IMG/VR virus record: IMGVR_UViG_3300030518_000006
Span: 1-64,000 of that record
Strand: one strand, 5' to 3'
Source of the DNA: a virus
DNA length: 64,000 nt
In this document: piece after piece, positions 1 to 64,000 of the stretch
How the letters are laid out: every line of letters begins with the position of its first letter
How positions within the stretch are numbered: the stretch's first letter is position 1
The notes under the pieces: model-generated
Told to the model about the DNA's origin: nothing
The model's database searches: none
What the model saw: only the letters and a program-made list of their open reading frames with translations
Made by a program: the position numbers and the translations under genes

Positions 1-295
1 ACGTCAGCACTAGACAGTGCCGTGGATATTCCGGCATCCTCTCCCCGCACGCGATCCATCCCCCTGCCGTCGCCGCTGGCCCAGGTGGGGCGGGGGCGCT
101 GGGCTCCAACTGAGCGATGCGATCCTCCAGCGCTTCATAGTCGTCGTACAGCACATAATTCGGCAGCATGGATTCCGGGCACGGGAAGTCCTCTATGGGC
201 CGCATGCCGTTGCCATCGGGATAGTATTTCTGCGGTGGATCTAGCGCCCCCTTCCCGGCATCGGGTTGGGGCGGCGGGGAGGGGAGGGAGGTCAC
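1..295 (-). CDS. DUF551-like phage protein (runs off window start)
   Basis: Manual translation from GTG at 295 (GTGA overlap with upstream stop) stays open to position 1 and ends ...GGWIACGERMPEYPRHCLVLT, the WIxCxERMPE motif of DUF551 proteins. Confidence 0.6.
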   Translation of the reverse strand, partial: MTSLPSPPPQPDAGKGALDPPQKYYPDGNGMRPIEDFPCPESMLPNYVLYDDYEALEDRIAQLEPSAPAPPGPAATAGGWIACGERMPEYPRHCLVLT

Positions 296-597
296 TTCTG
301 GCACGGGTTGTCTCCTGGTTCTTTATTGTGCTCTGGAATGCCCATATCTCTGGCGCGTTCATTCTGCCGCTCGCACCTTCCCAGCTCGCAGTGGCGAACC
401 AGGCACCGCTTACACATGGCGGAATCGCAATCATAACATCGGAACATCATAGTCATCGGCAGTATTTCATGGCAGCACGAGGACCACTCTACGGGCATCG
501 GCCAGCCGCACCTAAATTGCGGCATCGAGCTTTCATCGAAAGGATTTTTCTTCCAGCTATCGATTTTTGCCGGCGTAGGCCAGTCACGCGCGCTCAT
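292..597 (-). CDS. Cys/His-rich putative zinc-binding protein
   Basis: CCH..CYDC..CKRC..HC pattern; ATGA coupling to upstream gene with GGAGG RBS. Confidence 0.6.
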   Translation of the reverse strand: MSARDWPTPAKIDSWKKNPFDESSMPQFRCGWPMPVEWSSCCHEILPMTMMFRCYDCDSAMCKRCLVRHCELGRCERQNERARDMGIPEHNKEPGDNPCQK

Positions 598-1214
598 GTC
601 GCCTCCCTCTCCGTCCCATCGGAAATGATGATGCAGTTCCTTGCAATGGAGAGCAAGGCGTCACGGAAGGCTGGCGGGGTCCTACTCGCGGCCTTGCCGC
701 TGATCGTTGGCTTATTCGCAGCCTTGCCGCGCTGGTCGTGAAAGCCGATTTGATGGGTGCCGGTTGGGCGATCCCAGTTGAGGTCGGCAGGCGGATTATT
801 CCCACAGTAGTATAGCCACGTCCGCTTGCGTGCCTGATGGCCATATGCGGATTGCCAAACCTCACAGACGAACCCACCATGGCAGCATTGCTCCCATCCG
901 TGGTCGGCTGGGCTTTGTAGTCCATGCGCTGCCCATGCACGGGAGAACGCCGGATGCTCGAGTATTCCGCCGTAAGTCCTTACAGCAGCTAATGCGGACT
1001 TGAAGCATCCGCCATCGTTCCCTGGCCTATTATGCTCGCCACCCCACCTGGCGAAGTTCACAGCGGCGAATGCTCCCCATAACTGACATGGCGGATGCGC
1101 CACCACCGGATGCGGCCCGGCATATGTCCTGGCGTCCCGCGTAATGTCCCAGGGGTCAACGCCGGGGAGGTTGAAGTAGCAGCCGTTGGTTTCGACGTAG
1201 AGGGCGGCGATCAT
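594..1214 (-). CDS. Short phage C5-cytosine DNA methyltransferase-like protein
   Basis: Start MIAALYV at 1214; DARTY, AHPPCQ (motif IV), ILEHPA (motif VI-like), RKRTWL (motif VIII-like), SRTPPAF. Confidence 0.7.
   Translation of the reverse strand: MIAALYVETNGCYFNLPGVDPWDITRDARTYAGPHPVVAHPPCQLWGAFAAVNFARWGGEHNRPGNDGGCFKSALAAVRTYGGILEHPAFSRAWAAHGLQSPADHGWEQCCHGGFVCEVWQSAYGHQARKRTWLYYCGNNPPADLNWDRPTGTHQIGFHDQRGKAANKPTISGKAASRTPPAFRDALLSIARNCIIISDGTEREAT
598..631. repeat. Direct repeat copy 1 flanking MTase-like gene (pairs with 1218-1251)
   Basis: 30/34 identity; core ctccgtcccatcgga(a/c)atgatga 22/23. Confidence 0.85.
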
Positions 1215-1318
1215 ACCGTCGTCCCCCCCTCCGTCCCATCGGACATGATGACTGTGTGCCCCGGTTCGCCGGGTGAACGCCAGGTGAGGATGGGGAAGAG
1301 GGTGCCGGGGTGGGTCAC
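1211..1318 (-). CDS. Small hypothetical protein (35 aa)
   Basis: GTGA overlap at start and ATGA overlap at end fill the operon gap exactly. Confidence 0.5.
   Translation of the reverse strand: MTHPGTLFPILTWRSPGEPGHTVIMSDGTEGGTTV
1218..1251. repeat. Direct repeat copy 2 flanking MTase-like gene (pairs with 598-631)
   Basis: Encodes IMSDGTEGG versus IISDGTERE and contains the RBS. Confidence 0.85.
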
Positions 1319-1587
1319 TTGGTCGCCTTGAGCGTCGCCTGGGCCCCATCCACCTGCCGCTGGAGTGCCGCCAGGTTCGCAGTCACGCAGTACGGGGAGT
1401 TGAGGATGATCTGCAGCGTCCGGGTGGTGTTCTCCAAGGCATGGCGGAGTTTGTCGATGTCGACCAGCATGGCGTCGAGCTCGTGCGTCGGGGCGTCGAC
1501 GAAGCAGCGCTCGTTGTACCCCGGGGCCTTCTTGCTGGCCTCGATCCGGTTGCGGAGGTTGGTGGTGGTGGTGGTGGCGGTGGTCAT
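1315..1587 (-). CDS. Hypothetical coiled-coil protein
   Basis: ATGA-coupled, GC3-rich codons. Confidence 0.65.
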   Translation of the reverse strand: MTTATTTTTNLRNRIEASKKAPGYNERCFVDAPTHELDAMLVDIDKLRHALENTTRTLQIILNSPYCVTANLAALQRQVDGAQATLKATK

Positions 1588-1865
1588 TGCTTCTTCCCCG
1601 CGTTGAACGCCTCGATCTCCCGCAGCCTGCCGAGCGTCTCCTCACTCACGATACCCGTCGCCGGCAGGGGCTTGCTATCGATCGAGACCTTGACCGGCTT
1701 CTCGAACGTCACGAAGTAGAGGTCGTGCACCGGCAGCTTGGTTGCCGCGGCGAGTTCACCGAGGATGCGCAGGGCGTCAGCATCGGTGGGGAGCTTGTCG
1801 AGGGTGGCGATGACACGGCCCTTCGATGCCGAACTGACGCCGCAGGTGTGGAGGACGGTGGTCAC
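1584..1865 (-). CDS. Hypothetical protein
   Basis: Likely GTG start at 1865 (VTTVLHTC) overlapping upstream TGA. Confidence 0.6.
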   Translation of the reverse strand: MTTVLHTCGVSSASKGRVIATLDKLPTDADALRILGELAAATKLPVHDLYFVTFEKPVKVSIDSKPLPATGIVSEETLGRLREIEAFNAGKKQ

Positions 1866-2464
1866 GCCGGCTTCCCTCCCACCACCGTCGTATGCTGCAC
1901 GAACTGCCGCCACGGCACGAACGGCTTGCCCGGCGGGAAGAACCCCCAGTCGTTGCACCGGACGCCGGTCTGCACCAGGGTCCAGGTGTCGGGGAGGGGG
2001 TTGGTGGCCATGTGGATCTCGGAGTAGCGCTTGGAGATCCGGTCACCCGCGCGTCGGGCGATCGTCGTCCAGAGCGCCTCCGCGGGTCCGATAGCGTGCT
2101 GCTCCCGGGCATGCCCATCGACGTCCCGGTAGAACCCGCTGCTCGCTGGCGGCCCGACCACCTCATCATACCCACCATTGAGGATCGTGGTCACGAAGTC
2201 ATACGGATGATTATGCAGCGCACCATCGTCGTCCCCACGGATGAACTGGTGCAGGACGATGCTCGAAGCCGAGCTGTAGCCATCCTCGTCCTTCTTGGGC
2301 GGGGTCAGCCAGTACCGGGCCAGGTAGGCGTCGGTGTCCTGGCGGCCGGGGATGACGATGTAGTGGCCCGCGGCAACGGCCTCGATCGCGGCGCGCTTGT
2401 ACCACGGTTGCCGGTGCGCGGGGAGATTGACCAGGTCGGAGAGGACTTCGGCGGGGGTAGGCAT
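1862..2464 (-). CDS. Phage cupin-fold protein
   Basis: LHQF..DDD.ALHNHPYDF..IL.GGY.E ... H ... TWTLV.TG...WGF; GGAGG RBS. Confidence 0.7.
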   Translation of the reverse strand: MPTPAEVLSDLVNLPAHRQPWYKRAAIEAVAAGHYIVIPGRQDTDAYLARYWLTPPKKDEDGYSSASSIVLHQFIRGDDDGALHNHPYDFVTTILNGGYDEVVGPPASSGFYRDVDGHAREQHAIGPAEALWTTIARRAGDRISKRYSEIHMATNPLPDTWTLVQTGVRCNDWGFFPPGKPFVPWRQFVQHTTVVGGKPA

Positions 2465-2469
2465 GACGA

Positions 2470-2643
2470 TTATCCTCCACGTACGAACAGGTAGACGGCG
2501 CGGCCTATCCAGGTGAGTAAAATCAGCGTCGCCATCAGCGCGGCGAACCCCTCCCCCGGGTGATGCTTTGGGTTCTGTGATTCTGGAGGAGGCGTTCCTG
2601 AGGAGCGACGCGGCCCCTTGGTGTCGGCGTGGAAGACGGGCAT
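2470..2643 (-). CDS. Small membrane protein
   Basis: One C-terminal hydrophobic helix; GGAG RBS; follows promoter at 2663-2691. Confidence 0.55.
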   Translation of the reverse strand: MPVFHADTKGPRRSSGTPPPESQNPKHHPGEGFAALMATLILLTWIGRAVYLFVRGG

Positions 2644-2662
2644 GAGCAACTCCAATGCGCGG

Positions 2663-2691
2663 AGACTATGGAGTGACTATGGAGAAGTCAA
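2663..2691 (-). promoter_or_regulatory. Sigma70-like promoter with tandem CTCCATAG boxes
   Basis: Minus strand TTGACT-17 nt-TAGTCT; CTCCATAG twice at 11-bp period. Confidence 0.65.
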
Positions 2692-2921
2692 TGAACACTA
2701 CTCGCCGGGGCCTCCGGAGGTGTTGATCAGGTCGGGCGGGGTCGGGCCCTCGGGCAGCGGCGGGAAGAGGTTATGCGGCTATTCGTGATACCCGGGCAGT
2801 CTGCTGTGGTCGACTGATCTGGATGGCGCTCTCGCGAAGCGCTGCCAACTGCTCGGGGGTGAGCTCGGGCATTCCGTCCGCCGCGCGTTCCATGGGGGAG
2901 TAACCGCGCCTCCGGACATAG

Positions 2922-3566
2922 CTAGACTGATGGGGGGTAGCCCGCGGAGCCATCGACGCACTGCCCGAGCCCATCCGGGCCGCCCCCGAGCATGTGCGGT
3001 CGCCCCTCACTCATCAACGAGTCCAGCCCAAGGTCCTTCTCCCACTTCGCACACACGCTGGTGATCAGCTCGAGCGCTCCGGCCATGTCCGCATGATCGA
3101 GGATGCTGCCGGAGAAATTCGAGGAAATGCCATTACCGTCCCGCACCGAGATCGCCCAGCGGCCGATCTTGCGCAGATCAGCGGTGTCTGCCGTGGCGAC
3201 GGGGAAGAAGGAGTGGGCGACCAAGATCACCGTGCGATGGGTCGCCGGGACCACCCCGACCAGGCGCGTGGTGACGGCCGGGGGCGCCTTCTTAGGGCGG
3301 CTCACCAGGCCCAGCAGCACGGCGATCAGCTTGTCTGGCGAGGGCATCCCGTCCCATTCGGACTTGGACTTGATCTCGGCGATCATGTCCGGATCCAGGG
3401 CTAGGCCGAGCGGGCCGCCGGACATCATCGGCTGCTCGACATCGGTCAGGGCGAGCAGGCCGTGCCGGGTGAAGATGTCGGTGATGATGGATTCGACCGA
3501 GGTGAGGTGATGCGGGCTGTGGCCTGGCATGAGGTGGGAATAGGGAGAGAGGGCGGGGGAGGGCAT
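2922..3566 (-). CDS. Hypothetical protein
   Basis: 214-aa ORF with GC3-rich codons. Confidence 0.65.
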   Translation of the reverse strand: MPSPALSPYSHLMPGHSPHHLTSVESIITDIFTRHGLLALTDVEQPMMSGGPLGLALDPDMIAEIKSKSEWDGMPSPDKLIAVLLGLVSRPKKAPPAVTTRLVGVVPATHRTVILVAHSFFPVATADTADLRKIGRWAISVRDGNGISSNFSGSILDHADMAGALELITSVCAKWEKDLGLDSLMSEGRPHMLGGGPDGLGQCVDGSAGYPPSV

Positions 3567-3592
3567 GGGTGGGGCGTCCGGAGGTGGGTGGG

Positions 3593-3949
3593 CTAGAAGG
3601 GCGGCGGCTCATCGACGGCCTGAGGCGGCGGCTGCCGCGGCGGCAGGTCGGCGGGCTTCTGGTAGGACCAGGAGGGGCCGGCGGGCGGGCGGGGCTCCGG
3701 TGGGGGAGGCGGCGAGGGCTGCATCGCGAGGGTCTGCTCGACCAGGGCGGCGTGGATGGCGGGCCAGTGGGTGGGGGAGCGCAGCGTGGTGACCAGGGTC
3801 TGGGCGAAGGTATCGGGGTGGCCGTCGAGGTAGACGGTCAGGGCCCGGCGCATGACATCCGGGACCGAGGTGCGATGTGCCTGGATATGAGCGTCGAGCT
3901 TTTCACGAAGGGTCGGCGGGAGTTGGACGGAGACCTGGCGCGCGGACAT
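3593..3949 (-). CDS. Ribbon-helix-helix (CopG/Arc-like) DNA-binding protein with Pro-rich tail
   Basis: QVSVQLP.TLREKLD....HRTSVPDVMRRAL..YL pattern; first gene left of the control region. Confidence 0.7.
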   Translation of the reverse strand: MSARQVSVQLPPTLREKLDAHIQAHRTSVPDVMRRALTVYLDGHPDTFAQTLVTTLRSPTHWPAIHAALVEQTLAMQPSPPPPPEPRPPAGPSWSYQKPADLPPRQPPPQAVDEPPPF

Positions 3950-4480
3950 GGCGGCACGGTATTGTGGTACGGTATTTTGTACAGTGCTTTTTACTGTACA
4001 GTAAAAATACGGTAAAAGTACGGTAAAAGGACGGTGTTTGGGCGGTTCATAAACGAATTGGAATATCGCGATGATCTCCTCAGCATCTCCTCAGCATCTC
4101 CTCAGGCACCTATTTTTCACCTAACCTGTAGCCCGTCAGTAGGTTGTCGGCGAGGAAGTGAGGAGATAGTGAAACAGGGTTCCCTGAGTCTGGCCTGTTC
4201 CATTCACACAGCCCTCAAGTGAATCAATTGCACCAGTGCCAAATAGGAATGATGCAATCGTAGTAATATTTTTACACCTTGAAAAAGGTATGGGTAGGGT
4301 AGGGAAAACAGGTAGGAGATAGTCTGATTACAGTGTATTCCCTTATCGGAACAAGGTGAGCATCGATTGAGGAGATGGGGTGGAGATGGGGTGGAGATGA
4401 GGAGATCGCATATTGGAGTATGACAGTAAGAACCAGGAGTGGTAAGCATCATTGATGTGCATTCCACGAAGGTCTTGCCA
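3950..4480. promoter_or_regulatory. AT-richer divergent control region / candidate replication origin
   Basis: Perfect 20-bp palindrome TTTTTACTGTACAGTAAAAA (3988-4007), ACGGTA repeats, 3x 11-bp ATCTCCTCAG(C/G) (4074-4106) and inverted GGAGAT repeats (about 4369-4406); gene orientation switches here. Confidence 0.55.
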
Positions 4481-4525
4481 CCTCACCCCGGCCCGCCATA
4501 CTGACCCCTCCAGGAGACCCTGCCT

Positions 4526-4630
4526 ATGCCCTGGCCCCTCATCCTCCTCACCCCCGACGACTTCGCCGCCCGCCTCGACCTGACCAGCTCTGAGCGCCTG
4601 CAACTGGCAACGGGATGGCGCCCGGGGTAA
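4526..4630 (+). CDS. Small hypothetical protein (34 aa)
   Basis: AGGAGA RBS, MPWPLILLTPDD...; followed by GC hairpin 4619-4641. Confidence 0.4.
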   Translation: MPWPLILLTPDDFAARLDLTSSERLQLATGWRPG

Positions 4631-4767
4631 CTCCCCGGGCGTTGCATGTCCAAAGGGTAGAGCGACCCTGCGTCCACCAGGCTGACGAGTCATGGCCCGG
4701 CCAGAAAGCTCTCGTACACGGCGGCAAGACGTCGATGGAACCCTGGGCCACACCCTGGGGTTTTCCA

Positions 4768-4795
4768 TTTGCATGTACTCCATAGTCTCTATGGT
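4768..4795 (+). promoter_or_regulatory. Candidate promoter with CTCCATAG box
   Basis: TTTGCA-16 nt-TATGGT containing CTCCATAG (4778-4785). Confidence 0.5.
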
Positions 4796-4818
4796 GCCTC
4801 GTCACCAGGAGACATCCC

Positions 4819-5067
4819 ATGAGTGGAGGCGGTGGTGGTGGAGCAGGTGGCGTCGGCGGGGCCGGTGCTGGCATGGGGATCGGCGGCGGGGTGCATGGCG
4901 CACTGAGCGCGGCCCATGGTACCCACATCCGTGGGGAGCACGCACGGGCGAAGCTGGAAGGCCCGGAGGCGATCCCGATGGCCATCTTCCTGCTGGATGA
5001 GATCAACAAGGAGACCCAGGCCGCGATCAGCATGTCGCAGCCGTCGTCGGTCAATCTGCAGGTATGA
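4819..5067 (+). CDS. Small Gly-rich hypothetical protein
   Basis: AGGAGA RBS; ATGA coupling to next gene. Confidence 0.6.
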   Translation: MSGGGGGGAGGVGGAGAGMGIGGGVHGALSAAHGTHIRGEHARAKLEGPEAIPMAIFLLDEINKETQAAISMSQPSSVNLQV

Positions 5068-5261
5068 ACCCCCTGGTGGAATACGTCCAGATGTCGATTG
5101 CCCGCGGGGATCTCGACAACCGGATGCGCGAACTGCAGCAGCAGATCCTGGCCGGATTCGCGAATGGAGAGATCCGGCGCTACGTGATCGACGATGTCCT
5201 GGTCGAGGTCGACACGGGCGCCAGAACCATCCGTCTGCTGCCGGTCAAACGCCTCAGCTGA
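5064..5261 (+). CDS. Small hypothetical protein
   Basis: Coupled start, GC3-rich codons. Confidence 0.65.
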   Translation: MNPLVEYVQMSIARGDLDNRMRELQQQILAGFANGEIRRYVIDDVLVEVDTGARTIRLLPVKRLS

Positions 5262-5356
5262 CCACCCGTCTCTGGCGGTCCTAAGTCAACCGATTTTTGT
5301 CGGCACGCCAAACATACGGTTTTAACCGACCTCCGGTCTACACCCCACTTTTCTGC

Positions 5357-5385
5357 TTGCAGCGACCTGGAACGCTGACTAGGTT
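5357..5385 (+). promoter_or_regulatory. Candidate sigma70 promoter for the polymerase operon
   Basis: TTGCAG-17 nt-TAGGTT with internal CAGCG/CGCTG inverted repeat. Confidence 0.45.
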
Positions 5386-5612
5386 TTGCGCTCTGCCAAT
5401 CGTCAGGCGGAATGCAGTGAGCTGAGCCCAGCCCCTCCTGCAATCTGCATGATGCCGGCGCCAGTCCGCTTCGCCAGCGGATCTCGTTTCAGCAGCCCAT
5501 GTGCTGCGTTCCCCGCCCCGTCTTCCCCGGGGTTTGGTTTCGGCTGGCCCCGAACCCTGGGTGAGCGCGGTACGTCGACTGCTGCAACGGGCTTTCTTCA
5601 GGGAAGGTCAGC

Positions 5613-8600
5613 ATGCCCGTCGACCCGCTCCAACAGGATCTGCCCGGTGGCCGCGTCGCCATCTTTCATCCCGGGGGCAAGGATTTCCCTGATCGAGTGC
5701 GGCTGGAGGTGCGGGATCAAGCGGGGCCGGTGCGCGTTCTCTCGAAGTTCAATCCAAGCTCGAAGACCGCATCACGCGACCTCGAAAACGAGTTCCTGAT
5801 CAACGAGACCCTGGCGCGCGAGATCCTCGCCACCTATTGGACCTGGGCCCACGATGTCCGCGAGCAGGTCGCGAAAGAGGAAGCGGAAGTCCCCACCAAG
5901 GTCCCGCTCCCTGATTTTCCCACCCCCTACTACGGCCTACGCCAGCGCACCAAGCACCAGCGCAAGGACGAGGCCAACTCCTACGACGCGGTCAACTCCG
6001 CGACCGGATTCCTGGCGGTCCTCAAGCGCACCGGGCTGCCCGACGACACGCTGCTCGAATGGGACAAGGACAAGATCGAGTTCTGCTGTGTGCTCGACCT
6101 CGATTTCCATGACCCCGAGGCACCGGCCAAGCCCACCCCCGATGAGCTCGACGAGCTGGGCCGCGAGTTGTCCCCGGCCCCCGAGGCGTGGTGGCTGAGC
6201 CAGGGCGGCGGCCTGAAGGCCCTTTACACCTCGACCCCCAACCGCCTCTTCACCGCCCAGGAATTCGCGACCGGGGCCGCAGCCAAGCTGCTGACGACAT
6301 TCATCGTGATGAAGTGCCACGGCACGATCGAGATCGACACCAAGACCAGGCACCCCGGCGCCAAGCAGAACGGCAAGCAGTGCGGCCGGGTGAATCTGAC
6401 CATTCCCGACGAGAAGTTCGACGCCCTGGCCCGATTCAGCGCCGCCGAGGCCACGGAGGTCGAGGTCACTGATTTCCTTGAGGACCAGGGGCTGACCATC
6501 GGGGAGATGCTCGGCCACGATATGTGCCTGATTGACCCGAAGCACCCGAGCAAGAGCAACCCGGTCTACGTCGGTAAGGACGGCCTCTTTTGCCACAGCT
6601 GTGCTGGGCGCTTTGGTCGCGGGTTCATGTCGTGGGGTTACGTTCGACGCTACTTCGGGCTCGGCAATGCCGGCGACCGCTCCCTCTCCCCGATCGGCGA
6701 GGCGGTCAAGTTCTTCACCCACGTGTCGCATGTTGACTACCTGTTCAAGCAGCTGCTCCCGGTACTCCCGGAGGCCCTTCGCCGCACGCTCTACCGCACT
6801 CTGCTCAAGAGCACCCATCAGCGCGACCCGCGCATCAGCGTGGCGATGGGGGATTTCTTTTTCGTCCGGGGCCTGGGCACCTGGCTCCACGCTGACACTT
6901 TGCTGCCGGTGGGGCGCCCACTCAACAGCACTGACGTCAGCATCTTGCCGTCCTGCCTACGCTTCAACCCGTACGATGCCGAGAAGCCGCTATCGGTCAG
7001 CTCCGCGGCGGTGGCGTCGCACACGAACAATGGACGCATCCACGGCTGGGTACCGATCCAGCCGTACATCTTCGAGCCGATCTTCTTCAAGCACAACGAG
7101 GCCGCGGCAGTGCAGGACGTGGTGCGCTGCTACCCGCGCGTGCGTACCACCAGGGATCGGGTGACCTATACCAACCCGAAGGAGCGGCTTTCCCTCGAGG
7201 AATGCGAGCGCCGGATCGAGGAGTACTTCCCCGGCGTCAACCTGACCTACATCAAGGCGCTGATCATCGCCGCCGGCTGCGCGGAGAGCGGCAAAGGCGC
7301 AATCCCGATGCTGTGGGCGACTGGCGAGACCGGGTCGGCCAAGACCACTACGATCACGATCGTCCAGGAGATGTACGGGGAATCCTACGCCAACCTGTCC
7401 GAGGTCGAGGACGACGACCGGCTGGTGCAGCTCTTCGGCGAGTCCCTCGAATCCACGCGCCTGATCACCTTCGACGACTTCGCCAAGGAGGCCTCGAGCC
7501 ACAAGCGGTTCCACACCTTTCTGATCCGCCTCAACCGGCACGGGCACAGCTACCACAAGCTCTTCGTCGGCAAGCAGACTCCGCCGGTCAACAGCGCGGT
7601 GATCCTCACCGACTGGAGCATTCCACGCTTCTTCGCTGTCGACCCGCAGTTCGGTCGCCGCGTGCACCTGATCACCCTGGAGAGCCGCATCAAGGTGAGC
7701 TGGGAGAAGATCGGGCACTTCGTCGAGGGATGGTGGAAGAAGACCCCCGAGTTGACCGCGGCGGCAAACGGCCTGCACAGCTGGGTCGTCGATGAGTTTT
7801 TCCCGGCCGAGGACGAGGAAACCTTCTCGAACAAGATGGAGCGCCTGGATATCTTCCCCCTGGAGGATGAGGTCGCGGTGGGCGAGGGCCAGGTGGCGAT
7901 GCAGGAACTCATCGTTCAGCTGGTGAATGCCATCGCGACGACACCGCCCTACGACGAAGTGGCGAGCATGCAGCGACGCATCGGGAAGGGAATCCGGCAC
8001 ATCAACTGGCGCAAGGGGTCCGTCGGCACGCTATGCACCACGCTGGTCGATTCCCTTGGCAAGGTCGACCGGGACGAGGAGAAGATCTACAACGTCGAGA
8101 ACCTCAAGCACGTGCTCGACCCGTTCCAGCTGAAGCTGGCAGCCCTGTTCGACGTCCGCTCCGACGTCAGCAGCATCGCCTTCGACCTGAAGGTCTGGGG
8201 TAGCGCAGCCTTCATCCGCTTGGTCGAGGCCGGGAAGAGCTTCCGGGCGAAGGACCGCCGCATCAACGAGGAACTATTCCGCGACTGGCCGCCGAAGCCG
8301 ACCATCGACGTCCCGGCGGTCGTCACCACCGAACCGATGGCCACGCTTCCCGGCCTACCGGCGGCTCCGCCTATCCCGACCGTGGAGGGGGAGGTCGTGT
8401 CGGACGATGTCGTCATCCTCGACCCGTTCGTCGTCTATCTTGACTTCGAGACCCAGAGCGAGTGCAACATCAAGCAATTCGGCAGCACGGTCTATGCTCA
8501 GCACCCGTCGACCAAGGTGATGTGCGCGGCGCTCTCTGTAGCCGGAACCAGGATATTCTGGACGGAGATACCCTATGACCTCAAGCTCCCGGACGGGGTG

Positions 8601-10490
8601 ATCTACGAGCACGGCCTCGAGTTCCTGCGGAGCATGGTGACCGATCCCTCGGGCTGTATCATTGTCGCGCACAACATGGAGTTCGAGCGGGCAATCTGGA
8701 ACTACACGCTCAAGCTCCCCGAGCCGCAGCAGTGGTACGACACCATGGACGTGACCCTCTCGCGCGGCCTGCCAGCGGGGTGCGACGAGGCAGGGAAATA
8801 CCTCCTGAAGATGGAGAAGGACCATGAGGGAAAGCGGTACATCGCGACGATCTGGGGCCCGAACAAGAAGACCGGAATCGTGCCGGCGTTGACGAGCTAT
8901 CACATCCAGCGGATCATCAACTACAACTTCCGCGATGTTGAAATCAGCCAAGGCATCGCCAGCCAGGAAGGCTATGTGATGACGCCGGACTGGGAGCAGC
9001 GCGTCTGCGACCTGCACCACAAGATCAACTTCTGGGGCATTCGGATCGACAAAGAATTCGCCAAGACCCTACGCTCGTTCGACGATGAGTTCAAAGCAGC
9101 GGCCGGCGAGCACGTGGAAGAGCTGACCGGCGGATCAATTACCCGGAGCGATCTGACCCGGAGCGAGTTCATCATGGAGCAACTGAACGCGAATCTACCG
9201 GCTGATCTTCACCTCGATAATATGCAGGAGAAGACCCTCGAGGAGCTGGTCGAGGAATGCGAGGGGCGAGATGATGTCCCGTGGCAGCTGCAGGAGGTGA
9301 TCAAGTGCCGCATGATCGCGACCCGAGCAGCCCTGGCCAAGGTCGACAAGGCATTGGATTGCATCAGTGCCGACGGCCGGGCCAAGGCCCAGCTGCGGTA
9401 CTGGGGAGCGTCGACCGGCCGCTGGTCCGGCTATCAGGTGCAGCCGCAGAACATGAAGAAGCCCAACGAGGACTTCGACCTGCCGGCTGCGATTGCTGCG
9501 ATCGAACGCCAGGACCGGGACGCGGTCGTCGCTCTCTGCAAGGATAAGAACGGGAAGACACTACCGCCTTACGAGCTGCTCGGCAGTCTGGTCCGCGGCA
9601 TCTTGGTGCCGGAGCCTGGGAGCGTCTTCGTTGTCGGCGACTTCGCTTCGATCGAAGCCCGCGCCCTGCTCTGGCTCGCCGGTGATGAGGAGAATCTCAA
9701 CGAGTACCGGGCGAAGGACCGCGCGGATGAAGCTCACCCTGACGGCAAGGATCCGACGGTCCCTGACACCTACCAATCGCTGGCCGGGTCGATGTTCAAG
9801 GTCAATCCTGTGGAGGTCTCCAAGAAGCAGCGCGGCGGAGGTAAAATCGGCATCTTGGCCTGCGGATTCCAGGGGGGAGCGAATGCCGTGGAGCGCATGG
9901 CGCGTAGCTCCAATGTCGATCTCGAAGGCGCCGGCCTGACCCCGCAGGATGTCGTTGACGGGTATAGGGACAAACACCCGAAGGTGAGGGCCTTCTGGAC
10001 CGACTGTGAGAGTAAGTTCAAATATGTGCTCACCACGTCGAGAACGACGGTCGGCACGGTCGGACGCCTGAAGTTTGAGCGGCTCCCCGACAGGGTACTC
10101 ATCACCCTCCCCTCTGGCAGATCTCTTACCTATATGAACGCTCGTATGGAGGACCGTCGGTACAATTCGTCCTTCGGCGGTCAGGAGATCGCATATGACA
10201 ACGCCGTGCACGGGCATACGCGGCGGCGCACGACCTATGGCGGCAAGATCGTCGAGAATGTGGTGCAGGCTTTCTGCCGCGACCTGCTCGCCGATGTCAT
10301 GCTGCGGCTCGACGCGGCTGGTTGGCCGATCGCCTTTCACGTGCACGACGAAGTTGTCGGCGAGATCGTGATCCCCCGTGCCGATGAATACCTGGAGGCC
10401 ATGCAGCAGATCATGCGCACCCCTCCGGCATGGGCCGAAGGTATGCCGGTATTCTCTATTCCATGCACCATGGCCAGATACGGGAAATAA
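5613..10490 (+). CDS. polA: Primase(AEP-like)-SF3-like helicase-3'-5' exonuclease-family A DNA polymerase fusion
   Basis: VLDLDFHD and SQGGGLK (primase-like), CHSC, Walker A GETGSAKTT and Walker B ITFDD, Exo I/II/III YLDFET, AHNMEFE, YNFRD; PolA motifs GDFASIEAR, KIGILACGFQGG, HVHDE. Confidence 0.9.
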   Translation: MPVDPLQQDLPGGRVAIFHPGGKDFPDRVRLEVRDQAGPVRVLSKFNPSSKTASRDLENEFLINETLAREILATYWTWAHDVREQVAKEEAEVPTKVPLPDFPTPYYGLRQRTKHQRKDEANSYDAVNSATGFLAVLKRTGLPDDTLLEWDKDKIEFCCVLDLDFHDPEAPAKPTPDELDELGRELSPAPEAWWLSQGGGLKALYTSTPNRLFTAQEFATGAAAKLLTTFIVMKCHGTIEIDTKTRHPGAKQNGKQCGRVNLTIPDEKFDALARFSAAEATEVEVTDFLEDQGLTIGEMLGHDMCLIDPKHPSKSNPVYVGKDGLFCHSCAGRFGRGFMSWGYVRRYFGLGNAGDRSLSPIGEAVKFFTHVSHVDYLFKQLLPVLPEALRRTLYRTLLKSTHQRDPRISVAMGDFFFVRGLGTWLHADTLLPVGRPLNSTDVSILPSCLRFNPYDAEKPLSVSSAAVASHTNNGRIHGWVPIQPYIFEPIFFKHNEAAAVQDVVRCYPRVRTTRDRVTYTNPKERLSLEECERRIEEYFPGVNLTYIKALIIAAGCAESGKGAIPMLWATGETGSAKTTTITIVQEMYGESYANLSEVEDDDRLVQLFGESLESTRLITFDDFAKEASSHKRFHTFLIRLNRHGHSYHKLFVGKQTPPVNSAVILTDWSIPRFFAVDPQFGRRVHLITLESRIKVSWEKIGHFVEGWWKKTPELTAAANGLHSWVVDEFFPAEDEETFSNKMERLDIFPLEDEVAVGEGQVAMQELIVQLVNAIATTPPYDEVASMQRRIGKGIRHINWRKGSVGTLCTTLVDSLGKVDRDEEKIYNVENLKHVLDPFQLKLAALFDVRSDVSSIAFDLKVWGSAAFIRLVEAGKSFRAKDRRINEELFRDWPPKPTIDVPAVVTTEPMATLPGLPAAPPIPTVEGEVVSDDVVILDPFVVYLDFETQSECNIKQFGSTVYAQHPSTKVMCAALSVAGTRIFWTEIPYDLKLPDGVIYEHGLEFLRSMVTDPSGCIIVAHNMEFERAIWNYTLKLPEPQQWYDTMDVTLSRGLPAGCDEAGKYLLKMEKDHEGKRYIATIWGPNKKTGIVPALTSYHIQRIINYNFRDVEISQGIASQEGYVMTPDWEQRVCDLHHKINFWGIRIDKEFAKTLRSFDDEFKAAAGEHVEELTGGSITRSDLTRSEFIMEQLNANLPADLHLDNMQEKTLEELVEECEGRDDVPWQLQEVIKCRMIATRAALAKVDKALDCISADGRAKAQLRYWGASTGRWSGYQVQPQNMKKPNEDFDLPAAIAAIERQDRDAVVALCKDKNGKTLPPYELLGSLVRGILVPEPGSVFVVGDFASIEARALLWLAGDEENLNEYRAKDRADEAHPDGKDPTVPDTYQSLAGSMFKVNPVEVSKKQRGGGKIGILACGFQGGANAVERMARSSNVDLEGAGLTPQDVVDGYRDKHPKVRAFWTDCESKFKYVLTTSRTTVGTVGRLKFERLPDRVLITLPSGRSLTYMNARMEDRRYNSSFGGQEIAYDNAVHGHTRRRTTYGGKIVENVVQAFCRDLLADVMLRLDAAGWPIAFHVHDEVVGEIVIPRADEYLEAMQQIMRTPPAWAEGMPVFSIPCTMARYGK

Positions 10491-10493
10491 TTT

Positions 10494-10847
10494 ATGACCT
10501 CCCCCACCCACCTCATCTTCACCCCACCCCAACTCGTCCTCCTCGGCCTGGAGCACGACCCCAACGCCCAGAACGAGACGACCCCCTACCCATACGTCTT
10601 CGACCGGGCGAACGGCGTCGGCCTGTTCTTCGATCCGCTGCACGACATGGCGTCCTTCAGGATGTTGGAGCGGGCGCTGACCCGGAAGGGTTGGCAGGTC
10701 ACGATATTCTCGCACCCAGATGCAGCGGTACCCTTTGTCGCCGTCAGCTTCAGTGAATCGAGCTATGGCCCGGGAACCACGCCGATCAGGTCCCCCGACC
10801 TCATCACCGCCTACGTTGCCGCCGCCTTCGCCCTTGTCTCTCCATAG
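10494..10847 (+). CDS. Hypothetical protein
   Basis: ORF directly after the polymerase. Confidence 0.65.
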   Translation: MTSPTHLIFTPPQLVLLGLEHDPNAQNETTPYPYVFDRANGVGLFFDPLHDMASFRMLERALTRKGWQVTIFSHPDAAVPFVAVSFSESSYGPGTTPIRSPDLITAYVAAAFALVSP

Positions 10848-10861
10848 CACCTCCATAGCAT
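10834..10861 (+). promoter_or_regulatory. Sigma70-like promoter with tandem CTCCATAG boxes
   Basis: TTGTCT-16 nt-TAGCAT; CTCCATAG twice at 11-bp period (10840, 10851). Confidence 0.6.
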
Positions 10862-10881
10862 CGCGACCACGGGAGCGAATC

Positions 10882-11079
10882 ATGGCTGTTGAAGATTTCC
10901 AGGAGGTCAGAGCTGAATCGACGCACTGGTACCGGTGCAAGAACCCGGCCTGCCGGCGTTGGCTCAACATTCTCCTGATGCTCGGCGAGGAAGGCCCCCT
11001 CAACAGGGAGTCCCACGCATCCCAGATGAATCTGCACCTGATGTTCTGCCCGATGTGCGGGTACAAGCACGGAGAATGA
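10882..11079 (+). CDS. Small zinc-ribbon protein
   Basis: GGGAG RBS; CKNPAC ... CPMCG. Confidence 0.65.
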   Translation: MAVEDFQEVRAESTHWYRCKNPACRRWLNILLMLGEEGPLNRESHASQMNLHLMFCPMCGYKHGE

Positions 11080-11080
11080 C

Positions 11081-11356
11081 ATGCCCCTCTTCCGCAAAAA
11101 GCCCGTCACCATCGAAGCCCGTCAGCTGGTTGCAGGCATCGACCTCCCCGGCATGGACGCCTTGGTTGGGTGGATCAATGCAGATGGCCAGCCGGGCCAG
11201 TCCCGCGCCTACCACGCAGGCGCCACCCCGATCTACATCCGCACCCTTGAAGGGATGATGCGCGCGGAGAGCGGCGACTGGATCATCAAAGGGATCAAAG
11301 GCGAATTTTACCCATGCAAAAATGACATTTTCCTCGCGACCTACGAGGCAGTCTGA
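11081..11356 (+). CDS. Conserved phage protein (PGDYG-like family)
   Basis: RKKPVTIEA...IRTLEG.MRA..GDWIIKGIKGEFYPCK.DIF..TYE. Confidence 0.85.
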   Translation: MPLFRKKPVTIEARQLVAGIDLPGMDALVGWINADGQPGQSRAYHAGATPIYIRTLEGMMRAESGDWIIKGIKGEFYPCKNDIFLATYEAV

Positions 11357-11358
11357 CC

Positions 11359-11733
11359 ATGGCTACACCCGCCATCCTCGACCTCCGTGCCGCAGGCGCC
11401 CCTATCACCCCGCCCCTCGGCTGCCTCACCTGGCTCGGCATGAACGGCCACCAGCACTGGAAGCCTGGTACTCCCGAGTGGCGCGCAGCCTTCGGTGCCG
11501 ACAATCGCTTCCAACCCAAGGACCGGGTCAAGGCGATCCGGATCGCCTTGACCCGCGTCTATGAAGGTCAGGAGTTCATCGTCACGGGGTACCATATCAT
11601 CAACTATGACCACCCATCCTCAGGTCGCATGGTCGAATGCTACCCGGCAGACGATAAGCACCAATCCTATCGCCTTATCATGGAAGCCGATCTCGAACTG
11701 GTTCCCATGCCGCAGGAGCGTCCTCGTGCCTGA
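11359..11733 (+). CDS. Hypothetical protein
   Basis: GAGG RBS, operon continuity. Confidence 0.65.
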   Translation: MATPAILDLRAAGAPITPPLGCLTWLGMNGHQHWKPGTPEWRAAFGADNRFQPKDRVKAIRIALTRVYEGQEFIVTGYHIINYDHPSSGRMVECYPADDKHQSYRLIMEADLELVPMPQERPRA

Positions 11734-12148
11734 CCCCCTCCCCGCCTCCCTGCTGCGCGTCCGCGATACCGAGGAGAACCGCGCCAGCACGTTCTGGCGC
11801 CTCTACATCGGCTTCTCGGCCCGCTTGATCCAGATCGAGGGTGACGGCCTGTGGTCGATCGCAATCGAGGAGCCGGCTGGCTCTGGCTGGGTGAGCTCCC
11901 TGACCGGTATGGTGGTGCTGGCCCCAGAGGCCCCTCCGGCCCGTGCTGCGGTCGGCACGGAGCCCGCCGAGATCTGGACCGCCAAGGCGCTGCCGGCACG
12001 CTACAACCCGGTGACCGCGGTGAATCCCGCCCGCGTTGAGGTGCTTGCGGGGCCACCTGCGCTGCCCGACCTGCGCGAGGAGCTGGCCACCCCCCTGACC
12101 TTCTGGCAGCGCCTGTGCTGGTTGTTCGCCGGATCGCGAGGAGGATGA
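11726..12148 (+). CDS. Hypothetical protein
   Basis: GTG start at 11726 after AGGAG; ends LTFWQRLCWLF. Confidence 0.6.
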   Translation: MPDPLPASLLRVRDTEENRASTFWRLYIGFSARLIQIEGDGLWSIAIEEPAGSGWVSSLTGMVVLAPEAPPARAAVGTEPAEIWTAKALPARYNPVTAVNPARVEVLAGPPALPDLREELATPLTFWQRLCWLFAGSRGG

Positions 12149-12149
12149 T

Positions 12150-12377
12150 ATGCCGCAGCTTGTTCGCACCCAGATCGTGACCGGCCGGACGGGGGATGCA
12201 GAAATCATCATCCTGATTGCGTTCGACCCCGCGCGCGTGGCAGTCGTTGAGGCGGTGCCGAATTCTAATCGGTGCCACCTCAGCCTGGACACCGGGGAGG
12301 AGTGCGTCGAGTGCGAGTCGGTCGAATCCTTCGACGTCATCGTCACCAAGATCAATGCCGCCCGCAAGGACACCTGA
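12150..12377 (+). CDS. Small hypothetical protein (FlbD-like pattern possible)
   Basis: GGAGGA RBS; AFDPARV..VE....C.L.L..GE...CES.E. Confidence 0.6.
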   Translation: MPQLVRTQIVTGRTGDAEIIILIAFDPARVAVVEAVPNSNRCHLSLDTGEECVECESVESFDVIVTKINAARKDT

Positions 12378-12437
12378 CTCAGGTTCGACGCCCTTCGTGC
12401 CCGCCTCTTCCCCTCGTCCGACAAGGATTCTACCGCC

Positions 12438-13166
12438 ATGCCCGCTAAATTCGTCTACCTCTCCGACGAGCACTATGGTGACACGGACGCGCTGACCATC
12501 CTCTCCCCGAAGCAGTTCGACCTCGTGCTTGCCGAGGGGTGGGAGATCATCAAGCGGGGCAAGAAGACCGTCACCGGGCCGACCGGCAAGAAGGTCACCG
12601 TCGACTACCTGGAGCTCGCCAAGAAGAGCGAGGAGCGCGCTGTCGCCCGGGTCCGCCGCGACGACGATGATGTGGAAGATCTCGAGCACAACGAACCCCG
12701 CGGCCTCAGCCGGGTCGACAGCGACCGCTCCCTGACCGCCCCCGACGACTCGTACCTCGGCCCCGGTGGCAGTCGCGGCCTGTCGCACCTGGCGTCGCTC
12801 GACCCGAACATCCGTGTCGCCCCGTCCCTCTCCGGGGACTTCGCCTTCGGTCAGGGCGTGGACGCCGCGAAGCTCGGGCAGCCGATCACGGCCTGCAAGT
12901 TCAAGCGCGGCACCAAGCCCTACGAGGAGTGGATGAAGGGGTACAACAAGGCGATGATCGAAGATGGCAAGGGCGCGGACGAAGCCGCGTTGAAGGACGC
13001 CTACCGCCTGGGCAAGAAGGCCGCCCAGAACCCCGACAAGGACGCCGAGGTGACCTGCTCGTTTCCTCCGGGCACCATGCTCTACAACGAGTGGCTCAAG
13101 GGCTTCACTGAGAACGGCGGGGATCACATCGAGGAAGAGGCGAATCCGGATGGGGGTGCGGTATGA
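12438..13166 (+). CDS. Protein with two C-terminal ribosome-modulation-factor (Rmf/CrpP)-like repeats
   Basis: AFGQGVDAAKLG...ACKF..GT..YEEWMKGY and AYRLGKKAA...CSF..GT.LYNEWLKGF. Confidence 0.65.
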   Translation: MPAKFVYLSDEHYGDTDALTILSPKQFDLVLAEGWEIIKRGKKTVTGPTGKKVTVDYLELAKKSEERAVARVRRDDDDVEDLEHNEPRGLSRVDSDRSLTAPDDSYLGPGGSRGLSHLASLDPNIRVAPSLSGDFAFGQGVDAAKLGQPITACKFKRGTKPYEEWMKGYNKAMIEDGKGADEAALKDAYRLGKKAAQNPDKDAEVTCSFPPGTMLYNEWLKGFTENGGDHIEEEANPDGGAV

Positions 13167-13513
13167 CGATGATCGAGTTGCCGCGGATTTGCGTCCGCGT
13201 AGGAAAAGATCGCATCCTGGAGCGTGCGTCAGGAGTTCCTGACCGTATTACGGTTGCAGTCACTGCGATCCAAGGGGTGCAGCGAAAGATGGTGCACCGC
13301 ATCGGAGTGGAACTGACGGGTGACTCTACGCGGGCCCGGGATTTCAATAATGACCACCCGAGCCTGGAAGCCCGCTCCCAGATCCTGCTCGCCGACGGCA
13401 AGTGGTACGGCATCGACCTCGACTACCACATGCTGATCGTCCTGATCGCGAGCCATACCAAGGTTGATCCCAGCGCGATGGGGGCCGTGTTTCAGCAGGT
13501 TCGGTCGCCATGA
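13163..13513 (+). CDS. Hypothetical protein
   Basis: ATGA-coupled at both ends. Confidence 0.65.
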   Translation: MTMIELPRICVRVGKDRILERASGVPDRITVAVTAIQGVQRKMVHRIGVELTGDSTRARDFNNDHPSLEARSQILLADGKWYGIDLDYHMLIVLIASHTKVDPSAMGAVFQQVRSP

Positions 13514-13797
13514 CCCTCCTCATCACCCAGAACCAGGTCCGGGCCAAGTACCGCCACGTCCCGTGTCCGTGCACGCGGCGGCACCATCTGCTGTATTCGG
13601 CATACAAGCGAGTGGTCGCGTATCGCGGCCGCGACCTGCGGCGGGTCAACCTGCGACACTATGCCCCGGATCGGCCGCCGCTGCACGAGGGCACCACCCT
13701 TAATTTCTGGCCGCTGTGTCCGACCAGGAGCGGGCAGTACCACAAGATTCTGACGGACTGGGCCGAGCCAACGATTACCCGTGGAGTGTCCGCATGA
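13510..13797 (+). CDS. Hypothetical basic protein
   Basis: ATGA-coupled at both ends. Confidence 0.55.
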   Translation: MTLLITQNQVRAKYRHVPCPCTRRHHLLYSAYKRVVAYRGRDLRRVNLRHYAPDRPPLHEGTTLNFWPLCPTRSGQYHKILTDWAEPTITRGVSA

Positions 13798-14459
13798 CCA
13801 CCACGCTTCCCGCGCTTCCCACCAAGCCCGCCGAGCTGATCACCACGGTCGAGAACCAGCTCTCGGTGCATCTGCCCTATGAGCGCCAAGCCAAGATCGT
13901 CCTGGACCCAGCGGTCGAGCGGATCGTGGCCTACGCCGAGCAGCGGATGGGCGACTTGCCCCCGATCACCAACCAGCCGACCGCTGACGGCGTACGCGCC
14001 ATGGCCGCGGAGGCGAAGAAGGACTACAACGCGATCGAGGCCGCGCGGGAGTTCATCAAGGCCCCCTTCCTCGATATCTGCCGCCAGATCGACAAGGCGG
14101 CGGCTGCCCCCAAGGAGCGCCTGCAGGCGATCATCGACGAGTGCAAGAACCAGACCCGGGATTGGATTGCCGCAGAGGAGGCCCGGCGGGTCAGGGAGGA
14201 GCAACAGCGCCGTGCTGCCGAGGTGGTCGCCACGAAAGCCAGCTCCCGGCCGACTCCGGCGATCATCGCACCGGTTCTGCACGAAACGATCGATGCCGCG
14301 CTGACCACGCGCAGCGACGTGGAGATCACGAATTACGAAGACATCCCGGCCGAGTACTGGATCGTCGACATGACCAGGCTGCGATATGACATGCTCACCC
14401 TCAAGAAGCCGGTGCCCGGCGCGCGGGTGGTGACAGGGCAGGATGTGGTGGCGCGATGA
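13794..14459 (+). CDS. Phage coiled-coil protein (DUF1351/Gp157-like)
   Basis: IEAAREFIKAPFL...RQID; C-terminal EI...EDIPAEYW..D......PVPGAR. Confidence 0.65.
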   Translation: MTTTLPALPTKPAELITTVENQLSVHLPYERQAKIVLDPAVERIVAYAEQRMGDLPPITNQPTADGVRAMAAEAKKDYNAIEAAREFIKAPFLDICRQIDKAAAAPKERLQAIIDECKNQTRDWIAAEEARRVREEQQRRAAEVVATKASSRPTPAIIAPVLHETIDAALTTRSDVEITNYEDIPAEYWIVDMTRLRYDMLTLKKPVPGARVVTGQDVVAR

Positions 14460-14746
14460 GCTGGCCCGTTGGAACGCTCGTGGTGTGCATCAATGACGCT
14501 CACGATCCATCCCGTATCATAACAGGAGTCCTCTCCCGGGGGGAGTTACTATGTCATACGCAGATATATTGGCGCAGTTATGACTTTTTCGGGCACTCGG
14601 GCGGATGGTGTTCTTCTCCAAGAGATTCGCTCCAAGCCGTCTCCCCTCGGCGGCGAATGGTGCTTCGCAGCGAAGGCATTCCGCATCGCCGAGACGTCTA
14701 TTCGCGAGGTGGTCACAGAATCCATGAAGAAACCGGTGCACCATGA
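14456..14746 (+). CDS. Hypothetical protein (lower GC, probably acquired)
   Basis: ATGA-coupled at both ends; VGTLVVCIND start. Confidence 0.5.
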   Translation: MSWPVGTLVVCINDAHDPSRIITGVLSRGELLCHTQIYWRSYDFFGHSGGWCSSPRDSLQAVSPRRRMVLRSEGIPHRRDVYSRGGHRIHEETGAP

Positions 14747-15045
14747 CTGAACCCACCGAAGATGCCATCGCCCGTGTCCTGGCAGCCCGCCGGCGGTTCG
14801 ATACCGCACAGCAGCGCGCGGTCGAGCGCTCGGCGGCGGTCCGTGTGCTGAGCGAGCGCATCCCCGTGCTGAGCCCCGAGCTCGGGGAACTCGACCTGCT
14901 CCGGCACAAGTCATCGCTCGCCAAGCAGCGTGAGCTGGCCGAGGATTTCATGGAGGCGGCAGCCGCGTTGCGGCAGCTGTCCGACCTGAGCGAGCCGATT
15001 GTGGACGACCTGCTGGTAGAGGCGCGGAAGATTGGGCGGCCATGA
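14743..15045 (+). CDS. Hypothetical helical protein
   Basis: ATGA-coupled. Confidence 0.65.
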   Translation: MTEPTEDAIARVLAARRRFDTAQQRAVERSAAVRVLSERIPVLSPELGELDLLRHKSSLAKQRELAEDFMEAAAALRQLSDLSEPIVDDLLVEARKIGRP

Positions 15046-15305
15046 AGAAGACCGTCAAGAAACCCCCACACGACCCAGCCTGGTGCGCCCATCCCGGCAT
15101 GCCCTGCACGCACCGGCGCGAGGAGATGATGGGGGATGGCACACTATGCATGGCTCACGCCGCGGAGCGGCAGATCGCGGTCATCGAGCATGGCGTGCTC
15201 ATCGACCCGCACGACTCCGTCCGGGCCCTCCTGTGGAAGATCAAGGAGCTGGAGAACCAGCTCGATGATGTCCGCGGGGAACTGCGCGATCGGGATGACC
15301 GATGA
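15042..15305 (+). CDS. Hypothetical protein
   Basis: ATGA-coupled; Cys/His N-half, coiled-coil C-half. Confidence 0.6.
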   Translation: MKKTVKKPPHDPAWCAHPGMPCTHRREEMMGDGTLCMAHAAERQIAVIEHGVLIDPHDSVRALLWKIKELENQLDDVRGELRDRDDR

Positions 15306-15589
15306 GCACCAGCTGCCAGGCGTGTGGGGCCGTTAAAGACAGGAGCTGCAAAGAGGTTTATCCCTTTCCTGTGGACCACCTTATCGACACGCCCATTGAC
15401 CCGCTATGTGAGCTGGATTGTCAAGGAGGCCCGCTCAACGATGGGTCTGGGTACTGTGATTTCCGCCGGGTCACAGTCTGTCATGCATGCTTCCACAAGC
15501 TCAGCCCCGACATGTGGATTAGCCAAAGCTGCTGGGAGTCGCTGTCACCGGTAGTCCCGTTCAAAGACTTACCTGAGCTGCCACCATGA
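15302..15589 (+). CDS. Cys-rich hypothetical protein
   Basis: CQAC, CHAC and other Cys; ATGA-coupled. Confidence 0.6.
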   Translation: MSTSCQACGAVKDRSCKEVYPFPVDHLIDTPIDPLCELDCQGGPLNDGSGYCDFRRVTVCHACFHKLSPDMWISQSCWESLSPVVPFKDLPELPP

Positions 15590-15933
15590 GCATCATCGTC
15601 CTGGCCAAGCGCCCCGACCCCGGCACCTCGCGCCAGCGGTGGCTCTACCTTGTCCGCTCGGACCAGGGCGACACCTCCTGGCACCTGCGCTCGGTGGACT
15701 TCCTCGGGCCGCCCGGGACGCTCTCGATGGACGCCGCTATGGCGTCGTCGACCCTCATCCGCGCCGGCACCATTCCCACCCTCCTGCACGGCCTCGTGGA
15801 TGAGATGGCCGACTGGGGCGCGTCCGATGATGAGATCATCCCGCTGGCGGATGTCATCCCGCAGCTCCACGACTGGATGGAGGAGGTCAGGCAGGCCCTG
15901 GTGGAGATCGTCCAGGACCGCGAGGTCATCTGA
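15586..15933 (+). CDS. Hypothetical protein
   Basis: Coupled at both ends. Confidence 0.65.
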   Translation: MSIIVLAKRPDPGTSRQRWLYLVRSDQGDTSWHLRSVDFLGPPGTLSMDAAMASSTLIRAGTIPTLLHGLVDEMADWGASDDEIIPLADVIPQLHDWMEEVRQALVEIVQDREVI

Positions 15934-16130
15934 TGCCGCCCTTCTCCAAGCGCTCCCTCTCGGTGCTCGCTTACGCCCACGCACACTCACCCTTTACCAC
16001 CGCCGAGCTGCGCGCGGTGATGCCGGCCTTGAGTGCTCACCAGGCGAGCCGACTGCTGGCAAACCTAGTGCTGGCCGGTAGAATCGTCAAGACGGGCCCG
16101 GCAACCTGGCGCCTCACGGGGGAGGTCTGA
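15933..16130 (+). CDS. Small winged-helix DNA-binding protein
   Basis: FTTAELR..MP.LS...ASRLLANLV.AGRIVKTG...W.L. Confidence 0.65.
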   Translation: MPPFSKRSLSVLAYAHAHSPFTTAELRAVMPALSAHQASRLLANLVLAGRIVKTGPATWRLTGEV

Positions 16131-16753
16131 TGATCGCTCGCTGCCTGGCCTGGTACCTGTGCCTGGTCGCCATGCTCGCCGGCACCGTGGCTGATGCCGA
16201 CCCCTCGGTCGGGTTCCAGGTGATCCCCCCGGAGCCATGGCCGGCGCCTCTCGAGAGTGGGTCTCAGGACGATGTATACCTACCTGACACCGGCATACCT
16301 CCGGCACCCATAAGGCCAGAATGGGTGACAGTAATGGCGCTGATCACCGCCTATCAACCAGATCACGATTGTGCAGTAAATGAGATGGGAACCCCAAGTC
16401 ATCTCACCGCGACCCGCTGCTCGACCGACACCCATCCCTACGGCATAGCAGCCGATCCAAGTCTTTTGCCATACGGTACTAGCATCATAGTTCCCGACTA
16501 CCTCGACCACCGCTACCCTGACCGGGCCTGGCAGGTGGACGACACCGGCGGCGCGCTCAGACAGAGCACAAAAGGACATGGAATTGTCCATCTCGATCTC
16601 CGCTATCGCACCCTCTGGAGTGCGCTCAAGCACGGAAAATGCTGGTCCGAAATCTGGGTCGATATCACCGGCTGGCCCGCGGAGCGCGTAGCCCGCTTGC
16701 GCAGGGCCGCCCAGGCCGGCGAGCGTCTTAGGCGCCGCGGGGTGATGCCGTGA
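16130..16753 (+). CDS. 3D-domain (MltA-like) lytic transglycosylase with N-terminal signal/anchor
   Basis: ITAY, GIAADP..LPYGT, VDDTGG, HLDL: three-Asp signature; hydrophobic N-terminus. Confidence 0.85.
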   Translation: MIARCLAWYLCLVAMLAGTVADADPSVGFQVIPPEPWPAPLESGSQDDVYLPDTGIPPAPIRPEWVTVMALITAYQPDHDCAVNEMGTPSHLTATRCSTDTHPYGIAADPSLLPYGTSIIVPDYLDHRYPDRAWQVDDTGGALRQSTKGHGIVHLDLRYRTLWSALKHGKCWSEIWVDITGWPAERVARLRRAAQAGERLRRRGVMP

Positions 16754-17118
16754 CTGAACCAACCATTACCGATTATCGGAAGGCATGCGCCAGCTTACTT
16801 GGGACTCTATTTGGGCACACCTTGGGGGTTCACCGCGCGTCCCCGAATGTGAAGGATTTGGTCCGGGCGCATATGACCCTCATAGTCAATACACTGGCTG
16901 CCGGCGCTCAGTTTCATCCGGGGGTCACCGAGGAGCTACTCACGATCATGGACACCCTGCTCGGCGGTATCGACATCCACCTGGAGGAAATAAATCGTAC
17001 GCTTGATAGAGTAAAGACCGAGACCGATCTGCGGGAAGTCGCTAACCTGGGTATACAGGCCGGGAAGCGATCGGTAAAGCGCTTGCGCGATCGGCGTGAG
17101 AAGGAAAGTGGATCGTGA
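16750..17118 (+). CDS. Hypothetical protein
   Basis: GTGA-coupled at both ends. Confidence 0.6.
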   Translation: MTEPTITDYRKACASLLGTLFGHTLGVHRASPNVKDLVRAHMTLIVNTLAAGAQFHPGVTEELLTIMDTLLGGIDIHLEEINRTLDRVKTETDLREVANLGIQAGKRSVKRLRDRREKESGS

Positions 17119-17762
17119 CTACCCCCTGGGACGCCATCTTCGCCAGCATGCAGTGGGGCCGCTACCCCAGCGAGATGGTGGTGCGGGAGGTGATGGGCTT
17201 CCTCCCACGGCTGCGCATCGATCAGCTGGAGGCCTTGGATCTCGGCTGTGGCGCGGGGGCGCATGCGGCCCTGCTGGCTGAGAACGGGTTCCAGGTCGTC
17301 GCGGTCGACAGCTCGGCAGAGGCGTTGAAGCAGGCCGATGCCACCTGCTTCACTCGCAGCGTGCAGGTGATGGTGCAGCTGGTCCGGGCTGACTATATCG
17401 CCGCATGGCAGCATCTCCACGGCAAGCGGTACAACGTCGTCCTCGACTGGCTCTCCTTGACGCACGCTCCCCCGTCGAAGGTTGTCGAGGTGGCCAAGCG
17501 CACGGTCGAGGATCATCTGGCAGCTCCCGGACGGTATATCCTGGGGGTGTTCGGTACCCAGACCGATCCGGCAGCCCTGGAGGGGCGCCCACCGGTCGTT
17601 CGCTGGTCAGACCTGGACCTGGCAGATCTCGGTCAGTCCCTGTCGATTGCAGCGCTCGGGCGTGGCGGCAGCACCACGACCCGCTATCATCTCGAGGAGC
17701 AGATCTACACTAGGACGGGCAGACGTGTGCAGATCTGGTGCCTCGTGATCGAGAACGACTGA
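17115..17762 (+). CDS. Class I SAM-dependent methyltransferase
   Basis: ALDLGCGAG, VVAVDSS, VRADY. Confidence 0.85.
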   Translation: MTTPWDAIFASMQWGRYPSEMVVREVMGFLPRLRIDQLEALDLGCGAGAHAALLAENGFQVVAVDSSAEALKQADATCFTRSVQVMVQLVRADYIAAWQHLHGKRYNVVLDWLSLTHAPPSKVVEVAKRTVEDHLAAPGRYILGVFGTQTDPAALEGRPPVVRWSDLDLADLGQSLSIAALGRGGSTTTRYHLEEQIYTRTGRRVQIWCLVIEND

Positions 17763-17765
17763 CGC

Positions 17766-19559
17766 ATGGTCCTCATCGCCTATAAGCACGAAACCCGCAA
17801 CAAAGCCCTGCATCTGCGGGTGGAACAATCGCTGTTCTCGACCGCGATGAAGGACCGCCTGCAGCGTGTCGGGACACCCGCGCGATGGGTGGCTGAAAAA
17901 TCGGCATGGGACTGGCCCATCAGCCCGACGGTCGTCATCAATCTCCACACCATCGCCCAGGAGACCGGGGAGACCGTCGAGTGGCGCGATGGGCTGCTGG
18001 AGTTCGCCGAGGCACACATCAAGCAGAATGATGCGGAGCATCAGGTTCGGCTCGCAATCGAGCGGATCATCCAGGAGAAGCCGCCGCTCGACGCCTATGT
18101 CACCCGCCAGCAGAAGGACGATGGAACGCCGCTGCTCCCGCTCTATCACCAGCAGGTCGCCTTCCATTGGTCCCAGCGGGTGGGCGGCCTTCTGCTGGCC
18201 TGGGACCCTGGAACGGGGAAGGGCAGAGCTGCCACTGATGCTTCCGGCGGCTGGTACCGGCATAATCAGATCCGGCCCATGGAGAGTGTCGTCAAGGACG
18301 GCAAGCCGGCGGTCCAGGGCGGGGTCCTGGTGGTTGCTCCGCCTGACATGCTCAAGACCTGGGAGACCGAGACCAAACTCTGGCAGAGCGCCACCGGGAT
18401 CATCATCCGCGGCGACACGGTGCGCAAGACCCGGTTGGCCGGGACGCCGGCGCATTATCACATCGTGAATTACCAGAATTTGAAGTATGTGCAGCATAAC
18501 GACTATGACGGCCTGATCGTCGATGAAATCGATGCCTGCGCCAATGCGAGTATCCAGACAGGCCACGTTCGGGTACTCGCCCAGCGGGCCCGGAAGCGGC
18601 TCGGTCTCTCGGCCACCCCGATCGCCAATAAGCTCGAATCCATCTTCTACCCGATGCTGATCATCGACGGGGGTAAGAGCCTGGGCGCATCCAAGACCAC
18701 GTTCCTCGAAAAATTCTTCAACGCGGAATCCGTCTTCGGATCGCCCGCACCCAAGTACGAGGCCAAGGAGGGGGCCGAGCAGCTGATCGCCGCGGCCATG
18801 GCGGAGTCGACCTACTTCGTCACCAAGAAGGAAGTGCTGCCCTACCTGCCGGAGAAGACCCACACCCCGCGCCACCTGGAGATGACCCCTGACCAGGCCC
18901 GGTATTACAAGCAGGTGAAGACCGAGGCCGAGATCTTCATCCAGGATGCCACGGTCACCATCGAACAGGCCAGTGCGCGGATGATGAAGCTCCTACAGAT
19001 CTGCCAAGGTTTCGTGCTTGCCGATGGCGCGGCCGGCGGTCGGCATTTCAACGACGTGAAGACCGACGTGCTGATGCGTTTGCTGACCGGTTCCATGTCC
19101 GATCGCAAGGTGATCGTCTGGGCATACTTCACTTACGAGATCGACCGGATCGTCGCCCAGCTCCAGGCGTACGGCATTCCGCACATCCGCATGGATGGTC
19201 AGGTCTCCCAGAAGCAGCGGGACCAGGACAAGGATCGGTGGAATAAGGACAGTGACTTGCGTGTCGCGGTACGCCAGATAGGGATGAGCGCTGGGGTGAC
19301 CATGCATGCGGCAGAGGCCGAGATCACCTGTTACGACATGATCTATATGGGCTTGAGTTACAAGTACCGCGACTGGGTCCAGAGCCAGGACCGCATTCAC
19401 CGCATTGGCCAGACGAATCACTGCTCCTATACCTATCTCCTGACCGAGAACGGTCTTGATCGCCACGTCTACGACGTGTGCCTCGACAAGTACACCACCG
19501 TTGAACGGGTGCATAGCATGGGCAAGAACTTCTTCCTCAATCTCTTGCGTTCCGCCTGA
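17766..19559 (+). CDS. SNF2-family (SF2) helicase/ATPase
   Basis: WDPGTGKG, LIVDEID, LSATPIAN, KLLQICQGF, GVTM, QSQDRIHRIGQ. Confidence 0.9.
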   Translation: MVLIAYKHETRNKALHLRVEQSLFSTAMKDRLQRVGTPARWVAEKSAWDWPISPTVVINLHTIAQETGETVEWRDGLLEFAEAHIKQNDAEHQVRLAIERIIQEKPPLDAYVTRQQKDDGTPLLPLYHQQVAFHWSQRVGGLLLAWDPGTGKGRAATDASGGWYRHNQIRPMESVVKDGKPAVQGGVLVVAPPDMLKTWETETKLWQSATGIIIRGDTVRKTRLAGTPAHYHIVNYQNLKYVQHNDYDGLIVDEIDACANASIQTGHVRVLAQRARKRLGLSATPIANKLESIFYPMLIIDGGKSLGASKTTFLEKFFNAESVFGSPAPKYEAKEGAEQLIAAAMAESTYFVTKKEVLPYLPEKTHTPRHLEMTPDQARYYKQVKTEAEIFIQDATVTIEQASARMMKLLQICQGFVLADGAAGGRHFNDVKTDVLMRLLTGSMSDRKVIVWAYFTYEIDRIVAQLQAYGIPHIRMDGQVSQKQRDQDKDRWNKDSDLRVAVRQIGMSAGVTMHAAEAEITCYDMIYMGLSYKYRDWVQSQDRIHRIGQTNHCSYTYLLTENGLDRHVYDVCLDKYTTVERVHSMGKNFFLNLLRSA

Positions 19560-19642
19560 CGACTAAGGCTTGCGTTACAGCCTGTGGCCGACCCTTGCGC
19601 CCAGGGGTACGTATCCTAGGCTGACCAGCCCTAGGAGTTATC

Positions 19643-21547
19643 ATGGACGGCCTTCCCACTCTTCCCGCACTCCCAACGGCCCAGCCACCGCCCGCAGTCC
19701 TCCCGGCAGGCTTTGGCGCCCCTGCGGCCCAGCCCCAGCGCGCCGCGAATCCGGTGGGACGCCCCTCCAATGACCCGGTGCAGCAAGAGCAGCGTGCCGC
19801 CCGATCCCAGGAGCAACAGCGGCTCCAGAGCCTGACACCCCAGCGGGCGAAGGACTCGAAGCTCTACTGCTTCAAGGTGGTCCGTGGGCGTGCTGAGCGG
19901 GCACCGGTCGCCAAGCTCCTGGCGTCCGCGATCGAGGAGCGGCGCAAGACGATGCCGGGGGAGACCGAGGACGACCAGCTCGATGCCGCGGTGATCAATC
20001 TGCTGCCCCCAGAGCTCGATCACGTCATGCTGCGGTGCCAGTGGTACGACAAGGGCGGGCGCCCTATCGCCGACACCCAGTCCTGGGACATCACCATCGG
20101 GGATCCGCCGGATGAGAACGATGCCGGGCCCGAAGAACTCGGCCCTGATAACGTCGACCCGGCCCTGTATGAGCCGGAGCCGCCGACCGCGCAGGTCTTT
20201 CCGACCCAGCAGACCATGCCCCCACCCCCGCCGGCACTCGATCTGGGCACCATCGCCCGGTCCTTCCGGGAGGAGCGCAACGACGAACGCCAGAACAGCG
20301 CGGGGCAGTTCCAGGTGATCGTCGGGATGATGCAGCAATCGAGCCAGCTGCAGATCCAGATGGCGCAACAGGCCCGGCAGGATGCCGCGGCGGCCGAGGA
20401 GCGCGCGGAGAAGCGCCGGGCCGAATTCCGCACCATGCTGCTCGGCCTGGTACCGCTGGTGCTTCCCATGGTGCAGAACATGTTCGGCCCGAAGGGGATG
20501 AGCCCCGAGACCACCGCCCTGGTCGATGTGTTGAAGAACAACGCGTCGAACAAGGGCACCGATGCGGTGATGATCGACACGATGTTCAAGCTGCAGAGCA
20601 AGATGACCGAGAACGCCATGGAGCTCCAAACGAAGGCTGCCGGCAGCGCCGCGGCCATGCAGGCCCAGGTGAGCGACCTGATGTTCAAGAACCTGCTCAG
20701 CACGTTGAAGGAGACCATGGAATTGAAGTCCAAGCCGGCCGAAGAGAAGGAGCCCGGCATGATGGAGATGATCGGTCAGCTCGCCGGGCCCGTCATCAGT
20801 GCCATCACAGGCAATCAGCAGCCGGGTCAGCAGCCGGCCCTGGAGACCCAGCAGCAGCCGCCGCCTCCGCAGCAGCAGCGGCGCCAGCAGCGCCCGCCAC
20901 CCCCGCCCCCGGCTCCGCCGGCGCCCACGGGTCAGGTGGCGCCTCCGCCCCCGGCTCCACCCAAGCAGCGCCCGCCTCCTGAGAGCTACCCGGACAAGAA
21001 GCGCATCCAGATGGCTGTGCTGTGCATCCGCCGGATGGCCCTAGGGGAGTTCGCCCCCGAGAAGCACTGGGAGGCCATCGCGTTCGCCACCCGGTGGATG
21101 CCCAATGCCCTGCGCGCCGCGGTGAAGGCACAGGACGAGCAGCAGGTCATGTCCCTCAGCACCGAAGCGGCCCTGGGCGATTCGACCGTCATCCAGTGGG
21201 TCACTGACCAGGAGAACCTGGCCTTCCTGCGGCGCATGCTGGCCGACGTCCGGCTCTTCCTCCTGGCCGAGGGCAACCTGGCCAACCTCACCGATGAGCA
21301 GAAGCAGGCCGGCATCATCGAGCACCGCAAGACGGTCGAGCAGCGCCGTCGTAGCCAGCAGCTGTCGACAGCCGCTGCGAATGCGGCCCAGATGGCGCAC
21401 AACAGCCCGCCGCTGCCCGGGGAGGGTGTTGCCGCCCAGTCCAAGCCGGTCGAGGCCTCGGTGGTCACGGATCCGGCCGCGATGGTCGCCAACCCGTCAT
21501 CGGCCGCGATCCCGGAGGCGACTGTCGTACCGCCTGCAGGAGGCTGA
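19643..21547 (+). CDS. Large Pro/Gln/Met-rich hypothetical protein
   Basis: AGGAG RBS; 634 aa, GC3-rich; helical Met-rich centre. Confidence 0.75.
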   Translation: MDGLPTLPALPTAQPPPAVLPAGFGAPAAQPQRAANPVGRPSNDPVQQEQRAARSQEQQRLQSLTPQRAKDSKLYCFKVVRGRAERAPVAKLLASAIEERRKTMPGETEDDQLDAAVINLLPPELDHVMLRCQWYDKGGRPIADTQSWDITIGDPPDENDAGPEELGPDNVDPALYEPEPPTAQVFPTQQTMPPPPPALDLGTIARSFREERNDERQNSAGQFQVIVGMMQQSSQLQIQMAQQARQDAAAAEERAEKRRAEFRTMLLGLVPLVLPMVQNMFGPKGMSPETTALVDVLKNNASNKGTDAVMIDTMFKLQSKMTENAMELQTKAAGSAAAMQAQVSDLMFKNLLSTLKETMELKSKPAEEKEPGMMEMIGQLAGPVISAITGNQQPGQQPALETQQQPPPPQQQRRQQRPPPPPPAPPAPTGQVAPPPPAPPKQRPPPESYPDKKRIQMAVLCIRRMALGEFAPEKHWEAIAFATRWMPNALRAAVKAQDEQQVMSLSTEAALGDSTVIQWVTDQENLAFLRRMLADVRLFLLAEGNLANLTDEQKQAGIIEHRKTVEQRRRSQQLSTAAANAAQMAHNSPPLPGEGVAAQSKPVEASVVTDPAAMVANPSSAAIPEATVVPPAGG

Positions 21548-21548
21548 G

Positions 21549-22055
21549 GTGCCCCGCATCATTGCCTTGCAACCGACCGAGACGACCGTGGTCGACCTGG
21601 GGTACTTCGCCTGGCGCCTGGGGATCGACGCGACCACGATCCAGACCAGGGAGGGGCCCGTCCCGTGCTTCTCCCTGGTCTACCGGTATACCCCGCAGCA
21701 GCTGGTCGCGTTTCGTCCGCAGGACGGGGTGATGCTCCCTCTATCGGATGCCGCCATGGTTCCCCTGGTGCGCCGGGAAGCGGATTTCCAGCAGCATCTG
21801 CAGACCAGCGATCTCAAGCCGGTGACCCAGGTCGCGCTCACCCGCGGCAACCAGGCTGACGACATCGTCCGGATGACGGAGGCCTATCAGCTCTTCCGCA
21901 ATGGACGCCCGAATACCGATCGTCTCGAGGCCTGCATTGCCGACAGCAGCCTGATCATCGCGGCCTACTGGGATATCCGGGCATGGCTCAAGACGGGGAT
22001 GAAGGCGGAAACGCGCCTCACGGTACTCCAGACCGAGCTGGTGCTCCTGCCATGA
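21549..22055 (+). CDS. Hypothetical protein
   Basis: GTG start at 21549 after AGGAGG. Confidence 0.65.
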   Translation: MPRIIALQPTETTVVDLGYFAWRLGIDATTIQTREGPVPCFSLVYRYTPQQLVAFRPQDGVMLPLSDAAMVPLVRREADFQQHLQTSDLKPVTQVALTRGNQADDIVRMTEAYQLFRNGRPNTDRLEACIADSSLIIAAYWDIRAWLKTGMKAETRLTVLQTELVLLP

Positions 22056-23008
22056 GTGACCCGGAATTCATCGCGGCGATGGCGGAGAAGAAGGAGAAGG
22101 AGAAAGAGAAGAAGGCGAAGAAAACGCGTGTCCGTCGCACTATAAACGGCGTAGGAACATTTCGCCATCGCTGCTACTGGGGGCGTCCGACCAAGGTCGG
22201 ATGGCTCGTCCAGCTGACGTTCCGCTGTGATCTCTACGATATGCCCACCTCGTTCCACTGGAACGATCGCGATCTGGACGGGGTGCAGCGCTACATCGAT
22301 GCTCTGGTTGCCGGGCGCACGACCGAGGCGCGTATCATCGAGGATACGGGCCTTGTGCTCGACCTGAAATACCAGATGCACGATCCGAACACCAAGCCGA
22401 TCATGGTGCAGGTGAAGGACTTTGTCGATTTTCTGCTCCTGCGTGGTCATATCGAACTGCCGGCGCATCGGCGCATATTATTCGTTACGAGCGTGAAATA
22501 TCACGCGTTTGTACCGGCCGAGTTCATCGCTGCGGTAAGCCAGCTGCCTGGTCTTGAATTCCTGCAGCGTCATACGGATGGATGGGAGCCGGGGCGTCCG
22601 GCGGATTTCGATAAGCTCGGGCTGAAAGCGGAAGAGGTCACCACGAATCTGGGCATCACTCATCCCCAACATACGGCCCTCGCACTCGCCAGGCCTGACG
22701 AGATCGCCGGCGCGGCCCCCACCCTTGCCCCCTCCCCTCTCCCCGCCAGCGAGGCGCCTCCCAGCAGCGCGTCGATCGCGCTGGAGGTGCCTCCCGCCGA
22801 GTCCGAGATCACCCGCAAGGCCCGGGAGAAGCACTTCGAATTGATTACCGCGGTCAAGCCACGTGACGGCCGGACCTACTTCGTCCGTCGCCTCTCCACC
22901 TATGGTGGCCAGCTGCTGTGGGCGGGAACGTCCTTCCAGTTCGAGGGGCCGTGGATCGAGTATGCGCGGGAGAATGCGCTGCTGATCGGGCTAGGTATCG
23001 AGCCGTGA
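22052..23008 (+). CDS. Hypothetical protein
   Basis: ATGA-coupled start MSDPEF; last gene of the + arm. Confidence 0.7.
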   Translation: MSDPEFIAAMAEKKEKEKEKKAKKTRVRRTINGVGTFRHRCYWGRPTKVGWLVQLTFRCDLYDMPTSFHWNDRDLDGVQRYIDALVAGRTTEARIIEDTGLVLDLKYQMHDPNTKPIMVQVKDFVDFLLLRGHIELPAHRRILFVTSVKYHAFVPAEFIAAVSQLPGLEFLQRHTDGWEPGRPADFDKLGLKAEEVTTNLGITHPQHTALALARPDEIAGAAPTLAPSPLPASEAPPSSASIALEVPPAESEITRKAREKHFELITAVKPRDGRTYFVRRLSTYGGQLLWAGTSFQFEGPWIEYARENALLIGLGIEP

Positions 23009-23063
23009 AGGCGACGACCAGCGCGGAGCTGATCGCGGAGATGGCGCCGCATGTAGCTAGGCT

Positions 23064-23462
23064 TTATCGCCGAGTCAGCGCGAAAAACAGGCCGCCGAAT
23101 GCCAAGAATACGGCCAGCTTCATCCCCGGGCTCATCCCCTGGGCCGGCGGATCCTCGCCCATCCCCACCTGGGTGAATTCCTGGTCGTCGAGCTCGTCGT
23201 CGTCTTCCATGTCGTGAGCGTCGTTGCCGGAGCGCGCCTGCACATCCATCCGGCGCCCGGTGCCAACCAGGTCATCATCGACGCGGGTCAGCTCGGCATT
23301 GTCCCAGCGCCGTGCGCGGTTCACCGAGATCACGTCCATCGGCTCGCCGACGTCCAAGCTATCATCATCGTCGCGCTGGGTGGTATTCACCCCCATGCCG
23401 GCGCGCGGGTCGATGGAGGCGACGGACTCAAGCGGGTTGTTCTGGCGGGCGAGGCGGGGCAT
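23064..23462 (-). CDS. Acidic protein with C-terminal membrane anchor (putative virion membrane protein)
   Basis: Ends LAVFLAFGGLFFALTRR; AGMG and VGMG motifs, RQNNP. Confidence 0.7.
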   Translation of the reverse strand: MPRLARQNNPLESVASIDPRAGMGVNTTQRDDDDSLDVGEPMDVISVNRARRWDNAELTRVDDDLVGTGRRMDVQARSGNDAHDMEDDDELDDQEFTQVGMGEDPPAQGMSPGMKLAVFLAFGGLFFALTRR

Positions 23463-23483
23463 GGCAGGTCCGATCGGAGGGGG

Positions 23484-23861
23484 TTAGACGAAGCTGGCCA
23501 TGGGTGGCGAGGACTGGTCATCGGGCTGCCCGGTCGGGGTCACCGGGGTGAAGGAGGCGTCCTGGATGGGCCCGGACGGCAGAGTGGAGACGGGCTTCTT
23601 GGCCTGCTCGAAGCTGCCCAGCACGGCGTTGATGGTCAGGGCCGCCGCGACGATCGACACGGCCGGGGCGATGTCCTGGACGATGTTGCCGATGGTCGCC
23701 TGACCCTTCGCCTTCCGCTGGCGCCAATAGTGCCAGGTCAGCCCGGCGAGCGGGAGCGAGGCCCACCAGTACTTGATCACGCCGCGCGCGAGGGGCGTGT
23801 TGACCAGCTGGGACAGCCCGGCCAGGGCTTGTTCGCGCGTGATGGGTTCAGGCGTCGGCAT
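23484..23861 (-). CDS. Membrane protein
   Basis: Two hydrophobic segments. Confidence 0.7.
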   Translation of the reverse strand: MPTPEPITREQALAGLSQLVNTPLARGVIKYWWASLPLAGLTWHYWRQRKAKGQATIGNIVQDIAPAVSIVAAALTINAVLGSFEQAKKPVSTLPSGPIQDASFTPVTPTGQPDDQSSPPMASFV

Positions 23862-24108
23862 GGCGGGACTTCCGCGAGCGCTTGGTGGAATAGACGTAGA
23901 GGGCGACCAGGGCGACGACCACGACCACCAGGATCAGAGTCGATTTCTTGACCACTAGCTGCCCGATCCTGACCACTTCGACGGGTGCCTGGGCCGGCGC
24001 CTCGCCCGGGGCCTCGGTGAGCGCGGTGGTGGCACCGCCGGCGTCGAGATCGGCGCCGAACTGCTCCTGGGCGTCCTCCAGGTAGCCGTTCTCCATGTAG
24101 CTGGGCAT
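23848..24108 (-). CDS. Small protein with C-terminal membrane anchor
   Basis: Start MPSYMEN (TGATG overlap); LILVVVVVALVALYVY then KRSRK. Confidence 0.7.
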   Translation of the reverse strand: MPSYMENGYLEDAQEQFGADLDAGGATTALTEAPGEAPAQAPVEVVRIGQLVVKKSTLILVVVVVALVALYVYSTKRSRKSRHADA

Positions 24109-24470
24109 CAGAAGAGCCTGCGCGCGAGCCAGGCGGCGGCGATTGAGCCGAGCACCAGCATGCCCAGGCTCTTCATCGGCATGGCCGGGGCGACGACCAT
24201 GGCGGCAGCCGGGGTGGCCGGGGCCGGGGTGCCGGAGGCGTCGTCCGCCTCGAGCCACATGCCAGGGGCGCGCTGGGACTTCCTGGCGTTCTTGCGCATG
24301 CGGGAGCGGTTGGGGGTGCTGCCGTCGTCAGCGCCGACGTCGGAGAACAGGGCTTCCTCGTCCTGGCTGGAGCCATAGGGATCGGGCATGGTGTCAGCCA
24401 GGGCGGTCCCCTGGGTGACGATGGTGGTGTCCCGGTCGGTGAGCATCAAGTCGTCATGGGGGTCGCGCAT
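24108..24470 (-). CDS. Protein with C-terminal membrane anchor
   Basis: Start MRDPHDD after AGGA; ends LGMLVLGSIAAAWLARRLF. Confidence 0.7.
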   Translation of the reverse strand: MRDPHDDLMLTDRDTTIVTQGTALADTMPDPYGSSQDEEALFSDVGADDGSTPNRSRMRKNARKSQRAPGMWLEADDASGTPAPATPAAAMVVAPAMPMKSLGMLVLGSIAAAWLARRLF

Positions 24471-24647
24471 GGGAAGTCCTCGCATAGGGCAGGCTACGTA
24501 GGGGGGTTGGCGGTGCAAGCGGCGGTCAGGAGAGGCGCTTCGGGAGGGTGCGCCGGCGGGGGATGAAGGCCCGGGTGGCTTTGCAGCTCGGGCCGTGGCG
24601 TGGGGGCCAGGCGGGGCCGCGGCGGGCGGTGAAGACGGGGCGGCGGG

Positions 24648-25697
24648 TCATACCTCCTCCACGGTGATGCCTTTGTAGCGGTCGTCCAAGGTGATGGCGT
24701 GACCGGGGTCGGTGATGATGGGGGTGTGACCGATCTCGCCGAGCAGGGCCGGAGTGCCAGGCATACCGATGTTGCTGGTATGGACATCGGCGAGCAGCAG
24801 GCCGTGGTCGTTGAGGCAGTCGCCGAGGGCGCTGCCGATCTCGGCACCCATCGGTTCACCTTGTAAATCGTCCGCATTCTGGTTGAACCGCTGGAGCTGG
24901 AAGGCGAGTTGCAGGATCTTGTCGCGACCGTAGGCAGCACGCTCTCCCATTTCCCACGCGTCGTCGCGGCGGTTCATCGCCTTCTGGAGGATCTCGTGCG
25001 CATTGGGCTTCTTGAGAATGTACTTGCGGATTGCACGACCGGCATCGAGGCAGTTGCCGAGACCCGCAGTGAGTTTTCGCAGGGACCTCAGATAGTAATC
25101 CTTCTCGCTGCTGAGTGCACCGGTGCGGATCCAGGTACCGATGGCATCAGAACCGACGTGGTTCGCTTCATCGCGGAGAAGAACGAACACCGGGCGTTTC
25201 AGGTGCGACTCACTCTTGATCGCCAGGAGCTTGTGGTATCGGACGACGCCGTCGGGTCGCTCGTGCTTGGGCCAAGAGAGATAGGCTGCGATGAATGCGG
25301 CCTCGGTCGCATCGGTAGTGACCTTGAAGACGAGGCCAGGCGTGCCGGTCGGCATGACGCAGCCGTAGTGGCCACAGCCGAATTCTTGGTAGCCTTTGAC
25401 TTTCTTCTTGGCCTGCTTCCGCAGTTTCGCGAGCACCCCTTCCGCTTCCTGTATGCTCCGCCGAAAATGGGCAGCCGCAGGAGCGTTCCCGGCAGCCTCA
25501 TCTTCACGCAGGTTCTTCTTGTGACCCTCGATGATTCTTTCCAGATCCGTGATGCCCTCGGTGATATCCTTCGGATGCTCCGTTCGAGCAATCGGCATGA
25601 AGGCCGCGCCAAATCGCTTCTCGATCGCAGCCCACTGCTTCCCTAGGATCTTGTCGGCCCACGGCGGATTCGAGCGGAAGTGTTTCATACGGGTCAT
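24648..25697 (-). CDS. Protein kinase-like (phosphotransferase) protein
   Basis: Gly loop GCGHYGCV, VFKVT lysine, LADVHTSNIG catalytic loop, ITDPG; N-terminal FRSNP. Confidence 0.8.
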   Translation of the reverse strand: MTRMKHFRSNPPWADKILGKQWAAIEKRFGAAFMPIARTEHPKDITEGITDLERIIEGHKKNLREDEAAGNAPAAAHFRRSIQEAEGVLAKLRKQAKKKVKGYQEFGCGHYGCVMPTGTPGLVFKVTTDATEAAFIAAYLSWPKHERPDGVVRYHKLLAIKSESHLKRPVFVLLRDEANHVGSDAIGTWIRTGALSSEKDYYLRSLRKLTAGLGNCLDAGRAIRKYILKKPNAHEILQKAMNRRDDAWEMGERAAYGRDKILQLAFQLQRFNQNADDLQGEPMGAEIGSALGDCLNDHGLLLADVHTSNIGMPGTPALLGEIGHTPIITDPGHAITLDDRYKGITVEEV

Positions 25698-25819
25698 GCG
25701 ACCCAGCCACGGCCGGTGATTACCCGACGAGGCGGGTTGCGCTTGACCGGCTTTCCTCGGGGACGCTTGGTCTGGTCGACCGCGGTGGCGTCGGGGGATG
25801 AGAGGGATTTGAGTTTCAT
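25694..25819 (-). CDS. Small basic peptide with KRNP motif (41 aa)
   Basis: Manual translation MKLKSLSSPDATAVDQTKRPRGKPVKRNPPRRVITGRGWVA; AAGG RBS, ATGA coupling to the kinase. Confidence 0.55.
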   Translation of the reverse strand: MKLKSLSSPDATAVDQTKRPRGKPVKRNPPRRVITGRGWVA

Positions 25820-25826
25820 GGCGACC

Positions 25827-27230
25827 TTATGAGCTTTGGTAGGCGCTTTGAGCTTTCACGTGATAGCCTATGTTGTTTTCTAGGATCATCAAAGCGAATT
25901 GTTCGAGGGTGTCGGGTCTGCTCCATCCACGGTAGTAGTCATCGAATTCTTTTGAATACGTGACGCGAACGCGACCCCACTGATCACCGAGTCTGTTGAT
26001 GAAATGATTGAAACCAGGATTCGTCAAAGTCATTTTTCCATCAGTAGCATTCCAATCGCCTTTGGTCAGAGGCAACCACCAGAGCACGACACCTCTTTTC
26101 ATACGGTCGACGTAGAGTCGGCCTTTGGCTACGTCCATCTGCACAGGTTTCTTCGCGGCTAGACGCGCTGCTTTTTTCGCAGCGACTTCGGCGACGAGTG
26201 ATGGATCGGCATACTCGGTGAAGAGCAGACCGGAGATAGCATTATCTTTTATTTTGGAGTCGACACGCCCAAGCTCACGAACGAAGGTAGCATCATGTGT
26301 GCTGAGCACATTGTGCCACCATATACCAGAGCGACGAGATGTCGTCATATCTGCTTTGATCGCTTGAAGCAGAGCCGCTTGTTCCTGTGGCTCGACTTCG
26401 TTTCTGGCGAAGACTTCATCGCGATAGTGGTGGCATATTTCGTGCACGACGACACGCCAGATACTGTGAGCATCGTAGAGTTCAAACAGCTTTTTATTCA
26501 GTGAGATCGTGCGCTTGTTTGTGGTTTTTCCAGTACCAGGGGCATAAGCAAGGCCAAGCGCTGCTTTGCCGCTGTGCAGCATGATTTCAAGGAAAGAAGG
26601 TTTCCATACGGGGTTTCCGGCGCTTCTCCACGTCCAGACAGCAGACCCATCGGCAACACCTTTTGAGCAGATCTGATGGATCTGCTCCATGGTGTAGTGC
26701 CCGACTTTCTTGCCGTACCCTGAATAGGTGATCGGGCCGAAAGGCCCTGCAAGTTTGATGACTGCGTTTTCTGGCGCGGGGGTGTCGTACGCGACGAGTA
26801 ATTGCAGGGCGTTCGGGTCGGACGCAGGGAGCTTTGCTCGCCTGGAAATATCTTTTTTCGCCCACTCAAGGGGAGCGCGATATTCTGAGGTAAGCGATGA
26901 GAGCGAGCGGATTGCAGTATACTTTGAGTCACGAGGAAGGTAATTCCCCGAGAATTTAATACCGTACGAACGCTTTCCTTCATGCACTCCTATTGATATC
27001 GTTTCTGGAGCTATCATGGATCTGACAGCGTATGACCAAACTTTTCCGTTGCTGGTCACGCTGAGGATGCATTTGCTCTTATAGGGCTGGATGTACGACA
27101 CTCGCCCTTCGAACTCATCAAGACTCGCCAGCGACTGCTTGATTAGAGGAGCGTCAGGAGTGGGAATATACCCGAGGAATCCGTGGACGATGCCATCGGT
27201 CCATATATAGGTGCTGCTGCGGCGTTTCAT
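25827..27230 (-). CDS. SprT-like zinc metalloprotease domain protein (low GC)
   Basis: Start MKRRSS; LGLAY...ISLN...VVVHEICHH...HDATF. Confidence 0.75.
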   Translation of the reverse strand: MKRRSSTYIWTDGIVHGFLGYIPTPDAPLIKQSLASLDEFEGRVSYIQPYKSKCILSVTSNGKVWSYAVRSMIAPETISIGVHEGKRSYGIKFSGNYLPRDSKYTAIRSLSSLTSEYRAPLEWAKKDISRRAKLPASDPNALQLLVAYDTPAPENAVIKLAGPFGPITYSGYGKKVGHYTMEQIHQICSKGVADGSAVWTWRSAGNPVWKPSFLEIMLHSGKAALGLAYAPGTGKTTNKRTISLNKKLFELYDAHSIWRVVVHEICHHYRDEVFARNEVEPQEQAALLQAIKADMTTSRRSGIWWHNVLSTHDATFVRELGRVDSKIKDNAISGLLFTEYADPSLVAEVAAKKAARLAAKKPVQMDVAKGRLYVDRMKRGVVLWWLPLTKGDWNATDGKMTLTNPGFNHFINRLGDQWGRVRVTYSKEFDDYYRGWSRPDTLEQFALMILENNIGYHVKAQSAYQSS

Positions 27231-27622
27231 AGGGCACTCAAGAACGCCTTGTCCGTCCACACCCCCGGCTTCAGCAGCGCCTGCAGCCCGGCGGTCTTGA
27301 GCGTGGTGTACATGAGCGGGCCATAGACCGGGTTCAGGCTGTGCACGATGAAATGGGTGCGCTGGAAATGGGCCTTGTTCGTCACGATCCAATCCACCAC
27401 GTCCATCCCGTTGCCGGTGACCGCGGCGTTCAAGGACTGCTGCAGGTCCAGGTCATAGTCGAGGAACACGATCGCATACGTGTAGAGCTTGAGCATGCTG
27501 ATCGCATCGGACGCGGTCGACACGAGGGTCAGGTCGTTGCCGAGGCCGTTGGTCAGGGCCCGCCGGAAGGCGACAAGGCGGTCCTGGTCATCGTCTAGCA
27601 CAAGCAGATTGTACCCGCTCAT
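27227..27622 (-). CDS. Stand-alone receiver domain (cyclic-phosphate-processing REC type)
   Basis: LVLDDD, VFLDYDL, GMDVVDWI, IVHSLNPVYG. Confidence 0.8.
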   Translation of the reverse strand: MSGYNLLVLDDDQDRLVAFRRALTNGLGNDLTLVSTASDAISMLKLYTYAIVFLDYDLDLQQSLNAAVTGNGMDVVDWIVTNKAHFQRTHFIVHSLNPVYGPLMYTTLKTAGLQALLKPGVWTDKAFLSAL

Positions 27623-28032
27623 CGGTAGCTCCGGTAGGCCTTGGCTAGGAGCGCCCCAGTTGCGGTGGCAGTGGCTGCGCTCGCCCTCGGGAAATACCGC
27701 TTCACATAGGCCAAGAAGATCGCATCCGGACAGCCGCTCTTACGCAGCTTCTTTTCGATCTTATTCGCCGCATTATGGGCTCGGTCATACTTCCATTTGT
27801 GGACTTTCATTAGTAGGATCTCAGTCATCTCATGGGCCAGGAGATACCGCTCCTCGATTGCACCAGCAGCCATCTTCTCTACCCATACTTCTTTACCTGG
27901 GATGAATGAGTAGACGGCCTTATGACCACCGCCAATGAAATCAGTGTGCTTCTTGCGAATCTTGTTTCCATCGACCCGATAGACGTTGCCGAGGACTGAG
28001 CGGATGCGCAGAGATTTAGAGATACCCCTCAC
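27619..28032 (-). CDS. HExxE-motif putative metallopeptidase-like protein
   Basis: VDG..IR...DF.GGGH..VY.FIP..EVWVE; LLAHEMTE; YDRAH. Confidence 0.6.
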   Translation of the reverse strand: MRGISKSLRIRSVLGNVYRVDGNKIRKKHTDFIGGGHKAVYSFIPGKEVWVEKMAAGAIEERYLLAHEMTEILLMKVHKWKYDRAHNAANKIEKKLRKSGCPDAIFLAYVKRYFPRASAATATATGALLAKAYRSYR

Positions 28033-28541
28033 AGCACCACCGCCTTGATCACCGGATTCGCATCCAGCTCCTGTTCGATCCCCGGCAGCTGGTAGAGCTC
28101 CTGGTAGGTCTCGTCGGCCCAGTTCGGATCGCTTGCCGTGAGCGCGGCGCGCTTCTCGTCGAGCTCAGCGACGACTCCGGTCTGTCCCGTTGCTGCGGCA
28201 GCACCAGGCTTGCTTACCCACGCCACGCCCGCGCTGACCAAGAACGACACGGTGTAGAGCACCATCGCTTCCTTGGCGCTCTTGCGGCGACGGTAGAGCG
28301 CGGCACCAGAAACGGCCATGCCGACCAGACCACCGACGAACAGTGCAGGCTTGATCGTGGTCCAGATCTCGTAGTACCCGAGGCCTTCCTTGATCAGGAC
28401 GGCGGCGCGCTCTCGGTTTGACACGTATGCCGGCTGGCTGCGCAGGTAGCTTCGCAGAGCGGGAGCAGCGATCGGCGCATTCCCGACAGATCCGCTACCC
28501 GAAGGGAGGAGCGTTGACAGGCTGTTGAGCAGGCTCGGCAT
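28029..28541 (-). CDS. Two-TM membrane protein
   Basis: ALFVGGLVGMAVSGAALYRRRK and AMVLYTVSFLVSAGVAWV. Confidence 0.7.
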   Translation of the reverse strand: MPSLLNSLSTLLPSGSGSVGNAPIAAPALRSYLRSQPAYVSNRERAAVLIKEGLGYYEIWTTIKPALFVGGLVGMAVSGAALYRRRKSAKEAMVLYTVSFLVSAGVAWVSKPGAAAATGQTGVVAELDEKRAALTASDPNWADETYQELYQLPGIEQELDANPVIKAVVL

Positions 28542-29121
28542 CGACAGGCTCCGCAACGGGCACTGTACTCGGCTGCGGCCCAAATACCAGTGGCGTCTCA
28601 TCGCGCGCGAAAGTAACCAGACAGCGCATATACGTATCGCTCAGGCGCTTCGCACCGCCGGGCATGGCGCGCTGGCGCTTCGGCACCCCGCCCGGCGTGG
28701 CCAGGATGCCGTAGATCACCCCAGGAACGTGCTCGCGCCACGGCTTGATCCCGAGCGGGAAGAGGGTGCGCATATTCCGCATGAAGACCGGCACGCCCAG
28801 CTCGTCATAGGTCGAGGCGCAGAAGACCCCGTCCTTCGCGAGCGCGGCCAGGAAGGGATCACCAGGTTCGTTCGGCGAGCTCAGGACCGCAGCGCATGAT
28901 CCGGACTTGGGCAACCCGACAACAACGCGTTTGTCGCGTAGGAATCGGGGCGGCAGGAGCATGTGCACGGTGCCGGTGTCGCGCCAGCGCAGGACTTCGG
29001 CCGCGAGCTTCTCGGCCTGGGAACCAAGGCAGAGGATGGTATTCTTGGTCTCGGTCTTCAGCGGCACGCACAGCATGGGCAGGAGCCCGCAGGCCTCGGC
29101 GAACCGGTAGTCGATGACCAT
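28495..29121 (-). CDS. Degenerate spermidine-synthase-like protein
   Basis: Y..AE...L.PML...TILCLG....LAAEVLRW; ALAKDGVF; PW...VP...YGILAT; lacks GGGDG. Confidence 0.5.
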   Translation of the reverse strand: MVIDYRFAEACGLLPMLCVPLKTETKNTILCLGSQAEKLAAEVLRWRDTGTVHMLLPPRFLRDKRVVVGLPKSGSCAAVLSSPNEPGDPFLAALAKDGVFCASTYDELGVPVFMRNMRTLFPLGIKPWREHVPGVIYGILATPGGVPKRQRAMPGGAKRLSDTYMRCLVTFARDETPLVFGPQPSTVPVAEPVDAEPAQQPVNAPPFG

Positions 29122-29127
29122 GGGCGG

Positions 29128-30144
29128 TCACGCGCGAGCGCGGATGTGCCGGAACAACTTCACGCCGAGCCACCCGATGAGACCGATGCCGACTGCCGCG
29201 CCGACGTACTCGAGCACCTTGGTCGTGGTCGACCCACCCGACGCCTTCTCGATGGTGTTGAGCATGGTGTTGCTCTGGGCCTGGCGCTGTTCGAACTGGG
29301 TCTCGGTGATCTTGCCAGAGCGCAGATCCTGCTCGCTCTGCTGGTCGCGCCAGGCTACCAGGTTGGTCGCGAGGGTGGCAGCCTGGACCTGGGCAGCGGC
29401 CATCTGCCTGGCGTAGATCCAGACCGCCGCCGAGACGCTGGCGACGACTGTCAGGGCCACGGTGATCACGATCGGGAAGACACCCAGGCCAACATACTGC
29501 AGGGCCCCAGGGATGGCTCCCAGGGCGCTCTGGACCTGCCCCTTGAGGCCTTGGTAGGTCGCAGTCAGGGCGGTGATCTGCTGCTGCAGCGCGGCCGGGA
29601 TCTGGGCCCCGTACTGGTTCTGGATGGCGGTGATCACCCCCATCGAGAGCTGGGTGTTGGCCGCCGCCATCTTCAGGGTATCGAGAGCGTTCTGCAGGTC
29701 GCCCCAGATGTTCTGGACCGCGTCCTCGCCGGAGTAGTAGGCAACCGAGTTCCAGAAATCCACATTGCTCTGCAGCACTGCCGCCTGCTGGGCCAGCAGG
29801 GAGTTGTTCTGGGCAATGAAGGCGTTCTCGATTGGCTGGTATTGGGTGATGACCTGCTGCCAGGCTTGCAGGTTCGCCGGCAGCTGGAGCCAGCTCGGGA
29901 GCTGGGCCGCCGAGTACCCGTTGAAGTTGCGCAGGCGGGGGAAGGCGCCCGCGGCGAAGACCTGGGCGGCGATCGAGGCCAGGTTCTGGGGCACCCAGGA
30001 GAGCTGATTCTGGATGGTCTCGAACAGGGACGTCGTCGGAGTCATGTACGGGTTGAGATCCAACCCATCCGGCGGCGTATAGGGCGCAATGGCACTCTGG
30101 GACGCGGTGTCCAAGGCCATCAACGCGACGGGATCAGTCGCCAT
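29128..30144 (-). CDS. Helical Ala/Gln-rich membrane protein (putative virion/DNA-delivery protein)
   Basis: Internal TM after VGLG, C-terminal TM plus basic tail. Confidence 0.75.
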   Translation of the reverse strand: MATDPVALMALDTASQSAIAPYTPPDGLDLNPYMTPTTSLFETIQNQLSWVPQNLASIAAQVFAAGAFPRLRNFNGYSAAQLPSWLQLPANLQAWQQVITQYQPIENAFIAQNNSLLAQQAAVLQSNVDFWNSVAYYSGEDAVQNIWGDLQNALDTLKMAAANTQLSMGVITAIQNQYGAQIPAALQQQITALTATYQGLKGQVQSALGAIPGALQYVGLGVFPIVITVALTVVASVSAAVWIYARQMAAAQVQAATLATNLVAWRDQQSEQDLRSGKITETQFEQRQAQSNTMLNTIEKASGGSTTTKVLEYVGAAVGIGLIGWLGVKLFRHIRARA

Positions 30145-30155
30145 GGCTCAGCCCT

Positions 30156-30569
30156 TTACTGCGGAATCCAGTTGGCCGTGGCGCCCGCGGTGGTGTTGTA
30201 GATCGTGAGGCCGACGAAGATGGGGTTGCGCGCTGCCAGGGAGACGTTCTGCAGCCGGCGGTACTGGGTGCCGGCGACGAAGGGCGTGCCTCCGAGGGCA
30301 GTGATCGCTGCCGCAACCGCGGTGGCAAGCCCGGACAGGCTGGTGGACTCGGTCACCAGCAGCTGGAACGGGGTGGCCAGGCTCGCCCCGCCGCTCAGGT
30401 AGCTGATCAGGGCACTGTACTCCCGCCCGTTGAGCCGTGCGAGCGATAGGACGTCGAAGTCGACGCGCTGGACGGTCGGGTTGGTGAGCGCCGCCATGGC
30501 CGCATTGAACGCGGTGACGAATGCGGTGAGACCGCTCGCCTGGGCCGTGGTGAAGGAGGGAGTAGCCAT
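30156..30569 (-). CDS. Putative structural protein
   Basis: GGAGA RBS; Ala/Thr-rich. Confidence 0.7.
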   Translation of the reverse strand: MATPSFTTAQASGLTAFVTAFNAAMAALTNPTVQRVDFDVLSLARLNGREYSALISYLSGGASLATPFQLLVTESTSLSGLATAVAAAITALGGTPFVAGTQYRRLQNVSLAARNPIFVGLTIYNTTAGATANWIPQ

Positions 30570-30599
30570 GGAATCTCCAGGTACGGGACCGGATCAGCA

Positions 30600-30629
30600 T
30601 GCCGCTGGCGCGTCAGAACGCCAGCGGCA
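30600..30629 (-). terminator. GC-rich hairpin (terminator or mRNA-stabilising)
   Basis: TGCCGCTGGCG-8 nt-CGCCAGCGGCA perfect 11-bp stem, no U-tract. Confidence 0.35.
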
Positions 30630-30638
30630 AGTGGACGC

Positions 30639-30992
30639 TCACTTGGCGGTGACAGCGGTCGGTGCGGCGGGTGCCGTGGCGATCGTGGTCGTGGCCACCG
30701 CGGTCTGGTTGGTGTGGAGGGTAGCAGCCTGTGCAGCCTGCGCCTTGGTGGCGACGCCCCACTTGTAGGTGTGGCAGACCATCCAGACCGAGAAGACGAA
30801 CGCGAAGGTGCGCAGGTCGGTCGGCTGGAGGAACTGCTTCACCGGGTTCCAGACCAGGAGGGCGAGGAACGCGATCAGGGCGAGGAACGCCAGATCCGTC
30901 CAGTTGGGGGTCTTGATGACGGTCGTGATGTCGGTCTCGACCTTGGTGAACAGGGCCTTGGCCCCGGCTTCGACGGCAGTGATAAAGCTCAT
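30639..30992 (-). CDS. Two-TM holin-like protein
   Basis: GGAGG RBS before MSFITAV; two TM helices. Confidence 0.65.
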   Translation of the reverse strand: MSFITAVEAGAKALFTKVETDITTVIKTPNWTDLAFLALIAFLALLVWNPVKQFLQPTDLRTFAFVFSVWMVCHTYKWGVATKAQAAQAATLHTNQTAVATTTIATAPAAPTAVTAK

Positions 30993-31005
30993 GGAGCCTC
31001 CGTGG

Positions 31006-31608
31006 TTATTCATGCGTTGAGAAAGATAGGCCAAACAGAGCACCAGGATGGCCGCCCCGATAAGGGGCAACGTACCAACACCCGAGTCCGATGTGGGCCC
31101 AGGCATTTCCGGCGTATTCGGCAGGTGGGTAGCAGGAGATGCCGGCGCCAGCGGCTTGGGTGCCGGCGACGGCGTCGAGGGCGACGGCACCGTAAAGAAG
31201 TCGGCAAAACCCGTATCGAACACCGGACTCGAACCGACGGGTGTCGGCAGTGGAGTAGCCAGCGAAGGTTCCGATATCGAGGCTGGAATCCCAGAGGTAG
31301 ACGTCGCGTTCGTAGCTGGTGTGGTAGCTGCGCTTGGGGTCTGGTCCGTCGGCTCCGTCCGCTCCGGCTGGCTCGACGGACACCCGGTCATGACGAACAT
31401 GGAACACAGCAACATCACGGTCAGCATCATCGAGCACACGAAACGTTCCGTCCGCGGCATCCGGTGGCCGGATCCCGTGGTAGACGGTGGAGGTGTGATC
31501 GGGTTTGACGTCGCCGTGGACAGTGGGGGTGGGAGCATGTGCGTACCAGAGTGTGACGAGAATCGCGCCAATCGCAAGCGTTGCGCAGGCGGGTTCGGCG
31601 ATGCTCAT
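31006..31608 (-). CDS. N-terminally anchored protein with beta-rich C-terminus; overlaps a lipoprotein-like frame
   Basis: ATGA-coupled; TM LAIGAILVTLWYA; alternating aromatic/Gly strands. Confidence 0.6.
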   Translation of the reverse strand: MSIAEPACATLAIGAILVTLWYAHAPTPTVHGDVKPDHTSTVYHGIRPPDAADGTFRVLDDADRDVAVFHVRHDRVSVEPAGADGADGPDPKRSYHTSYERDVYLWDSSLDIGTFAGYSTADTRRFESGVRYGFCRLLYGAVALDAVAGTQAAGAGISCYPPAEYAGNAWAHIGLGCWYVAPYRGGHPGALFGLSFSTHE

Positions 31609-32258
31609 GGGGTATGGATGGGAGGAGCTGCGGCAGGGGGTGCGGCAACAGGGACGGCGATCTGCTGGGCGGCGATCTTGGCTTCAGCCTGGAAGAAGGC
31701 ATTGATGGCCATGCCCCCCGCAGTGCCGAGGGCAGCCAGGATACCGCCGACGAGGATGGAGACGACGCGCTTCTGGATGAGTTGCCAGAGCCAGGACGAG
31801 CCGTCGCCACCCTTGGCATCTGCCTTGGCAGAGCCTTTGGCATCCTTGCGCAGGGCAGTCAATCGCTCTTCGTATTCAGCTTCCAGCTGCCGCCGCAGGG
31901 TCTCGCTGGTCCGCTCGACCAAGGCATCCCGTTCCTGCTCATTCAAGGCCCGGTGGAGGCCACTGATGCGGTCGCTGTGCTCATCGGTGCGCTTCTCGAC
32001 CCGGGTGAGGGTTGAGGTGATGACCGCCATGTCCCGCCCCCCTTCGTCGAGGCGCTGGGCGATGCTTTGGAGCGAGGCGTTGATATCGCCGAAGGACTTC
32101 TGCGCCGTTTCCATGAAGGCGTCGAGTTTGCCGGAGACGGCACCACTGAGCCATTCACCTGAGCGCTGCACATCACTGCGTTCCGGAATACCGGGCATGA
32201 CACGAGATCCTTCAGGAGTTGACGGGAGTTTCGGCGGGGGGTGGGGCGGCCTGCCCAA
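31605..32258 (-). CDS. Coiled-coil protein with C-terminal TM (holin/spanin-like)
   Basis: Heptad region then VVSILVGGILAALGTAGG; start uncertain (possibly 32198). Confidence 0.65.
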   Translation of the reverse strand: MGRPPHPPPKLPSTPEGSRVMPGIPERSDVQRSGEWLSGAVSGKLDAFMETAQKSFGDINASLQSIAQRLDEGGRDMAVITSTLTRVEKRTDEHSDRISGLHRALNEQERDALVERTSETLRRQLEAEYEERLTALRKDAKGSAKADAKGGDGSSWLWQLIQKRVVSILVGGILAALGTAGGMAINAFFQAEAKIAAQQIAVPVAAPPAAAPPIHTP

Positions 32259-32613
32259 CAGGCAGCTCGATCGTGATTGATTTCGGTTCGACCTTGACCT
32301 GCTGCGTGGCCGTCACGAGGCGGCGTGCACGCTCTTCGGCAGCGAGCCGATCGAACTCATTCGCCGCGTCGCGCAGCTGCCCTGCGATCATGGCGAGGGG
32401 CACACCACGATAAGTGTACCAGAAGCCCGCATCGATCCCAAAGCCCCCTGCGCGGTCAACGCCTATGGACGAGGATACGATCACCGCCGAATGGTACCGG
32501 CGGGTGAGCTCCTTGTGGATGTCTTGGATCGGGACCTGCGTCAGGTCGGCAGGGACGAGCTGGGCGAGTGTCGGGCTGAGTGGGATGGCAGGGGCTTCGG
32601 CGGTGTCGGGCAT
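32212..32613 (-). CDS. Hypothetical protein
   Basis: Operon continuity, GC3-rich. Confidence 0.65.
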   Translation of the reverse strand: MPDTAEAPAIPLSPTLAQLVPADLTQVPIQDIHKELTRRYHSAVIVSSSIGVDRAGGFGIDAGFWYTYRGVPLAMIAGQLRDAANEFDRLAAEERARRLVTATQQVKVEPKSITIELPVGQAAPPPAETPVNS

Positions 32614-32614
32614 G

Positions 32615-33895
32615 TTAGGGTACCTGCAGGGCGGCTTGGATGGTCAGGGCCGCGTTGGTGTTGTTGAAGATGGCTGTAGTGGTCGACGACAGGTGGAGTA
32701 GCCCCACGTCCTGATTTGCCGAACCTACGCCGCCGATGGAAGCGGCTTGATATTGCGACGGGAAGTTCATGACGATGGTCACCAACGACACCGTGGGCGT
32801 ATTTGCGGCGGTGCTTGTCTCCAGGCCCCACGCAAAGTCGAGAGCGGTCTGAGCGGGGAGTGAAGCGACGGTGACACCGGCCAGGGCAGTCGTGATGGTC
32901 GACAGGCTGGTGCCGTTGGTCGCTATAGCGGAGAGCGTCGTAGTGGTCCATGCCGAGCCGTTCCGGTACTTCCACGTCGTACGCCCATCGAATGAGACCA
33001 GGCCGACCAGGGTCGTGCCAGATGGTGTGGTACTTGTAAAGGTGACCGAGGTAATGCTGGCCGGGCTGAAAGCCGCCAAGGAGAAGCTCGACCCAGTGGA
33101 GGTCGTGGCGTAGTACATTGTCCCGGTCGGGTAGGTATAGGTACCAGGCCCCAGGATCTGCACTTGATTCAGCTCTACGTGATACGCACTCCCTCCTACC
33201 GAATTGGTGAAGGCTATCTGGTAGTATCGATAGGGGGTCGAGTTAGAAAACGTGTAGCCGGATGCTGAGGCATTTGTTGGGTTCTGTCCAGTGCGAGAGT
33301 CGAGCGTCGTCCACGGCCCAGTCAGGCCGATGTTCGAGCCGCTCACCGTCCAGGCTGATGGAGCGTTATTAGCTTGCTGGTAAGCGCCCACGAGGTAACC
33401 CGTGGCCACTATTGCTGAGCCAATATCTATGGCCGCAGTACCGGTGTTATATGTCGCAAATTCCATTTGTGAGGTGGTATAGAGGTTGGTCGTGCACCAG
33501 GTCTGGTATGCATTGAATCCCGACTGGATGAATGTTCCAGCCGCCGCGTAGGGGCTCGGTGCGGAGTTGGACGTCATGGACACTGTGGGGTAATAAGTGC
33601 CGGCGCTGAGCGTAGCGAATAGGCTGAGCGCATTCAGATTCGGGGTGACGTTGATCTGCGTCCCCGAAGCAGAATTCTGCTGCACATAATTGCTGGCGCT
33701 GGAGAAGTTATCACTCGTGCTGGTATAGGTCGACGCGGTGACCTGCTTGCTCACTGCCAGGGCGTATTCGTTATTTGTGATCGCGGGATGCGTGACTACT
33801 ACCGAATCGCCAACGGTTCCATAAGCGGACAGTGTGACCGGATTGGTGCTGGTCTGAGTGATCGAGAGTGTTTGTGCAATGGGATTGAAGCTCAT
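32615..33895 (-). CDS. Spike/receptor-binding protein with discoidin (F5/8 type C)-like domain, paralog 3
   Basis: MTSNSAPSPY; APSAWTVSGSN...WTTLDSRTGQ...YTFSNSTPYRYY; LVSFDGRTTW. Confidence 0.8.
   Translation of the reverse strand: MSFNPIAQTLSITQTSTNPVTLSAYGTVGDSVVVTHPAITNNEYALAVSKQVTASTYTSTSDNFSSASNYVQQNSASGTQINVTPNLNALSLFATLSAGTYYPTVSMTSNSAPSPYAAAGTFIQSGFNAYQTWCTTNLYTTSQMEFATYNTGTAAIDIGSAIVATGYLVGAYQQANNAPSAWTVSGSNIGLTGPWTTLDSRTGQNPTNASASGYTFSNSTPYRYYQIAFTNSVGGSAYHVELNQVQILGPGTYTYPTGTMYYATTSTGSSFSLAAFSPASITSVTFTSTTPSGTTLVGLVSFDGRTTWKYRNGSAWTTTTLSAIATNGTSLSTITTALAGVTVASLPAQTALDFAWGLETSTAANTPTVSLVTIVMNFPSQYQAASIGGVGSANQDVGLLHLSSTTTAIFNNTNAALTIQAALQVP
32815..33694. repeat. 880-bp direct repeat copy A (pairs with 34097-34976)
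   Basis: No mismatch found by eye; offset 1282; translations identical. Confidence 0.9.
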
Positions 33896-33896
33896 A

Positions 33897-35177
33897 TCAA
33901 GGCACCTGGAGGGCGGCTTGAATCTGGAGCGCCGCCGGGGTATTGTTGACGAGGACCGTGGTGGTGCTGCTCGCTCGCAACATGCCGATATCCTGGGTCG
34001 CCACTCCCAGTTTGCCCACTGAGGCAGACTGGTACGCGGCAGGAAGTGCGATCACGATGGTGACCAGGAATACCGCTGGTGTAGCTGACGCACTGGTTGT
34101 CTCCAGGCCCCACGCAAAGTCGAGAGCGGTCTGAGCGGGGAGTGAAGCGACGGTGACACCGGCCAGGGCAGTCGTGATGGTCGACAGGCTGGTGCCGTTG
34201 GTCGCTATAGCGGAGAGCGTCGTAGTGGTCCATGCCGAGCCGTTCCGGTACTTCCACGTCGTACGCCCATCGAATGAGACCAGGCCGACCAGGGTCGTGC
34301 CAGATGGTGTGGTACTTGTAAAGGTGACCGAGGTAATGCTGGCCGGGCTGAAAGCCGCCAAGGAGAAGCTCGACCCAGTGGAGGTCGTGGCGTAGTACAT
34401 TGTCCCGGTCGGGTAGGTATAGGTACCAGGCCCCAGGATCTGCACTTGATTCAGCTCTACGTGATACGCACTCCCTCCTACCGAATTGGTGAAGGCTATC
34501 TGGTAGTATCGATAGGGGGTCGAGTTAGAAAACGTGTAGCCGGATGCTGAGGCATTTGTTGGGTTCTGTCCAGTGCGAGAGTCGAGCGTCGTCCACGGCC
34601 CAGTCAGGCCGATGTTCGAGCCGCTCACCGTCCAGGCTGATGGAGCGTTATTAGCTTGCTGGTAAGCGCCCACGAGGTAACCCGTGGCCACTATTGCTGA
34701 GCCAATATCTATGGCCGCAGTACCGGTGTTATATGTCGCAAATTCCATTTGTGAGGTGGTATAGAGGTTGGTCGTGCACCAGGTCTGGTATGCATTGAAT
34801 CCCGACTGGATGAATGTTCCAGCCGCCGCGTAGGGGCTCGGTGCGGAGTTGGACGTCATGGACACTGTGGGGTAATAAGTGCCGGCGCTGAGCGTAGCGA
34901 ATAGGCTGAGCGCATTCAGATTCGGGGTGACGTTGATCTGCGTCCCCGAAGCAGAATTCTGCTGCACATAATTGCTCGCGCTCGAGAAATTGATGCCAGT
35001 ATTGGTATACGACTGCCCTGAGACGTACTTCGATACCGTCAGCGCCAGTTCGTTGTTGGTCACGGCTGGATGAGTGATCGTGACTGAGCTTCCATTGCCG
35101 CCGCCGCCCGCGAGGGTAATCGGATTCGTGCTCGTCTGGGTGACCGACAGTGTTTGCGCAAGGGGGGAGTAGGACAT
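33897..35177 (-). CDS. Spike/receptor-binding protein, paralog 2
   Basis: Core identical to 32615-33895, termini diverged. Confidence 0.8.
   Translation of the reverse strand: MSYSPLAQTLSVTQTSTNPITLAGGGGNGSSVTITHPAVTNNELALTVSKYVSGQSYTNTGINFSSASNYVQQNSASGTQINVTPNLNALSLFATLSAGTYYPTVSMTSNSAPSPYAAAGTFIQSGFNAYQTWCTTNLYTTSQMEFATYNTGTAAIDIGSAIVATGYLVGAYQQANNAPSAWTVSGSNIGLTGPWTTLDSRTGQNPTNASASGYTFSNSTPYRYYQIAFTNSVGGSAYHVELNQVQILGPGTYTYPTGTMYYATTSTGSSFSLAAFSPASITSVTFTSTTPSGTTLVGLVSFDGRTTWKYRNGSAWTTTTLSAIATNGTSLSTITTALAGVTVASLPAQTALDFAWGLETTSASATPAVFLVTIVIALPAAYQSASVGKLGVATQDIGMLRASSTTTVLVNNTPAALQIQAALQVP
34097..34976. repeat. 880-bp direct repeat copy B
   Basis: See copy A. Confidence 0.9.
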
Positions 35178-35178
35178 C

Positions 35179-36456
35179 TTAGACCACCTGCAGAGCAGCT
35201 TGGATGGTCAGGGCGGCATTCGTATTATTGAAAAGCGCTGTCGTCGTGGCCGTGAGCCGCACCATGCCAATATCCTGGGTGCTCCCCAAACCACCGGTGA
35301 GCGCCGCTTGATACCCGGAAGGGATGCTGATGACAACAGTCACCAGCGAGACCGACGGGGTGTTCGCGGCTGTTGTTGTCTCCAAGCCCCACGCAAAGTC
35401 TAAGCCCGTCTGCGCCGGCAAGGAGTTGATGGTCGCTCCTGCGAGTGCTGAGCTGATGGTTGCCAGGCTGGTCCCCTGAGCAGCTATAGCGGAAAGCGTT
35501 GTGGTGGTCCATGCCGAGCCATTCCAGTATTTCCAGGTCGTCTGATTATCGAATGAGACCAGACCGACCAAGGTCGTGCCGGATGGGGTGGCGCTAGTGA
35601 ACGTAACAGAGGTGATGGTTCCGCCCGCATACCCGGCAAGGCCCACGTTCGACCCGGCTGAGGTCGTCGCATAATACATGGTGCCCGTCGGATAGGTCCA
35701 TGAGCCGGGGCCCAGGATCTGCACCTGATTCAGTGCTGCGACGTATGCTGAGCCGCCCACCGTATTAGTAAAAGCGAATTGATAGTAACGATAAGCAGTG
35801 GTGTTGGAGAAGGTATATGTGGACGCCGATGAACTTGTGGGATTTTGAGCGGTGCGGGTATCGAGAGTTGTCCAAGGCCCAGAAAGGCTCGTGTTAGAGC
35901 CACTAAGCGTCCAGGCAGCCGGGGCATTATTTCCCTGCTGGTAGGCGCCGACGAGATATCCAGTGGACAGGAATGCCACTCCCATATCGATGGCAACTGT
36001 TCCCGTATTATAAGTAGAAAATTCGCACTGCGATGAGGTATAGAGGTTCGTCGTCTGCCACGCGGAGTAGGGTAGAAAAGCGTTGTTAAGATTCGTGCCG
36101 GCTGCCACATAGGGTACCGGGGCTGTGTTTGTGGTCATCGATACGGTGGGGTAGTATGTGGTCCCTCCCGAGGTCGCAAACAGGGTTAGCGCGTTTAGAC
36201 TCGGGAGGGCGTTGATCTGCGTCCCCGAAGCAGAATTCTGCTGTACATAGTTGCTGGCACTTGAAAAATTATCTCCCGTATTCGTATAGGTTGCTCCGGA
36301 CACGCTCTCATAGACAGCCAGCAGGTACTCGTTATTCGCAATGCTCGGATGAGTGATGACCACCGAATCCCCAATAGTCCCCTGCGCCGCCAACGTGACC
36401 GGGTTGGTCGACGTCTGGGTGATCGACAGGGTCTGGGTGGTCGGATTATAGCTCAC
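35179..36456 (-). CDS. Spike/receptor-binding protein, paralog 1
   Basis: GTG start VSYNP overlapping upstream TGA; colinear diverged paralog. Confidence 0.8.
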   Translation of the reverse strand: MSYNPTTQTLSITQTSTNPVTLAAQGTIGDSVVITHPSIANNEYLLAVYESVSGATYTNTGDNFSSASNYVQQNSASGTQINALPSLNALTLFATSGGTTYYPTVSMTTNTAPVPYVAAGTNLNNAFLPYSAWQTTNLYTSSQCEFSTYNTGTVAIDMGVAFLSTGYLVGAYQQGNNAPAAWTLSGSNTSLSGPWTTLDTRTAQNPTSSSASTYTFSNTTAYRYYQFAFTNTVGGSAYVAALNQVQILGPGSWTYPTGTMYYATTSAGSNVGLAGYAGGTITSVTFTSATPSGTTLVGLVSFDNQTTWKYWNGSAWTTTTLSAIAAQGTSLATISSALAGATINSLPAQTGLDFAWGLETTTAANTPSVSLVTVVISIPSGYQAALTGGLGSTQDIGMVRLTATTTALFNNTNAALTIQAALQVV

Positions 36457-39400
36457 AGGACACGCCACTCCGTGCCATCGTACTGCATGGTGTAGTTCAC
36501 ATTGACGGTCGAGACCACGATCGTGCTGCTGCCGTCGATCGTCCCCGCGCTCGGCGCGATGGTGAGATTATACGTCCCGCTGCCGATCATCTTCACATTC
36601 ACGATCAGGCCGGTCGGCGGGGAGGCCATGAGGGTGATCTGGAAGGCGCTCGAGCTGGTATCTCCCATGATCGTATAATCAGAGGCCAGCATCGTATAGT
36701 TGGAGGTCTTGGTGGAGATCGGGTACGCGACGGCACAGGCAAAAGTCGCATAGAGCGCTTGATTGATCGTGAAGAGCGTCGTGAGGGCATTCGGCGTCGA
36801 GCTGCTCGTGGTCGCCGACGCCACCCGGAAGATGATATTACCGCCGACTCCGGTCCCTGTGCCGATGCCGCCGGCGATCGTGAAGCTGGCGCCAGCGATG
36901 TTGGCTCCTGAGCCGCCTGTGGCGTTATAGATGATTGCCTGCGGGGCAGCATTGGTCTCGCCATTGCCGATGAAGACATTGCCGATGGCGGCGGAATTGC
37001 CGCCTGCGACGAAGCGGTTGCTCGCACCCACGGCGGTCGAGTCCCCAGAGCCATAGCCCAGAAATATGTTGTAGGTGCCGGTGGTGGTCTGGTTTCCCGA
37101 ATCATAACCGATAGCGGTATTGCCAATGCCAGTCATATTGTAGCCTGACCCCAATCCGATCAGGGTGTTATCCCCGCTCGTGGTCAGGGAGAACCCCGCT
37201 TGGAACCCAATACACACATTGCCGGCAGATGACGTCGCCGTGGGTGCGACTTGAGAACCAACGAAGACGTTATCCGCTCCGGACGATGCATGCCCCGAGT
37301 TATATCCGACAATGGTATTGTCACTCGTGCCGACGATACCTGCACCCGCCAGGTTACCCACCAAGGTGTTATGGTTGCCCGTTACGGAGGCGCTGCCCGC
37401 CCCGGAGCCGAAGAATTCATTGGTAGCCACACCGGAGATGTTCGAGTGCAGGCCGGTAGTCGCTGAGAAGGTGAATAGCGTACTGCCAGTGACGGTTGAG
37501 GTCCCGTTCCAATAGGTGACTTCACCTGATGTGCCAGAGCCAGTGACGCCGCCGCCCGCCCCGAAAGGACCAACCGTGGCGCCATTCACGCGCGCATACA
37601 TGCCTGCACTGGTGATCCAGACGTCGCCATTGACGGGCGTAGTCGGGGCCGACCCTTGCCCGATGTTCAAGCCGGCCAAGGTCGTGGTGGAGGCGGGGGT
37701 CAGGACTTCATAGCTGAAGGTGACTGACGGGACGGACGGGGTGGCGGTCATCCAGGTCGTATAGGTACCCGACACCGATGCCCAGAAGTGAAAACTACCA
37801 TCGTCGGCCCCGCCATTAGCAGGGGTACCGAAACCGAAGGTGTTGCCCGCCGTGTTCGACCACCGCTGGAAATTCTGGTTATAGACGTCGGAGGACTGCC
37901 ATGCCCATGCGTAGCCTGCCAGGGGGGAAATGACGGTGAAGAATGAGTCGAGCGCGCTGCCGTTTCCCCAGCTCAAGGCGAGGGGGAAGACGATCGTGTT
38001 CGCGATCGTGGCTGATGCGACCGCGAGAGGGGCGCCAGACGGGTAGCTGCCTGAGCAGCTGCCGCTGATGTTGCCGCCACCTCCGGAGAGTGACGCATAC
38101 GCGCCACCATTCACCGATGCGTAGAAACCCTGGAGCGTATCATCGTAATAAATGGTCCCGCTGTTGCTCGGCGACAGGGCAGGTGCGCTCGTTGTCGCGA
38201 TGCCGGTCCAGGTGGTCCCGCCATCGCCCCCCACCGTCCAACGCGTGGTCAAGGTATTGGGGGTGCTGCTCGACGTCCCGACCGGTGCGGTCTTGATGAT
38301 CACCGCACCGCCCGCTCCCGTGCCCGTGCCAATGCCGCCGGCGATGGTATAGCTGGCGCCGGCAACGTTGGCGCCCGAGCCACCCGTCGCATTGTAGACC
38401 ACCGCTTGCGGACTCGCGGCGGTCTCGCCATTGCCGATGAATACGGTTGATATGGGGGCGCTCAACGAACCGGCCACAAGGCGATTGCTCGCTCCTGCTG
38501 CGGTGCTGTCACCTGAGAGCGCGCCGAGGAAGATGTTGTAGGATCCGGTCGTGTTCGACTCGCCGGCATCGTACCCCATTCCAACCAGGTATTGGCCCGT
38601 GGTTGTGGCCGTCAGTGCGCCGGCGCCGAAAGCGGCATTGTAGGAACCCGAGGAGCCGCCACCGGTCGCTCCCTCCAGTGCACTCAGGCCTACGGCCACG
38701 TTCTGCGACCCGGCGTTGTAGTAGCCCGCCGAAGATCCGATGAAGGTGTTCGGGCCCCCGGCATAGGCACCCCCCGCATGGTAACCGACGAGCGTGCTGC
38801 CGCTCGTACCCGTGATGGCGGCACCCGCGCTCACGCCGATCATCACATTGCTTCCGCCCGAGGTCAGGGCCGCCCCAGGACCATTGCCCAGCAGCGTGTT
38901 GTTCGCCCCGGTCATGGTGGTGTTGCCGGCATTGGCGCCCCATGTCTCCGTGGCCGTGGTGTTGGGTTGGTTGCAGGTCACCCCTGCACCGGTCGTATAC
39001 CGGAGCGTGCTGCTGCCGGTAACGGTCTCAGTGCCATTCCAATAGACCAGCTCACCGGAAGTTCCCGATCCGGTGATGACACTGGATGGGAGATCAGCGG
39101 CCACCAGAGCTCGGAAGGTGGGCGCTGCAGCGGCTCCGGTCGTCGGGCCAGCCCATACGTAGTTGGCCGTCTGGGTCGCCAGGGTACCAGTCAAGGTACC
39201 GGACGCAGTGACGGGCGACCCGGTGACGGTGAATATGGCGGGGAGGGCAAGACCAACACTGGTCACCCCGCCCCCTCCCGTACCAAAAGGCCCGACCGTC
39301 CCGCCATTCACTTGGGCATACATGCCTGCGCTGGTGATCCAGATGTCACCGTTGTTGGGTGATGTCGGAGTCGACCCTTGCCCGATGTTCAAGCCGGCCG

Positions 39401-39668
39401 CGGTGGTCGTCGATGCCGGGGTGCCGACGGGCACTTGGGCCGTGATCACCGACGCCCCGACGCTGAGCACCTCCGTCCCATTGACCACCACGCCGATCTT
39501 GGATGACGTGGTCGCCTGGGTCGCATAGAAGCCGATGCGATTCGATGCGGTGGCAGCGGTGACATCCCCGTTCCCGTCCGCGATTGGGAAGGCGAAGGCC
39601 AGGGCCGCGGCACTGCCGAGGATCTGGAGACGAGCGCCGAGCTTCAGGAGGAGGGATTGGGCGGCCAT
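36453..39668 (-). CDS. Long Gly/Thr/Ser-rich fibre/spike protein with internal duplication
   Basis: NTxxG/GxxAG beta-roll repeats; module TPASTTT.AGLNIGQGS..GD.WITSAGMYA.VNG.TVGPFG ... GIGTGTG.GG occurs twice. Confidence 0.85.
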   Translation of the reverse strand: MAAQSLLLKLGARLQILGSAAALAFAFPIADGNGDVTAATASNRIGFYATQATTSSKIGVVVNGTEVLSVGASVITAQVPVGTPASTTTAAGLNIGQGSTPTSPNNGDIWITSAGMYAQVNGGTVGPFGTGGGGVTSVGLALPAIFTVTGSPVTASGTLTGTLATQTANYVWAGPTTGAAAAPTFRALVAADLPSSVITGSGTSGELVYWNGTETVTGSSTLRYTTGAGVTCNQPNTTATETWGANAGNTTMTGANNTLLGNGPGAALTSGGSNVMIGVSAGAAITGTSGSTLVGYHAGGAYAGGPNTFIGSSAGYYNAGSQNVAVGLSALEGATGGGSSGSYNAAFGAGALTATTTGQYLVGMGYDAGESNTTGSYNIFLGALSGDSTAAGASNRLVAGSLSAPISTVFIGNGETAASPQAVVYNATGGSGANVAGASYTIAGGIGTGTGAGGAVIIKTAPVGTSSSTPNTLTTRWTVGGDGGTTWTGIATTSAPALSPSNSGTIYYDDTLQGFYASVNGGAYASLSGGGGNISGSCSGSYPSGAPLAVASATIANTIVFPLALSWGNGSALDSFFTVISPLAGYAWAWQSSDVYNQNFQRWSNTAGNTFGFGTPANGGADDGSFHFWASVSGTYTTWMTATPSVPSVTFSYEVLTPASTTTLAGLNIGQGSAPTTPVNGDVWITSAGMYARVNGATVGPFGAGGGVTGSGTSGEVTYWNGTSTVTGSTLFTFSATTGLHSNISGVATNEFFGSGAGSASVTGNHNTLVGNLAGAGIVGTSDNTIVGYNSGHASSGADNVFVGSQVAPTATSSAGNVCIGFQAGFSLTTSGDNTLIGLGSGYNMTGIGNTAIGYDSGNQTTTGTYNIFLGYGSGDSTAVGASNRFVAGGNSAAIGNVFIGNGETNAAPQAIIYNATGGSGANIAGASFTIAGGIGTGTGVGGNIIFRVASATTSSSTPNALTTLFTINQALYATFACAVAYPISTKTSNYTMLASDYTIMGDTSSSAFQITLMASPPTGLIVNVKMIGSGTYNLTIAPSAGTIDGSSTIVVSTVNVNYTMQYDGTEWRVL

Positions 39669-39708
39669 GGGAAGTCCAGGGGTTGGAGGTGCTCAGGTCA
39701 GGACGCGG

Positions 39709-40185
39709 CTATTCCGCGTCGTCGTCCTCAGAGCCGAGGTCGAAGCCCTCGATCAGGCTGGAGGTGTGCTCGTCGTTGTTCGGCAGGAGGCCCCAGGCAA
39801 TGCGATTCTTGAAGGCGAGCTTGAGTCCCTTCTGAGCCAGGTCGCGCTGCTTGACGGTCAACTCGATGACGACTGTCCCGGTCTTCCAGGCGTTCCACGC
39901 TTCATCCCACGCGATCTTGCGCTTGGCTTCGTCGATGTCGCCCTGCTTGTACAGTTCCGCCTTCTCGAAATCGTAGGCGTCTGTGCGCGCCGGATTCTGC
40001 TGCTTGAGCAGCTTGCGGAGCTTGCATCCCTTCTGGGAGTCATGAGCGTCCGGGAAGACCTTCTCACTCTGGACCACCCCTTCGAGCAGGTAGGCGCCAC
40101 CACGCGTGAGCATGATGCGGAGCTTGGGCTTGGGGGAGGGATTGTCCGCGCTGGGCGCGGGCATGGCTGCGGCGGCGGTACTCAT
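39709..40185 (-). CDS. Hypothetical protein (possible fibre chaperone)
   Basis: GAGGA RBS; charged, adjacent to the fibre gene. Confidence 0.65.
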   Translation of the reverse strand: MSTAAAAMPAPSADNPSPKPKLRIMLTRGGAYLLEGVVQSEKVFPDAHDSQKGCKLRKLLKQQNPARTDAYDFEKAELYKQGDIDEAKRKIAWDEAWNAWKTGTVVIELTVKQRDLAQKGLKLAFKNRIAWGLLPNNDEHTSSLIEGFDLGSEDDDAE

Positions 40186-40235
40186 CGGATTCTATTCCTC
40201 GCGATGGGTGGGGATGATCGGGCGGAATGCGTCGA

Positions 40236-41060
40236 TCAGAAGACTCGGCTGCGGATCTTGGCCGACCAGCCGGTGGTAGCCGGGGTGCAGACCAGGTTGA
40301 TCGCGCCGCCGGCGATGGTGATAGTCAGAGGGCAGTCGAAGGTGCCGCCGGACGGGGGCCCGAGCACGATCCCGTATTCGCTCCAGACCGGAGTGGTTCC
40401 GTCGTTGACGTTAGCACGTAGGCTCGTGCTATAGCGGGTAGACCCCTTGATGAGCTCGATCTCCCAGAGCACATCGGTATAGGTCGCGGTGGCAGCGCTA
40501 TCGATGACGGTGGCTGCGGCCGGGATCGAGGCGACGGTGAGCGTGCCACTGGTGCGCGGGCCGACGAACGGATTGGGGTATGTTCCCGACAGATCGCCGC
40601 CGGCAGGCCCTGTGGGAGATCCGCCTCCGCCTCCGCCCGTCTCGCCGATCCAGTTCGCTTCACCATCGGACAAGACGATGTTGTAGAAGACGAGGAGGAC
40701 CCACGGCATGTTGCGTCGGGACAGGTCCCCGTACTGCTGCACCATGATCGGGGAAAAGAAATAGCTCGGGTTGGCTGAGAAGAAGACCTGGGCGTTAGCG
40801 ATGGCTTCAATGATGGTGCGGCCAGTGAAGGCCTCCGCCTTATATGGGTTGGCCATCGTGGTGGTCGACCCGGTCGTCAATGTCATGCCAGCGTTGAAGT
40901 TCAGGCCGGTGCGCGGGTTGTCATTCGCGCAGAAGACCGGGCCCTGCACGATGTCGCTCAGGTAGGGCGCCAGCGCCGCATTCAGCTGGGTGATCAGGCC
41001 GGATTGGACCGGGGTGTCCTGGATCGTATCCGCTTGCACTGAGAGGGAGATAGTACCCAC
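40236..41060 (-). CDS. Structural protein with GPAGGDLSGTYPNP fibre-junction motif
   Basis: Motif typical of phage fibre/spike proteins; AGGA RBS, GTG start. Confidence 0.7.
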   Translation of the reverse strand: MGTISLSVQADTIQDTPVQSGLITQLNAALAPYLSDIVQGPVFCANDNPRTGLNFNAGMTLTTGSTTTMANPYKAEAFTGRTIIEAIANAQVFFSANPSYFFSPIMVQQYGDLSRRNMPWVLLVFYNIVLSDGEANWIGETGGGGGGSPTGPAGGDLSGTYPNPFVGPRTSGTLTVASIPAAATVIDSAATATYTDVLWEIELIKGSTRYSTSLRANVNDGTTPVWSEYGIVLGPPSGGTFDCPLTITIAGGAINLVCTPATTGWSAKIRSRVF

Positions 41061-41091
41061 GGGGTGTATCCTGCAAAGAAAAGAGGGGCAA

Positions 41092-42876
41092 TCAAGGAGC
41101 GTTTGCGCTTACGTAGGGTGTTCGTTCGATCGCGTCACGCAGTTGGGCGCTGACCATCTCGTAGGAGAATTGCCGAAGCGCCGCGCGGCGGGTGCAGTTG
41201 AGCGGACTCGCGATCAAGGTGTCGCGGATCTTATCGGCGACACGGTTGATTGGGGCCAGATCGTTCGGTTTGCGCAGAGAGCCGAAGGGGAAGGCAAGGC
41301 TCCGCTCGGGGCAGATGTAGCGCTCGGTGGTATGCAGAGACGAGTTCGCCACCAGGAGGCAGCCGGAGATCGCCGCTTCTGCCATCACCAGGGAGCACGC
41401 CTCGCTCTGGGTGGGAAACACGAAGAGATTCGAGACCGAGAAGAGGTCCCTGATGGTGGCCTGGGTGACCCCGACGCCGGCGGACTCCGGGAAGATCTCG
41501 CTGGTGATCGCCAGGTGATCGCCAGGCATCCCCGCAGCGATGGCCCGGTCCCGGCAAGCGGTCAAGGCGGCGCGCTCGGCATCCCCATTGGCATGGGCCG
41601 TGGCGAGTACCAGGCGGCAGGATAGGCCGAGCTTGGTCAGATGCCCGAAGACATCGATGATCTTGTCGACGCCCTTGAATCCGAGACGGGTCGCGGAGAC
41701 AGGATAGATCTGGACCACGTCGGCGAGATGGAGGCCGTAGGCCCGGATAATGTGCGCGGCGCGCTCGTCGAAGGTGCCGAAGGTTGTCACGTCGCGAGCG
41801 TTGGGGCAGACCAGGACGTTGGAGGGATCGGTGTCGTAGTAGGCCGCCAGATAGGGCCGGTCGGCGTCGTTCAGGCAGAGCAGGCGATGCCCGTAGGGCA
41901 GCGTGGTGCGGTTACGTACCGCGTCTCCACCGGTCGGACGCACGGTCGCCGCGGCACTATGGCAGCAGTGCAGCCAGCCGAAGCCGGGGAGCTTGGAGAG
42001 CTGCCAGATGGCAGCGGTAAGCGTGGCATAGGAGGCCTGGAACAACAGGTCGTGGGTGATCACCGTGGCATTGCCGAGCTTGATCAGATTCTGCCGGATC
42101 ACGCTGACCAGTTGATCGACTACCACAGGATCGATGCGATCATCGCGCCAGATGACAGCGGGGATGATGGGAAGGATCTCGACATTCGGCGGAAATGCAG
42201 GGGCCTTGGCGATATTCGTGCCCAGGTGCACCCAGATCTGCACGAGCACAGCCGGATTGCTCGCGAGCATCCGCGCCTGGTCGGTGATGGCGGTGGAGAG
42301 GCTGTAGGAGGGATCGAAGTTGGCCAGGCTGGTCATCAAGACGATGCGCCGACGGTAGCTGAGCGTGGCGCCTTGCTTGATGAGGAGATTGGCTTTCTTC
42401 TCTTCGCATGTCGTGCAGGGTACATCCTCGGGCGTCCCGGCTGCCCCGGCCGTGGGAGCGGGAGTACTGGAGTCGACAGTGGTCGGTATAACAGGCTTGA
42501 AATCGCTCGCTTTGCGCAGCGCTACCGGAGCAGGCGCCGGAGCAGCCACGGGAGGGACACTGAGCAGCTTGGACAGTGCCGGGGCTCCATACATGTAGAG
42601 CCACAATACCGCCCGAACCGGAACATAAGCCGCGGCAGTGGTGAGGAACGCCGCGACGACGGGACCACCGACAAACAGATCGAGGCAGATGAGGAGGAGG
42701 CAGATCCACCAGATATTGCAGGTGTGGCAGAGCACCGGGTTGAGGAAGATCCGGCTCGTCGTCGTTTTTTGGAGGCGCGGCAGCAGCCAGGTGCGCAGCG
42801 GCGTGAAGATCGCCTCGAAATTCCAGATCCGGTGGACACCGGCACAGGCAAGGAAGAGGACGATGAGGTCATGCAT
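41092..42876 (-). CDS. GT-B (family 4-like) glycosyltransferase with N-terminal DUF1360-like TM domain
   Basis: KGVDKII; IRDLFSVSNLFVFPTQSEACSLVMAEAAISG (ExxxxxxxE); N-terminal IF.PLR...C.TC..WW TM module. Confidence 0.85.
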   Translation of the reverse strand: MHDLIVLFLACAGVHRIWNFEAIFTPLRTWLLPRLQKTTTSRIFLNPVLCHTCNIWWICLLLICLDLFVGGPVVAAFLTTAAAYVPVRAVLWLYMYGAPALSKLLSVPPVAAPAPAPVALRKASDFKPVIPTTVDSSTPAPTAGAAGTPEDVPCTTCEEKKANLLIKQGATLSYRRRIVLMTSLANFDPSYSLSTAITDQARMLASNPAVLVQIWVHLGTNIAKAPAFPPNVEILPIIPAVIWRDDRIDPVVVDQLVSVIRQNLIKLGNATVITHDLLFQASYATLTAAIWQLSKLPGFGWLHCCHSAAATVRPTGGDAVRNRTTLPYGHRLLCLNDADRPYLAAYYDTDPSNVLVCPNARDVTTFGTFDERAAHIIRAYGLHLADVVQIYPVSATRLGFKGVDKIIDVFGHLTKLGLSCRLVLATAHANGDAERAALTACRDRAIAAGMPGDHLAITSEIFPESAGVGVTQATIRDLFSVSNLFVFPTQSEACSLVMAEAAISGCLLVANSSLHTTERYICPERSLAFPFGSLRKPNDLAPINRVADKIRDTLIASPLNCTRRAALRQFSYEMVSAQLRDAIERTPYVSANAP

Positions 42877-42879
42877 GGG

Positions 42880-43656
42880 TTAGCCGAAGGTGAGTATGAG
42901 GGTTTCAGCGCCACAAGGGGCTTCGCCGGGAACACTGACGGTGCCGGTGATCACGCCAGCGACGCATGACAGGGCGCCGGTGAGAACCGGGCCATAGGTC
43001 GGTGATCCGGTGTTGCCCCCGGCGATCACTTGGTAGTCAAGCCCATTGAAGGTGACCTGGACATAGGAGTTACCTGCGAGGTTGCCCCAGGTCCAGGTGC
43101 AGGTATCTCCGCCGTCGCTCTGATAGGCTCCACCGAGCCACGCAGTGCTTGGGATCAGACACCCACCGCCGGGACCTGCACCCGAGCCGCTGAGTGCTAC
43201 TGCAGGCTGGGCCACGCCGCAGGTGGTGCACGGGCCTGCTGCGGTCGTGGTGCTCGAGGTGCTCGAGGTGGTGAAGGTGATCGTGCTGGTCGTGGTCGTC
43301 GTAGTCGTGGTCGTGGTCGTGGTCGTGGTACTCGTCGTAGTCGTGGTGGTCGTGGTCGTCGTGGTCGCGCCGCAGGTGGCCGGACAGCAGGGAGTCGGCA
43401 GCGTGGGGAGCGTGAAGCAGACACACCCATTCTGCTGCTGCAGTGAATACTCGGTCGACGTGCAGGTCTCAAGGAAGGGGGCGCAGAGGGTGTTGTCGAC
43501 GCAGGCCGTGTTGGTCGCGTCGAGCACCCAGGTCGAGACGCCTCCCACCAGGCCGCAGGTATAGCGCACCTGCAGGCAGCAGTTGGAGCCGCCGGGCGGT
43601 GTGGGCTCCGGGCAGGGCGCGGTGGTCGAGGTGTTGGGGCAGTTAGGGCAGGGCAT
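42880..43656 (-). CDS. Cys-rich protein with poly-Thr (mucin-like) linker
   Basis: More than 20 Cys; about 40-residue T/S run. Confidence 0.75.
   Translation of the reverse strand: MPCPNCPNTSTTAPCPEPTPPGGSNCCLQVRYTCGLVGGVSTWVLDATNTACVDNTLCAPFLETCTSTEYSLQQQNGCVCFTLPTLPTPCCPATCGATTTTTTTTTTTSTTTTTTTTTTTTTTSTITFTTSSTSSTTTAAGPCTTCGVAQPAVALSGSGAGPGGGCLIPSTAWLGGAYQSDGGDTCTWTWGNLAGNSYVQVTFNGLDYQVIAGGNTGSPTYGPVLTGALSCVAGVITGTVSVPGEAPCGAETLILTFG
43245..43367. repeat. (GTGGTC)n-type low-complexity repeat encoding poly-Thr
   Basis: Direct reading. Confidence 0.85.
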
Positions 43657-44608
43657 CGGTACCATCCCCCAGGGCCCAGTCGTTCAGGGCGCCCATGTCA
43701 GTGGGGCGTGCGCCACCATCGCGGGTATCCATCAGCAGGGCCAGGTACCCTTTCAGACAGGCCTTTCCGCAGCCTCCGAGCGTGTCCGTCGGCCCCTTGG
43801 AGAAGGGGAAGATGCCGAGCACCTTCACATGCAGCGAGAAGACCTCATCGTGGTCGAAGCGCAGATAGGTCGGGGTCGGCCGGTAGTGGCCGCCGAAGAC
43901 ATACTGCTCGGCCGGATCGATCGAGGTGGTCGGGGCGCGCATGTCGGTCCAGCTCGCGTTGATCATCGGCGAGCCGTTCTTGTAGATCGTCACCTGGAAC
44001 TGGTCGAAGGGTACCAGGTCGGAGAATTCATAGCTGACCCCCTGGATGATCAGGCAGCGGTCGGCGGGCACCTTGTAGGAGATGAGCACATAGTCGGTGG
44101 CGTAGTGCGGGAGGCAGAGCTCCCCGCAACGGTTGAAGGTCTTGGACCAGAAGTTCGGGGCCACGAACAACGGGATATGCATCTCCACGGCGATCTGGCG
44201 ATCAGGATCACCCCCGAGCGGCTCCTGTTGATTCGCCCCGACCGCGGTGCCGCCGCTCGGGGTCCAGAGCTTCTTCGGGGTAAACCCGACATCCGGAGCC
44301 CCAGCCCACATCAGCTCATCAATCGGCTTGTCCTGCTCGGGGGTTGCCGAGGGCATCGTCTCGACGTGTGCGAGCTGATGCTTCCAGATCACCGGCAGGA
44401 CATAGGGAACAGTGCTGCCCGGCAGCCGCAGTTGGACGCCGGGCGGGAACCCACGTGGTGCGGTGACCGTGCTGCTGGTGACGATGACTGCCGGGCGATT
44501 GTCCGGCAGGCGAGCGAGCGTGAGCGACTTGATCCCGGGCATCGCGCCGAAATCCCGGCGGAGCATCTGCAGCGCAGCCAGTAGGATTTTTGGCGAGGGT
44601 TCAGACAT
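43643..44608 (-). CDS. Putative single-jelly-roll capsid-associated protein with N-terminal extension
   Basis: VLISYKVPADRCLIIQGV ... IYKNG ... G....PTP.YLRF ... LKGY; same strand pattern as the neighbouring genes. Confidence 0.55.
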   Translation of the reverse strand: MSEPSPKILLAALQMLRRDFGAMPGIKSLTLARLPDNRPAVIVTSSTVTAPRGFPPGVQLRLPGSTVPYVLPVIWKHQLAHVETMPSATPEQDKPIDELMWAGAPDVGFTPKKLWTPSGGTAVGANQQEPLGGDPDRQIAVEMHIPLFVAPNFWSKTFNRCGELCLPHYATDYVLISYKVPADRCLIIQGVSYEFSDLVPFDQFQVTIYKNGSPMINASWTDMRAPTTSIDPAEQYVFGGHYRPTPTYLRFDHDEVFSLHVKVLGIFPFSKGPTDTLGGCGKACLKGYLALLMDTRDGGARPTDMGALNDWALGDGTDALP

Positions 44609-45128
44609 CGGTGATGAACTCGTACTTGTCCTTCTCGGCGACATTCGGGTTGAGATACTGCCAGCCGAAGAGCCCGGCCACCACCATCTGCTGGATGATG
44701 TTGGTGCTCTTCGCCTGGATGATCAGGTTGTCCTTCTGCTCGATCAAGAAGAAGGTTTCGGCCGGCACCACAGGCCAGATGTTCGGGCCGATCTTGTTGA
44801 CGTCCACGCCGGTCGGGATGGTCATGTAGGGTGCGATGGTGCCGTTGAGAATGAAACGCCATTGGATGCCGGCGAGCGTCGCATCACCGACCACCGTGGT
44901 CACATACTTCTCGATGCGCCAGGTCCATCCAGGGATGCCTTGGAGATTGAGGACATTGGTCCAGCCCTGGCTCGAGGACAGCGGTGCGATTGCCGTCTTG
45001 GTCAGGGTGTTGGACCACCATGTCGGATCCGTGTTCGACGGACGGCGGAATGGCAGCGACGACCGGATCAGGGCGTTCTTGAAGGTGGCGAGCGCGAGCT
45101 GTTCGTAGGGGAGCAGCGTCAAAGGCAT
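44601..45128 (-). CDS. Putative single-jelly-roll minor capsid protein
   Basis: WTNVL....PG..WRIEKY ... IQWRFILNG ... P.ETFFLI ... LFGWQY. Confidence 0.55.
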   Translation of the reverse strand: MPLTLLPYEQLALATFKNALIRSSLPFRRPSNTDPTWWSNTLTKTAIAPLSSSQGWTNVLNLQGIPGWTWRIEKYVTTVVGDATLAGIQWRFILNGTIAPYMTIPTGVDVNKIGPNIWPVVPAETFFLIEQKDNLIIQAKSTNIIQQMVVAGLFGWQYLNPNVAEKDKYEFITDV

Positions 45129-45136
45129 GACTGCTC

Positions 45137-45814
45137 CTAGTTCGCGGTGACGGAGGCCTTCGAGCCCTCATCACCGTACCGGAGCTTCCAATCCCATCCA
45201 CGGAACTTCATGGCGATCGTGCTGGCAGCGCCGGCAGTCGTCGCGCGCTGGACCTGGAAATTGACCGTCTGGCCAACCGGGATGATCAGGAACATATCGG
45301 ACGGTTGGGTCATGCTGCCGCGGTGCTCGCCGAACGGCCCGAGATCGAATGGGATTGCACCGTTGAACATGAAACGCCAGAGAATCGACCCATCGTAGGC
45401 GAAGGCGGCATTGGTGACGTCGAAACCGTACTGGGCGAGGCGCCCATACCGTCCTTCTGGGGCGGTATAGGTCAGGACGGTATTCCACGCCCCGGCAGCA
45501 GCGGGCAGTGAGAACGTCGCCGACAGATCGATGTTGTTCGACCACGGCATCGGGGTGCTGTGGGCCGGCAGCGAGGCCGTGATCTGCATGTTGCGCGCGA
45601 TGCGCGCGAGGGCGGTCACCAGGTGATTGGCCCGCGCCTGGTCCTCGGGAGACGGAGGCGGCGCGCCGACCATGCCGGGGCTGTTGTGCTCGATCTTGTC
45701 ACGGAAGTTCTGGACCCCTCCCGAATCCGGGAGGGCCAGGGGCGTGGTCAAATCGCTCTGCTGGCCGAACAGCCGGCCATTGTAGCCGAGACCGTGGTCG
45801 TCATTGCGCGGCAT
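45137..45814 (-). CDS. Putative single-jelly-roll minor capsid protein
   Basis: WNTVLTYTAPEGRYGRL.QYG ... ILWRFMFNG ... GS...PSDMFLII..GQTV ... FRGWDW; GGAGG RBS. Confidence 0.6.
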   Translation of the reverse strand: MPRNDDHGLGYNGRLFGQQSDLTTPLALPDSGGVQNFRDKIEHNSPGMVGAPPPSPEDQARANHLVTALARIARNMQITASLPAHSTPMPWSNNIDLSATFSLPAAAGAWNTVLTYTAPEGRYGRLAQYGFDVTNAAFAYDGSILWRFMFNGAIPFDLGPFGEHRGSMTQPSDMFLIIPVGQTVNFQVQRATTAGAASTIAMKFRGWDWKLRYGDEGSKASVTAN

Positions 45815-45849
45815 GGGGCCTCCTAGGGGTTACGACCGAAGCCGGGACC

Positions 45850-46395
45850 TTATCCCAGCTTGCGGTTGTACACCTTGAAGCCGCCCATGGTGACCCACAC
45901 GTTGTTGTTCGACCCGGAGAGATCCGCCAGGGTGAACGACAGGGTGGTGTTGGCGGGCAGGAGCAACGGCTTGTGCAGCGGGCCCGGCCGCTCCGCGGTG
46001 CCGACCACGGTGTCGGCATTGACCGCGATGTTCTGCAGCTGACGGTCGCTCGCGTCCTGCTGCATGAAGATGGTGTAGGGACCATCGCTCACGCCCCGCA
46101 TCGAGCAGGCGATGAACGCGCTGTCGGCTGAGATGCGGATCTGGTTGAGCGCGGTGCCATTCGCACCGAGTATCCCGTTCGGCGTTCCAGCGGCGCCATT
46201 GCTGGCGGTATTCTGGAAGGCGTAGAAGTACGGGATGACGTTGTCCTGTGGGAAGGCACCGAACACGTCAAAGATGCTTTGACGGACGTTCAGGAGGGCC
46301 TTGACCATCTCCACGATGCCGGGAGGGGCCTTACCAATCTGCTCGAGATGCTCGAGCTTCTTGATATCCTTGGTGTCGATATCGAGCAAACCCAT
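45850..46395 (-). CDS. Putative single-jelly-roll capsid protein
   Basis: PYFY ... QIRISADSAF ... DRQLQN.AV ... G....P..L.KPLLLPANTTLSFTL.DLSG..N.V.VTMGGFK; first gene of the late operon, AAAGGA RBS. Confidence 0.6.
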   Translation of the reverse strand: MGLLDIDTKDIKKLEHLEQIGKAPPGIVEMVKALLNVRQSIFDVFGAFPQDNVIPYFYAFQNTASNGAAGTPNGILGANGTALNQIRISADSAFIACSMRGVSDGPYTIFMQQDASDRQLQNIAVNADTVVGTAERPGPLHKPLLLPANTTLSFTLADLSGSNNNVWVTMGGFKVYNRKLG

Positions 46396-46443
46396 GAGGG
46401 TATCCTTTGCTGAGGAGGTGGCGCAGAAGCGCGAACACCGTGC

Positions 46444-46472
46444 ACGCTATCAGGTATTCGCCTGAGTTGCAA
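46444..46472 (-). promoter_or_regulatory. Candidate promoter of the leftward structural operon
   Basis: Minus strand TTGCAA-17 nt-TAGCGT; spacer holds TCAGG/CCTGA inverted repeat. Confidence 0.55.
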
Positions 46473-46515
46473 GTTTTACTTGCGCTGTTTGTATCAGTCG
46501 TATCCTTCGCCCACC

Positions 46516-46770
46516 GTGCTCACCTACTCCATATCCGATCTGTTGCGTGGAGATATCGGGGAGATCTTCGGCATAGTCCAGCACCGGGGCGAAGAGATCA
46601 CGATCACCCGCTTCGGTAAGCCGATCGTGCGCATCGTGCCGATTACGTCGGTTACTCACGCCGATAAATCTCTGACGGACCCCAGTGCCAATCGCAGTTC
46701 CATGTCGCTCGACAAGCTGACCTCGATGCCCGTCCCGCCGGATGCGATCCCACCACGAAAGAGGAAATGA
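46516..46770 (+). CDS. Phd/YefM-family antitoxin-like DNA-binding protein
   Basis: YSISDL.R.DIGEI...V..RGEEITITRFGKPIVRIVP. Confidence 0.8.
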   Translation: MLTYSISDLLRGDIGEIFGIVQHRGEEITITRFGKPIVRIVPITSVTHADKSLTDPSANRSSMSLDKLTSMPVPPDAIPPRKRK

Positions 46771-47234
46771 CCATGCCCAAGACGTCTGACAGAACTTATG
46801 CGCGCAAATTACTCAATGCTCTTATAACGGCCCACGAGGGGCTTGAAAACGTGACGCATGCCCGCGAAGCGCTTCTGCTGAAGCGCGCGAAGAAAACGAG
46901 GGAGATCCCTGTTCTGTCCGCAAACGAGGAACTCGACCACGAGCTACGTAGAACCGAAGCTGAGATCGCCGTTGAGGAGGCAGGGCGTGCGCCACGTGTG
47001 AGGATCGAACCGAATCCGATGATTGAGCAGAAACGCCTTCACGTTGAACTAGCGTTCCAGCCTAAACCGGATCGCATGGAGACCCTCAACGTTATCCTCC
47101 TGATCGTCGGCGTCCTGGCCCTGGTAGCACTCCTGGCCCGTGCGCATGGCTCCGAAAACCCTGCCGGAAATTCTGTGGAAATCCCGGTAAAATCCACTGT
47201 TCCCATGTCCAGCCCTGCTCCGACAACCCCCTAA
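46767..47234 (+). CDS. Hypothetical protein with one TM
   Basis: ATGA-coupled; VILLIVGVLALVALLA. Confidence 0.55.
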   Translation: MTMPKTSDRTYARKLLNALITAHEGLENVTHAREALLLKRAKKTREIPVLSANEELDHELRRTEAEIAVEEAGRAPRVRIEPNPMIEQKRLHVELAFQPKPDRMETLNVILLIVGVLALVALLARAHGSENPAGNSVEIPVKSTVPMSSPAPTTP

Positions 47235-47291
47235 AAACCACTTAGGTCCCTGCTACCATGGTAGTTATGCCTAAATATGGTCATACAGGCC

Positions 47292-47317
47292 GTAACGCAA
47301 GGCTGGTCTTGCGTTAC
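47292..47317. promoter_or_regulatory. Perfect 10-bp inverted repeat (operator or hairpin)
   Basis: GTAACGCAAG-6 nt-CTTGCGTTAC; half-site CTTGCGTTACA recurs at 19569-19579. Confidence 0.45.
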
Positions 47318-47370
47318 AAGATAGCCTTGGAAACGCTGGGGGATTACTCCAAAATATCTCAGGAGATTGT

Positions 47371-47826
47371 ATGACCATATTCCGCCTGACTTCCAAGGGG
47401 GTCGTTCCCGGCCGCCTGATTTCTATCCTCTTCGAGGCCAAGTATACGGGGAACACGATTACGTTTCCCTATGATTGGACGGGTAAGAATGCAACATTGG
47501 CAATGAGCCTCCTTCGTCCCGGTGACCAGAATGTACGCCTGCGGTGGCCAATTCGAATGAGTATCTTCAGTCTCAAGAAGGTGAGCGTGCAGGTTGGGGA
47601 GATTCGTTACAAGCCAGGCGTCTACTCTCCGAATCATAAGGATGGCAGCCTCTACATCCCGTCTCATCAGACCGTCTGGATCACGGATATCGACAAGGGG
47701 GCGCTCATCAAAGGTGAGATGCTCTTGGAACCCCTCGTCGTCGAGCTGGATCGACGCAAAGGCGTCCTCGTCACGGAGGTACCGAATCAGATCAAACCGG
47801 CACCGTTGAAGTTCGTGGCCCGATGA
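47371..47826 (+). CDS. Hypothetical beta-rich protein
   Basis: AGGAGA RBS. Confidence 0.7.
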   Translation: MTIFRLTSKGVVPGRLISILFEAKYTGNTITFPYDWTGKNATLAMSLLRPGDQNVRLRWPIRMSIFSLKKVSVQVGEIRYKPGVYSPNHKDGSLYIPSHQTVWITDIDKGALIKGEMLLEPLVVELDRRKGVLVTEVPNQIKPAPLKFVAR

Positions 47827-47908
47827 TCACCCTCTTCGACTACCTGCTCGCTTTCCCCGACAATACCGAAGCGCGCGAGATGATCGCCCGCATGCCCAAG
47901 GACGATTC

Positions 47909-48454
47909 ATGAGCCTCATCCCTGACTGGGTCCGCGGCATCGACCGCATCCTCGGACGCACCCGCGCGGCCAACACGCTCAAGGTCGAGCCGGTGGCCCT
48001 GGCGACCATTGACGAGGTGCAGTGGGTCCTGTTGTTCGCGCCGAAGCAGCAGATGTTCTGCCTGATCCCCCAGGACGAAGCGCTGCGCGACGGCAACACG
48101 CTCGAGATCCCGTACGATCACATGGTTGAGCTGGCCGAAGCCGAGGGCACCTGCGTGAACCGCAAGAAAGCCCGAGCGCTCGCCAAAGGACTGATTGTCG
48201 ACGGCTGGGAGCCACGAACCTACGTGATGGTGGGCCCCAACACGGAAGGCTACCTGCACGGCCTCAAGATGACGGAGCTGGTCGCCTGGGGTAAGAAGCA
48301 GATAGAGCAACTCACGAAGCTAATGAAGGAGCAAGCCGATGCTCAGCAAGCCCAAGCCGCTGCCGAAGCGCCTGGTGCAGGGGGCGCGGTGGATGCTGGA
48401 CGAATTGCAGCACCAGCGTCTGACGGTGGTGCTGACCCCAGCCCGGGAGGGTGA
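47909..48454 (+). CDS. Hypothetical protein
   Basis: AAGGA RBS, GC3-rich. Confidence 0.7.
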   Translation: MSLIPDWVRGIDRILGRTRAANTLKVEPVALATIDEVQWVLLFAPKQQMFCLIPQDEALRDGNTLEIPYDHMVELAEAEGTCVNRKKARALAKGLIVDGWEPRTYVMVGPNTEGYLHGLKMTELVAWGKKQIEQLTKLMKEQADAQQAQAAAEAPGAGGAVDAGRIAAPASDGGADPSPGG

Positions 48455-48752
48455 GGGCAGCGTTCGGACGGTCATGACCCCAAACCCCGACTGGTACCAG
48501 CGTTTCTGCGCGCGGTATAAATCTGGGCGCCATCGGAAGAACCGGGCCTTCGAGACGAGCGTCCGGCGCCAGAAGACAGAGCGGGCCTTGAAGCGGATCA
48601 TCAGCGGAGAGGTGCATACGATGGCGTACGCGAACCACGGCAAAAGCCCCTACGTCAGCCGGCTGATCCCTGAGATTCGGGACTATCTGCGGCGGGGAGA
48701 TCAAGAGCGGAAAGAGCAGCGAGCACAAAGACTCGCGAGCGTGCCGTTTTGA
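48339..48752 (+). CDS. Hypothetical basic protein
   Basis: AAGGAG RBS; overlaps low-complexity tail of the previous gene. Confidence 0.65.
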   Translation: MLSKPKPLPKRLVQGARWMLDELQHQRLTVVLTPAREGEGSVRTVMTPNPDWYQRFCARYKSGRHRKNRAFETSVRRQKTERALKRIISGEVHTMAYANHGKSPYVSRLIPEIRDYLRRGDQERKEQRAQRLASVPF

Positions 48753-49390
48753 GCGCCAAGCTCACCATCGCCGCTCCACGCCAACCCGTCGCCCAGCTCC
48801 CCATCTGGGACTGGGTTGGCGACGTGCAGTTCTATTCGATGGCCCAGACCCGCAACGCCACAGGAGAATTCTGTGAAGAAGCAACCCGGCATCTCCTCGG
48901 CGGCGAGCGGCTCTCCACCCAAGGAACGGTGGACATCTGCCCGGACATCCGATTGGACGAGCATCGTTATCTTGAGGTTAAATCGGTGGGGGATCGGCGA
49001 TGCGCCCTCCTCTACGAGCATATCCTCGACCGAACAATCCGGTTCGTCCGCCGTAACCGGGTCAAGGTCTTCTATGTCTTCTGGATCCACACCGTTCCCG
49101 CCGCCAAGTGTCCCAGTCTATTCGATTTGCGACGGGCGATGGCCGCATCTATTGATCGTGTCATCATCGTCCCCTTCACCCAGGTGCACGAGGCGATCAA
49201 GGGCATCACGCCCCGGAAGATGAACTACCGGGTCCGGGAGCACAGCGGGGAGCAGATCGCTATGCTCGGCTGGTCGATTCCGGTCAAGCAGCTGAAGGCC
49301 TGGAGCGTCGGACAGCCGCGAATGGCGTTTGACACCGAGGTCTTCGGGTATTCGATGGGTGGGTATCCGGTCTATGGAGACGTGCGATGA
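48749..49390 (+). CDS. PD-(D/E)xK restriction-endonuclease-like protein
   Basis: GEFCEE ... CPDI ... YLEVKS. Confidence 0.7.
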   Translation: MSAKLTIAAPRQPVAQLPIWDWVGDVQFYSMAQTRNATGEFCEEATRHLLGGERLSTQGTVDICPDIRLDEHRYLEVKSVGDRRCALLYEHILDRTIRFVRRNRVKVFYVFWIHTVPAAKCPSLFDLRRAMAASIDRVIIVPFTQVHEAIKGITPRKMNYRVREHSGEQIAMLGWSIPVKQLKAWSVGQPRMAFDTEVFGYSMGGYPVYGDVR

Positions 49391-49527
49391 CCCTTCCCCC
49401 GCCCGTCATCTCGCTTGAGTCGCTGCTCTTCTGGAACCTGGCCGCCGCGGTCGGCATCACACTGCTCGTCCGGTTCTTGGTGCTCTGGCTCGCCCGTACC
49501 CTATTTGGAGAGGGCCATGACCACTGA
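49387..49527 (+). CDS. Small TM protein A (copy 1)
   Basis: 46 aa, identical protein at 52778-52918. Confidence 0.65.
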   Translation: MTLPPPVISLESLLFWNLAAAVGITLLVRFLVLWLARTLFGEGHDH

Positions 49528-49663
49528 GCAGCTATACTACGCGACCGGCATCGCTTCCAATGTTCTGACCATCCTGACCTGCGCCTACACCATCTGGACG
49601 CTCCGCAGCTGGGTGAGCAGCACGGTGAAGAAGGCGCTCGACGACGTGAAGAAAGTGATCTGA
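49517..49663 (+). CDS. Small TM protein B (copy 1)
   Basis: MTTEQLYY..., near-identical copy at 52908-53054. Confidence 0.65.
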   Translation: MTTEQLYYATGIASNVLTILTCAYTIWTLRSWVSSTVKKALDDVKKVI

Positions 49664-49664
49664 C

Positions 49665-50426
49665 ATGCCGAAATACCGCCAGGCGTCCGCGTATTCTCCG
49701 CCCGAGGACCCATTCCCAGTATTGAGGCCCACCATGCCCACCCCCATCCACCCGTGCGATGCACTTACCACACTCGAACCGAAGCAGCAGGGGGCCTTTC
49801 CTGATCCAGTGCGCTTCCCACCGCCGAAGGGCTCGGAGGGTTCCTGCGGCTGCCTCCTGACCGAGTGGCCGAACCCGCTCGATGGAAACCCGCCCTACCA
49901 GAAACTTGAAACGATCTGGCAGCCGCTCTGGGATACCGTCTCGGCCCCAGAAGGCATGAAGGTCATGAACTTCTTCTCCGGCGATCGAGAGGACGACATC
50001 CTCTACGGAGAACGCGACCGCATGGGGTACCAAAAGAAGATGCGCGCCGATAACGGGCGCAGCTTCCCACGTTCCATCGGCGCGATGTTCTGGCCGAAGA
50101 AGTTCACCATGTGGGAGCTCGAGCTGCAGTTCAGTGATCCCAACGGATACGGGGACAGCATCCCCTCGAAGCTCGGCCTGCTCGATACCATCGAAGGCGA
50201 CTTCGCTCGGATCCGGATGCAGATCGGGGAAAAGTGGCATCTCGACCTCCCCTTCGCGTCTTTTTTCAAGGCTAGAGAGGACAACTACCGCGCGGCACTC
50301 TGCACCCCGCTCTTCCTCCCCTCGATACAGAACTTCGGCATCAGCCTGACCTGGCCGCGAGAATCCCGGGCCCGGTGCACTATCCGCTGCGTTCTCAACG
50401 GCTATCTCCACCGCGAAATTCCCTGA
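49665..50426 (+). CDS. Divergent major-capsid-protein-like (single jelly roll) paralog
   Basis: WQPLWDT....FF ... G....PKKF ... QIGEKW.L..P ... PLFLP..QNF.I.L.WP ... I.CVLNG.L.R; recalled SJR-MCP pattern. Confidence 0.55.
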   Translation: MPKYRQASAYSPPEDPFPVLRPTMPTPIHPCDALTTLEPKQQGAFPDPVRFPPPKGSEGSCGCLLTEWPNPLDGNPPYQKLETIWQPLWDTVSAPEGMKVMNFFSGDREDDILYGERDRMGYQKKMRADNGRSFPRSIGAMFWPKKFTMWELELQFSDPNGYGDSIPSKLGLLDTIEGDFARIRMQIGEKWHLDLPFASFFKAREDNYRAALCTPLFLPSIQNFGISLTWPRESRARCTIRCVLNGYLHREIP

Positions 50427-50434
50427 GCCTGACC

Positions 50435-50785
50435 ATGCCCCTCTACCACCTCCTCGCTCAGCCCCTGCCCAAGCTCACTCCCGACGGGAAGCGCGTCTGG
50501 GTCTGCATCTGCGGCCAGAAGGTCGCCCTGCCGAACGTCCAGCCGGCGAGCCAGGTGATCCAGACCTCGAACAACCGGGTGGAGGTCATGGAGTGCCCGG
50601 CCTGCTATGCTGGTACCGAGGAAAAGGGCGAAGAAGCCCCTCCGATGACCGAGCAGGGGGATATCAAACCGACCTTCGACCAAGATCTGGGAGATGCCAC
50701 GGACGACCAATCTGCGCCGGATGAGACGGGTGAAGATGGGGAGGTTCTGGAGGAGGAGAAGGTCGACTTCCCTGACGCGCGATGA
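50435..50785 (+). CDS. Zinc-ribbon protein C with acidic tail (copy 1)
   Basis: CICG ... CPAC; paralog at 53056-53406. Confidence 0.7.
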   Translation: MPLYHLLAQPLPKLTPDGKRVWVCICGQKVALPNVQPASQVIQTSNNRVEVMECPACYAGTEEKGEEAPPMTEQGDIKPTFDQDLGDATDDQSAPDETGEDGEVLEEEKVDFPDAR

Positions 50786-52617
50786 CCCGATATGGAAGCC
50801 TTTGTAGCGGTATTGAAGCAGCCACCGTTGCTTGGGATGGGATGGGATGGGAACCTGCATGGTTTAGCCAGTTCGATCCACAGCGTCCTGAAGGAGATTT
50901 CCCCTCTAGAATACTGGCCCACCACTACCCTGAAGTGCCTAACCTTGGGGATATTACATCTGAGAACTGGCTGACTCGGGCTTCAAGCTATGGCGATATC
51001 GACGTATTGGTTGGTGGAACCCCCTGCCAAGCGTTTTCCATTGCCGGGTTGCGCAAAGGCCTTGAAGATCGCCGGGGCCAATTATCCCTTCGTTTTGTGG
51101 AGATAGCCGATGCCGCAGACCCACCCGTCATCCTCTGGGAAAACGTCCCTGGAGTCCTTAGTGATCGAACCAATGGATTCGGTTGCCTCCTCGCTGGGCT
51201 TGCCGGTGAAGATGTGCCGCTCCAGCCAGCAGGGCGAACATGGTCGAACGCTGGTTGTGTGTTTGGCCCCAAAAGAACAGTCGCATGGCGGGTCCTCGAC
51301 GCCCAATATTTCGGACTGGCCCAACGACGCCGGCGTGTGTTTGTTGTCGCAAGTCCTGGAGCCAGCGGCATCGATCCATGCGAGATTCTATTTGAGTTCG
51401 AAGGCGTGCGCCGGGATTCTCCGCCGAGCCGCGAAGCGGGGGAAAGTACTTCCCATCCAATTGCACCGTGCCCTGATCGGAGTGGTACAGGGTTCAGTCG
51501 AACCGGAGATATCCGGGGACAGGATCCCGTTGTAGTCTGCATTACAGGTGATCGGACTCACGCGCTGAGCGCGGAAGGTGCAGATGCAGGTGAAGATGGA
51601 ACGGGACGGGGAACCCCAATTATCGCTGTCGGAGGAAATAATACTAGCGGCCCTATTACTGTTGCTGCTGCTTTGAATGCGAATAGGGGATGCCCTAACC
51701 CAGGAGACTTTGAGGCTGGAACCTTGCTTGTCGCCTTCGATACGACCCAGATCACTAGTAAGACGAATCGCTGCCAGCCGAAGCACGGAGATCCCTGTCA
51801 CCCTCTTGCTGCTGCTGCTCATCCTCCGGCGATAGCGATCCAGGAGCGAGCGATCTGTGAGAACCCCGATGCTGGACCTGATGGGATCGGGGTTCGCACT
51901 GATGACTGTGCTTATATCCTGGAAGCTCGAGGCGTTTCGCAGGCAGTATGCTTCCACCCGACACAAGACCCGATCCCGAATAGCGATAATATCTGCCATG
52001 CTCTTGGTTGCGGGAACGGTCAGGGGCACGCAGCAGCAGCAGCAGTGAATATCGGGGTTCGGGTCCGCCGTCTTACTCCTCGCGAGTGTGAACGCCTGCA
52101 GGGATTCCCAGATGACTATACTGATATCCCAAAGAAAGTCTTTCGAGGTACCCCGAAAGACTCAGGCCCATGTAAGAAACAAATTGTTGTCGCCACTGTT
52201 GTTTCATTGAACGGCACCCATTATGTTGGCACAAATCATACGATGAACCCTCAAACGACTTGCCCCCGGGCTGGAATGCCAACTGGCGTCGGATATGAAT
52301 TATGTCGCTCAATATGCCAGCAAACGGCACATGCAGAAGTAAACGCTCTTCAGCTTGCGGGCCGTAAAGCTCGCGGAGCAATACTTTATATAGAGGGGCA
52401 CACATACGCTTGTGAGCCTTGCCTTAAAGTAGCTAAAGCCGCCGAGATTAGTTCTATTGTTTTTGGGAAGCCTCCTGGCACCAGCGCCGATGGCCCCCGC
52501 TATAAAGCTCTTGGAAACAGCATGGCTGTCCCGGTAATGCGCTGGTTGGGATGGCGGATCGACAGTGCCTTGCGTACACGTTTGGGTGGGTATCCGGTTT
52601 ATGGGGAGATTCGGTGA
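50782..52617 (+). CDS. dcm: C5-cytosine DNA methyltransferase with long modular TRD and inserted dCMP-deaminase-like domain
   Basis: SLCSGI (I), GGTPCQ (IV), WENVPG (VI), AQRRRRVF (VIII), RRLTPRECERLQGFP (IX), YKALGNS (X); HAEVNA...CEPC between IX and X. Confidence 0.9.
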   Translation: MTRYGSLCSGIEAATVAWDGMGWEPAWFSQFDPQRPEGDFPSRILAHHYPEVPNLGDITSENWLTRASSYGDIDVLVGGTPCQAFSIAGLRKGLEDRRGQLSLRFVEIADAADPPVILWENVPGVLSDRTNGFGCLLAGLAGEDVPLQPAGRTWSNAGCVFGPKRTVAWRVLDAQYFGLAQRRRRVFVVASPGASGIDPCEILFEFEGVRRDSPPSREAGESTSHPIAPCPDRSGTGFSRTGDIRGQDPVVVCITGDRTHALSAEGADAGEDGTGRGTPIIAVGGNNTSGPITVAAALNANRGCPNPGDFEAGTLLVAFDTTQITSKTNRCQPKHGDPCHPLAAAAHPPAIAIQERAICENPDAGPDGIGVRTDDCAYILEARGVSQAVCFHPTQDPIPNSDNICHALGCGNGQGHAAAAAVNIGVRVRRLTPRECERLQGFPDDYTDIPKKVFRGTPKDSGPCKKQIVVATVVSLNGTHYVGTNHTMNPQTTCPRAGMPTGVGYELCRSICQQTAHAEVNALQLAGRKARGAILYIEGHTYACEPCLKVAKAAEISSIVFGKPPGTSADGPRYKALGNSMAVPVMRWLGWRIDSALRTRLGGYPVYGEIR

Positions 52618-52781
52618 TCCATATCGTTCTGTGTTCAGCCGTAGTTCTCCTTATCGTAGGGTTAATGCTTTATGTCACGGAGAGGCGGTTGCGAAGCTGG
52701 CCGGTATTTGTCCGCGTGTTATGGTATACAATGCTCGTTGTGGCAGCCTTCAATACTATGCACGGAGCATTTTTCGAATGA
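52614..52781 (+). CDS. Small two-TM protein (low GC)
   Basis: GTGA and ATGA coupling. Confidence 0.55.
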   Translation: MIHIVLCSAVVLLIVGLMLYVTERRLRSWPVFVRVLWYTMLVVAAFNTMHGAFFE

Positions 52782-52918
52782 CTCTTCCCCCGCCCGTCAT
52801 CTCGCTTGAGTCGCTGCTCTTCTGGAACCTGGCCGCCGCGGTCGGCATCACGCTGCTCGTCCGGTTCTTGGTGCTCTGGCTCGCCCGTACCCTATTCGGA
52901 GAGGGTCATGACCACTGA
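52778..52918 (+). CDS. Small TM protein A (copy 2)
   Basis: Duplicate of 49387-49527. Confidence 0.65.
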   Translation: MTLPPPVISLESLLFWNLAAAVGITLLVRFLVLWLARTLFGEGHDH

Positions 52919-53054
52919 GCAGCTCTACTACGCGACTGGCATCGCCTCCAATGTTCTGACCATCCTGACCTGCGCCTACACCATCTGGACGCTCCGCAGC
53001 TGGGTGGGCAGCACGGTGAAGAAGGCGCTCGACGACGTGAAGAAAGCGATCTGA
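52908..53054 (+). CDS. Small TM protein B (copy 2)
   Basis: Duplicate of 49517-49663. Confidence 0.65.
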   Translation: MTTEQLYYATGIASNVLTILTCAYTIWTLRSWVGSTVKKALDDVKKAI

Positions 53055-53055
53055 C

Positions 53056-53406
53056 ATGCCCCTCTACCACCTCCTCGGCCAGCCTCTCAACATCGACCCC
53101 AACACTGGCAAGCGCATCTGGGTCTGCCTGTGCGGGCAGAAGGTGAGCCTGCCGAATGTCCAGCCGGCGAACCAGGCGATCTCGATCTCCAACAACCGGG
53201 TGGAGGTCATGGAGTGCCCGGCGTGCTACAACGCCACGGATGAGAAGGAGGAAGAGGCCGCGCCGGTCAGCGAGACCGACGGGGAGCTCAAGCCGACCTT
53301 CGATCAGGACATCGGCGAGGCCACTGATGACCAGGAGGCACCTGACGAGACCACCGGCGACGGTGAGGTGCTCAAGGAAGAAAAGGTCGATTTCCCGGAT
53401 ACCTGA
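53056..53406 (+). CDS. Zinc-ribbon protein C with acidic tail (copy 2)
   Basis: CLCG ... CPAC. Confidence 0.7.
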   Translation: MPLYHLLGQPLNIDPNTGKRIWVCLCGQKVSLPNVQPANQAISISNNRVEVMECPACYNATDEKEEEAAPVSETDGELKPTFDQDIGEATDDQEAPDETTGDGEVLKEEKVDFPDT

Positions 53407-53424
53407 GATAGAGTCGCCCGCATC

Positions 53425-53787
53425 ATGGCGACTCTCCTCTATGAGAAACACTACGTCGGTACCGATGAGAACGTACCCACGGGTGAAGAGACCCTCTATT
53501 TCTGGTGCCCTGGCTGTAGAGGCGGTCATATGTACCGCATCAAGCGCAAGGACGGGGATACTCAGCAGCCCTTGTGGACCTGGAATGGCAGCAAGGAGAA
53601 GCCGACCTTCACCCCGTCGCTGCTGTATTACGAGACCGATCCGGTAACGGAGAAGCGCAAGTCGATCTGCCATATCTACGTCACGGGCGGAATGATCCAG
53701 TTCCTCGCGGATTGTCAGCATCACCTCGCTGGGAAAACGGTGCCCATGGTCGATCTGGATCTCCCTCTCAGTGAGCGGGAACGATAG
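53425..53787 (+). CDS. DUF6527-like protein
   Basis: FWCPGC...H; WTWNGS.EKPTFTPSLL; CHIYVT.G.IQFL.DC.H.LAGKTV. Confidence 0.75.
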   Translation: MATLLYEKHYVGTDENVPTGEETLYFWCPGCRGGHMYRIKRKDGDTQQPLWTWNGSKEKPTFTPSLLYYETDPVTEKRKSICHIYVTGGMIQFLADCQHHLAGKTVPMVDLDLPLSERER

Positions 53788-53803
53788 GCAGTACCGCTAC
53801 GGC

Positions 53804-53831
53804 TTGACTTTCATTCCGCGCCATCCATACT
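53804..53831 (+). promoter_or_regulatory. Candidate promoter, possibly leaderless transcript
   Basis: TTGACT-16 nt-CATACT, 7 nt before ATG 53839, no RBS. Confidence 0.5.
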
Positions 53832-53838
53832 GCGGCTC

Positions 53839-54324
53839 ATGGGTTACACCCGCACCCCGGCGCACTACACCGCTAGCGCTGCCTATCACGGCGGCGATCC
53901 GGTGTGGATCCGCCCTGCCAATCTCGACCTGCGCCGTATCAACCCCCAAGGCGGGGCCGCGCTCGGCGACGACGGCATTGACCTGATCGCGATGATCCCC
54001 CAGCTGACCCAGACCCTGGCAACCGTGGGCACCACGGCAGTCCAGTTGCGGGAACAGCAGATCCAGAACCAACGCCAGGACGCGAACCAGGCCCAAGCCG
54101 TCGCCGCGACGAATGCGCAGACCGCCGCCCTGGAGCAAGCAACGGCGGCGAACCAAGCCGTCGCCGACCCAACCGCATCGCCTGCGGCGGTACCGACTCC
54201 AGGCGTGTCACTTCCCACCCCGCACGGCAAGAAGGGGGGCGGCATGACTGTCCCCCTGATCATCGGGGGTACCGTCATCGGGATTGCCGTGGTTCTGGCA
54301 TTGCTCAAGCTCCGCCGGGGCTGA
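53839..54324 (+). CDS. Putative virion membrane protein (C-terminal anchor)
   Basis: Ends PLIIGGTVIGIAVVLALLKLRRG; AALGD motif. Confidence 0.75.
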   Translation: MGYTRTPAHYTASAAYHGGDPVWIRPANLDLRRINPQGGAALGDDGIDLIAMIPQLTQTLATVGTTAVQLREQQIQNQRQDANQAQAVAATNAQTAALEQATAANQAVADPTASPAAVPTPGVSLPTPHGKKGGGMTVPLIIGGTVIGIAVVLALLKLRRG

Positions 54325-54325
54325 T

Positions 54326-55540
54326 ATGGCCCGGTCCTACCAGCCCAACCTCGGGGCGCTCGAGCAGGCCCGGTACCAACACATGCACCGGAGAGCACGC
54401 AACCAGCTGGCCGGGTTGGGAGACGCATCCGTTCCGTACGTCCCGTCGGTCGCGGTCCAGGCAGCGATGACCCCGAACCTGACGGGCAGTGGCCCGACCA
54501 TGACCCAGACCGCAGCGGTCACCGCCACCATGAAGTCGGCAATCATCGCCGCGGCGGTTGAGGTGTCCCTGGCCCAGACCATCGTCTCCACTGTCGGGGA
54601 TGCCGTTATCAGCGCGGCCACAGTCGCCGCTGCCACGGCAATCACCGGTACTGCGGTCGCCGCAGGAGCCGCCGCCACGTCTGCATGCTTGTCCGCCGGG
54701 TGCTGCTGGCCGATTGTCGGGTGGGCCTTCGACGCCTTGGTGATCATCGGGGAATTCATCTCCAGCCAATCCGCCAAGCGCCAGACGGCGTTCGTGATCC
54801 AAGAGACCAAGGATCATATCAGCGCCTATGGCCAGGCGGCCCAGGCCGAGATCGACGCCATGCAACTCCAGATCGGGCAGTCCGTCTACCCGACCGCACA
54901 GGCCCTGGCTGCGTCGACCCAGGCCCTCAACGGCTTCAACGGACTCGGGGGTCTGCCGCCGTGGGCTCGGGAAGTGATCTCCAAGGTCCAGGTCGATCTG
55001 ATCAAGCAGGTCGGCAATCTGATCCTGAGTACCGGTGAACTCGGGGCCAAGATCGTGGGGGACAAGCATGGGGAAGAACTGGCTGCTAAGAAAAAGAAGC
55101 AGTTCGACGACAACTCGGACCGGGTCCAGCAGATGTTCTCCGGCAAGCTCAAGAACCCCTACCGGATGTTCGCCGACGGGCTCGACGATATCGGGCGCAC
55201 CCTCGGGGGTGAGCAGGGCGTGCACGTGATCAACCAGAAGTGCTCTGAACTCCAGACGGCGGCCGAGGCAGACATCGATACCTGGAAGACCCAGACCGAG
55301 GCGGTGCTCCAGACCCCCGACTACACCCAAGCGGTCACCGTCAACATCGCCAAGGCCCTACGCGCGGACCCGAGTTTTACCGCCAATGTCACCACGATCG
55401 CGGCCAACAACCAGATGCTGGTGGCCTACTTCAACGGACTCAACGGGCTCTCCACCGACTCGTCCCGAGCGAACAGCGCCGGTGGCTTGGTGGCGACCCT
55501 CGGAGGCATCGCTGCCGCCCTCTATTTCTTTAAGCATTGA
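54326..55540 (+). CDS. Putative virion membrane/penetration protein
   Basis: LAGLGD, FNGLGG motifs; Ala-rich hydrophobic hairpin ..WPIVGWA..; C-terminal TM. Confidence 0.75.
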   Translation: MARSYQPNLGALEQARYQHMHRRARNQLAGLGDASVPYVPSVAVQAAMTPNLTGSGPTMTQTAAVTATMKSAIIAAAVEVSLAQTIVSTVGDAVISAATVAAATAITGTAVAAGAAATSACLSAGCCWPIVGWAFDALVIIGEFISSQSAKRQTAFVIQETKDHISAYGQAAQAEIDAMQLQIGQSVYPTAQALAASTQALNGFNGLGGLPPWAREVISKVQVDLIKQVGNLILSTGELGAKIVGDKHGEELAAKKKKQFDDNSDRVQQMFSGKLKNPYRMFADGLDDIGRTLGGEQGVHVINQKCSELQTAAEADIDTWKTQTEAVLQTPDYTQAVTVNIAKALRADPSFTANVTTIAANNQMLVAYFNGLNGLSTDSSRANSAGGLVATLGGIAAALYFFKH

Positions 55541-55564
55541 AATACCAACCATACCCCCTATCCT
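55537..55564 (+). promoter_or_regulatory. Candidate sigma70 promoter
   Basis: TTGAAA-16 nt-TATCCT upstream of 55622. Confidence 0.5.
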
Positions 55565-55621
55565 GGCATCATCCGCTCTCATGAGCCCCGCGCCAACTTC
55601 TCCTTTCTAGGAACCCTACCC

Positions 55622-56293
55622 ATGGCTGGCTACCCCTCGATCAATGCTCCCGGCGCCCGTTCGCTCGCGGTGCCCCCGCCCAAGAGCCTGAAGATCCCGC
55701 TCGGGCGCCGACTGGACGCCAAGATGGCGAAGAACCTCATGTCCGCCCGCCCCAAGCGCGTGCCGCGCGACAATGGCGGCGGCGGGTTCTTCCCCGGCAT
55801 GGGTGAAGAGATGGACGAGACCGAGGTCAAGGTCGGGTACTCCGATCTCGGCCGGTGGTACGGCCCGAACCAGCGCCGCCCGGCGACCAGCGGCATGGCG
55901 CGCACCAATCGCCTTGCCGGCCTGGGCGACACCCCGACCGCCGGCTCCGGCACCCCCGGTGCGGCCACCGCGGCTCCCGCCCCGATCATCAAGCGCGTGC
56001 CCAATACCCCGCGTCACCTGGTGACCCAAGGCACCCCGACATCGATCTCCTCGGTCTCCGGCCTCGGCGCGCTGCACGCGGCAGCCCACGCCGCCCACGC
56101 CAAGACCAAGCATGCGGCGATCGTCAAGCACGCGGCGATCAAGGTGCACAAGCTCGCCCCGGCACACGACGGGTTCATGCCCGGCTTCGGCGCCTTCGAC
56201 ATGGCGAGCCTGACCAGCCCCAAGATGCTCATCGGCGGGGCGCTCGCCTTCGGCGCCTGGTATTTCCTGCTCCGCAAGAAGCGCCGCGCCTGA
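55622..56293 (+). CDS. Basic virion protein with multiple hxG(L/F/M)G motifs and C-terminal anchor
   Basis: FPGMGE, LAGLGD, VSGLGA, MPGFGA; ends ALAFGAWYFLLRKKRRA. Confidence 0.75.
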   Translation: MAGYPSINAPGARSLAVPPPKSLKIPLGRRLDAKMAKNLMSARPKRVPRDNGGGGFFPGMGEEMDETEVKVGYSDLGRWYGPNQRRPATSGMARTNRLAGLGDTPTAGSGTPGAATAAPAPIIKRVPNTPRHLVTQGTPTSISSVSGLGALHAAAHAAHAKTKHAAIVKHAAIKVHKLAPAHDGFMPGFGAFDMASLTSPKMLIGGALAFGAWYFLLRKKRRA

Positions 56294-56296
56294 GCC

Positions 56297-56746
56297 ATGG
56301 GCTGGCTGACCCCCGAGATCACCGCCCCCGTCACCCTGAAGCTCACCGCTGATGACGTGCGGCGCGAGGCCCTGGGGCGGATCCTGTCGCTCTCCGGGGC
56401 AAGTGTCGGCATCATCGGGGGCATCCTGATCCTGTCCGCGAATCCGGCGCTCAAGGGCGCGGTCACCGCCGGACAGGGCCAGACCATCACCCTGAGCGTC
56501 GCGGACGCCAAGAAGAGCGCCCTGGGCAAGTCCTTGGCCCTCATCGGTACTGGCATCGGTGTGGCAGGCTCCCTGCTGGTGATGAGCTCGAACCCGAAGT
56601 CCAAGGCCAAATTCGCGTCCGCCTATGACGCCCTGCCCGCCGGACTCAAGACCCACAAGAACGTGCTGATGGCCCTCGGTGGTGCCGCCGTGGTCGGCGG
56701 GATCGCCTACATGCTCAAACTCCAGAACTCGCAGTACGCCACATGA
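56297..56746 (+). CDS. Three-TM membrane protein
   Basis: Three Gly-rich hydrophobic segments. Confidence 0.75.
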   Translation: MGWLTPEITAPVTLKLTADDVRREALGRILSLSGASVGIIGGILILSANPALKGAVTAGQGQTITLSVADAKKSALGKSLALIGTGIGVAGSLLVMSSNPKSKAKFASAYDALPAGLKTHKNVLMALGGAAVVGGIAYMLKLQNSQYAT

Positions 56747-58536
56747 GCGACAACATCTTCACCCCGGTCGGCAACACGGACGAGGCGTCGGCCCTGATGG
56801 GAACCAGCGGCCGGGTCTGGTCCCCCTTCTCCCCGTTCTTCAACCAGCGCGCCGCGGTGAAGCGAGACTTCGCCGAAGAGCGCGGCCGGTTCAAGCGCAT
56901 CATGCGCCGCAATCCCCTCTCCGAGCAGGAGAAGCTCGCCCTGGTCAGCGGCACCGATCCCAAGGCTATCGTCCCGGTCACTGCCTCGCTCGCCGTCGGC
57001 GGCTTGATCGTGAACCGTGCTTGGGAGGATGCCGCTGACTACTGCGAGTATCTGGTCCGCCACTACCATTCCCGGATAGGTGGTGCGCGAGCGAAGGCGG
57101 ACGCTGCGCGAGCGAAGAAGGGGCAGGGCCCGAAGATCATATCCAGTTCAGCCATTACCTGGGCGGTGGCGTTCAGCGCCATCGGCCAATACTGCAGGGC
57201 CCTGGCCGAGGGCCGGGAGCCGACGCGCCCTGCGCGCACCATCGCCGACCGGAAGGTGGGGGCGGTGATCTCGATGTGGGATGACGTCCGCAAGTCCTGC
57301 CTGGCCGCGGAGGGCAACGTCAAGCTGCCGTTTGCCGCCTATTCCGAGATGCCGGTGGTGACCTGCCCCGGTGCCGGTGGGGTGACCAAGTTCTCCGGCC
57401 TGACGGGCAAGACCCTCGGCGTGGCAGTGCCAACCGGTCCCGATGTCCGCGGTTGCGCGTCCTTCTGCTACTCCCTGAAGGCCTTCGGCAAGCCCACCTG
57501 CGTCGCCCGCCAGCTGATCCTGACCCTCGGCGCGGCTGTGGATCCGGTGCGCCACGCCCAGGTAGTCACCGAGCAGATGACCAAGCTCGCCAAGAAGGGG
57601 ACCAAGATCCTGCGCCTGTTTGTCGATGGGGACTTCCGCAGCGAAGCCTCGATCATTGCCTGGATGGACCACTGCGTCCGCCCGCTGCATGCGCTCGGCG
57701 TCACCGTCTATGGGTACAGCAAGTCGTGGGAGCATCTCCATGCCGTGCACCGGCAGAAGGGCGCATCCTGGTGGCCGACCAACTATGTGATGAACATCTC
57801 GAGCGGCAGCCGCTTCGCATCGGATCCGACCTGGCAGGCGCGCATCCGTGAACTGCCGGTTGCCCGCGGCGGTTTCCTGGCGGTGGATCCAATCCAGCGT
57901 CTGCTGTGGAAGGCGATGACCAAGGTTCACGGTGAAGCGGTCTGGCAGAAGTACTGCAACGCGGCCAGCCGACACGTCGGTCACCCCGGTGCGGCCGAGA
58001 AGCTCCTGCATGCTGTGAAGTCCATGATTGGCAAGGCGAACCCGGCCCTCGTCACCGATTACAACAACTACGTCAACACCATCCACATCATCGAGAATAA
58101 GCCGAGTGTGCTCAAGCGCATCGCCTCGATCGCCGGCGAGAAGGCACTCAAGCCGGGCCCAGTTGTCCAGGCCAGCACCTGGGCCTTCTTGTCCGAGCTG
58201 GTCAAGGGGCAGGAGATGCCGTGCCCGATCGCATGCGGGTCGTGCCCAAAGACCGCGATCATCACCCACGACAAGGTTGTGCGCGCCGCCTTGCAGCCGG
58301 AGCTCGATGCCCTCGGGGCCGAAATGCAGAAGAAGCACGGGATCTCGGAGAAGGAGCGCCGAGACTGGGAGGAACACGTCCGGGGCACCGACGCGACGAC
58401 CGTGTCTGCTGGCGAGGCTGAGGCCCGCAAGAACTACCGCGCCCAGGTCGCCGCCCAGATCGAGAAGGGCTCACCGCTCATGCACTGGTGCGGGAACAAG
58501 AAGATGAAGCAAGACATCATCATCGGGTTGCATTGA
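56743..58536 (+). CDS. GP88-like Cys-motif protein with N-terminal RRNP
   Basis: TCPGAG ... CASFCY ... LRLFVDGDF ... YGYSKSW ... PTNYVMNISSGS; CPIACGSC. Confidence 0.7.
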   Translation: MSDNIFTPVGNTDEASALMGTSGRVWSPFSPFFNQRAAVKRDFAEERGRFKRIMRRNPLSEQEKLALVSGTDPKAIVPVTASLAVGGLIVNRAWEDAADYCEYLVRHYHSRIGGARAKADAARAKKGQGPKIISSSAITWAVAFSAIGQYCRALAEGREPTRPARTIADRKVGAVISMWDDVRKSCLAAEGNVKLPFAAYSEMPVVTCPGAGGVTKFSGLTGKTLGVAVPTGPDVRGCASFCYSLKAFGKPTCVARQLILTLGAAVDPVRHAQVVTEQMTKLAKKGTKILRLFVDGDFRSEASIIAWMDHCVRPLHALGVTVYGYSKSWEHLHAVHRQKGASWWPTNYVMNISSGSRFASDPTWQARIRELPVARGGFLAVDPIQRLLWKAMTKVHGEAVWQKYCNAASRHVGHPGAAEKLLHAVKSMIGKANPALVTDYNNYVNTIHIIENKPSVLKRIASIAGEKALKPGPVVQASTWAFLSELVKGQEMPCPIACGSCPKTAIITHDKVVRAALQPELDALGAEMQKKHGISEKERRDWEEHVRGTDATTVSAGEAEARKNYRAQVAAQIEKGSPLMHWCGNKKMKQDIIIGLH

Positions 58537-58605
58537 CGTGCTAACTGGCCCCCGTTCACGAATTCCAGTAGAATCCGCCACAACCCTGGATACAGTAGGC
58601 CACCT

Positions 58606-59040
58606 ATGATCCGCCGACGCCGCAGCCATCGCCGCTTCCGCCGCAACGCGCGCCCTGGTGAGAACCAGATCCCGACCGTGCGCATCGTCCGCCGGCCGAG
58701 CAAGAACCCCCGCCGCTTCATCCGCCGCAATGTGCCGATCACCCCGGCGCAGGCTGCCGCGATGAAGGCTGTCCTCCGAGCTCACGGCTACCTCAAGACC
58801 AACCCACTCCGCCGTCGCCACAAGCGGCGCAATCCCCGAAAGCACCGCATGGCACGCCATCACCGCAAGGTCCGCCGGAACCCCGCACCCCCGAAGGGCA
58901 AGCGCGCTGGCAGCGTGTTCAAGCGCAAGGGCAAGTGGTTCCGCATCTCACTCAAGAAGGTCCGCAAGGGTCGCCGCGTCGTCCGCCGCCGCGTCACCGT
59001 CAAGACCACCGCCCGCGCCGCGAAGCGCAGCCGCCGCTAA
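58606..59040 (+). CDS. Protamine-like Arg/Lys-rich core protein with (R/K)xNP repeats
   Basis: Extremely basic; SKNP, KTNP, RRNP x2. Confidence 0.75.
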   Translation: MIRRRRSHRRFRRNARPGENQIPTVRIVRRPSKNPRRFIRRNVPITPAQAAAMKAVLRAHGYLKTNPLRRRHKRRNPRKHRMARHHRKVRRNPAPPKGKRAGSVFKRKGKWFRISLKKVRKGRRVVRRRVTVKTTARAAKRSRR

Positions 59041-59074
59041 GCCTGCTCACCCTCACCTGATTCTGGAGACTCCC

Positions 59075-59305
59075 ATGCCCCGTCGCCGCCACAGCCGCTA
59101 CCGCCGGAACCCCGGCAAGCTCCCCGTCAAGGTCACCTTCCGCAAGGGTGGCAAGCACGTGGTGATCTTCCGTCACCACAAGGCCACCGCCGCGACCAAG
59201 GCCAAGCGCCGGGCCGCGGGCAAGCGCCTTGCCAAGATGTGGACCGCCAAGGAGCGGATGGCGAACCTGCGCAAGGCGTGGGCTGCGAACCGCCGCCGTC
59301 GCTGA
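59075..59305 (+). CDS. Small basic core protein with RRNP
   Basis: GGAGA RBS; MPRRRHSRYRRNPGK. Confidence 0.75.
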   Translation: MPRRRHSRYRRNPGKLPVKVTFRKGGKHVVIFRHHKATAATKAKRRAAGKRLAKMWTAKERMANLRKAWAANRRRR

Positions 59306-59378
59306 GTCGACCGTCAGCTGACCCGCAGCCCGGTCCTCCGCATCCTTGCGCGACCGGGCGGCACACCAGGACGAGCAC

Positions 59379-60470
59379 ATGCTCCCGCTCATCATCGGCA
59401 TCGGCGCCGCAGCCCTCCTCCTCGGCCGTAAGGTCGTACGACGGACACGTCGGAATCCGCGGACGTATCGGCGGGTGAGTCGGAGGAATCCGCTAGAGGC
59501 CTATCACTTCTACTTCAGCACCCACCCGTCACTGATCCACGGGAAGCGTATCGGGTGGACCCGTTACGGCATGAGCGCCGAGCAAGTGAAACGGCTTGGC
59601 ATCGCAGCAGCGAAACATGACTACCCGAAGGCCTGTGACTTCGCAGTGGCGAAGATCAAGAAAGGTTTACGGGCCAACCCCCTCCGCCGCGGCTCCTCCC
59701 GTGCCACCATCAGCGGCAACATCCGTAAGCTGATCCATGAAGGGCGCCCGCAGAAGCAGGCCATCGCCATCGCGCTGCGCACCGCTGGTGTCGCACGACG
59801 CAACCCGACCAACTGGGAGCAGCTGTTCGCCCAGGAGATGGCCCGCCAGCGCGCCGCTGGCACTGCAGCGCCCAAGCCGACCGGGTATGCAAGCGTCGCG
59901 ACGATGCCGAACCCCGGGAAAATAGGGAATCGAATCGTCGCGCGTCACATGATCATGACGCAGGGGCGTGATAAATCTCTGCGCGAAGCGATTGATAAGC
60001 AACTCATGTATTCCCCTGGATCCAGGGAGCGTAAGAACTGGGCAGAGATTGCCCGTATCCTCGCGGGCAAGACCAATCCACCCCGCCGCAAGGGCAAGCG
60101 CAAGGTCCGCCGCTCAAAGATCTCGGTGAGTCAGGCTGCGGCGCGGCTGATGCAGTGGCGGTGGCATCACAACCCGGGAGGCAGCGATCTGGTGCCCTGG
60201 ATTGTCGAGACCACCGAGATGCGCGGCTTCTCCCACGGCAAGCCCAACATCCGCACCGAGAAGAGCGCCTTCCGCGGTAAGAGCCACACCGCCAAGGCTC
60301 TCGCTGCTTGGGTGCTGCGCTACAACCAGTCCTTCACCTCGGGCGGGGTCAACAGTCACGCTTCCAAGGCCTTCGGCTACGAGCCCTACGCCTTCAAGGC
60401 CAAGCTGATCAACCAGCGCAATGGGCGAGTCGCCGCGACCTACAGCGCTCCGAAGTTCCAGGTGCTCTGA
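59379..60470 (+). CDS. N-terminally anchored basic polyprotein-like protein segmented by xxNP motifs
   Basis: AGGA RBS; TM MLPLIIGIGAAALLLG; RRNP x3, RANP, MPNP, KTNP, HHNP. Confidence 0.75.
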   Translation: MLPLIIGIGAAALLLGRKVVRRTRRNPRTYRRVSRRNPLEAYHFYFSTHPSLIHGKRIGWTRYGMSAEQVKRLGIAAAKHDYPKACDFAVAKIKKGLRANPLRRGSSRATISGNIRKLIHEGRPQKQAIAIALRTAGVARRNPTNWEQLFAQEMARQRAAGTAAPKPTGYASVATMPNPGKIGNRIVARHMIMTQGRDKSLREAIDKQLMYSPGSRERKNWAEIARILAGKTNPPRRKGKRKVRRSKISVSQAAARLMQWRWHHNPGGSDLVPWIVETTEMRGFSHGKPNIRTEKSAFRGKSHTAKALAAWVLRYNQSFTSGGVNSHASKAFGYEPYAFKAKLINQRNGRVAATYSAPKFQVL

Positions 60471-60473
60471 CCC

Positions 60474-63400
60474 ATGCGCTCCGCCACCCCCTCCCTCGCC
60501 GACGGCGACATCAACGCCGACTACAGCGTCCTGCCGGAGAACGGCAACGACGCGGTCGACGCGACCGTCCAGAAGATGGTCGAGATGGCGGCCGGCAAGT
60601 GGGGCCGCGAGAGTCCCAAGATCCGCGCTGCGGCGATCAACATCGTGCGGGGTCTGGATCCGATCACTGGCGAACGATTCGCGCCTCAGGTCGCCAGCAA
60701 GGACTACTACGGGATGCTCGAGCAGATCCACAACTGGGTCCGCGACAACATCATGTATGTCAAGGACGTAGTGGGTCAGGAAACCCTGAGTTATCCCGAA
60801 GAAACGCTCTTCAACTCCCGTGCAGAGGACTGTGATGGGCAAGTGATTCTGGAGATGGCCCTCCTCGGCTCGATCGGCTTGCAGAGCTATCCCGTCATCG
60901 TCGGGATGTTCCCGGGCCACTACTCACACGTCTACATGTATGCCGAGGTGCCCCCGGGGCGCCATCGCAACGCCGACACCACCTGGGCCGCCGATCCCAT
61001 CATGAAGGACTGGCCGCTTGGCAGGGAGGCCCCGGCTGATAGGGTCAAGGCTAAGAAGGTCTACTCGAACCTCGCAGGATTTAACATGCCACTCAACGGA
61101 TATGCTTCTTCCGACGCGGCGTTCTCTCCCCAGGACGAGCTCGAGGCCACGCAAGTCGGCACCGTGCTCGCCACCCGCCTGACCGACTCCGGGGGTGCTG
61201 GGCAGATCGTCAATGCGAACCGCCTGACCCAGTGGGGCGATGAGCTGGACGACATGTTCAATGCCGAAGCGACCGTCAATCCGATGCAGGCCGCGCCTGC
61301 CAGCCTGCTCTACGCCCGCGGCCCGGTGGTCGCCCGTGCAGCACGCGAGCAGACCTCCTACCTCAGCGAAGCCCCGCTCGGCGGGGGACGCAACCGGCCC
61401 GGGATGCGCCGTGGCCCCCTGATCATCACGGTCAAGGACAAGGCAGTCGGCGATTCGGTCACCAAGCCCAAGGCTCCGACCGTCAACGGCCTGATGGGCC
61501 TGGCAGACTACCTCGGTGAGCTCGCCCCGATCGCCAAGGTGGTCGGCAAGCGCATGAGCGTGAACGGCAAGCGCGACGCGCTCCATGCCACAGCGGCGGC
61601 AGCCCACCTCGCCAAGAACCAGGCCAAGAAGGCGACCAACCGGGTGGTCAAGCTGCAGCGCGACGGGTTCATGCCCGGCTTCGGCGCCGACATGCAGCCG
61701 GACAAGACGCTCGATGTCGCCATGCAGATCGAGAAGCTGGCCCACCAGGTCTCGGCCCAGGCCGATCAGATCGCCCAGCTCGCCGCCGGCAGCAGCCCAC
61801 TCCGCCAGCAGGCCCTGAGTGTCGATCTCGGGGCGATGGACTACATGAACGAGCATGCCGCGGTGTCGGACCTGCTCGACAACATGCAGCTCCCCAACGT
61901 GCCGACCAAGGACATGGCCAAGCTCAAGTCCGTCGCCCTGGTCAACTGCATCCAGGATCCGGACGTCAAGCAGCTCGCCGTCGATCTCGCCCAGACCGAT
62001 CTGCCGACCGCACCTGGTGCACGCGTCAAGACCCGGCTGCCCGAGGGCGCCATCGTGCGTGACCAGATGGGCAAGGTCATCCAGAATGGCGGGGGTGATG
62101 ATAGCCTGGCCGGCCTGGGCGAACTCACCCGCAAGCGCCGCATCAAGCGCGCCCTGGCCGAGTTCAACGAGAGCACCGACACCAGCGCCATCGCCAACGC
62201 CCTGCGCGCCTCGGCGAATGGCCTGGCGGGCTACGCGAATGAACCGGGCCTCGGGCGTTCCCTGAGCCAGGCCATCAGCGGCGTGGCCAAGTCCGTGGTC
62301 GCCAGCATCACGGTCCCCGTCAAAGCTGCGGTCGCGACCGTGGTCGACCCGATCAAGCTCGCCCAGACCGTCGCCACCGGCGGCTCGGTGAAGGCGGCGC
62401 TCACGAGTGACGTCCAGAACGTCACCAACCCGATGAACCAGGCGCTCAAGCAGATCGTCACCAGCACCCAGAAGGCTCCCTCGACCCCGGCGACCCCGGC
62501 GACCCAGTATGAAGACGCCAACGGCAATATCATCAGCGCTGGGTTGTACAACAGCCTGATGTTGAACCCGTCGACCCCTGAGAGTTGCTTCGACGCGAAC
62601 GGCAGCGCCCTGAACACGACCGGCTGCGTCTACGCGCCGGGCACCCCGGGCGCGACCGTGACCCAGACCACCGGCGCGTCGACCCTGTCCCAGTTCCCCG
62701 GCGGGACCTGCTTCAGCGCATCCGGTGCCTCGACCGGTGCGACCGGATGCTTCAGCCCGTCGACCGGTGCGGCCTGCTGGACCTTCACCAGCGCCACGAC
62801 CGCCCCGACCGCGACCAACGCGGCCCCGGACTGCCCGATGGCTCCGGTGTCTGGATACAACCCCCAGGTCATGGGCCCCTATGCCAGCGGCCCGGGCGCT
62901 CAATGCTTCAACGTGACCACGGGTCAGCCGACCGGTGTGCCGGGATGCACGAGCCCCTCGACCGGTGTGGCGTGCTACGCCTGGCAGGGCCCGTCCGCCC
63001 CGCCGGTCGCGACCAATGCCGCGCCTGACTGCGCCGGGGCGACGTACAATCCGTACGCTGCCCAGCAGCCGTACTATCCGCCCGGCGGCGGTGCGTCACC
63101 GTACGACCAGTCCACGCCCGATGGCACCAACTACGACCCGAATACGGGTGAGAGCCTGACCTCGACCCCGGACTACTCCAACCAGGGTCCCCCGGACGAC
63201 AGCGGCTTCGGGCCCGACCAGATGGGCCCGGCGTCCTATGCGGACAACAGTCAGCAGGACGAGAACACCGTGGCGGTCTCGGCCAGCGGTGGCGGCGGGT
63301 TCGACCCCTCGGGCAACTCGGGCATCACCGCCGGCGGCCAGTCTGACAGCGGTGATGATGGCTCGGATGATGGCGGCTCGGATGATGGCGGCTCGGATGA

Positions 63401-63800
63401 TGGCGGCACTGATGATGGCTCGGGCGATGCGACCGATGTGTCCCAGTACAACGCCCCGTCCCAGGCCCCGAAGCACAAGAAGCACAAGTATTACAACATG
63501 GACACCGACTCGGGCGGTGACAACTCGGACACCAGCGACAGCGGCGAGGCCTCCGACGATGACAGTGACCTCGACACCGGGATCAACGGCGACGTGGCCA
63601 CGGGGGACATGTACCCCGAGGACGATCTCAACGAGGATGGGGGCGCCGGCTACGGCCGGGGCACCGCCCTGACCCCGTCGATCGAAGGCCTCGGGGCCTT
63701 CTCCGCCTCCAGCCTGGTCAAGCCGGCACTCGCGATCGGCCTGGGCATCATCCTGTGGAAGACCGTCGGTAAGAAGCTCTTCAAGCGGAAGCGTGCCTGA
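60474..63800 (+). CDS. Transglutaminase-like (Cys-His-Asp) domain fused to long virion polyprotein-like region with C-terminal anchor
   Basis: WVRDNIMY..D; EDCDG; YSHVY; WAADP; then multiple GLG/GFG motifs, Cys repeats, acidic region, TM plus KKLFKRKRA. Confidence 0.8.
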   Translation: MRSATPSLADGDINADYSVLPENGNDAVDATVQKMVEMAAGKWGRESPKIRAAAINIVRGLDPITGERFAPQVASKDYYGMLEQIHNWVRDNIMYVKDVVGQETLSYPEETLFNSRAEDCDGQVILEMALLGSIGLQSYPVIVGMFPGHYSHVYMYAEVPPGRHRNADTTWAADPIMKDWPLGREAPADRVKAKKVYSNLAGFNMPLNGYASSDAAFSPQDELEATQVGTVLATRLTDSGGAGQIVNANRLTQWGDELDDMFNAEATVNPMQAAPASLLYARGPVVARAAREQTSYLSEAPLGGGRNRPGMRRGPLIITVKDKAVGDSVTKPKAPTVNGLMGLADYLGELAPIAKVVGKRMSVNGKRDALHATAAAAHLAKNQAKKATNRVVKLQRDGFMPGFGADMQPDKTLDVAMQIEKLAHQVSAQADQIAQLAAGSSPLRQQALSVDLGAMDYMNEHAAVSDLLDNMQLPNVPTKDMAKLKSVALVNCIQDPDVKQLAVDLAQTDLPTAPGARVKTRLPEGAIVRDQMGKVIQNGGGDDSLAGLGELTRKRRIKRALAEFNESTDTSAIANALRASANGLAGYANEPGLGRSLSQAISGVAKSVVASITVPVKAAVATVVDPIKLAQTVATGGSVKAALTSDVQNVTNPMNQALKQIVTSTQKAPSTPATPATQYEDANGNIISAGLYNSLMLNPSTPESCFDANGSALNTTGCVYAPGTPGATVTQTTGASTLSQFPGGTCFSASGASTGATGCFSPSTGAACWTFTSATTAPTATNAAPDCPMAPVSGYNPQVMGPYASGPGAQCFNVTTGQPTGVPGCTSPSTGVACYAWQGPSAPPVATNAAPDCAGATYNPYAAQQPYYPPGGGASPYDQSTPDGTNYDPNTGESLTSTPDYSNQGPPDDSGFGPDQMGPASYADNSQQDENTVAVSASGGGGFDPSGNSGITAGGQSDSGDDGSDDGGSDDGGSDDGGTDDGSGDATDVSQYNAPSQAPKHKKHKYYNMDTDSGGDNSDTSDSGEASDDDSDLDTGINGDVATGDMYPEDDLNEDGGAGYGRGTALTPSIEGLGAFSASSLVKPALAIGLGIILWKTVGKKLFKRKRA
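63354..63423 (+). repeat. Tandem 15-bp repeat GATGATGGCGGCTCG (DDGGS)n
   Basis: Direct reading, about 5 imperfect units. Confidence 0.85.
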
Positions 63801-63802
63801 TC

Positions 63803-64000: not shown

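What the first reader, a model, noticed from the sequence alone, without database searches (positions are those of the whole stretch)
50782..52617. Cytosine methyltransferase with an in-frame cytidine/dCMP deaminase domain (candidate methylate-and-deaminate enzyme)
Seen: the C5-MTase motifs I, IV, VI, VIII, IX and X are intact. Between motif IX (RRLTPRECERLQGFPDDYT) and motif X (DGPRYKALGNS) sits a roughly 100-aa lower-GC insert (about 52165-52467): GPCKKQIVVA...CPR...ELC...HAEVNAL...GAILY...ACEPC...AEI..IVF. Established: HxE plus CxxC is the zinc/catalytic signature of CDA-superfamily dCMP deaminases, and IX and X are normally a few residues apart. I do not know of a described fusion of this kind. 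Inference: either a tethered nucleotide-pool enzyme (dCMP/5m-dCMP to dUMP/dTMP) or a sequence-targeted DNA editor converting flipped C/5mC to U/T, for mutagenesis, host DNA attack or anti-restriction.
Basis: partly seen in the sequence, partly recalled or inferred. Interest (0 to 1): 0.9.

Follow-up and report, generated by a model that had tools for sequence, protein, structure and literature searches.

The report
Cytosine methyltransferase with embedded mini-deaminase
An uncultured virus has one gene in which a very small zinc deaminase is built into a surface loop of a DNA cytosine methyltransferase, and the same small deaminase proves to be a habitual fused or overlapping-gene partner of DNA methyltransferases in many phages, an apparently undescribed link between making 5-methylcytosine and deaminating cytosine compounds.

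Summary
ORF 50782-52617 (611 aa) is an intact C5 DNA methyltransferase. About 109 aa (52132-52488), inserted between motifs IX and X, pass Pfam's cut-off for the cytidine/dCMP deaminase family. The exact protein occurs on 58 contigs, and about 20 diverged clusters share the junctions, so it is not an assembly artefact.

New here:
- The insert belongs to a large, virus-borne family of stand-alone "mini-deaminases" of 105-150 aa (539 representatives). HAE and CxxC are near-invariant, and four extra Cys probably hold a second zinc.
- Sequence and fold are closest to dCMP deaminases, not DNA-editing deaminases, but three canonical core elements are missing.
- The family is tied to DNA methyltransferases. 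It is inserted at the same site in two distant C5 lineages. In 9 of 21 stand-alone locus groups it overlaps or abuts a methyltransferase gene from one of three families.
- The methyltransferase part is multispecific, with six shuffled target-recognition cassettes.
- The gene is a compositionally foreign cassette.

Best reading (about 0.45): a bifunctional enzyme whose deaminase acts on free cytosine nucleotides (dCMP or 5-methyl-dCMP) linked to methylation. A DNA-editing role is not excluded (about 0.13). The scan's first-stage reader noted this same feature twice on this genome; I found no such note for other DNA.

The parts
50782..52617 (+). Whole gene: C5 DNA methyltransferase with an embedded mini-deaminase, 611 aa. 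Its ATG overlaps the stop of the upstream ORF 50375-50785 (ATGA).
50794..51351 (+). Methyltransferase catalytic core, motifs I to VIII: CSGIE at 50794-50832, PCQ Cys82 at 51013-51051, ENV at 51127-51162, QxRxR at 51295-51351.
   Evidence: In the AF2 model, pLDDT is mostly 80-98 over aa 1-210 (71 for aa 31-40), and Foldseek's best match is M.HhaI at E 1.5e-11.
51433..52053 (+). Variable region of six target-recognition-like cassettes (A-F, aa 218-424).
   Evidence: Each cassette recurs in 25-87 of 131 homologues, in 57 different orders and combinations. Model confidence here is low.
52066..52122 (+). Motif IX (RRLTPRECERLQGFPDDYT).
52132..52488 (+). Inserted segment (aa 451-569). It replaces the roughly 10-aa linker of insert-less homologues.
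52162..52470 (+). Mini-deaminase core (aa 461-563): strand1-strand2, Zn-held cap, helix2 (HAE), strand3, helix3 (CxxC), strand4.
   Evidence: PF00383 scores above its cut-off. AF2 of the domain alone gives pLDDT 94. The best PDB matches are dCMP deaminases.
52330..52338 (+). HAE: the catalytic Zn ligand His517 and the proton-shuttle Glu519.
   Evidence: Present in 146 of 148 family representatives together with CxxC. H, A and E are invariant or nearly invariant in alignments A2 and A3.
52411..52422 (+). CEPC: the CxxC pair of catalytic Zn ligands (Cys544, Cys547).
52171..52317 (+). Four further conserved Cys (C464, C494 of CPR, C508, C512). [quoted passage not shown]
   Evidence: All four are at least 90% conserved in A2 and A3. 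C464, C494 and C512 align with Cys of the S. mutans dCMP deaminase; C508 falls at a Glu there. The feature is described for dCMP deaminases in PMC3239186. Zinc binding itself is inferred.
52489..52551 (+). Motif X (DGPRYKALGNSMAVPVMRWLG), which returns the chain to the cofactor-binding domain.
52583..52620 (+). 3' tail of the gene (GGYPVYGEIR + stop). It is a repeat of 49356-49393, the end of ORF 48749-49390, and marks the cassette junction.

Best explanation
The gene encodes one polypeptide with two enzymes.

**Enzyme 1: a multispecific phage-type C5 DNA methyltransferase.** All catalytic motifs are intact. Six interchangeable target-recognition cassettes suggest that it methylates several different sequences, protecting viral DNA from restriction.

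**Enzyme 2: a roughly 105-aa zinc deaminase of the CDA fold.** It sits in the surface loop between motifs IX and X. It belongs to a virus-borne mini-deaminase clade whose nearest characterised relatives are dCMP deaminases.

**Most likely mechanism.** The deaminase acts on a free cytosine nucleotide: dCMP, and probably 5-methyl-dCMP released when methylated DNA is broken down. It converts these to dUMP or dTMP. This removes methylated cytosine nucleotides from the pool and feeds thymidylate supply. The methyltransferase works on DNA independently.

**Why the two are joined.** The fusion, like the overlapping gene pairs found elsewhere, secures co-expression of two functionally linked activities. 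The loop was used because it tolerates insertions.

**Shown:**
- the architecture and its conservation
- the fold and the catalytic signature
- the family's kinship with dCMP deaminases
- the association with methyltransferases

**Inferred:**
- catalytic activity
- the substrate
- the biological purpose
For: **The fusion is real and conserved.**
- The exact protein is on 58 contigs.
- The same junctions occur in about 20 clusters at 44-68% identity. The insert itself is 57-68% identical among them, about as conserved as the catalytic core.

**The deaminase looks catalytically competent.**
- PF00383 scores above its cut-off.
- HAE plus CxxC occurs in 146 of 148 representatives.
- The confident model shows a deaminase core.

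**Its nearest relatives act on nucleotides.**
- The family profile hits S. mutans dCMP deaminase 2hvv (E 8.7e-8), T4 Cd 1vq2, S-TIM5 4p9c and human DCTD.
- Foldseek's top PDB hits are PBCV-1 bi-DCD and human DCTD.
- VIA-align gives Z 7.0-7.5 for five dCMP deaminases. The DNA deaminases score lower: DddB 4.7, AID 3.4, APOBEC3G 3.0, DddA 2.7-3.0.
- Viral models named dCMP deaminase come first in the viral library.
[quoted passage not shown] Iyer et al. state that this cap restricts access to a soluble substrate (PMC3239186).

**Most family members stand alone in phage DNA-metabolism modules.**
- Most are stand-alone proteins of 105-150 aa.
- They sit in phage replication or nucleotide modules: PolA/primase, DnaB, RNR, helicase.

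**The family is linked to cytosine methylation.**
- The insert sits at the equivalent site in a second, distant C5 lineage (P0213, P0256, P0265).
- In 9 of 21 stand-alone locus groups the deaminase gene lies beside an MTase gene on the same strand. In eight of the nine the start and stop overlap by 1-4 nt; in L101 the MTase start is uncertain.
- Every MTase detected in those loci is the immediate neighbour of the deaminase.

**Nothing suggests action on the virus's own DNA.**
- CpG odds ratio is 1.01.
- CCGG, GCGC, GGCC and CGCG have O/E 0.92-1.06.
- CCWGG has O/E 1.10.

**The loop tolerates insertions.** 25 homologues carry other, unrelated inserts of 38-235 aa in the same loop.

**From established knowledge, not tested here.** Animal dCMP deaminase deaminates 5-methyl-dCMP to dTMP, and this keeps 5mC out of the salvage pool.
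Against: **No activity or substrate was measured.**

**The domain is not a canonical dCMP deaminase.**
- Helix 1, helix 4 and strand 5 are absent in the model.
- The TxxxT motif and the conserved Tyr are missing, and the NxxP spacing differs.
- ComEB TIGR02571 scores 13 bits against a cut-off of 219.
- Substrate inference from relatives is therefore weak. The Z scores of about 7 are in the range the tool calls middling, and guanine, cytidine and tRNA deaminases score only slightly lower.

**A purely metabolic link does not obviously explain the tight coupling.** Examples are translational coupling with three different MTase families and repeated in-frame insertion at one site. A shared DNA substrate or a physical complex would explain these more directly.

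**Genome context gives little support for a dTMP-supply role.**
- The virus has no thymidylate synthase of its own.
- Its genome is 63% GC, so extra dTMP supply is not an evident need.

**The 5-methyl-dCMP idea is my inference.** No tool result speaks to it.
Confidence: 0.45

Rival explanations
1. DNA-level coupling. The embedded deaminase acts on cytosine or 5-methylcytosine in DNA at or beside the sites chosen by the methyltransferase's recognition cassettes, giving U or T. Possible roles are attack on host or competitor DNA, mutagenesis, or an unknown modification route.
For: - The deaminase is tightly and repeatedly coupled to DNA MTases of three families, by in-frame insertion and by overlapping genes.
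- The insertion point lies about 10 residues before the GNS of motif X, which lines the cofactor and catalytic pocket (for positions; the role of motif X is from knowledge of M.HhaI).
- DNA deaminases as small as 108 aa exist (DddB, 9k3e).
- Pfam MafB19-deam gives a weak hit at 20.5 bits.
Against: - The nearest sequence and fold relatives are nucleotide deaminases. DNA deaminases score Z 2.7-4.7 against 7.0-7.5.
- The Zn-held cap, said to exclude polymers, is kept.
- The MafB19 hit is below its cut-off of 27.
- The virus genome shows no loss of CpG or of typical C5 target palindromes.
- The same deaminase is retained in related phages L006 and L007 beside two unrelated MTases, so it cannot share a tailored docking surface or a sequence specificity with both.
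- Over half of the stand-alone relatives have no MTase next to them.
- In a screen of deaminase clades, ssDNA activity was reported for five clades, and the dCMP clade was not among those named (bioRxiv 10.1101/2023.05.21.541555).
Confidence: 0.13
2. Ordinary dCMP deaminase with no mechanistic tie to methylation. Both genes belong to the early DNA-metabolism module of phages, and the IX-X loop happens to tolerate insertions. The fusion and the adjacency would then be by-products of gene order and compaction.
For: - The loop carries many other unrelated inserts.
- Stand-alone members sit beside polymerase, primase, helicase and RNR genes.
- One source names a cluster member 'deoxycytidylate deaminase'.
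- A single origin of all inserted forms is not rejected (AU p 0.52).
Against: - Nine of 21 locus groups have an MTase as the immediate same-strand neighbour, and eight of them overlap it by 1-4 nt.
- All nine MTases found in the sampled loci are immediate neighbours; none lies further off.
- Adjacency is scattered across the deaminase tree, needing 7 changes for 8 rows.
- The insert occurs in two MTase lineages that share only 34% identity in the core.
- I did not compute a formal background rate, so the strength of this argument is a judgement.
Confidence: 0.17
3. The deaminase acts on another small molecule tied to methyltransferase chemistry. One candidate is the adenine ring of the product inhibitor S-adenosylhomocysteine. 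Another is a cytosine analogue such as an aza-cytosine nucleotide, which traps C5 methyltransferases on DNA.
For: - The insert is anchored next to motif X, at the cofactor pocket (structural role from knowledge of M.HhaI).
- CDA-fold enzymes include adenine-acting members (TadA), which score Z 5.9-6.3 here.
- The coupling to MTases of different families fits a product or inhibitor common to all of them.
- The MTase-dependent toxicity of 5-azacytidine in E. coli is established knowledge, not tested here.
Against: - There is no direct evidence.
- The known SAH deaminases belong to another superfamily (my knowledge).
- The many family members without an adjacent MTase are not explained.
- The closest relatives act on dCMP.
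Confidence: 0.08
4. The insert is a non-catalytic zinc module, serving for example dimerisation or DNA clamping, or the ORF is an assembly chimera.
For: - The core lacks helix 1, helix 4 and strand 5, so one sheet face is exposed and may need a partner.
- No read-level check was possible.
Against: - HAE, including the catalytic Glu, and CxxC are kept in 146 of 148 representatives. That is not expected of a purely structural module.
- The identical protein is on 58 contigs, and the same junctions occur in about 20 diverged clusters.
Confidence: 0.04

Closest known systems
Multispecific phage C5 DNA methyltransferases (Bacillus phages SPR, phi3T, rho11s; from my knowledge) and the cytosine-methylase half of phage P1 Dmt
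   Same: - Orphan phage C5 MTase with several target-recognition modules in tandem between motifs VIII and IX.
- Here there are six cassettes, shuffled among homologues.
- P1 Dmt matches aa 4-597 in two pieces at 45% identity.
   Different: None of these is described with a domain between motifs IX and X. The target sequences of this enzyme are unknown.
dCMP deaminases: T4 Cd (1vq2), S. mutans ComEB-type (2hvv), cyanophage S-TIM5 (4p9c), PBCV-1 bi-DCD (7fh4), human DCTD (2w4l)
   Same: - HAExNA and CxxC zinc site.
[quoted passage not shown]
- These are the best sequence-profile and fold matches.
   Different: - About 105 aa instead of 135-190.
- No helix 1, helix 4 or strand 5.
- No TxxxT motif and no conserved Tyr.
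- Four Cys, rather than Cys/His, in the second site.
- No allosteric region.
- Far below the ComEB model cut-off.
E. coli dcm-vsr overlapping gene pair (my knowledge, not tested here)
   Same: A C5 methyltransferase gene overlaps the gene of a small enzyme that deals with a consequence of 5-methylcytosine. Here the start and stop overlap in eight loci.
   Different: Vsr is a T:G mismatch endonuclease that reverses 5mC deamination. The partner here is itself a deaminase.
Phage C5-methyltransferase plus TET/5mYOX hypermodification modules (abstract of bioRxiv 10.1101/2023.12.21.572611)
   Same: A phage cytosine methyltransferase is genetically coupled to a second enzyme that could process its product.
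   Different: There the second enzyme is a dioxygenase acting on 5mC in DNA, and this is shown experimentally. Here it is a CDA-fold deaminase of unknown substrate. I did not look for TET, glycosyltransferase or other tailoring genes in this genome.
DNA cytosine deaminases (DddA, DddB, SsdA, MafB19 clade, AID/APOBEC)
   Same: CDA fold with an HxE/CxxC zinc site. Some are as small as about 110 aa.
   Different: - Lower structural similarity: Z 2.7-4.7.
- The MafB19 model scores below its cut-off.
- Those enzymes lack the dCMP-type zinc cap (PMC3239186).
- They are toxins or immunity factors, not partners of methyltransferases.

Membership tests
C5 DNA methyltransferase (Pfam PF00145, NCBIfam TIGR00675) | Model score above the curated cut-off | tested here: met
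   PF00145 scores 123.5 bits against a cut-off of 22. TIGR00675 scores 118.7 against 100.65.
C5 DNA methyltransferase (Pfam PF00145, NCBIfam TIGR00675) | Catalytic motifs: IV PC(Q) Cys, VI ENV, VIII QxRxR, X GN(S/A), and cofactor motif I | tested here: met
   Cys82, E120-N121-V122, Q181/R183/R185 and G578-N579-S580 lie at nearly invariant columns of 126 homologues. Motif I is the lineage's CSGIE variant.
C5 DNA methyltransferase (Pfam PF00145, NCBIfam TIGR00675) | Fold like M.HhaI/M.HaeIII | tested here: met
   Foldseek gives M.HhaI at E 1.5e-11 and M.HaeIII at E 1e-10 over about 200 columns of the catalytic domain. The recognition region is modelled poorly.
C5 DNA methyltransferase (Pfam PF00145, NCBIfam TIGR00675) | Transfers methyl from SAM to C5 of cytosine in DNA | not testable with these tools
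   Needs an enzyme assay or methylome sequencing.
Multispecific phage C5 methyltransferases | Several independent target-recognition modules in tandem between motifs VIII and IX | tested here: met
   Six cassettes recur independently in 120 of 131 homologues, in 57 arrangements. That each reads a different target is inferred.
CDA / cytidine-deoxycytidylate deaminase superfamily (Pfam PF00383) | Model score above the curated cut-off | tested here: met
   29.1 bits (protein scan) and 33.7 bits (genome scan) against a cut-off of 25.
CDA / cytidine-deoxycytidylate deaminase superfamily (Pfam PF00383) | HxE in helix 2 and (P)CxxC in helix 3 as zinc and catalytic residues | tested here: met
   HAE is at 517-519 and CEPC at 544-547. 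The pair is kept in 146 of 148 representatives.
CDA / cytidine-deoxycytidylate deaminase superfamily (Pfam PF00383) | Complete core fold: helix1-strand1-strand2-helix2-strand3-helix3-strand4-(helix4)-strand5 | tested here: not met
   The model (pLDDT 94) has strands 1-4 and helices 2-3 only. Helix 1, helix 4 and strand 5 are absent, as in the 105-120-aa stand-alone relatives. It is a truncated version of the fold.
dCMP deaminase / ComE clade (features as listed by Iyer et al. 2011, PMC3239186) | [quoted passage not shown] | tested here: met
   C464, C494, C508 and C512 are at least 90% conserved. C464, C494 and C512 align with Cys of S. mutans dCMP deaminase. All four ligands are Cys, rather than the two Cys plus one His of the canonical insert.
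dCMP deaminase / ComE clade (features as listed by Iyer et al. 2011, PMC3239186) | NA motif following the HxE motif (read here as the HAExNA pattern) | tested here: met
   HAEVNAL in the window protein and in most MTase-embedded forms. The motif varies in stand-alone members.
dCMP deaminase / ComE clade (features as listed by Iyer et al. 2011, PMC3239186) | NxxP at the end of strand 2 | tested here: inconclusive
   The Asn is nearly invariant and a Pro is common in the family consensus, but the spacing is N-x4-P (TNHTMNP) rather than NxxP.
dCMP deaminase / ComE clade (features as listed by Iyer et al. 2011, PMC3239186) | TxxxT in strand 3 and Tyr between strand 4 and helix 4 | tested here: not met
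   Strand 3 reads AILYIEGHTY. After strand 4 comes IVFGKPPG, the position is not conserved, and helix 4 is absent.
dCMP deaminase / ComE clade (features as listed by Iyer et al. 2011, PMC3239186) | Equivalog model score (ComEB TIGR02571) | tested here: not met
   13.2 bits against a cut-off of 219.45.
dCMP deaminase / ComE clade (features as listed by Iyer et al. 2011, PMC3239186) | Deaminates dCMP to dUMP | not testable with these tools
   Needs an enzyme assay.
DNA-acting deaminases (MafB19, DddA/SCP1.201, AID/APOBEC) | Family model above cut-off, or clear fold kinship | tested here: inconclusive
   MafB19-deam scores 20.5 bits against a cut-off of 27. Structural Z is 2.7-4.7, lower than for nucleotide deaminases. 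A weak match does not exclude the function.

The most novel reading that the evidence does not exclude
The methyltransferase's recognition cassettes and base flipping deliver a chosen cytosine, or its methylated product, to the embedded deaminase. The protein would then be a natural, protein-guided, sequence-specific C/5mC-to-U/T DNA editor. The stand-alone mini-deaminases encoded in overlap with methyltransferase genes would do the same as two-subunit systems.
Probability: 0.13. Interest if true: 0.9.

Novelty: new variant of a known kind. Interest (0 to 1): 0.62.

Why it matters
Both domains are familiar. I found neither of the following in the papers I could search:
- a C5 DNA methyltransferase with a deaminase built into its IX-X loop
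- the wider rule that a virus-specific roughly 105-aa deaminase clade travels with DNA methyltransferases

**If the deaminase works on 5-methyl-dCMP.** This would be the first viral or bacterial counterpart of the animal safeguard that keeps methylated cytosine out of nucleotide salvage. It would also explain why the two genes are kept together.

**If it works on DNA.** This would be a natural sequence-targeted cytosine editor.

**In either case.**
- The clade offers some of the smallest CDA-fold deaminases known. That is of practical interest for compact base editors.
- The IX-X loop is identified as a site where C5 methyltransferases accept whole domains.
- The question is directly testable. 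Cultured carriers of the split form exist (Stenotrophomonas phage Silvanus), and the fused protein can be expressed in laboratory E. coli.

Tried and rejected

Gene contexts came from IMG/VR, GTDB and GenBank loci instead.
- Model coordinates are not exposed.

**Physical complex**
- I ran complex prediction on the Paraburkholderia-MAG methyltransferase (L018) with its overlapping stand-alone deaminase. It gave no verdict: score 0.23 against a mark of 0.32. I count this neither for nor against binding.

**Independent origin of the inserts in the two MTase lineages**
- The free tree separates them, with 98-99 SH-aLRT for the P0213 group.
- An AU test does not reject a single clade of all embedded forms (p 0.52).
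- I therefore claim only 'same site in two distant MTase lineages', not two separate insertion events.

**Class of the phrog_757 methyltransferases that neighbour the deaminase**
- No Pfam or PDB sequence match was found.
- hhalign to the C5 profile puts PC on PCQ and ENP on ENV, but at probability 2.8% and E 0.016. Their C5 nature is not established.

**Searches that returned little**
- Cellular genomes: 1 of 401 Burkholderiales genomes has a family member at E <= 1e-15. The family is rare in cells and this gave no more contexts.
- The viral scan with P0152 found nothing.
- Phage relatives of the whole window: only a 200-nt stretch of the MTase core matches known phages.

**Readings considered and dropped**
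- Intein or mobile-element reading of the insert: no such family matched in the Pfam or NCBIfam scans, the domain is a deaminase, and the flanking MTase residues are continuous with insert-less homologues.
- Restriction-modification-like reading, in which the deaminase attacks unmethylated foreign DNA and the MTase protects self DNA: the same deaminase sits beside unrelated MTases in L006 and L007, so specificities could not be matched.

Full report
**1. The observation**

The ORF 50782-52617 on the + strand is open and encodes 611 aa.
- Pfam finds the C5 DNA methylase family in two stretches (E 1.6e-35). Between them, at aa 461-562, it finds the cytidine/deoxycytidylate deaminase zinc-binding family at 29.1 bits (cut-off 25). 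A six-frame scan of the whole 96,773-bp virus record gives 33.7 bits for the same place and finds no other deaminase.
- NCBIfam's dcm superfamily model is passed.
- Motifs I, IV (Cys82), VI, VIII, IX and X sit on columns that are nearly invariant in an alignment of 126 homologues.
- Insert-less homologues join motif IX to motif X by about ten residues (…IPWRGKPADQCPDGPRYK…). By that comparison the inserted segment is aa 451-569, or 52132-52488.

The identical protein is on record from 58 contigs, and about twenty diverged clusters have the same junctions. An assembly chimera is therefore very unlikely. I could not obtain read-level support.

**2. The methyltransferase part**

The predicted structure is confident for the catalytic domain and matches M.HhaI and M.HaeIII.

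The region between motifs VIII and IX (aa 218-424) consists of six stretches of about 35 aa.
- Each recurs on its own in 25 to 87 of 131 homologues.
- They occur in 57 different orders and combinations.
- This is the pattern of the multispecific phage C5 methyltransferases. I infer that the enzyme methylates several target sequences.

The gene is the only C5 methylase of the virus.

Its GC3 is 0.47, against 0.73-0.86 in neighbouring genes. The insert (0.40) is only a little lower than the rest of the gene (0.48).

The gene lies between two copies of a duplicated unit, and its last eleven codons are part of that repeat.

The whole fused gene therefore came in as a foreign cassette. The deaminase was not inserted in this genome.

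**3. The insert as a protein family**

A full HMMER pass over 1.84 billion representatives with the 118-aa segment finds 539 proteins at E <= 0.001 and 283 at E <= 1e-10.
- Most are stand-alone proteins of 105-150 aa.
- One database cluster carries the name deoxycytidylate deaminase from a Caudoviricetes assembly.
- The protein-atlas neighbours are 80-100% viral.
- HAE followed by CxxC is present in 146 of 148 representatives.
- Four further cysteines are at least 90% conserved: the Cys of GxC before strand 1, the Cys of CPR, and two more before HAE.
- The family is rare in cells: 1 of 401 Burkholderiales genomes.

A model of the segment alone is confident (pLDDT 94). It shows strand 1, strand 2, a long cap with one short helix, helix 2 (HAE), strand 3, helix 3 (CxxC) and strand 4. 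Helix 1, helix 4 and strand 5 of the canonical fold are absent.

**4. Nearest relatives of the insert**

| Search | Best matches |
|---|---|
| Family profile against PDB sequences | S. mutans dCMP deaminase (E 8.7e-8), T4 Cd, cyanophage S-TIM5 dCMP deaminase, RibD, human DCTD |
| Foldseek | PBCV-1 dCMP/dCTP deaminase and human DCTD first |
| Exhaustive structural search | Five dCMP deaminases at Z 7.0-7.5; guanine, cytidine and tRNA deaminases at Z 6-7; DddB 4.7, AID 3.4, APOBEC3G 3.0, DddA 2.7-3.0 |
| Viral model library | Phage dCMP deaminases lead |

I compared the segment with the features that Iyer et al. list for the dCMP deaminase clade (PMC3239186).
- Different: the spacing of NxxP.
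- Absent: TxxxT and the Tyr after strand 4.
- The ComEB equivalog model is far from passed.

I therefore file the segment as a distinct, truncated, virus-specific clade next to the dCMP deaminases, not as a member of them. The same paper states that the cap restricts the dCMP deaminase pocket to a soluble substrate.

**5. The link with methyltransferases**

This is the main new result.

*(a) Embedded forms.* In the window's MTase lineage the embedded forms cluster together in the deaminase tree, with weak support.

*(b) A second lineage.* A distant lineage of small phage C5 methylases shares 34% identity with the window's core. It carries the deaminase at the equivalent place, just before motif X (P0213 and the fragments P0256 and P0265).

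*(c) Stand-alone deaminase genes beside MTase genes.*
- In eight sampled loci the deaminase gene starts on the stop codon of an upstream MTase gene, or ends on the start of a downstream one:
  - L006 and L008 (small C5 lineage)
  - L017 and L018 (the window's own lineage, in an alphaproteobacterial MAG and a Paraburkholderia MAG)
  - L108 and L104 (other PF00145 enzymes)
  - L007 and the cultured Stenotrophomonas phage Silvanus (phrog_757 'DNA methyltransferase')
  - Sources.
- In a ninth locus, L101, a phrog_757 MTase lies directly downstream of the deaminase, but its start is uncertain.
- That is 9 of the 21 locus groups I looked at.
- Every methyltransferase detected in these loci is the immediate neighbour of the deaminase.
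- Phages L006 and L007 are syntenic. They keep the same deaminase but have different methyltransferase families upstream.
- The adjacent cases are scattered over the deaminase tree.

*Caveats.*
- The deaminase start codons were chosen by homology.
- Some loci are related to each other.
- I did not compute a background adjacency rate.
- An AU test does not reject a single origin of all embedded forms (p 0.52).

*Other contexts.* The remaining stand-alone genes lie beside PolA and primase, DnaB, ribonucleotide reductase, helicase-primase, a Mom-like protein or a primase-helicase.

**6. The insertion site**

Among homologues of the window's lineage, 70 have a short IX-X loop. Another 25 carry other, unrelated inserts of 38-235 aa, and 18 carry the deaminase. 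This sample is enriched for deaminase carriers by my searches. The loop is thus a general permissive site. This weakens any argument from the position of the insert alone.

**7. Evidence on action on DNA**

The 63% GC genome shows none of the erosion expected if the virus's own methylated sites were being deaminated.
- CpG odds ratio is 1.01.
- CCGG, GCGC, GGCC and CGCG have observed/expected ratios of 0.92-1.06.
- CCWGG is at 1.10.

The targets are unknown, so this is weak evidence. The virus has no thymidylate synthase of either type.

**8. Interpretation**

The architecture, fold, conserved catalytic residues and methyltransferase association are shown. Activity, substrate and purpose are inferred.

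The kinship with capped nucleotide deaminases and the many stand-alone members in replication modules favour a free cytosine nucleotide as substrate. The only nucleotide-level reason I can offer for a specific tie to cytosine methyltransferases is 5-methyl-dCMP. It is released when methylated DNA is degraded, and it would be converted to dTMP, as animal dCMP deaminase does (established knowledge, not tested here).

I give about 0.45 to this reading, in which the nucleotide deaminase is functionally tied to methylation. The alternatives are:

| Reading | Probability |
|---|---|
| Ordinary dCMP deaminase joined by gene order alone | about 0.17 |
| Action on DNA at or near the methyltransferase's sites | about 0.13 |
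| Another small molecule of methyltransferase chemistry (SAH, aza-cytosine nucleotides) | about 0.08 |
| Non-catalytic module or artefact | about 0.04 |

**9. Literature and earlier notes**

Eight full-text searches and three papers read found no description of a C5 methyltransferase with an embedded deaminase, or of a deaminase-methyltransferase gene pair. The library lacks most subscription journals, so this is not proof of novelty.

The scan's own notes hold two first-stage readings of this same feature and of the flanking duplication on this genome. On other genomes they hold notes on a radical-SAM methylase fused to a dCMP deaminase, and on cytosine-methylating thymidylate-synthase modules with a deaminase. 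I took these only as leads for the methylate-then-deaminate idea at nucleotide level and did not test them.

Noticed in passing
window 49356-49680 / 52583-53071 and 50434-50775 / 53055-53399: Direct repeats at 71-95% identity duplicate a unit made of a gene end (GGYPVY..R), an 82-aa membrane protein gene and an acidic zinc-ribbon protein gene. Different genes lie between the copies: a 253-aa ORF, and the methyltransferase-deaminase. This looks like a cassette-exchange region.
   Followed up: partly
window 50782-52617 versus neighbours: The gene's GC3 is 0.47, against 0.73-0.86 for the seven other genes measured. This indicates recent acquisition from a lower-GC source.
   Followed up: yes
L008:5998-6615: A stand-alone mini-deaminase, itself overlapping an upstream C5 methylase gene, is fused at its C-terminus to a RusA-like Holliday-junction resolvase domain (phrog_244, E 4.9e-9).
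   Followed up: no
P0126, P0146, P0154, P0155 (418-607 aa; no locus held): The same mini-deaminase is embedded in, or ends, proteins with long N- and C-terminal regions of no known family. These proteins start with a shared motif, MKTIDT.KLW. They form one group in the deaminase tree.
   Followed up: no
homologues P0014-P0115, loop between motifs IX and X: At least four other recurrent, unrelated inserts occupy the same loop. Examples are about 38 aa reading …NGWRKMD..ETPEQC..GLEVKQ..KTGKWRVKD, about 35 aa reading YQR.QKRAAKHG.SFEAELRKRGK.LRG, 170 aa in P0077 and 235 aa in P0084. Their functions are unknown.
   Followed up: partly
whole virus record (G000, 96,773 bp): AAGCTT occurs 2 times (both strands) against 26 expected. 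GGWCC has O/E 0.64 and CTAG 0.42, while GC-rich 4-mer palindromes are at expectation. This hints at which host restriction sites the virus avoids rather than methylates.
   Followed up: no
window 5613-10490, 17766-19559, 47371-58536: The record encodes a 1625-aa protein with a family-A DNA polymerase domain only at its C-terminal end, and an SNF2-type helicase. Nine of the ten ORFs I scanned in the methyltransferase's surroundings (window 47371-58536) have no PHROG match. No GenBank phage is related beyond a 200-nt methylase segment. First-stage notes suggest a tailless membrane-containing virus. I did not test that.
   Followed up: no
L115 (Stenotrophomonas phage Silvanus MZ326867, 37180-38267): A cultured phage carries the split form. 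CPT_Silvanus_054 (annotated hypothetical, contains the mini-deaminase) overlaps by 4 nt the start of CPT_Silvanus_055 (methyltransferase, phrog_757 type), and a DNA primase gene follows. In Xanthomonas phage Pfeifenkraut the deaminase frame is unannotated, and small opposite-strand ORFs are annotated over it.
   Followed up: partly
L103:3587-4114: A Mom-like DNA modification protein (phrog_1384, E 1e-41) lies about 260 nt downstream of a stand-alone mini-deaminase. This is another DNA-modification neighbour.
   Followed up: no

What the first reader, a model, noticed from the sequence alone, without database searches (positions are those of the whole stretch)
53839..63800. Adenovirus-protease-like hxG(L/F/M)G sites across membrane-anchored virion proteins
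Seen: LAGLGD and FNGLGG (54326); FPGMGE, LAGLGD, VSGLGA, MPGFGA (55622); LMGLA, MPGFGA, LAGLGE, LAGYA, EPGLG, IEGLGA (60474); YVGLGV (29128); AGMG and VGMG (23064). Several lie just before the TM anchor or at low-complexity boundaries. Established: adenain cleaves (M/I/L)XGX|G and (M/I/L)XGG|X, and Gly-directed maturation cleavage is typical of eukaryotic PRD1-adenovirus-lineage viruses, not of PRD1 or PM2. Inference: a second, orthogonal maturation code in a bacterial virus.
Basis: partly seen in the sequence, partly recalled or inferred. Interest (0 to 1): 0.82.

Follow-up and report, generated by a model that had tools for sequence, protein, structure and literature searches.

The report
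Conserved glycine motif in phage membrane proteins
A short motif (hydrophobic-x-Gly-Leu/Met/Phe-Gly) recurs in the membrane-anchored virion proteins of an uncultured 97-kb tailless virus and its relatives, next to a virion-borne cysteine-protease-like domain, so it may mark protein-cutting sites like those of adenovirus, though no cutting has been shown.

Summary
Every listed string is present. In the + strand late block (53.8-66.9 kb), G[LFM]G occurs 17 times against 5.0±2.1 in shuffles, and h-x-G[LFM]G 13 times against 2.0. The other 23,436 aa of the genome show no excess.

The motif is conserved. GFFPGMGEE and GFMPGFGA are invariant in homologues down to 47% identity. In 69 homologues of the 1108-aa protein the motif occurs 201 times against 37 expected, at recurrent positions. 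Six of seven syntenic relatives, one at 47% GC, show 6-13-fold enrichment.

The consensus, [LMVI]-x-G-[LMF]-G/A, has the form of adenain type 1 sites. Type 2 sites (xGG-X) are not enriched, and no C5, C48 or C57 peptidase is encoded.

The 1108-aa motif-rich protein starts with a transglutaminase-fold Cys-His-Asp domain (Z 13.3; invariant Cys, interrupted by an intein in some relatives). It is homologous to structural protein gp34 of the membrane phage SSIP-1. The genome lacks HK97 capsid and terminase matches and has jelly-roll capsid paralogues, so it looks like a large internal-membrane virus.

Best reading (about 0.4): these are processing sites cut by this membrane-tethered protease. Cleavage is not shown. 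A binding motif or a structural hinge remains possible. The same scan also flagged the transglutaminase-like domain on this DNA.

The parts
54326..55540 (+). 404-aa polytopic membrane protein. It carries LAGLG-D at nt 54407-54421 (residues 28-32), after a basic N-terminal stretch. A second site, FNGLG at nt 54935-54949, is not conserved.
   Evidence: GLGD is invariant in four full-length homologues at 63-77% identity, while P4 and P3 vary.
55622..56293 (+). 223-aa tail-anchored protein (C-terminal TM plus RKKRRA). It has four sites: FPGMG 55790-55804, LAGLG 55913-55927, VSGLG 56054-56068 and MPGFG 56177-56191. The last lies about 13 aa before the TM helix.
   Evidence: In 8 homologues at 47-88% identity, GFFPGMGEE and GFMPGFGA are invariant, V[SA]GLG is kept, and LAGLGD becomes G[LMFK]G/A.
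60474..63800 (+). 1108-aa tail-anchored, motif-studded protein. Sites are LMGLA 61491-61505, MPGFG 61671-61685, LAGLG 62106-62120, LAGYA 62223-62237, EPGLG 62241-62255 and IEGLG 63681-63695. The TM anchor is at about 63699-63755, followed by a basic tail.
   Evidence: There are 823 homologues at E<=1e-3. Sites are positionally conserved in 7-15 of 19 full-length homologues. The largest insertions in the alignment fall at residues 204, 394/407 and 1076, next to sites.
60495..61073 (+). N-terminal transglutaminase-fold cysteine-protease-like domain (residues ~8-200). The putative triad is Cys120 (60831-60833), His152 (60927-60929) and Asp174 (60993-60995).
   Evidence: The AF2 model has pLDDT 89. 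Foldseek finds 3isr, TglA, LapG, PNGase and PeiW/PeiP. VIA gives Z 13.3 to 3kd4, about 11 to transglutaminases, PNGase and 3isr, and 9.1 to LapG and PeiP. The profile against PDB sequences hits 3isr at E 2e-5 with Cys, His and Asp aligned. C120 is invariant, and H152 and D174 are conserved. tblastn hits SSIP-1 structural protein gp34.
63803..64000 (+). Start of a 291-aa tail-anchored protein that runs off the window (genome 63803-64678). Its paralogue lies at 64688-65380. Both carry GFMPGMAGFAGLG at residues 92-104 (genome 64100-64114 and 64985-64999).
   Evidence: The orthologues keep the site: FMPGMGEL and MSGLGAD (L037), FIPGIGED (L038), HIPGVGES (L039), FMPGMGDL (L047) and YLPGLGEE (L051).
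53839..54324 (+). 161-aa tail-anchored late protein without the motif. It marks the start of the late membrane-protein block.
29479..29496 (-). YVGLGV in the 29128-30144 protein. It lies inside a predicted TM helix and is not counted as part of the system.
   Evidence: There is no enrichment outside the late block.
23157..23168 (-). VGMG(ED) about 13 aa before the C-terminal TM of the 132-aa protein 23064-23462. P4 is not hydrophobic, so membership is doubtful.
   Evidence: No homologue was found in the relatives.

Best explanation
The motif phi-x-G-(L/M/F)-G/A, with phi = L, M, V, I or F and often D, E or A next, is a selected short linear motif. It is shared by otherwise unrelated membrane-anchored late (virion) proteins of a lineage of large (~90-110 kb) tailless viruses with jelly-roll capsid proteins.

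The most likely function is a set of proteolytic processing sites, read by one enzyme. The best candidate is the transglutaminase-fold Cys-His-Asp domain at the N-terminus of the 1108-aa protein, which is held in the same membrane by a C-terminal anchor.

On this reading the enzyme would:
(i) free itself at the conserved [ED]L[AS]GLG site just after its own domain (degenerate in this genome);
(ii) cut the long polyprotein-like membrane proteins into pieces;
(iii) remove short basic N-terminal peptides;
(iv) detach cargo from C-terminal TM anchors, which would then act as removable targeting signals for the viral membrane.

Shown: the motif, its enrichment, its conservation, its placement, and the fold and conserved triad of the candidate enzyme. 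Inferred: that the motif is cut at all, where the bond is cut, and which enzyme does it.
For: - Enrichment is confined to the late block and survives whole-protein, local-block and Markov nulls.
- Longer shared words occur in unrelated proteins: (D/Q)GFMPG[FM] in four proteins and xLAGLG[DE] in three.
- In the 55622 family the motifs are among the invariant blocks down to 47% identity.
- In 69 homologues of the 1108-aa protein, h-x-G[LFMIV]G occurs 201 times against 36.8±5.3. P4 is L, M, V or I in 186 of 247 sites, and P1 is L or M in 194 of 247.
- The sites recur at the same alignment positions, next to the largest insertion points.
- 19 of 63 TM-anchored homologues carry the motif 5-19 aa before the anchor, against 1.9 expected.
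- Late blocks of six of seven syntenic relatives are enriched 6-13-fold, including L051 at 47% GC (8 against 0.61), so GC content does not explain it.
- Orthologues of the 65421 protein keep xxGLG about 10 aa before the TM while the flanks diverge.
- The candidate enzyme has a confident transglutaminase-core fold, an invariant Cys and a conserved His and Asp.
- In several relatives an intein sits exactly at that Cys, which fits an essential active site.
- Precedent: LapG is a transglutaminase-like C-H-D protease. It cuts between two small residues (Ala108|Ala109) to release an anchored protein (PMC3032545).
- The motif has the form of the adenain type 1 site (PMC3386624).
Against: - There is no direct evidence of cleavage: no proteomics and no mature N-termini.
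- The transglutaminase fold also houses cross-linking enzymes, PNGase and the viral pseudomurein isopeptidases PeiW/PeiP. The domain could therefore be an entry, cell-wall or cross-linking enzyme.
- One relative (L044) keeps the domain but has few motifs: 3 against 0.78, reached by 24 of 500 shuffles.
- Short distant homologues are domain plus TM anchor with no motif.
- SSIP-1 has only loose G[LM]G sites without a hydrophobic P4.
- Some sites are not kept even in the closest relative.
- Homologue counts are inflated by shared ancestry.
Confidence: 0.4

Rival explanations
1. The motif is a non-proteolytic docking motif. A shared partner, such as the capsid protein, a scaffold or a membrane-shaping factor, binds phi-x-G-phi-G to recruit or position membrane proteins under the capsid. 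Nothing is cut.
For: The same facts that show a selected short linear motif apply here: enrichment, conservation and location in linkers and just before TM anchors. L044 keeps the enzyme domain with few motifs, so enzyme and motif are not strictly coupled.
Against: Up to six copies occur per protein, at domain junctions and directly after the protease-like domain. That is more typical of processing sites than of a docking peg. The Gly-rich, small-residue core resembles known protease sites (PMC3386624, PMC3032545). No partner has been identified.
Confidence: 0.22
2. The sites are cut, but by a host protease or by another, unrecognised viral protease. The transglutaminase-fold domain is instead a virion entry enzyme (a cell-wall peptidase or isopeptidase like PeiW/PeiP) or a cross-linker.
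For: The fold matches include PeiP and PeiW, PNGase and true transglutaminases at Z 9-11. Membrane phages commonly carry virion-associated lytic enzymes (established knowledge for PRD1 P7 and P15). Short homologues consist of domain plus anchor without motifs.
Against: No other protease family was found apart from a SprT-like metalloprotease motif at 25827-27392. A conserved site directly follows the domain in 11 of 19 homologues.
Confidence: 0.15
3. The motifs are structural elements without a common reader. They could be Gly-phi-Gly turns or hinges between helices, or membrane-interface, fusion-peptide-like segments that recur by convergence in membrane-associated proteins.
For: Several copies sit between predicted helices or near TM segments. 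GLG also occurs inside TM helices, as in AIGLG and YVGLGV. A weak Pfam hit links the 63803 protein to a reovirus fusion protein (E 0.023).
Against: Many copies lie in hydrophilic, charged contexts such as NRLAGLGDTP, DDSLAGLGELTRKRR and GGGFFPGMGEEMDE. There is a P4 hydrophobic preference and a P2' preference for acid or Ala. Identical 7-9-residue words occur in unrelated proteins.
Confidence: 0.15
4. The excess is a by-product of Gly/Leu-rich composition, low complexity or paralogy.
For: The late proteins are Gly-rich (9.8%) and GxG is mildly elevated (52 against 40.7). Two proteins are paralogues. The Markov-1 null gives only a two-fold excess.
Against: The block shuffles, the x = L/F/M bias within GxG (p = 7e-5), the P4 bias, the positional conservation and the enrichment in a 47% GC relative all argue against it.
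Confidence: 0.03
5. It is a true adenain-type system, in which a clan CE (C5/C48/C57) protease homologous to that of adenoviruses and polintons reads the sites.
For: The motif has the form of adenain type 1 sites (PMC3386624).
Against: PF00770, PF02902 and PF03290 give no match at E<=10 in a record that CheckV rates as complete. Type 2 sites are not enriched. Clan CE maturation proteases are regarded as an acquisition of the eukaryotic virus branch (PMC4405056).
Confidence: 0.02

Closest known systems
Adenovirus protease (adenain, MEROPS C5) and its sites (M/I/L)XGX-G and (M/I/L)XGG-X
   Same: The motif has the same form: hydrophobic P4, Gly P2 and Gly P1'. There are several copies per precursor, and the targets are minor virion, membrane-active and core-type proteins of a jelly-roll-capsid virus. 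Arg-rich core-like proteins lie next door (58606-59305).
   Different: There is no clan CE protease gene, and the candidate enzyme has an unrelated transglutaminase fold with C-H-D order. P1 is restricted to L, M or F. Type 2 sites are not enriched. The capsid protein looks single jelly-roll and the host is prokaryotic. Cleavage is unproven.
LapG / BTLCP (bacterial transglutaminase-like cysteine proteinases)
   Same: It shares the transglutaminase-like fold with a C-H-D triad (Z 9.1). It cuts between small residues (Ala|Ala) to release a protein from its anchor (PMC3032545).
   Different: LapG is a periplasmic host enzyme regulated by c-di-GMP through LapD. It has a single substrate site and a different motif. 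The sequence relation is weak (E 0.0065 to 4u65_E).
[quoted passage not shown]
   Same: It is the only homologue in a cultured virus: 35-40% identity over the transglutaminase-like core. It has a C-terminal TM anchor, a GMG site after the domain, and belongs to an internal-membrane tailless phage.
   Different: gp34 is 304 aa with one loose site, and SSIP-1 is 43.8 kb. No other clear gene is shared.
Capsid-targeting sequences removed by prohead proteases (T4 gp21, phiKZ gp175) in tailed phages
   Same: The logic is the same: a targeting segment brings cargo into the particle and is then clipped at a short consensus site repeated in many virion proteins (established knowledge).
   Different: The proteases are unrelated, being of the serine/herpesvirus-assemblin type. 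Those sites follow Glu, and no membrane anchor is involved.
Sortase, exosortase and archaeosortase C-terminal sorting signals (LPXTG, PEP-CTERM, PGF-CTERM)
   Same: The C-terminus is tripartite: a short motif, a TM helix and a basic tail. PGFG is literally present in two proteins.
   Different: The motif lies 5-19 aa before the TM instead of adjoining it, and it also occurs N-terminally and internally. NCBIfam sorting-signal models do not match; the best is the LPXTG anchor at 12.2 bits against a cut-off of 15.9, over the TM and tail only. No sortase-like gene was sought beyond the Pfam scans.

Membership tests
Adenain-type maturation system (MEROPS C5, clan CE) | A clan CE cysteine protease gene (Peptidase_C5, C48 or C57) in the genome | tested here: not met
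   PF00770, PF02902 and PF03290 give no match at E<=10 in the 96.8-kb record, which CheckV rates 100% complete.
Adenain-type maturation system (MEROPS C5, clan CE) | Type 1 consensus (M/I/L)XGX-G over-represented in virion precursors | tested here: met
   [MIL]xGxG occurs 11 times against 5.6±2.2 (4 of 300 shuffles reach it). The narrower h-x-G[LFM]G occurs 13 times against 1.95. In the homologue logo P4 is L, M, V or I in 75% of sites.
Adenain-type maturation system (MEROPS C5, clan CE) | Type 2 consensus (M/I/L)XGG-X over-represented | tested here: not met
   6 observed against 5.6±2.3.
Adenain-type maturation system (MEROPS C5, clan CE) | Precursors are actually cleaved at the sites | not testable with these tools
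   This needs virion proteomics or an in vitro assay. The SSIP-1 paper, which may list N-termini, is not held.
Transglutaminase-like cysteine protease superfamily (for residues 8-200 of the 1108-aa protein) | Transglutaminase-core fold | tested here: met
   The AF2 model has pLDDT 89.3. Foldseek gives E 4e-5 to 3isr. VIA gives Z 13.3 (3kd4; rmsd 3.0 over 146 residues) and Z 10-11 to TG2, TG3, FXIII, PNGase and 3isr.
Transglutaminase-like cysteine protease superfamily (for residues 8-200 of the 1108-aa protein) | Conserved Cys-His-Asp triad in that order | tested here: met
   C120 is invariant in 43 and in 18 sequences. H152 is nearly invariant in the first set and invariant in the second. D174 is invariant in the closer set. 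All three align to the Cys, His and Asp of 3isr.
Transglutaminase-like cysteine protease superfamily (for residues 8-200 of the 1108-aa protein) | Match to the Pfam Transglut_core model (PF01841) | tested here: not met
   There is no match at E<=10 and no Pfam hit for the protein. The relationship is seen only by profile against PDB sequences (E 2e-5) and by fold.
Transglutaminase-like cysteine protease superfamily (for residues 8-200 of the 1108-aa protein) | Peptidase activity, rather than transamidase, amidase or isopeptidase activity | not testable with these tools
   The fold is shared by all of these activities.
Tailless internal-membrane viruses with single jelly-roll capsid proteins (Sphaerolipoviridae-like or SPV1-like) | Jelly-roll major capsid protein | tested here: inconclusive
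   The 191-aa protein at 69700-70275 gives an all-beta model with pLDDT 80. The best matches are the SPV1 capsid protein (Z 8.7), then HHIV-2 (7.0), P23-77 VP17 (6.9) and HCIV-1 (6.7). Foldseek gives E 1.7e-3. These Z values are middling.
Tailless internal-membrane viruses with single jelly-roll capsid proteins (Sphaerolipoviridae-like or SPV1-like) | FtsK/A32-type packaging ATPase | tested here: inconclusive
   No Walker A motif was found outside the UvrD helicase, and SSIP-1 gp40 gives no credible hit. No profile search for the family was run.
Tailless internal-membrane viruses with single jelly-roll capsid proteins (Sphaerolipoviridae-like or SPV1-like) | Absence of tailed-phage hallmarks | tested here: met
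   There is no Phage_capsid (PF05065) or Terminase_6N (PF03237) match. About 70 proteins scanned against Pfam gave no portal, tail or terminase hit.
Sortase/exosortase-type C-terminal sorting signals | Match to a curated sorting-signal model | tested here: not met
   In NCBIfam only the LPXTG_anchor model hits, at 12.2 bits against a cut-off of 15.9 and E 0.23. It covers the TM helix and basic tail only.

The most novel reading that the evidence does not exclude
A widespread, uncultured lineage of large prokaryotic jelly-roll, internal-membrane viruses has independently evolved an adenovirus-like, glycine-directed maturation system. A membrane-tethered transglutaminase-fold cysteine protease would process itself and cut polyprotein-like membrane proteins at phi-x-G-(L/M/F)|G. 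It would also release virion cargo from C-terminal TM anchors, which would serve as removable packaging signals for the viral membrane.
Probability: 0.3. Interest if true: 0.8.

Novelty: new variant of a known kind. Interest (0 to 1): 0.62.

Why it matters
Proteolytic maturation at Gly-containing sites is seen as a hallmark of the eukaryotic branch of the jelly-roll capsid viruses (adenoviruses, virophages, polintons, giant viruses). It is thought to have been acquired with a Ulp1-like protease. The bacterial membrane-containing relatives (tectiviruses) lack such a protease (PMC4405056).

A prokaryotic lineage with a motif of the same form but an unrelated enzyme fold would show convergent evolution of virion maturation. 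It would give a first handle on how a ~97-kb tailless membrane virus loads and frees its internal proteins. It would also define a new, compact protease/site pair.

The motif is useful even if cleavage is not confirmed. Together with the transglutaminase-fold protein and the 190-aa capsid protein, it marks this lineage in metagenomes. The capsid family has 123 homologues, on contigs up to 115 kb.

Tried and rejected
- Complex prediction of the transglutaminase-fold domain (residues 8-205) with residues 40-110 of the 55622 protein returned no verdict (score 0.02). It counts neither for nor against binding.
- The SSIP-1 paper (PMC3344969), which may list N-terminal sequences of structural proteins, is not held.
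- A DNA pattern scan for GFMPGFG in IMG/VR gave 28 stretches. Only the two from the close relative were in a real frame and context.
- The metagenome scan with A1 gave only three ~1-kb contigs.
- The genome-contig scan with the capsid alignment gave one Planctomycetota MAG contig.
- NCBIfam gave no sorting-signal or other family for the late proteins. PHROGs gave only unknown-function hits.
- P0089 begins exactly at the MPGLG site. I judged this to be a gene call at an internal Met of a truncated contig, not evidence of a natural split.
- The GLGD string recalls the GxGD motif of presenilin-type proteases. I rejected this because it lies in a hydrophilic N-terminal stretch, not in a TM helix.
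- No literature was found on transglutaminase-like virion proteins of membrane phages.

Full report
**What the DNA is.** The window is the first 64 kb of a 96,773-bp IMG/VR virus record (linear, CheckV 100%).
- About 70 of its larger proteins were scanned against Pfam. They gave a family A DNA polymerase, SNF2 and UvrD helicases, a C5 methyltransferase with a deaminase insert, a serine recombinase and a GP88 domain. No portal, terminase, tail or HK97 capsid turned up.
- A 191-aa protein just beyond the window (69700-70275) has three paralogues and 123 metagenomic homologues, on contigs of up to 115 kb.
- Its AF2 model (pLDDT 80) is an all-beta jelly roll. The best structural matches are capsid proteins of internal-membrane viruses: SPV1 (Z 8.7), HHIV-2 (7.0), P23-77 VP17 (6.9) and HCIV-1 (6.7). 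These Z values are middling.
- The + strand block 53.8-66.9 kb encodes orphan proteins. Most have a C-terminal TM helix and a basic tail.
- Together this fits a large tailless virus with an internal membrane. One relative sits in a Planctomycetota MAG, which is only a hint at the host.

**The observation.**
- In the 14 late proteins (4256 aa), G[LFM]G occurs 17 times against 5.0±2.1 in shuffles. With a hydrophobic residue two positions upstream it occurs 13 times against 1.95.
- Shuffling inside 25-aa blocks gives 5.7±2.3 and 1.5±1.2. A first-order Markov expectation is 8.1.
- Within GxG triplets the middle residue is L, F or M far more often than composition predicts (p = 7e-5). P4 is hydrophobic in 11 of 17 sites.
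- The remaining 23,436 aa of the genome show nothing (24 against 19.6).
- Longer words are shared by unrelated proteins: (D/Q)GFMPG[FM] in four, GFFPGMGEE in one, and xLAGLG[DE] in three.
- Adenain type 2 sites are not enriched.
- The sites quoted in the 29128 and 23064 proteins lie outside the enriched block. One of them is inside a TM helix.

**Conservation.**
- Homologues of the 223-aa protein (47-88% identity) keep GFFPGMGEE and GFMPGFGA invariant and V[SA]GLG conserved. The LAGLGD site is kept as G[LMFK]G/A.
- A full-library search with residues 1-620 of the 1108-aa protein found 823 relatives.
- In the 69 best, h-x-G[LFMIV]G occurs 201 times against 36.8±5.3. The logo is [LMVI]-x-G-[LM]-G-[ADSE].
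- The sites recur at fixed alignment positions: just after the N-terminal domain ([ED]L[AS]GLG, 11 of 19; degenerate here), at 340 (ELxGLADY, 14 of 19), at 402 (15 of 19), at 584 (9 of 19), and before the TM anchor (7 of 19).
- These positions lie next to the largest insertion points of the alignment.
- 19 of 63 TM-anchored homologues have the motif 5-19 aa before the anchor, against 1.9 expected.
- Syntenic relatives from IMG/VR show the same enrichment in their late blocks: L037 5 against 0.63, L038 9/1.18, L039 5/0.55, L047 6/0.67, L049 5/0.90 and L051 8/0.61. L051 has only 47% GC, so composition is not the cause.
- L044 is a weak outlier (3 against 0.78).
- Homologue counts share ancestry, so they overstate independence. 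The turnover of flanks around retained motifs is still the signature of a selected short linear motif.

**The candidate reader.**
- No adenain, Ulp1 or I7 family match exists in the genome.
- Residues 8-200 of the 1108-aa motif-rich protein fold with pLDDT 89 into a transglutaminase core.
- Foldseek finds a putative cysteine protease (3isr), TglA, LapG, PNGase and PeiW/PeiP. VIA gives Z 13.3 to 3kd4 and about 11 to transglutaminases, PNGase and 3isr.
- A profile of the family hits 3isr at E 2e-5 with Cys, His and Asp aligned.
- Cys120 is invariant, and His152 and Asp174 are conserved.
- In L044, L049, L051 and several database relatives an intein interrupts the protein exactly at this Cys. Inteins typically sit in essential active sites.
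- The domain is homologous to structural protein gp34 of the membrane-containing phage SSIP-1.
- LapG shows that this fold can be a protease that cuts between small residues to free an anchored protein (PMC3032545).

**Reading.** I favour processing sites read by this membrane-tethered enzyme (about 0.4).
- The placement fits: after the enzyme's own domain, between segments of polyprotein-like proteins, after short basic N-terminal peptides, and before TM anchors.
- The anchors would then work as removable targeting signals, as capsid-targeting sequences do in T4-like phages.
- No cut has been observed.
- The fold also serves cross-linkers, amidases and viral cell-wall isopeptidases. L044 and the short homologues show that enzyme and motif are not strictly coupled. 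A docking motif or a structural hinge therefore remains open.
- The complex prediction gave no verdict.

**Comparison and novelty.**
- The motif has the form of adenain type 1 sites (PMC3386624), but membership of the adenain system fails on the protease gene and on type 2 sites.
- Tectiviruses lack a maturation protease, and the clan CE enzyme is regarded as a eukaryotic-branch acquisition (PMC4405056). A prokaryotic lineage with a convergent Gly-directed code and an unrelated enzyme would be a new variant of a known kind.
- I found no paper describing this lineage or its motif.

Noticed in passing
L044:1480-4266; also L049:1080-5222, L051:2-1393, and P0010, P0013, P0017, P0022, P0033, P0035: In several relatives an intein of about 300 aa (it ends in VVHN|C) is inserted exactly at the catalytic Cys of the transglutaminase-fold domain (GGDC|LDENTR...VVHN|CDDM). 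The copy in this window has no intein.
   Followed up: partly
window 49665-50426 (+); genome 66931-67659 (-), 67563-68738 (-), 69700-70275 (+): There are four paralogues of the ~190-aa jelly-roll capsid-like protein, sharing the motifs QIGEK.Y, PPVQ.F and L.G.L.REI. The 391-aa copy carries a BrnA-antitoxin-like domain (PF14384, E 1.5e-9). Two of the four lie antisense inside the late block.
   Followed up: partly
window 50375-53406: The C5 methyltransferase with an inserted deaminase domain (50782-52617) is flanked by two paralogous zinc-ribbon-like genes (50375-50785 and 53056-53406). The close relative L004 has one such gene and gave no tblastn match to the methyltransferase in the stretches held (late-block proteins only). 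The cassette looks like an insertion with a target-gene duplication.
   Followed up: partly
window 58606-59040 and 59075-59305: Two Arg-rich, protamine-like proteins are 100% and 97% identical to those of relative L004, while neighbouring late proteins are 65-87% identical. They are candidates for DNA-condensing core proteins. They lack the Gly motif but carry basic-xNP motifs that another note flagged.
   Followed up: no
window 32615-36468 (-) and 36453-39668 (-): Three tandem ORFs of 426-429 aa (not compared with one another) are followed by a 1071-aa protein. They lie in a stretch of lower GC (58-60%) and have no Pfam match. They may be host-recognition or spike proteins.
   Followed up: no
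genome ~68650-69501 (+), just upstream of the capsid gene: This protein has an Arg-rich N-terminus and TM segments. Its C-terminal region has three LAGYVDARAYNGTG-like repeats plus LNGLGG and LAGIGS. The orthologues in L037, L038, L039, L044, L047, L049 and L051 keep similar AGY/GLG repeats.
   Followed up: partly
window 25827-27392 (-): This 521-aa protein has a weak SprT-like zinc-metalloprotease match (E 4e-5, below the Pfam cut-off). It is conserved in relative L039. It is the only other protease-like signature seen in the genome.
   Followed up: no
L044 (JANXQG010000447.1): A 22-kb contig binned into a Planctomycetota MAG carries the capsid gene (50% identity) and the syntenic late block. 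This is a hint at the host phylum, although binning may be by composition only.
   Followed up: no

Follow-up and report, generated by a model that had tools for sequence, protein, structure and literature searches.

A candidate Asn-Pro delimiter between modules of basic proteins in an uncultured virus

Introduction

Why do three consecutive open reading frames (ORFs) of an uncultured virus encode proteins in which Asn is so often followed by Pro, shortly after a basic residue? The ORFs lie near the end of the window, which is the stretch of 64,000 nucleotides analysed here (positions 1 to 64,000 of IMG/VR record IMGVR_UViG_3300030518_000006, part of a 96.8-kb genome). A preliminary description of the window proposed that the motif is a cleavage or packaging tag. 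We refer to the Asn-Pro junctions as seams. They are features of the proteins, coincide with the borders of shuffled modules, and may be sites of cleavage.

The virus has no relative among 185,579 bacterial and archaeal genomes searched for prophages and hosts. No cultured relatives were found for its putative capsid-like and GP88-like proteins, its DNA polymerase shares about 30% identity with those of phages, and P0024 has no phage match. Candidate capsid proteins are encoded at 49665-50426 and by four paralogues at 43643-46395. The genome lacks matches to terminase, FtsK, HK97 and NCLDV capsid profiles, and contains no Walker-A ATPase besides the helicase at 82726-84330. The three ORFs are probably part of a late gene block and particle-associated. 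Features of the locus are listed in Table 1.

Table 1 Features of the seam-protein locus and its neighbours
Feature	Coordinates	Strand	Characteristics
GP88-like protein, 597 aa	56743..58536	+	Pfam GP88 E=6e-10; RRNP at residues 55-58 after ~57-aa N-terminal leader
Modular Arg/Lys-rich protein, 144 aa	58606..59040	+	40% R+K; 4 NP
NP sites of the 144-aa protein	residues 34-35, 66-67, 76-77, 92-93; DNA 58705, 58801, 58831, 58879	+	
Basic protein, 76 aa	59075..59305	+	starts MP; RRNP at residues 10-13; own GGAG ribosome site
NP-seamed modular protein, 363 aa, membrane-anchored, candidate polyprotein	59379..60470	+	7 NP seams giving 8 segments
Segment 1, hydrophobic N-terminal helix (MLPLIIGIGAAALLLG) and basic stretch ending RRN	59379..59456	+	assigned from sequence
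Segment 4, phrog_2423 module (PLRRGSS...QAIAIA...AG)	59679..59804	+	phrog_2423 profile
Segment 7, basic module ending ...RLMQWRWHHN	60078..60173	+	nearly invariant in alignment A1
Segment 8, C-terminal module, 98 aa	60174..60467	+	counterpart of a ~90-aa stand-alone protein family
1108-aa protein with transglutaminase-core (papain-like) domain at the N-terminus, then a long low-complexity region, and a membrane helix with basic tail at the C-terminus	60474..63800	+	candidate for a seam protease or an enzyme of the virion
Putative catalytic triad Cys120 (60831-60833), His152 (60927-60929), Asp174 (60993-60995)	60831..60995	+	invariant in homologues
NP N269-P270, directly past the transglutaminase-core domain	61278..61283	+	non-basic context; kept in homologues
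Start of 291-aa membrane protein, continues beyond the window	63803..64000	+	C-terminus ...KTNPRKRRR; from whole-contig ORFs

Results

Asn-Pro is enriched at the protein level

Asn-Pro pairs number four in 58606-59040, one in 59075-59305 and seven in 59379-60470, and both the ORFs and the counts given in the preliminary description are confirmed. Shuffling residues within each protein gives expectations of 0.53 (p=4.5e-4), 0.12 (p=0.12) and 0.88 pairs, respectively; none of 20,000 shuffles of the longest protein reaches seven. The extended motif [RK]xNP occurs three times against an expected 0.21 in the 144-aa protein, once against 0.045 in the 76-aa protein, and five times against 0.18 in the 363-aa protein. 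Pro follows 12 of the 26 Asn residues of the three ORFs, as compared with 71 of 769 in the remainder of the 96.8-kb genome. The seams are written with AAC or AAT, with CCC, CCG or CCA, and with five different Arg codons. This variation marks the motif as a protein-level signal, and a DNA-level repeat or recombination signal is ruled out by the different codons at every site.

The enrichment extends to relatives. In 85 family proteins of at least 120 aa each, Asn-Pro is found 317 times against 42 expected (7.5x), and Ser-Pro (0.83x of expectation), Thr-Pro (1.13x) and Asp-Pro (0.92x) are not enriched. Position -2 of the seam is Arg, Lys or His in 73% of 263 sites. The Asn is constant also in the seam variants RN/GG (slash at the seam) and RRN-[VAS]-P, the latter at one seam of the 144-aa family.

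Outside the three ORFs, [RKH]xNP occurs 11 times against 5.5 expected (p=0.02), and this excess sits in the adjoining plus-strand block (4 against 0.9, p=0.013). The N-terminal site of the GP88-like protein is kept as RTNP in its 44%-identical L104 homologue. The NP-basic tail of the 291-aa membrane protein is kept in relative L005, and the next paralogue after this protein ends in ...ATNPRRRRHRR. The remaining genome carries seven motifs against 4.5 expected (p=0.16), a chance level that includes the kinase-like ORF and the 41-aa peptide; the proposed tagging of these two distant proteins is thus not upheld.

Seams coincide with the borders of modules

The 363-aa ORF starts with ATG and has AGGA 9-12 nt upstream. 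Its eight segments bear no relationship to one another, in agreement with the earlier claim that the motifs split the protein into unrelated mini-domains. The three ORFs match no Pfam family at E<=0.1, their sole PHROG match is phrog_2423, and neither HExxH nor a peptidase domain is found in them. The modules of seam proteins are 11-98 aa long and mostly basic. Leaders of two to six residues and bare Arg tails are also bounded by Asn-Pro. The AlphaFold model of the 363-aa protein is poor (pLDDT 46.5); in this low-confidence model, all seven seams fall in coil regions that separate predicted helices or strands, and helices begin three to five residues past the seam Pro rather than at it.

The start points of BLAST matches are no more than 3 aa from a seam in 58% of cases, as compared with 10.5% at random. 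In alignment A1, 16 of the 20 long indel borders are found at most 4 aa from a seam; the random expectation is 19.5%. In one homologue the phrog_2423 module is missing, and both ends of the gap fall exactly at NP; in another, a 43-aa unit with KNP at its borders is duplicated exactly in tandem; and a relative that is 98% identical has its entire N-terminal half swapped. The N-terminus MLPLILGIGAAALLLGRK is common to many family members that otherwise differ, and the helix part of the earlier membrane-tether claim is borne out by conservation of this N-terminal membrane helix within the family.

No module of the family is shared more widely than segment 7, which also turns up in other architectures and as an insertion in the 144-aa family. 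Across 14 homologues of the 144-aa protein, N34-P35 and N66-P67 are invariant, and in relatives a whole extra module (of the ...RLAxWRWHHNP type) or about 100 aa is inserted at these seams. The orthologue of the 76-aa protein in the 109.5-kb relative L103 has an additional N-terminal module with Asn-Pro on both sides. A metagenome scan with a back-translated WRWHHNP pattern gave real matches only in L103, L104, L131 and L159; the other matches were mostly due to chance, examples being one conserved enzyme family carrying WRWHHNP and several off-frame matches. These sequence comparisons support a role of basic-x-Asn-Pro as a conserved delimiter between independently evolving modules.

Two modules have stand-alone counterparts that start at or next to the seam

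Residues 101-143 of the 363-aa protein match positions 2-44 of the 52 positions of the phrog_2423 profile (E=1.3e-12), so the module begins exactly at the Pro of RANP. The small stand-alone phage protein invoked in the preliminary description therefore exists. P1, L2, G5 and S7 of the phrog_2423 module are invariant, and the P, L, G, S and N residues and the QAxAIA of segment 4 are invariant as in solo members. Dozens of stand-alone proteins of 50-100 aa align to segment 4 from their own residue 2. In a set of 163 retrieved proteins, the Pro of the phrog_2423 module is preceded by the start Met in 41, by an internal Met in 13, by Asn in 49, and by another residue in nine; we read the 13 internal Met residues as true starts. 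At 80 IMG/VR loci, ATG or GTG precedes the module in 79 and Asn in one. Short leaders before the module also occur, for example MTKN/P and MKTN/P.

The C-terminal segment 8 aligns with its stand-alone counterparts such that their M1-G2 correspond to G267-G268, one residue past P266; it has no match in the protein atlas. BLAST of the inter-seam segments, suggested earlier as a check, thus finds stand-alone homologues starting at or next to the Pro for two modules, and the claim that cutting at the seam would regenerate stand-alone N-termini fits these two, with the C-terminal one starting one residue off. One further module of the family is phrog_34889.

Many tailed phages have a solo phrog_2423 gene in a late region: beside the genes of the portal, head-morphogenesis protein and scaffold, beside the small terminase gene, or after the lysin gene. 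Some copies form the N-terminal part of fusions with DUF2213-type proteins, whose annotation is head maturation protease. A Microvirus origin of the small contigs with phrog_2423 is ruled out, as they are tailed-phage fragments with genes of terminase, portal, head-morphogenesis protein, scaffold or tail fibre. Seams flank the phrog_2423 module also in AT-rich proteins of quite different composition, one of which, P0039, gave no match in a scan of viral contigs.

A transglutaminase-core protein is encoded downstream

The 1108-aa protein's N-terminal domain scores 16.5 bits against Pfam Transglut_core (PF01841), under the cut-off of 23. Its membership in this family is indicated by homologues that pass the cut-off: nine proteins of 42-53% identity carry PF01841, and gp34 of phage SSIP-1, with 40% identity to the domain across 82 aa (E=4.7e-14), scores 29.6 bits. 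SSIP-1 is a cultured membrane-containing phage, and gp34, the only protein that it significantly shares with the virus, is annotated as a structural protein and has a C-terminal membrane anchor. The language-model neighbours of the domain are viral Transglut_core and Peptidase_C93 clusters. A profile search of the PDB with the domain gave no match, and its AlphaFold model is poor (pLDDT 34). The Cys-His-Asp triad is invariant in sets of 4 and 13 homologues, down to 36% identity. N269-P270 is kept in the homologues from L103 (43% identical) and L104 (40% identical).

The seam proteins and the transglutaminase-core gene are syntenic in relatives L005, L103 and L104, with the 363-aa gene upstream. 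The median observed-to-expected ratio of Asn-Pro is 1.64 at 18 distant transglutaminase-core loci and 1.26 at 80 control phage loci (p=8e-4), a comparison that is confounded by relatedness. Many of the 18 loci carry another NP-seamed protein family. Among the candidate proteases named in the preliminary description, the domain encoded from 60474 is retained, with its transglutaminase-core Cys-His-Asp triad and synteny, and the SprT-like ORF (25830-27452; 23.7 bits, under Pfam's cut-off) is not syntenic with the seam proteins.

Discussion

Proposed cleavage after Asn

We hypothesize that the three ORFs, chiefly 59379-60470, encode seam-delimited modular precursors in which small proteins are concatenated through [R/K/H]-x-Asn-Pro. 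Proteolysis would occur after the Asn, and every freed piece would start with Pro, as would the stand-alone homologues after removal of their start Met. The conserved N-terminal helix would keep the precursor on the membrane before cutting, and the Arg-rich spacers and tails would be freed as short basic peptides. The products may condense DNA, be packaged into the particle, and be released. We infer cleavage, as well as the identity of the protease, the membrane topology, the location in the virion, and the functions of the modules, from comparisons of sequences. That the seams are cut, by whatever mechanism, has in our judgement about an even chance of being right. Cutting by a dedicated viral or host protease is our tentative choice among mechanisms, although its probability lies below that even chance. 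Most endopeptidases refuse Pro at P1', which counts against cutting; a precedent is LapG of family C93, a cysteine protease of the transglutaminase-like type whose cut is single and specific. Because seams flank phrog_2423 in unlike AT-rich proteins, one shared protease is not assured.

The transglutaminase-core protein is the best candidate for the enzyme that may cut the seams, although we regard this assignment as doubtful. It is just as possible that the domain degrades the wall as an entry enzyme of the particle, or that it is a cross-linker; transglutaminase-core domains belong to one clan with NlpC/P60. According to the positive-inside rule, the bulk of the enzyme and the bulk of the polyprotein could lie on opposite faces of the membrane.

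Alternative explanations of the seams

The seams may instead stay uncut, either as a helix-breaking Asx-Pro joint or as a short linear motif that docks every module to one partner, for example the shell, membrane or DNA, so that the protein acts as intact beads on a string. We consider this unlikely, although it deserves serious attention. The position of all seven seams in predicted coil of the low-confidence model agrees with a hinge, Arg-rich stretches around the seams could bind DNA uncut, and polyvalent phage proteins are often delivered whole (PMC5512222) and can act uncut. However, a cap or turn should accept Asp, Ser or Thr as well, and the lack of enrichment of the corresponding dipeptides weakens a helix N-cap preference, as do the model helices that start only three to five residues past the Pro. 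Furthermore, stand-alone homologues begin at the Pro without the Asn, and the shortest leaders and the bare Arg tails offer no module to hinge.

Cutting could also proceed without a protease, by self-cleavage of Asn via succinimide, the chemistry of asparagine peptide lyases, with assembly, DNA or pH as a possible trigger. The Asn is the single invariant residue of the seam, and its presence in proteins of very different composition would not require a shared enzyme. Pro after Asn blocks the competing deamidation route, and the bond cut in the reovirus outer-capsid protein and the YscU/FlhB family is Asn-Pro, both of which favour this mechanism. Uncatalysed Asn-Pro cleavage nevertheless takes weeks to months. 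Examples of self-cutting at Asn are the reovirus outer-capsid protein (Asn42) and the YscU/FlhB family (PMC3207474). Known Asn lyases depend on a folded pocket that surrounds the residue to be cut, whereas the seams are in predicted coil. The absence of Pfam matches in the three ORFs leaves no homology to a known self-cleaving family, and the conserved basic residue at -2 resembles an element recognised by a partner. Self-cleavage is improbable in our view. Still less probable, by a wide step, is cross-linking, in which the transglutaminase-core enzyme would use the seam Asn as acyl donor and form Asn-Lys isopeptides in a network of Lys/Arg-rich proteins. The fold of the neighbouring enzyme and the Lys-rich seam proteins speak for it, and Lys-Asn isopeptides occur in HK97 capsids and pilins, but transglutaminases act on Gln rather than Asn, and stand-alone starts exactly at the Pro would go unexplained. 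We give the least credence to a translation-level signal, by which R-x-N-P would slow or interrupt the ribosome, as in RAGP/RAPP-type arrest or a 2A-like skip, so that modules fold or insert singly. A loose similarity links RANP with arrest motifs of the RAGP type, and NPG is present at three sites; however, NPGP is absent, the codons vary freely, up to seven stalls per protein would be costly, and 2A skipping is not known from bacteria.

Implications of possible seam cleavage

At its broadest, the proposed cleavage after Asn would make basic-x-Asn/Pro a maturation code of a broad assemblage of uncultured prokaryotic viruses, possibly including SSIP-1. Membrane-tethered cargo or protamine-like precursors would be cut after Asn by a particle-borne transglutaminase-fold cysteine protease or by Asn self-cleavage, all products would start with Pro, and cargo could be added by inserting modules between seams. 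We advance this generalisation as a conjecture that has somewhat more against it than for it. If the seams are cut, bacterial viruses would possess a polyprotein strategy in which a dedicated code marks the sites, enabling plug-and-play loading of small proteins and DNA-condensing peptides into the particle. The enzyme could have a new specificity, with Asn at P1 and Pro at P1', for a transglutaminase-fold protease or an Asn lyase. Splitting at seams would become an annotation rule for hundreds of "hypothetical" modular viral proteins and a function-agnostic route to virion cargo. The idea is directly testable because either a start Met or Asn precedes the invariant phrog_2423 Pro. SSIP-1, which is in culture, encodes a homologue of the enzyme and contains a few seam-like sites.

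Comparison with known systems

Our search of the literature gave no paper that describes phage proteins with Asn-Pro seams. The nearest published concept is that of polyvalent proteins of phages and conjugative elements, chains for which packaging followed by processing into units is proposed (Iyer, Burroughs, Anand, de Souza and Aravind 2017; PMC5512222). Both kinds of protein combine, in one viral polypeptide, unrelated domains that also occur solo and are shuffled among relatives (PMC5512222): here, eight segments, two of them with solo counterparts, are found in recombined architectures. Polyvalent proteins are large and enzyme-rich (PMC5512222), whereas the seam proteins consist of tiny, mostly basic modules. 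In polyvalent proteins, an embedded zincin-like peptidase is thought to cut and no junction code is described (PMC5512222), whereas here basic-x-Asn-Pro stands at every joint. At the Pfam threshold used, the three ORFs contain no conflict or effector domains (methylase, ART, ArdC, LPD). They also have no embedded or fused peptidase, the candidate enzyme being encoded by a separate neighbouring gene. As in a polyprotein, one short motif is present at every unit junction.

Maturation codes of large virions are similar in that basic core or internal proteins share a short motif, the protease is particle-borne, and propeptides and small peptides are freed. Examples are the adenovirus protease site (M/I/L)XGX-G on core proteins VII, X and others, and the prohead proteases T4 gp21 and those of phiKZ and SPN3US. 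The present system differs in the Asn-Pro motif, in the fold of the candidate enzyme, and in the membrane-anchored multi-module chains, and its cleavage is proposed from sequence patterns. LapG (Peptidase_C93) and SSIP-1 gp34 share the Cys-His-Asp transglutaminase-core fold, and gp34 is homologous to the N-domain encoded in the window. LapG cuts at Ala-Ala in the periplasm.

The asparagine peptide lyases of families N6 (YscU/FlhB) and N7 (reovirus outer-capsid protein, Asn42) likewise have a scissile Asn and include viral particle proteins (PMC3207474). Their one site lies inside a folded domain, whereas the seams are numerous, are placed in predicted coil and have a basic residue at -2, and there is no sequence relation. 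Segment 4 is itself a member of the phrog_2423 or DUF6496-like small phage proteins, but one embedded between two Asn-Pro seams in a longer chain.

Asn-Pro pairs in the late gene block

Asn-Pro (NP) pairs, typically in the form [R/K/H]-x-Asn-Pro, recur in three ORFs of 144, 76 and 363 aa, where they form seams between protein modules. The NP counts of the preliminary description were borne out and are listed in the table with the numbers expected from random shuffles of each protein's own residues. Twelve of the 26 Asn residues in the three ORFs are followed by Pro, compared with 9% elsewhere in the genome. The codons at the NP sites vary from site to site; the signal therefore lies at the protein level, and a DNA repeat as the source of the motif is ruled out. 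The preliminary description had also reported the motif in distant proteins. The examples in the kinase-like ORF and the 41-aa peptide exist, but outside the local block the motif occurs at chance (7 versus 4.5 expected, p = 0.16), and the excess beyond the three ORFs is confined to the neighboring block (4 versus 0.9 expected, p = 0.013). In the GP88-like protein, the motif near the N-terminus is retained in a homolog of 44% identity.

The window covers the opening 64 kb of one IMG/VR virus record, which is 96,773 bp long and has a G+C content of 63% and a CheckV completeness of 100%; no end repeats were found in it. The virus encodes a family-A DNA polymerase, SNF2-like and DnaB-like helicases, and a serine recombinase. 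Searches of the whole contig with PHROGs and Pfam recognized no terminase, portal, HK97-type or NCLDV-type capsid protein, an FtsK-type ATPase profile gave no match to it, and it contains no Walker-A ATPase besides the helicase at 82726-84330. The NP-seamed ORFs belong to a rightward block in which many proteins have a C-terminal membrane helix and then a basic tail; the whole contig encodes at least nine late proteins with a C-terminal membrane helix.

Features of the virus and of related loci. Positions are those of the window unless another record is named.
Position	Strand	Feature	Properties	NP observed/expected	Shuffle p
58606-59040	+	Arg/Lys-rich ORF, 144 aa	40% Arg+Lys	4/0.53	4.5e-4
59075-59305	+	Small ORF, 76 aa	Clear ribosome site	1/0.12	0.12
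59379-60470	+	ORF of 363 aa	Hydrophobic helix at start; clear ribosome site	7/0.88	0/20,000 shuffles
60474-63800		Transglutaminase-core gene, 1108 aa	Directly downstream of the 363-aa ORF
63803-64000, on to contig 65380 (1-1380 of L003, same contig)		Two tandem paralogous membrane proteins	First ~40 residues common, including ...TGSDNPFE...; both end in NP and a pure Arg/Lys tail (KTNPRKRRR, ATNPRRRRHRR)
25830-27452	-	Long ORF	HEICH motif; SprT-like match of 23.7 bits, under the 25.6 cut-off; in a lower-G+C stretch, adjoining the kinase-like ORF
5205-7151 of L103 (109.5-kb relative)	-	NP-seamed, membrane-anchored chains of 249 and 397 aa, one after the other	Spacer SNPRRRRKARRAKSRRRNP present twice in the 397-aa chain
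3025-4377 of L002 (Acinetobacter phage IME-Ap7)		DUF2213-containing ORF	First 40 residues are the phrog_2423 module
13095-14342 of L228 (distant transglutaminase-core locus)		Example of the seamed family of L227-L239	Conserved, 390-540 aa; starts MSKRRKNAGEGYGYMFHGAF; variable inserts between seams
25740-26612 of JN880423 (SSIP-1)		gp41 region and late genes	Cultured phage that would allow a test of the seam idea

Seams delimit exchangeable modules

The homologs of the 363-aa protein have the N-terminal helix in common and differ in their module sets, and the differences start and stop at NP. One homolog lacks the phrog_2423 module, with the gap running exactly from NP to NP, and one contains a 43-aa unit bounded by KNP that is copied exactly in tandem. 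In a relative with 98% identity in the flanks, the entire N-terminal half of the protein is swapped for another. Members of the 144-aa family carry a whole additional module, or about 100 aa, inserted at invariant seams, and the L103 ortholog of the 76-aa protein has an additional NP-bounded module.

Sixteen of the 20 long indel borders in the alignment of the 363-aa protein with its homologs lie within four residues of a seam, versus 19.5% at random. The Arg-rich 144-aa family is less clean, with 17 of 52 indel borders near a seam (21.7% at random). BLAST matches start at most three residues from a seam in 58% of cases versus 10.5% at random, a figure to which the phrog_2423 module contributes most, having served as the query in assembling the set. 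No other dipeptide is as enriched as NP in a set of 85 family proteins (317 versus 42 expected, 7.5-fold), and R, K or H occupies the second position ahead of Asn at 73% of seam sites. The variants RN↓GG (arrow, putative cut bond) and RRN-[V/A/S]-P occur; thus, Asn is constant and Pro nearly constant.

Stand-alone counterparts of the modules

Segment 4 of the 363-aa protein matches phrog_2423, beginning at profile position 2. An exhaustive search identified 516 relatives of this segment, dozens of which are proteins of 50-100 aa with the alignment starting at their own residue 2. In the fetched set, the module's invariant Pro follows a start Met 41 times, an internal Met 13 times, Asn 49 times, and another residue nine times. 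We read the internal Met residues as true starts, and the four Val among the nine are possibly GTG starts. In 80 IMG/VR loci, the Pro is preceded by ATG or GTG 79 times and by Asn once. The module is also found behind leaders of just 4-6 residues ending in Asn. Met preceding Pro is normally removed, so the N-terminus of a solo phrog_2423 protein would equal that of a module released by cutting at N↓P. The counterpart of the C-terminal 98-aa segment is a family of solo proteins about 90 aa long; their Met1-Gly2 fall one residue past the seam Pro in the alignment. Another module, present in relatives of the 363-aa protein, equals phrog_34889.

Many tailed phages have solo phrog_2423 genes in their late regions, frequently placed between the portal or head-morphogenesis protein and the scaffold; other copies adjoin the small terminase, follow the lysin, or lie among tRNA genes. 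For Acinetobacter phages related to IME-Ap7 and for Burkholderia phage BcepB1A, ORFs annotated as head maturation protease contain the match. The positions near portal and scaffold, and the presence of the module in DUF2213-containing and annotated head maturation protease ORFs, hint at a role of the module in the head interior. In some Obolenskvirus records the annotated ORF start falls after the module, leaving it unannotated.

Transglutaminase-core protein as a candidate cutter

The 1108-aa protein is composed of an N-terminal transglutaminase-core domain with an invariant Cys120-His152-Asp174, an immediately following N269-P270 pair that is conserved and non-basic, a long low-complexity region rich in Thr/Pro/Gly and then Asp/Gly/Ser, and, at the C-terminus, a membrane helix and KRKRA tail. 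The protein's own Pfam Transglut_core score is under the cut-off, but homologs at 42-53% identity belong to Transglut_core, and its language-model neighbors are viral Transglut_core and Peptidase_C93 clusters. The N-terminal domain shares 40% identity (E = 4.7e-14) with gp34 from SSIP-1 (Salisaeta icosahedral phage 1), the sole significant link found from this virus to any cultured phage. gp34 scores above the Pfam cut-off, carries a structural-protein annotation, and shares the C-terminal membrane anchor.

The gene order of basic proteins, membrane-anchored chain and transglutaminase-core gene is retained in three relatives. Compared with 80 control phage loci, a set of 18 transglutaminase-core loci that are far more distant and lie on 33-41-kb viral contigs has a higher NP content (p = 8e-4). 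Many of the 18 encode, some 4-5 kb downstream from the transglutaminase-core match, a different family with 6-7 seams (about one NP expected), which matched no Pfam family. SSIP-1 late genes have a modest NP excess (20 versus 12.1, p about 0.02), and its early genes have none. Its structural protein gp41 starts with MREN↓P and contains VREN↓P just ahead of the C-terminal membrane anchor. Shared ancestry within one virus assemblage may be all that lies behind these associations.

Possible processing and comparison with known systems

One short motif recurring at every joint, where the units joined are unrelated and also found as genes of their own, is the processing-site signature of viral polyproteins. 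Judging from the sequences, we consider the chances evenly balanced that the seams are cut by some mechanism. Cutting by a protease is a tentative but realistic possibility. That the neighboring transglutaminase-core enzyme would make the cut is unlikely; this enzyme may instead degrade the wall at entry or act as a cross-linker. Self-cleavage driven by the seam Asn has viral precedents, which however take place inside folded pockets (PMC3207474), and we regard it as improbable here.

A serious rival, somewhat doubtful in our judgment, is that the seam is an uncut hinge or docking tag. This would account for the location of the seams in predicted coil, as seen in a poor structure model, but leaves unexplained both the exclusive use of Asn and the solo proteins that start at Pro. 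Cross-linking or translational pausing at the seams are minor alternatives. The DNA condensation, packaging and release proposed in the preliminary description are conjectural.

A literature search found no paper on Asn-Pro seams. In adenovirus and large phages, basic core proteins are matured at coded sites by a particle-borne protease, but the motifs and enzymes are other than those of the seams. The closest described concept is that of the polyvalent proteins of phages and plasmids, which have in common with the seam proteins a multi-domain, shuffled and possibly processed design, but lack a junction code and contain large enzymatic domains and an embedded zincin peptidase (PMC5512222). We class the seam proteins as a variant of viral polyproteins or polyvalent proteins rather than as a categorically new system.
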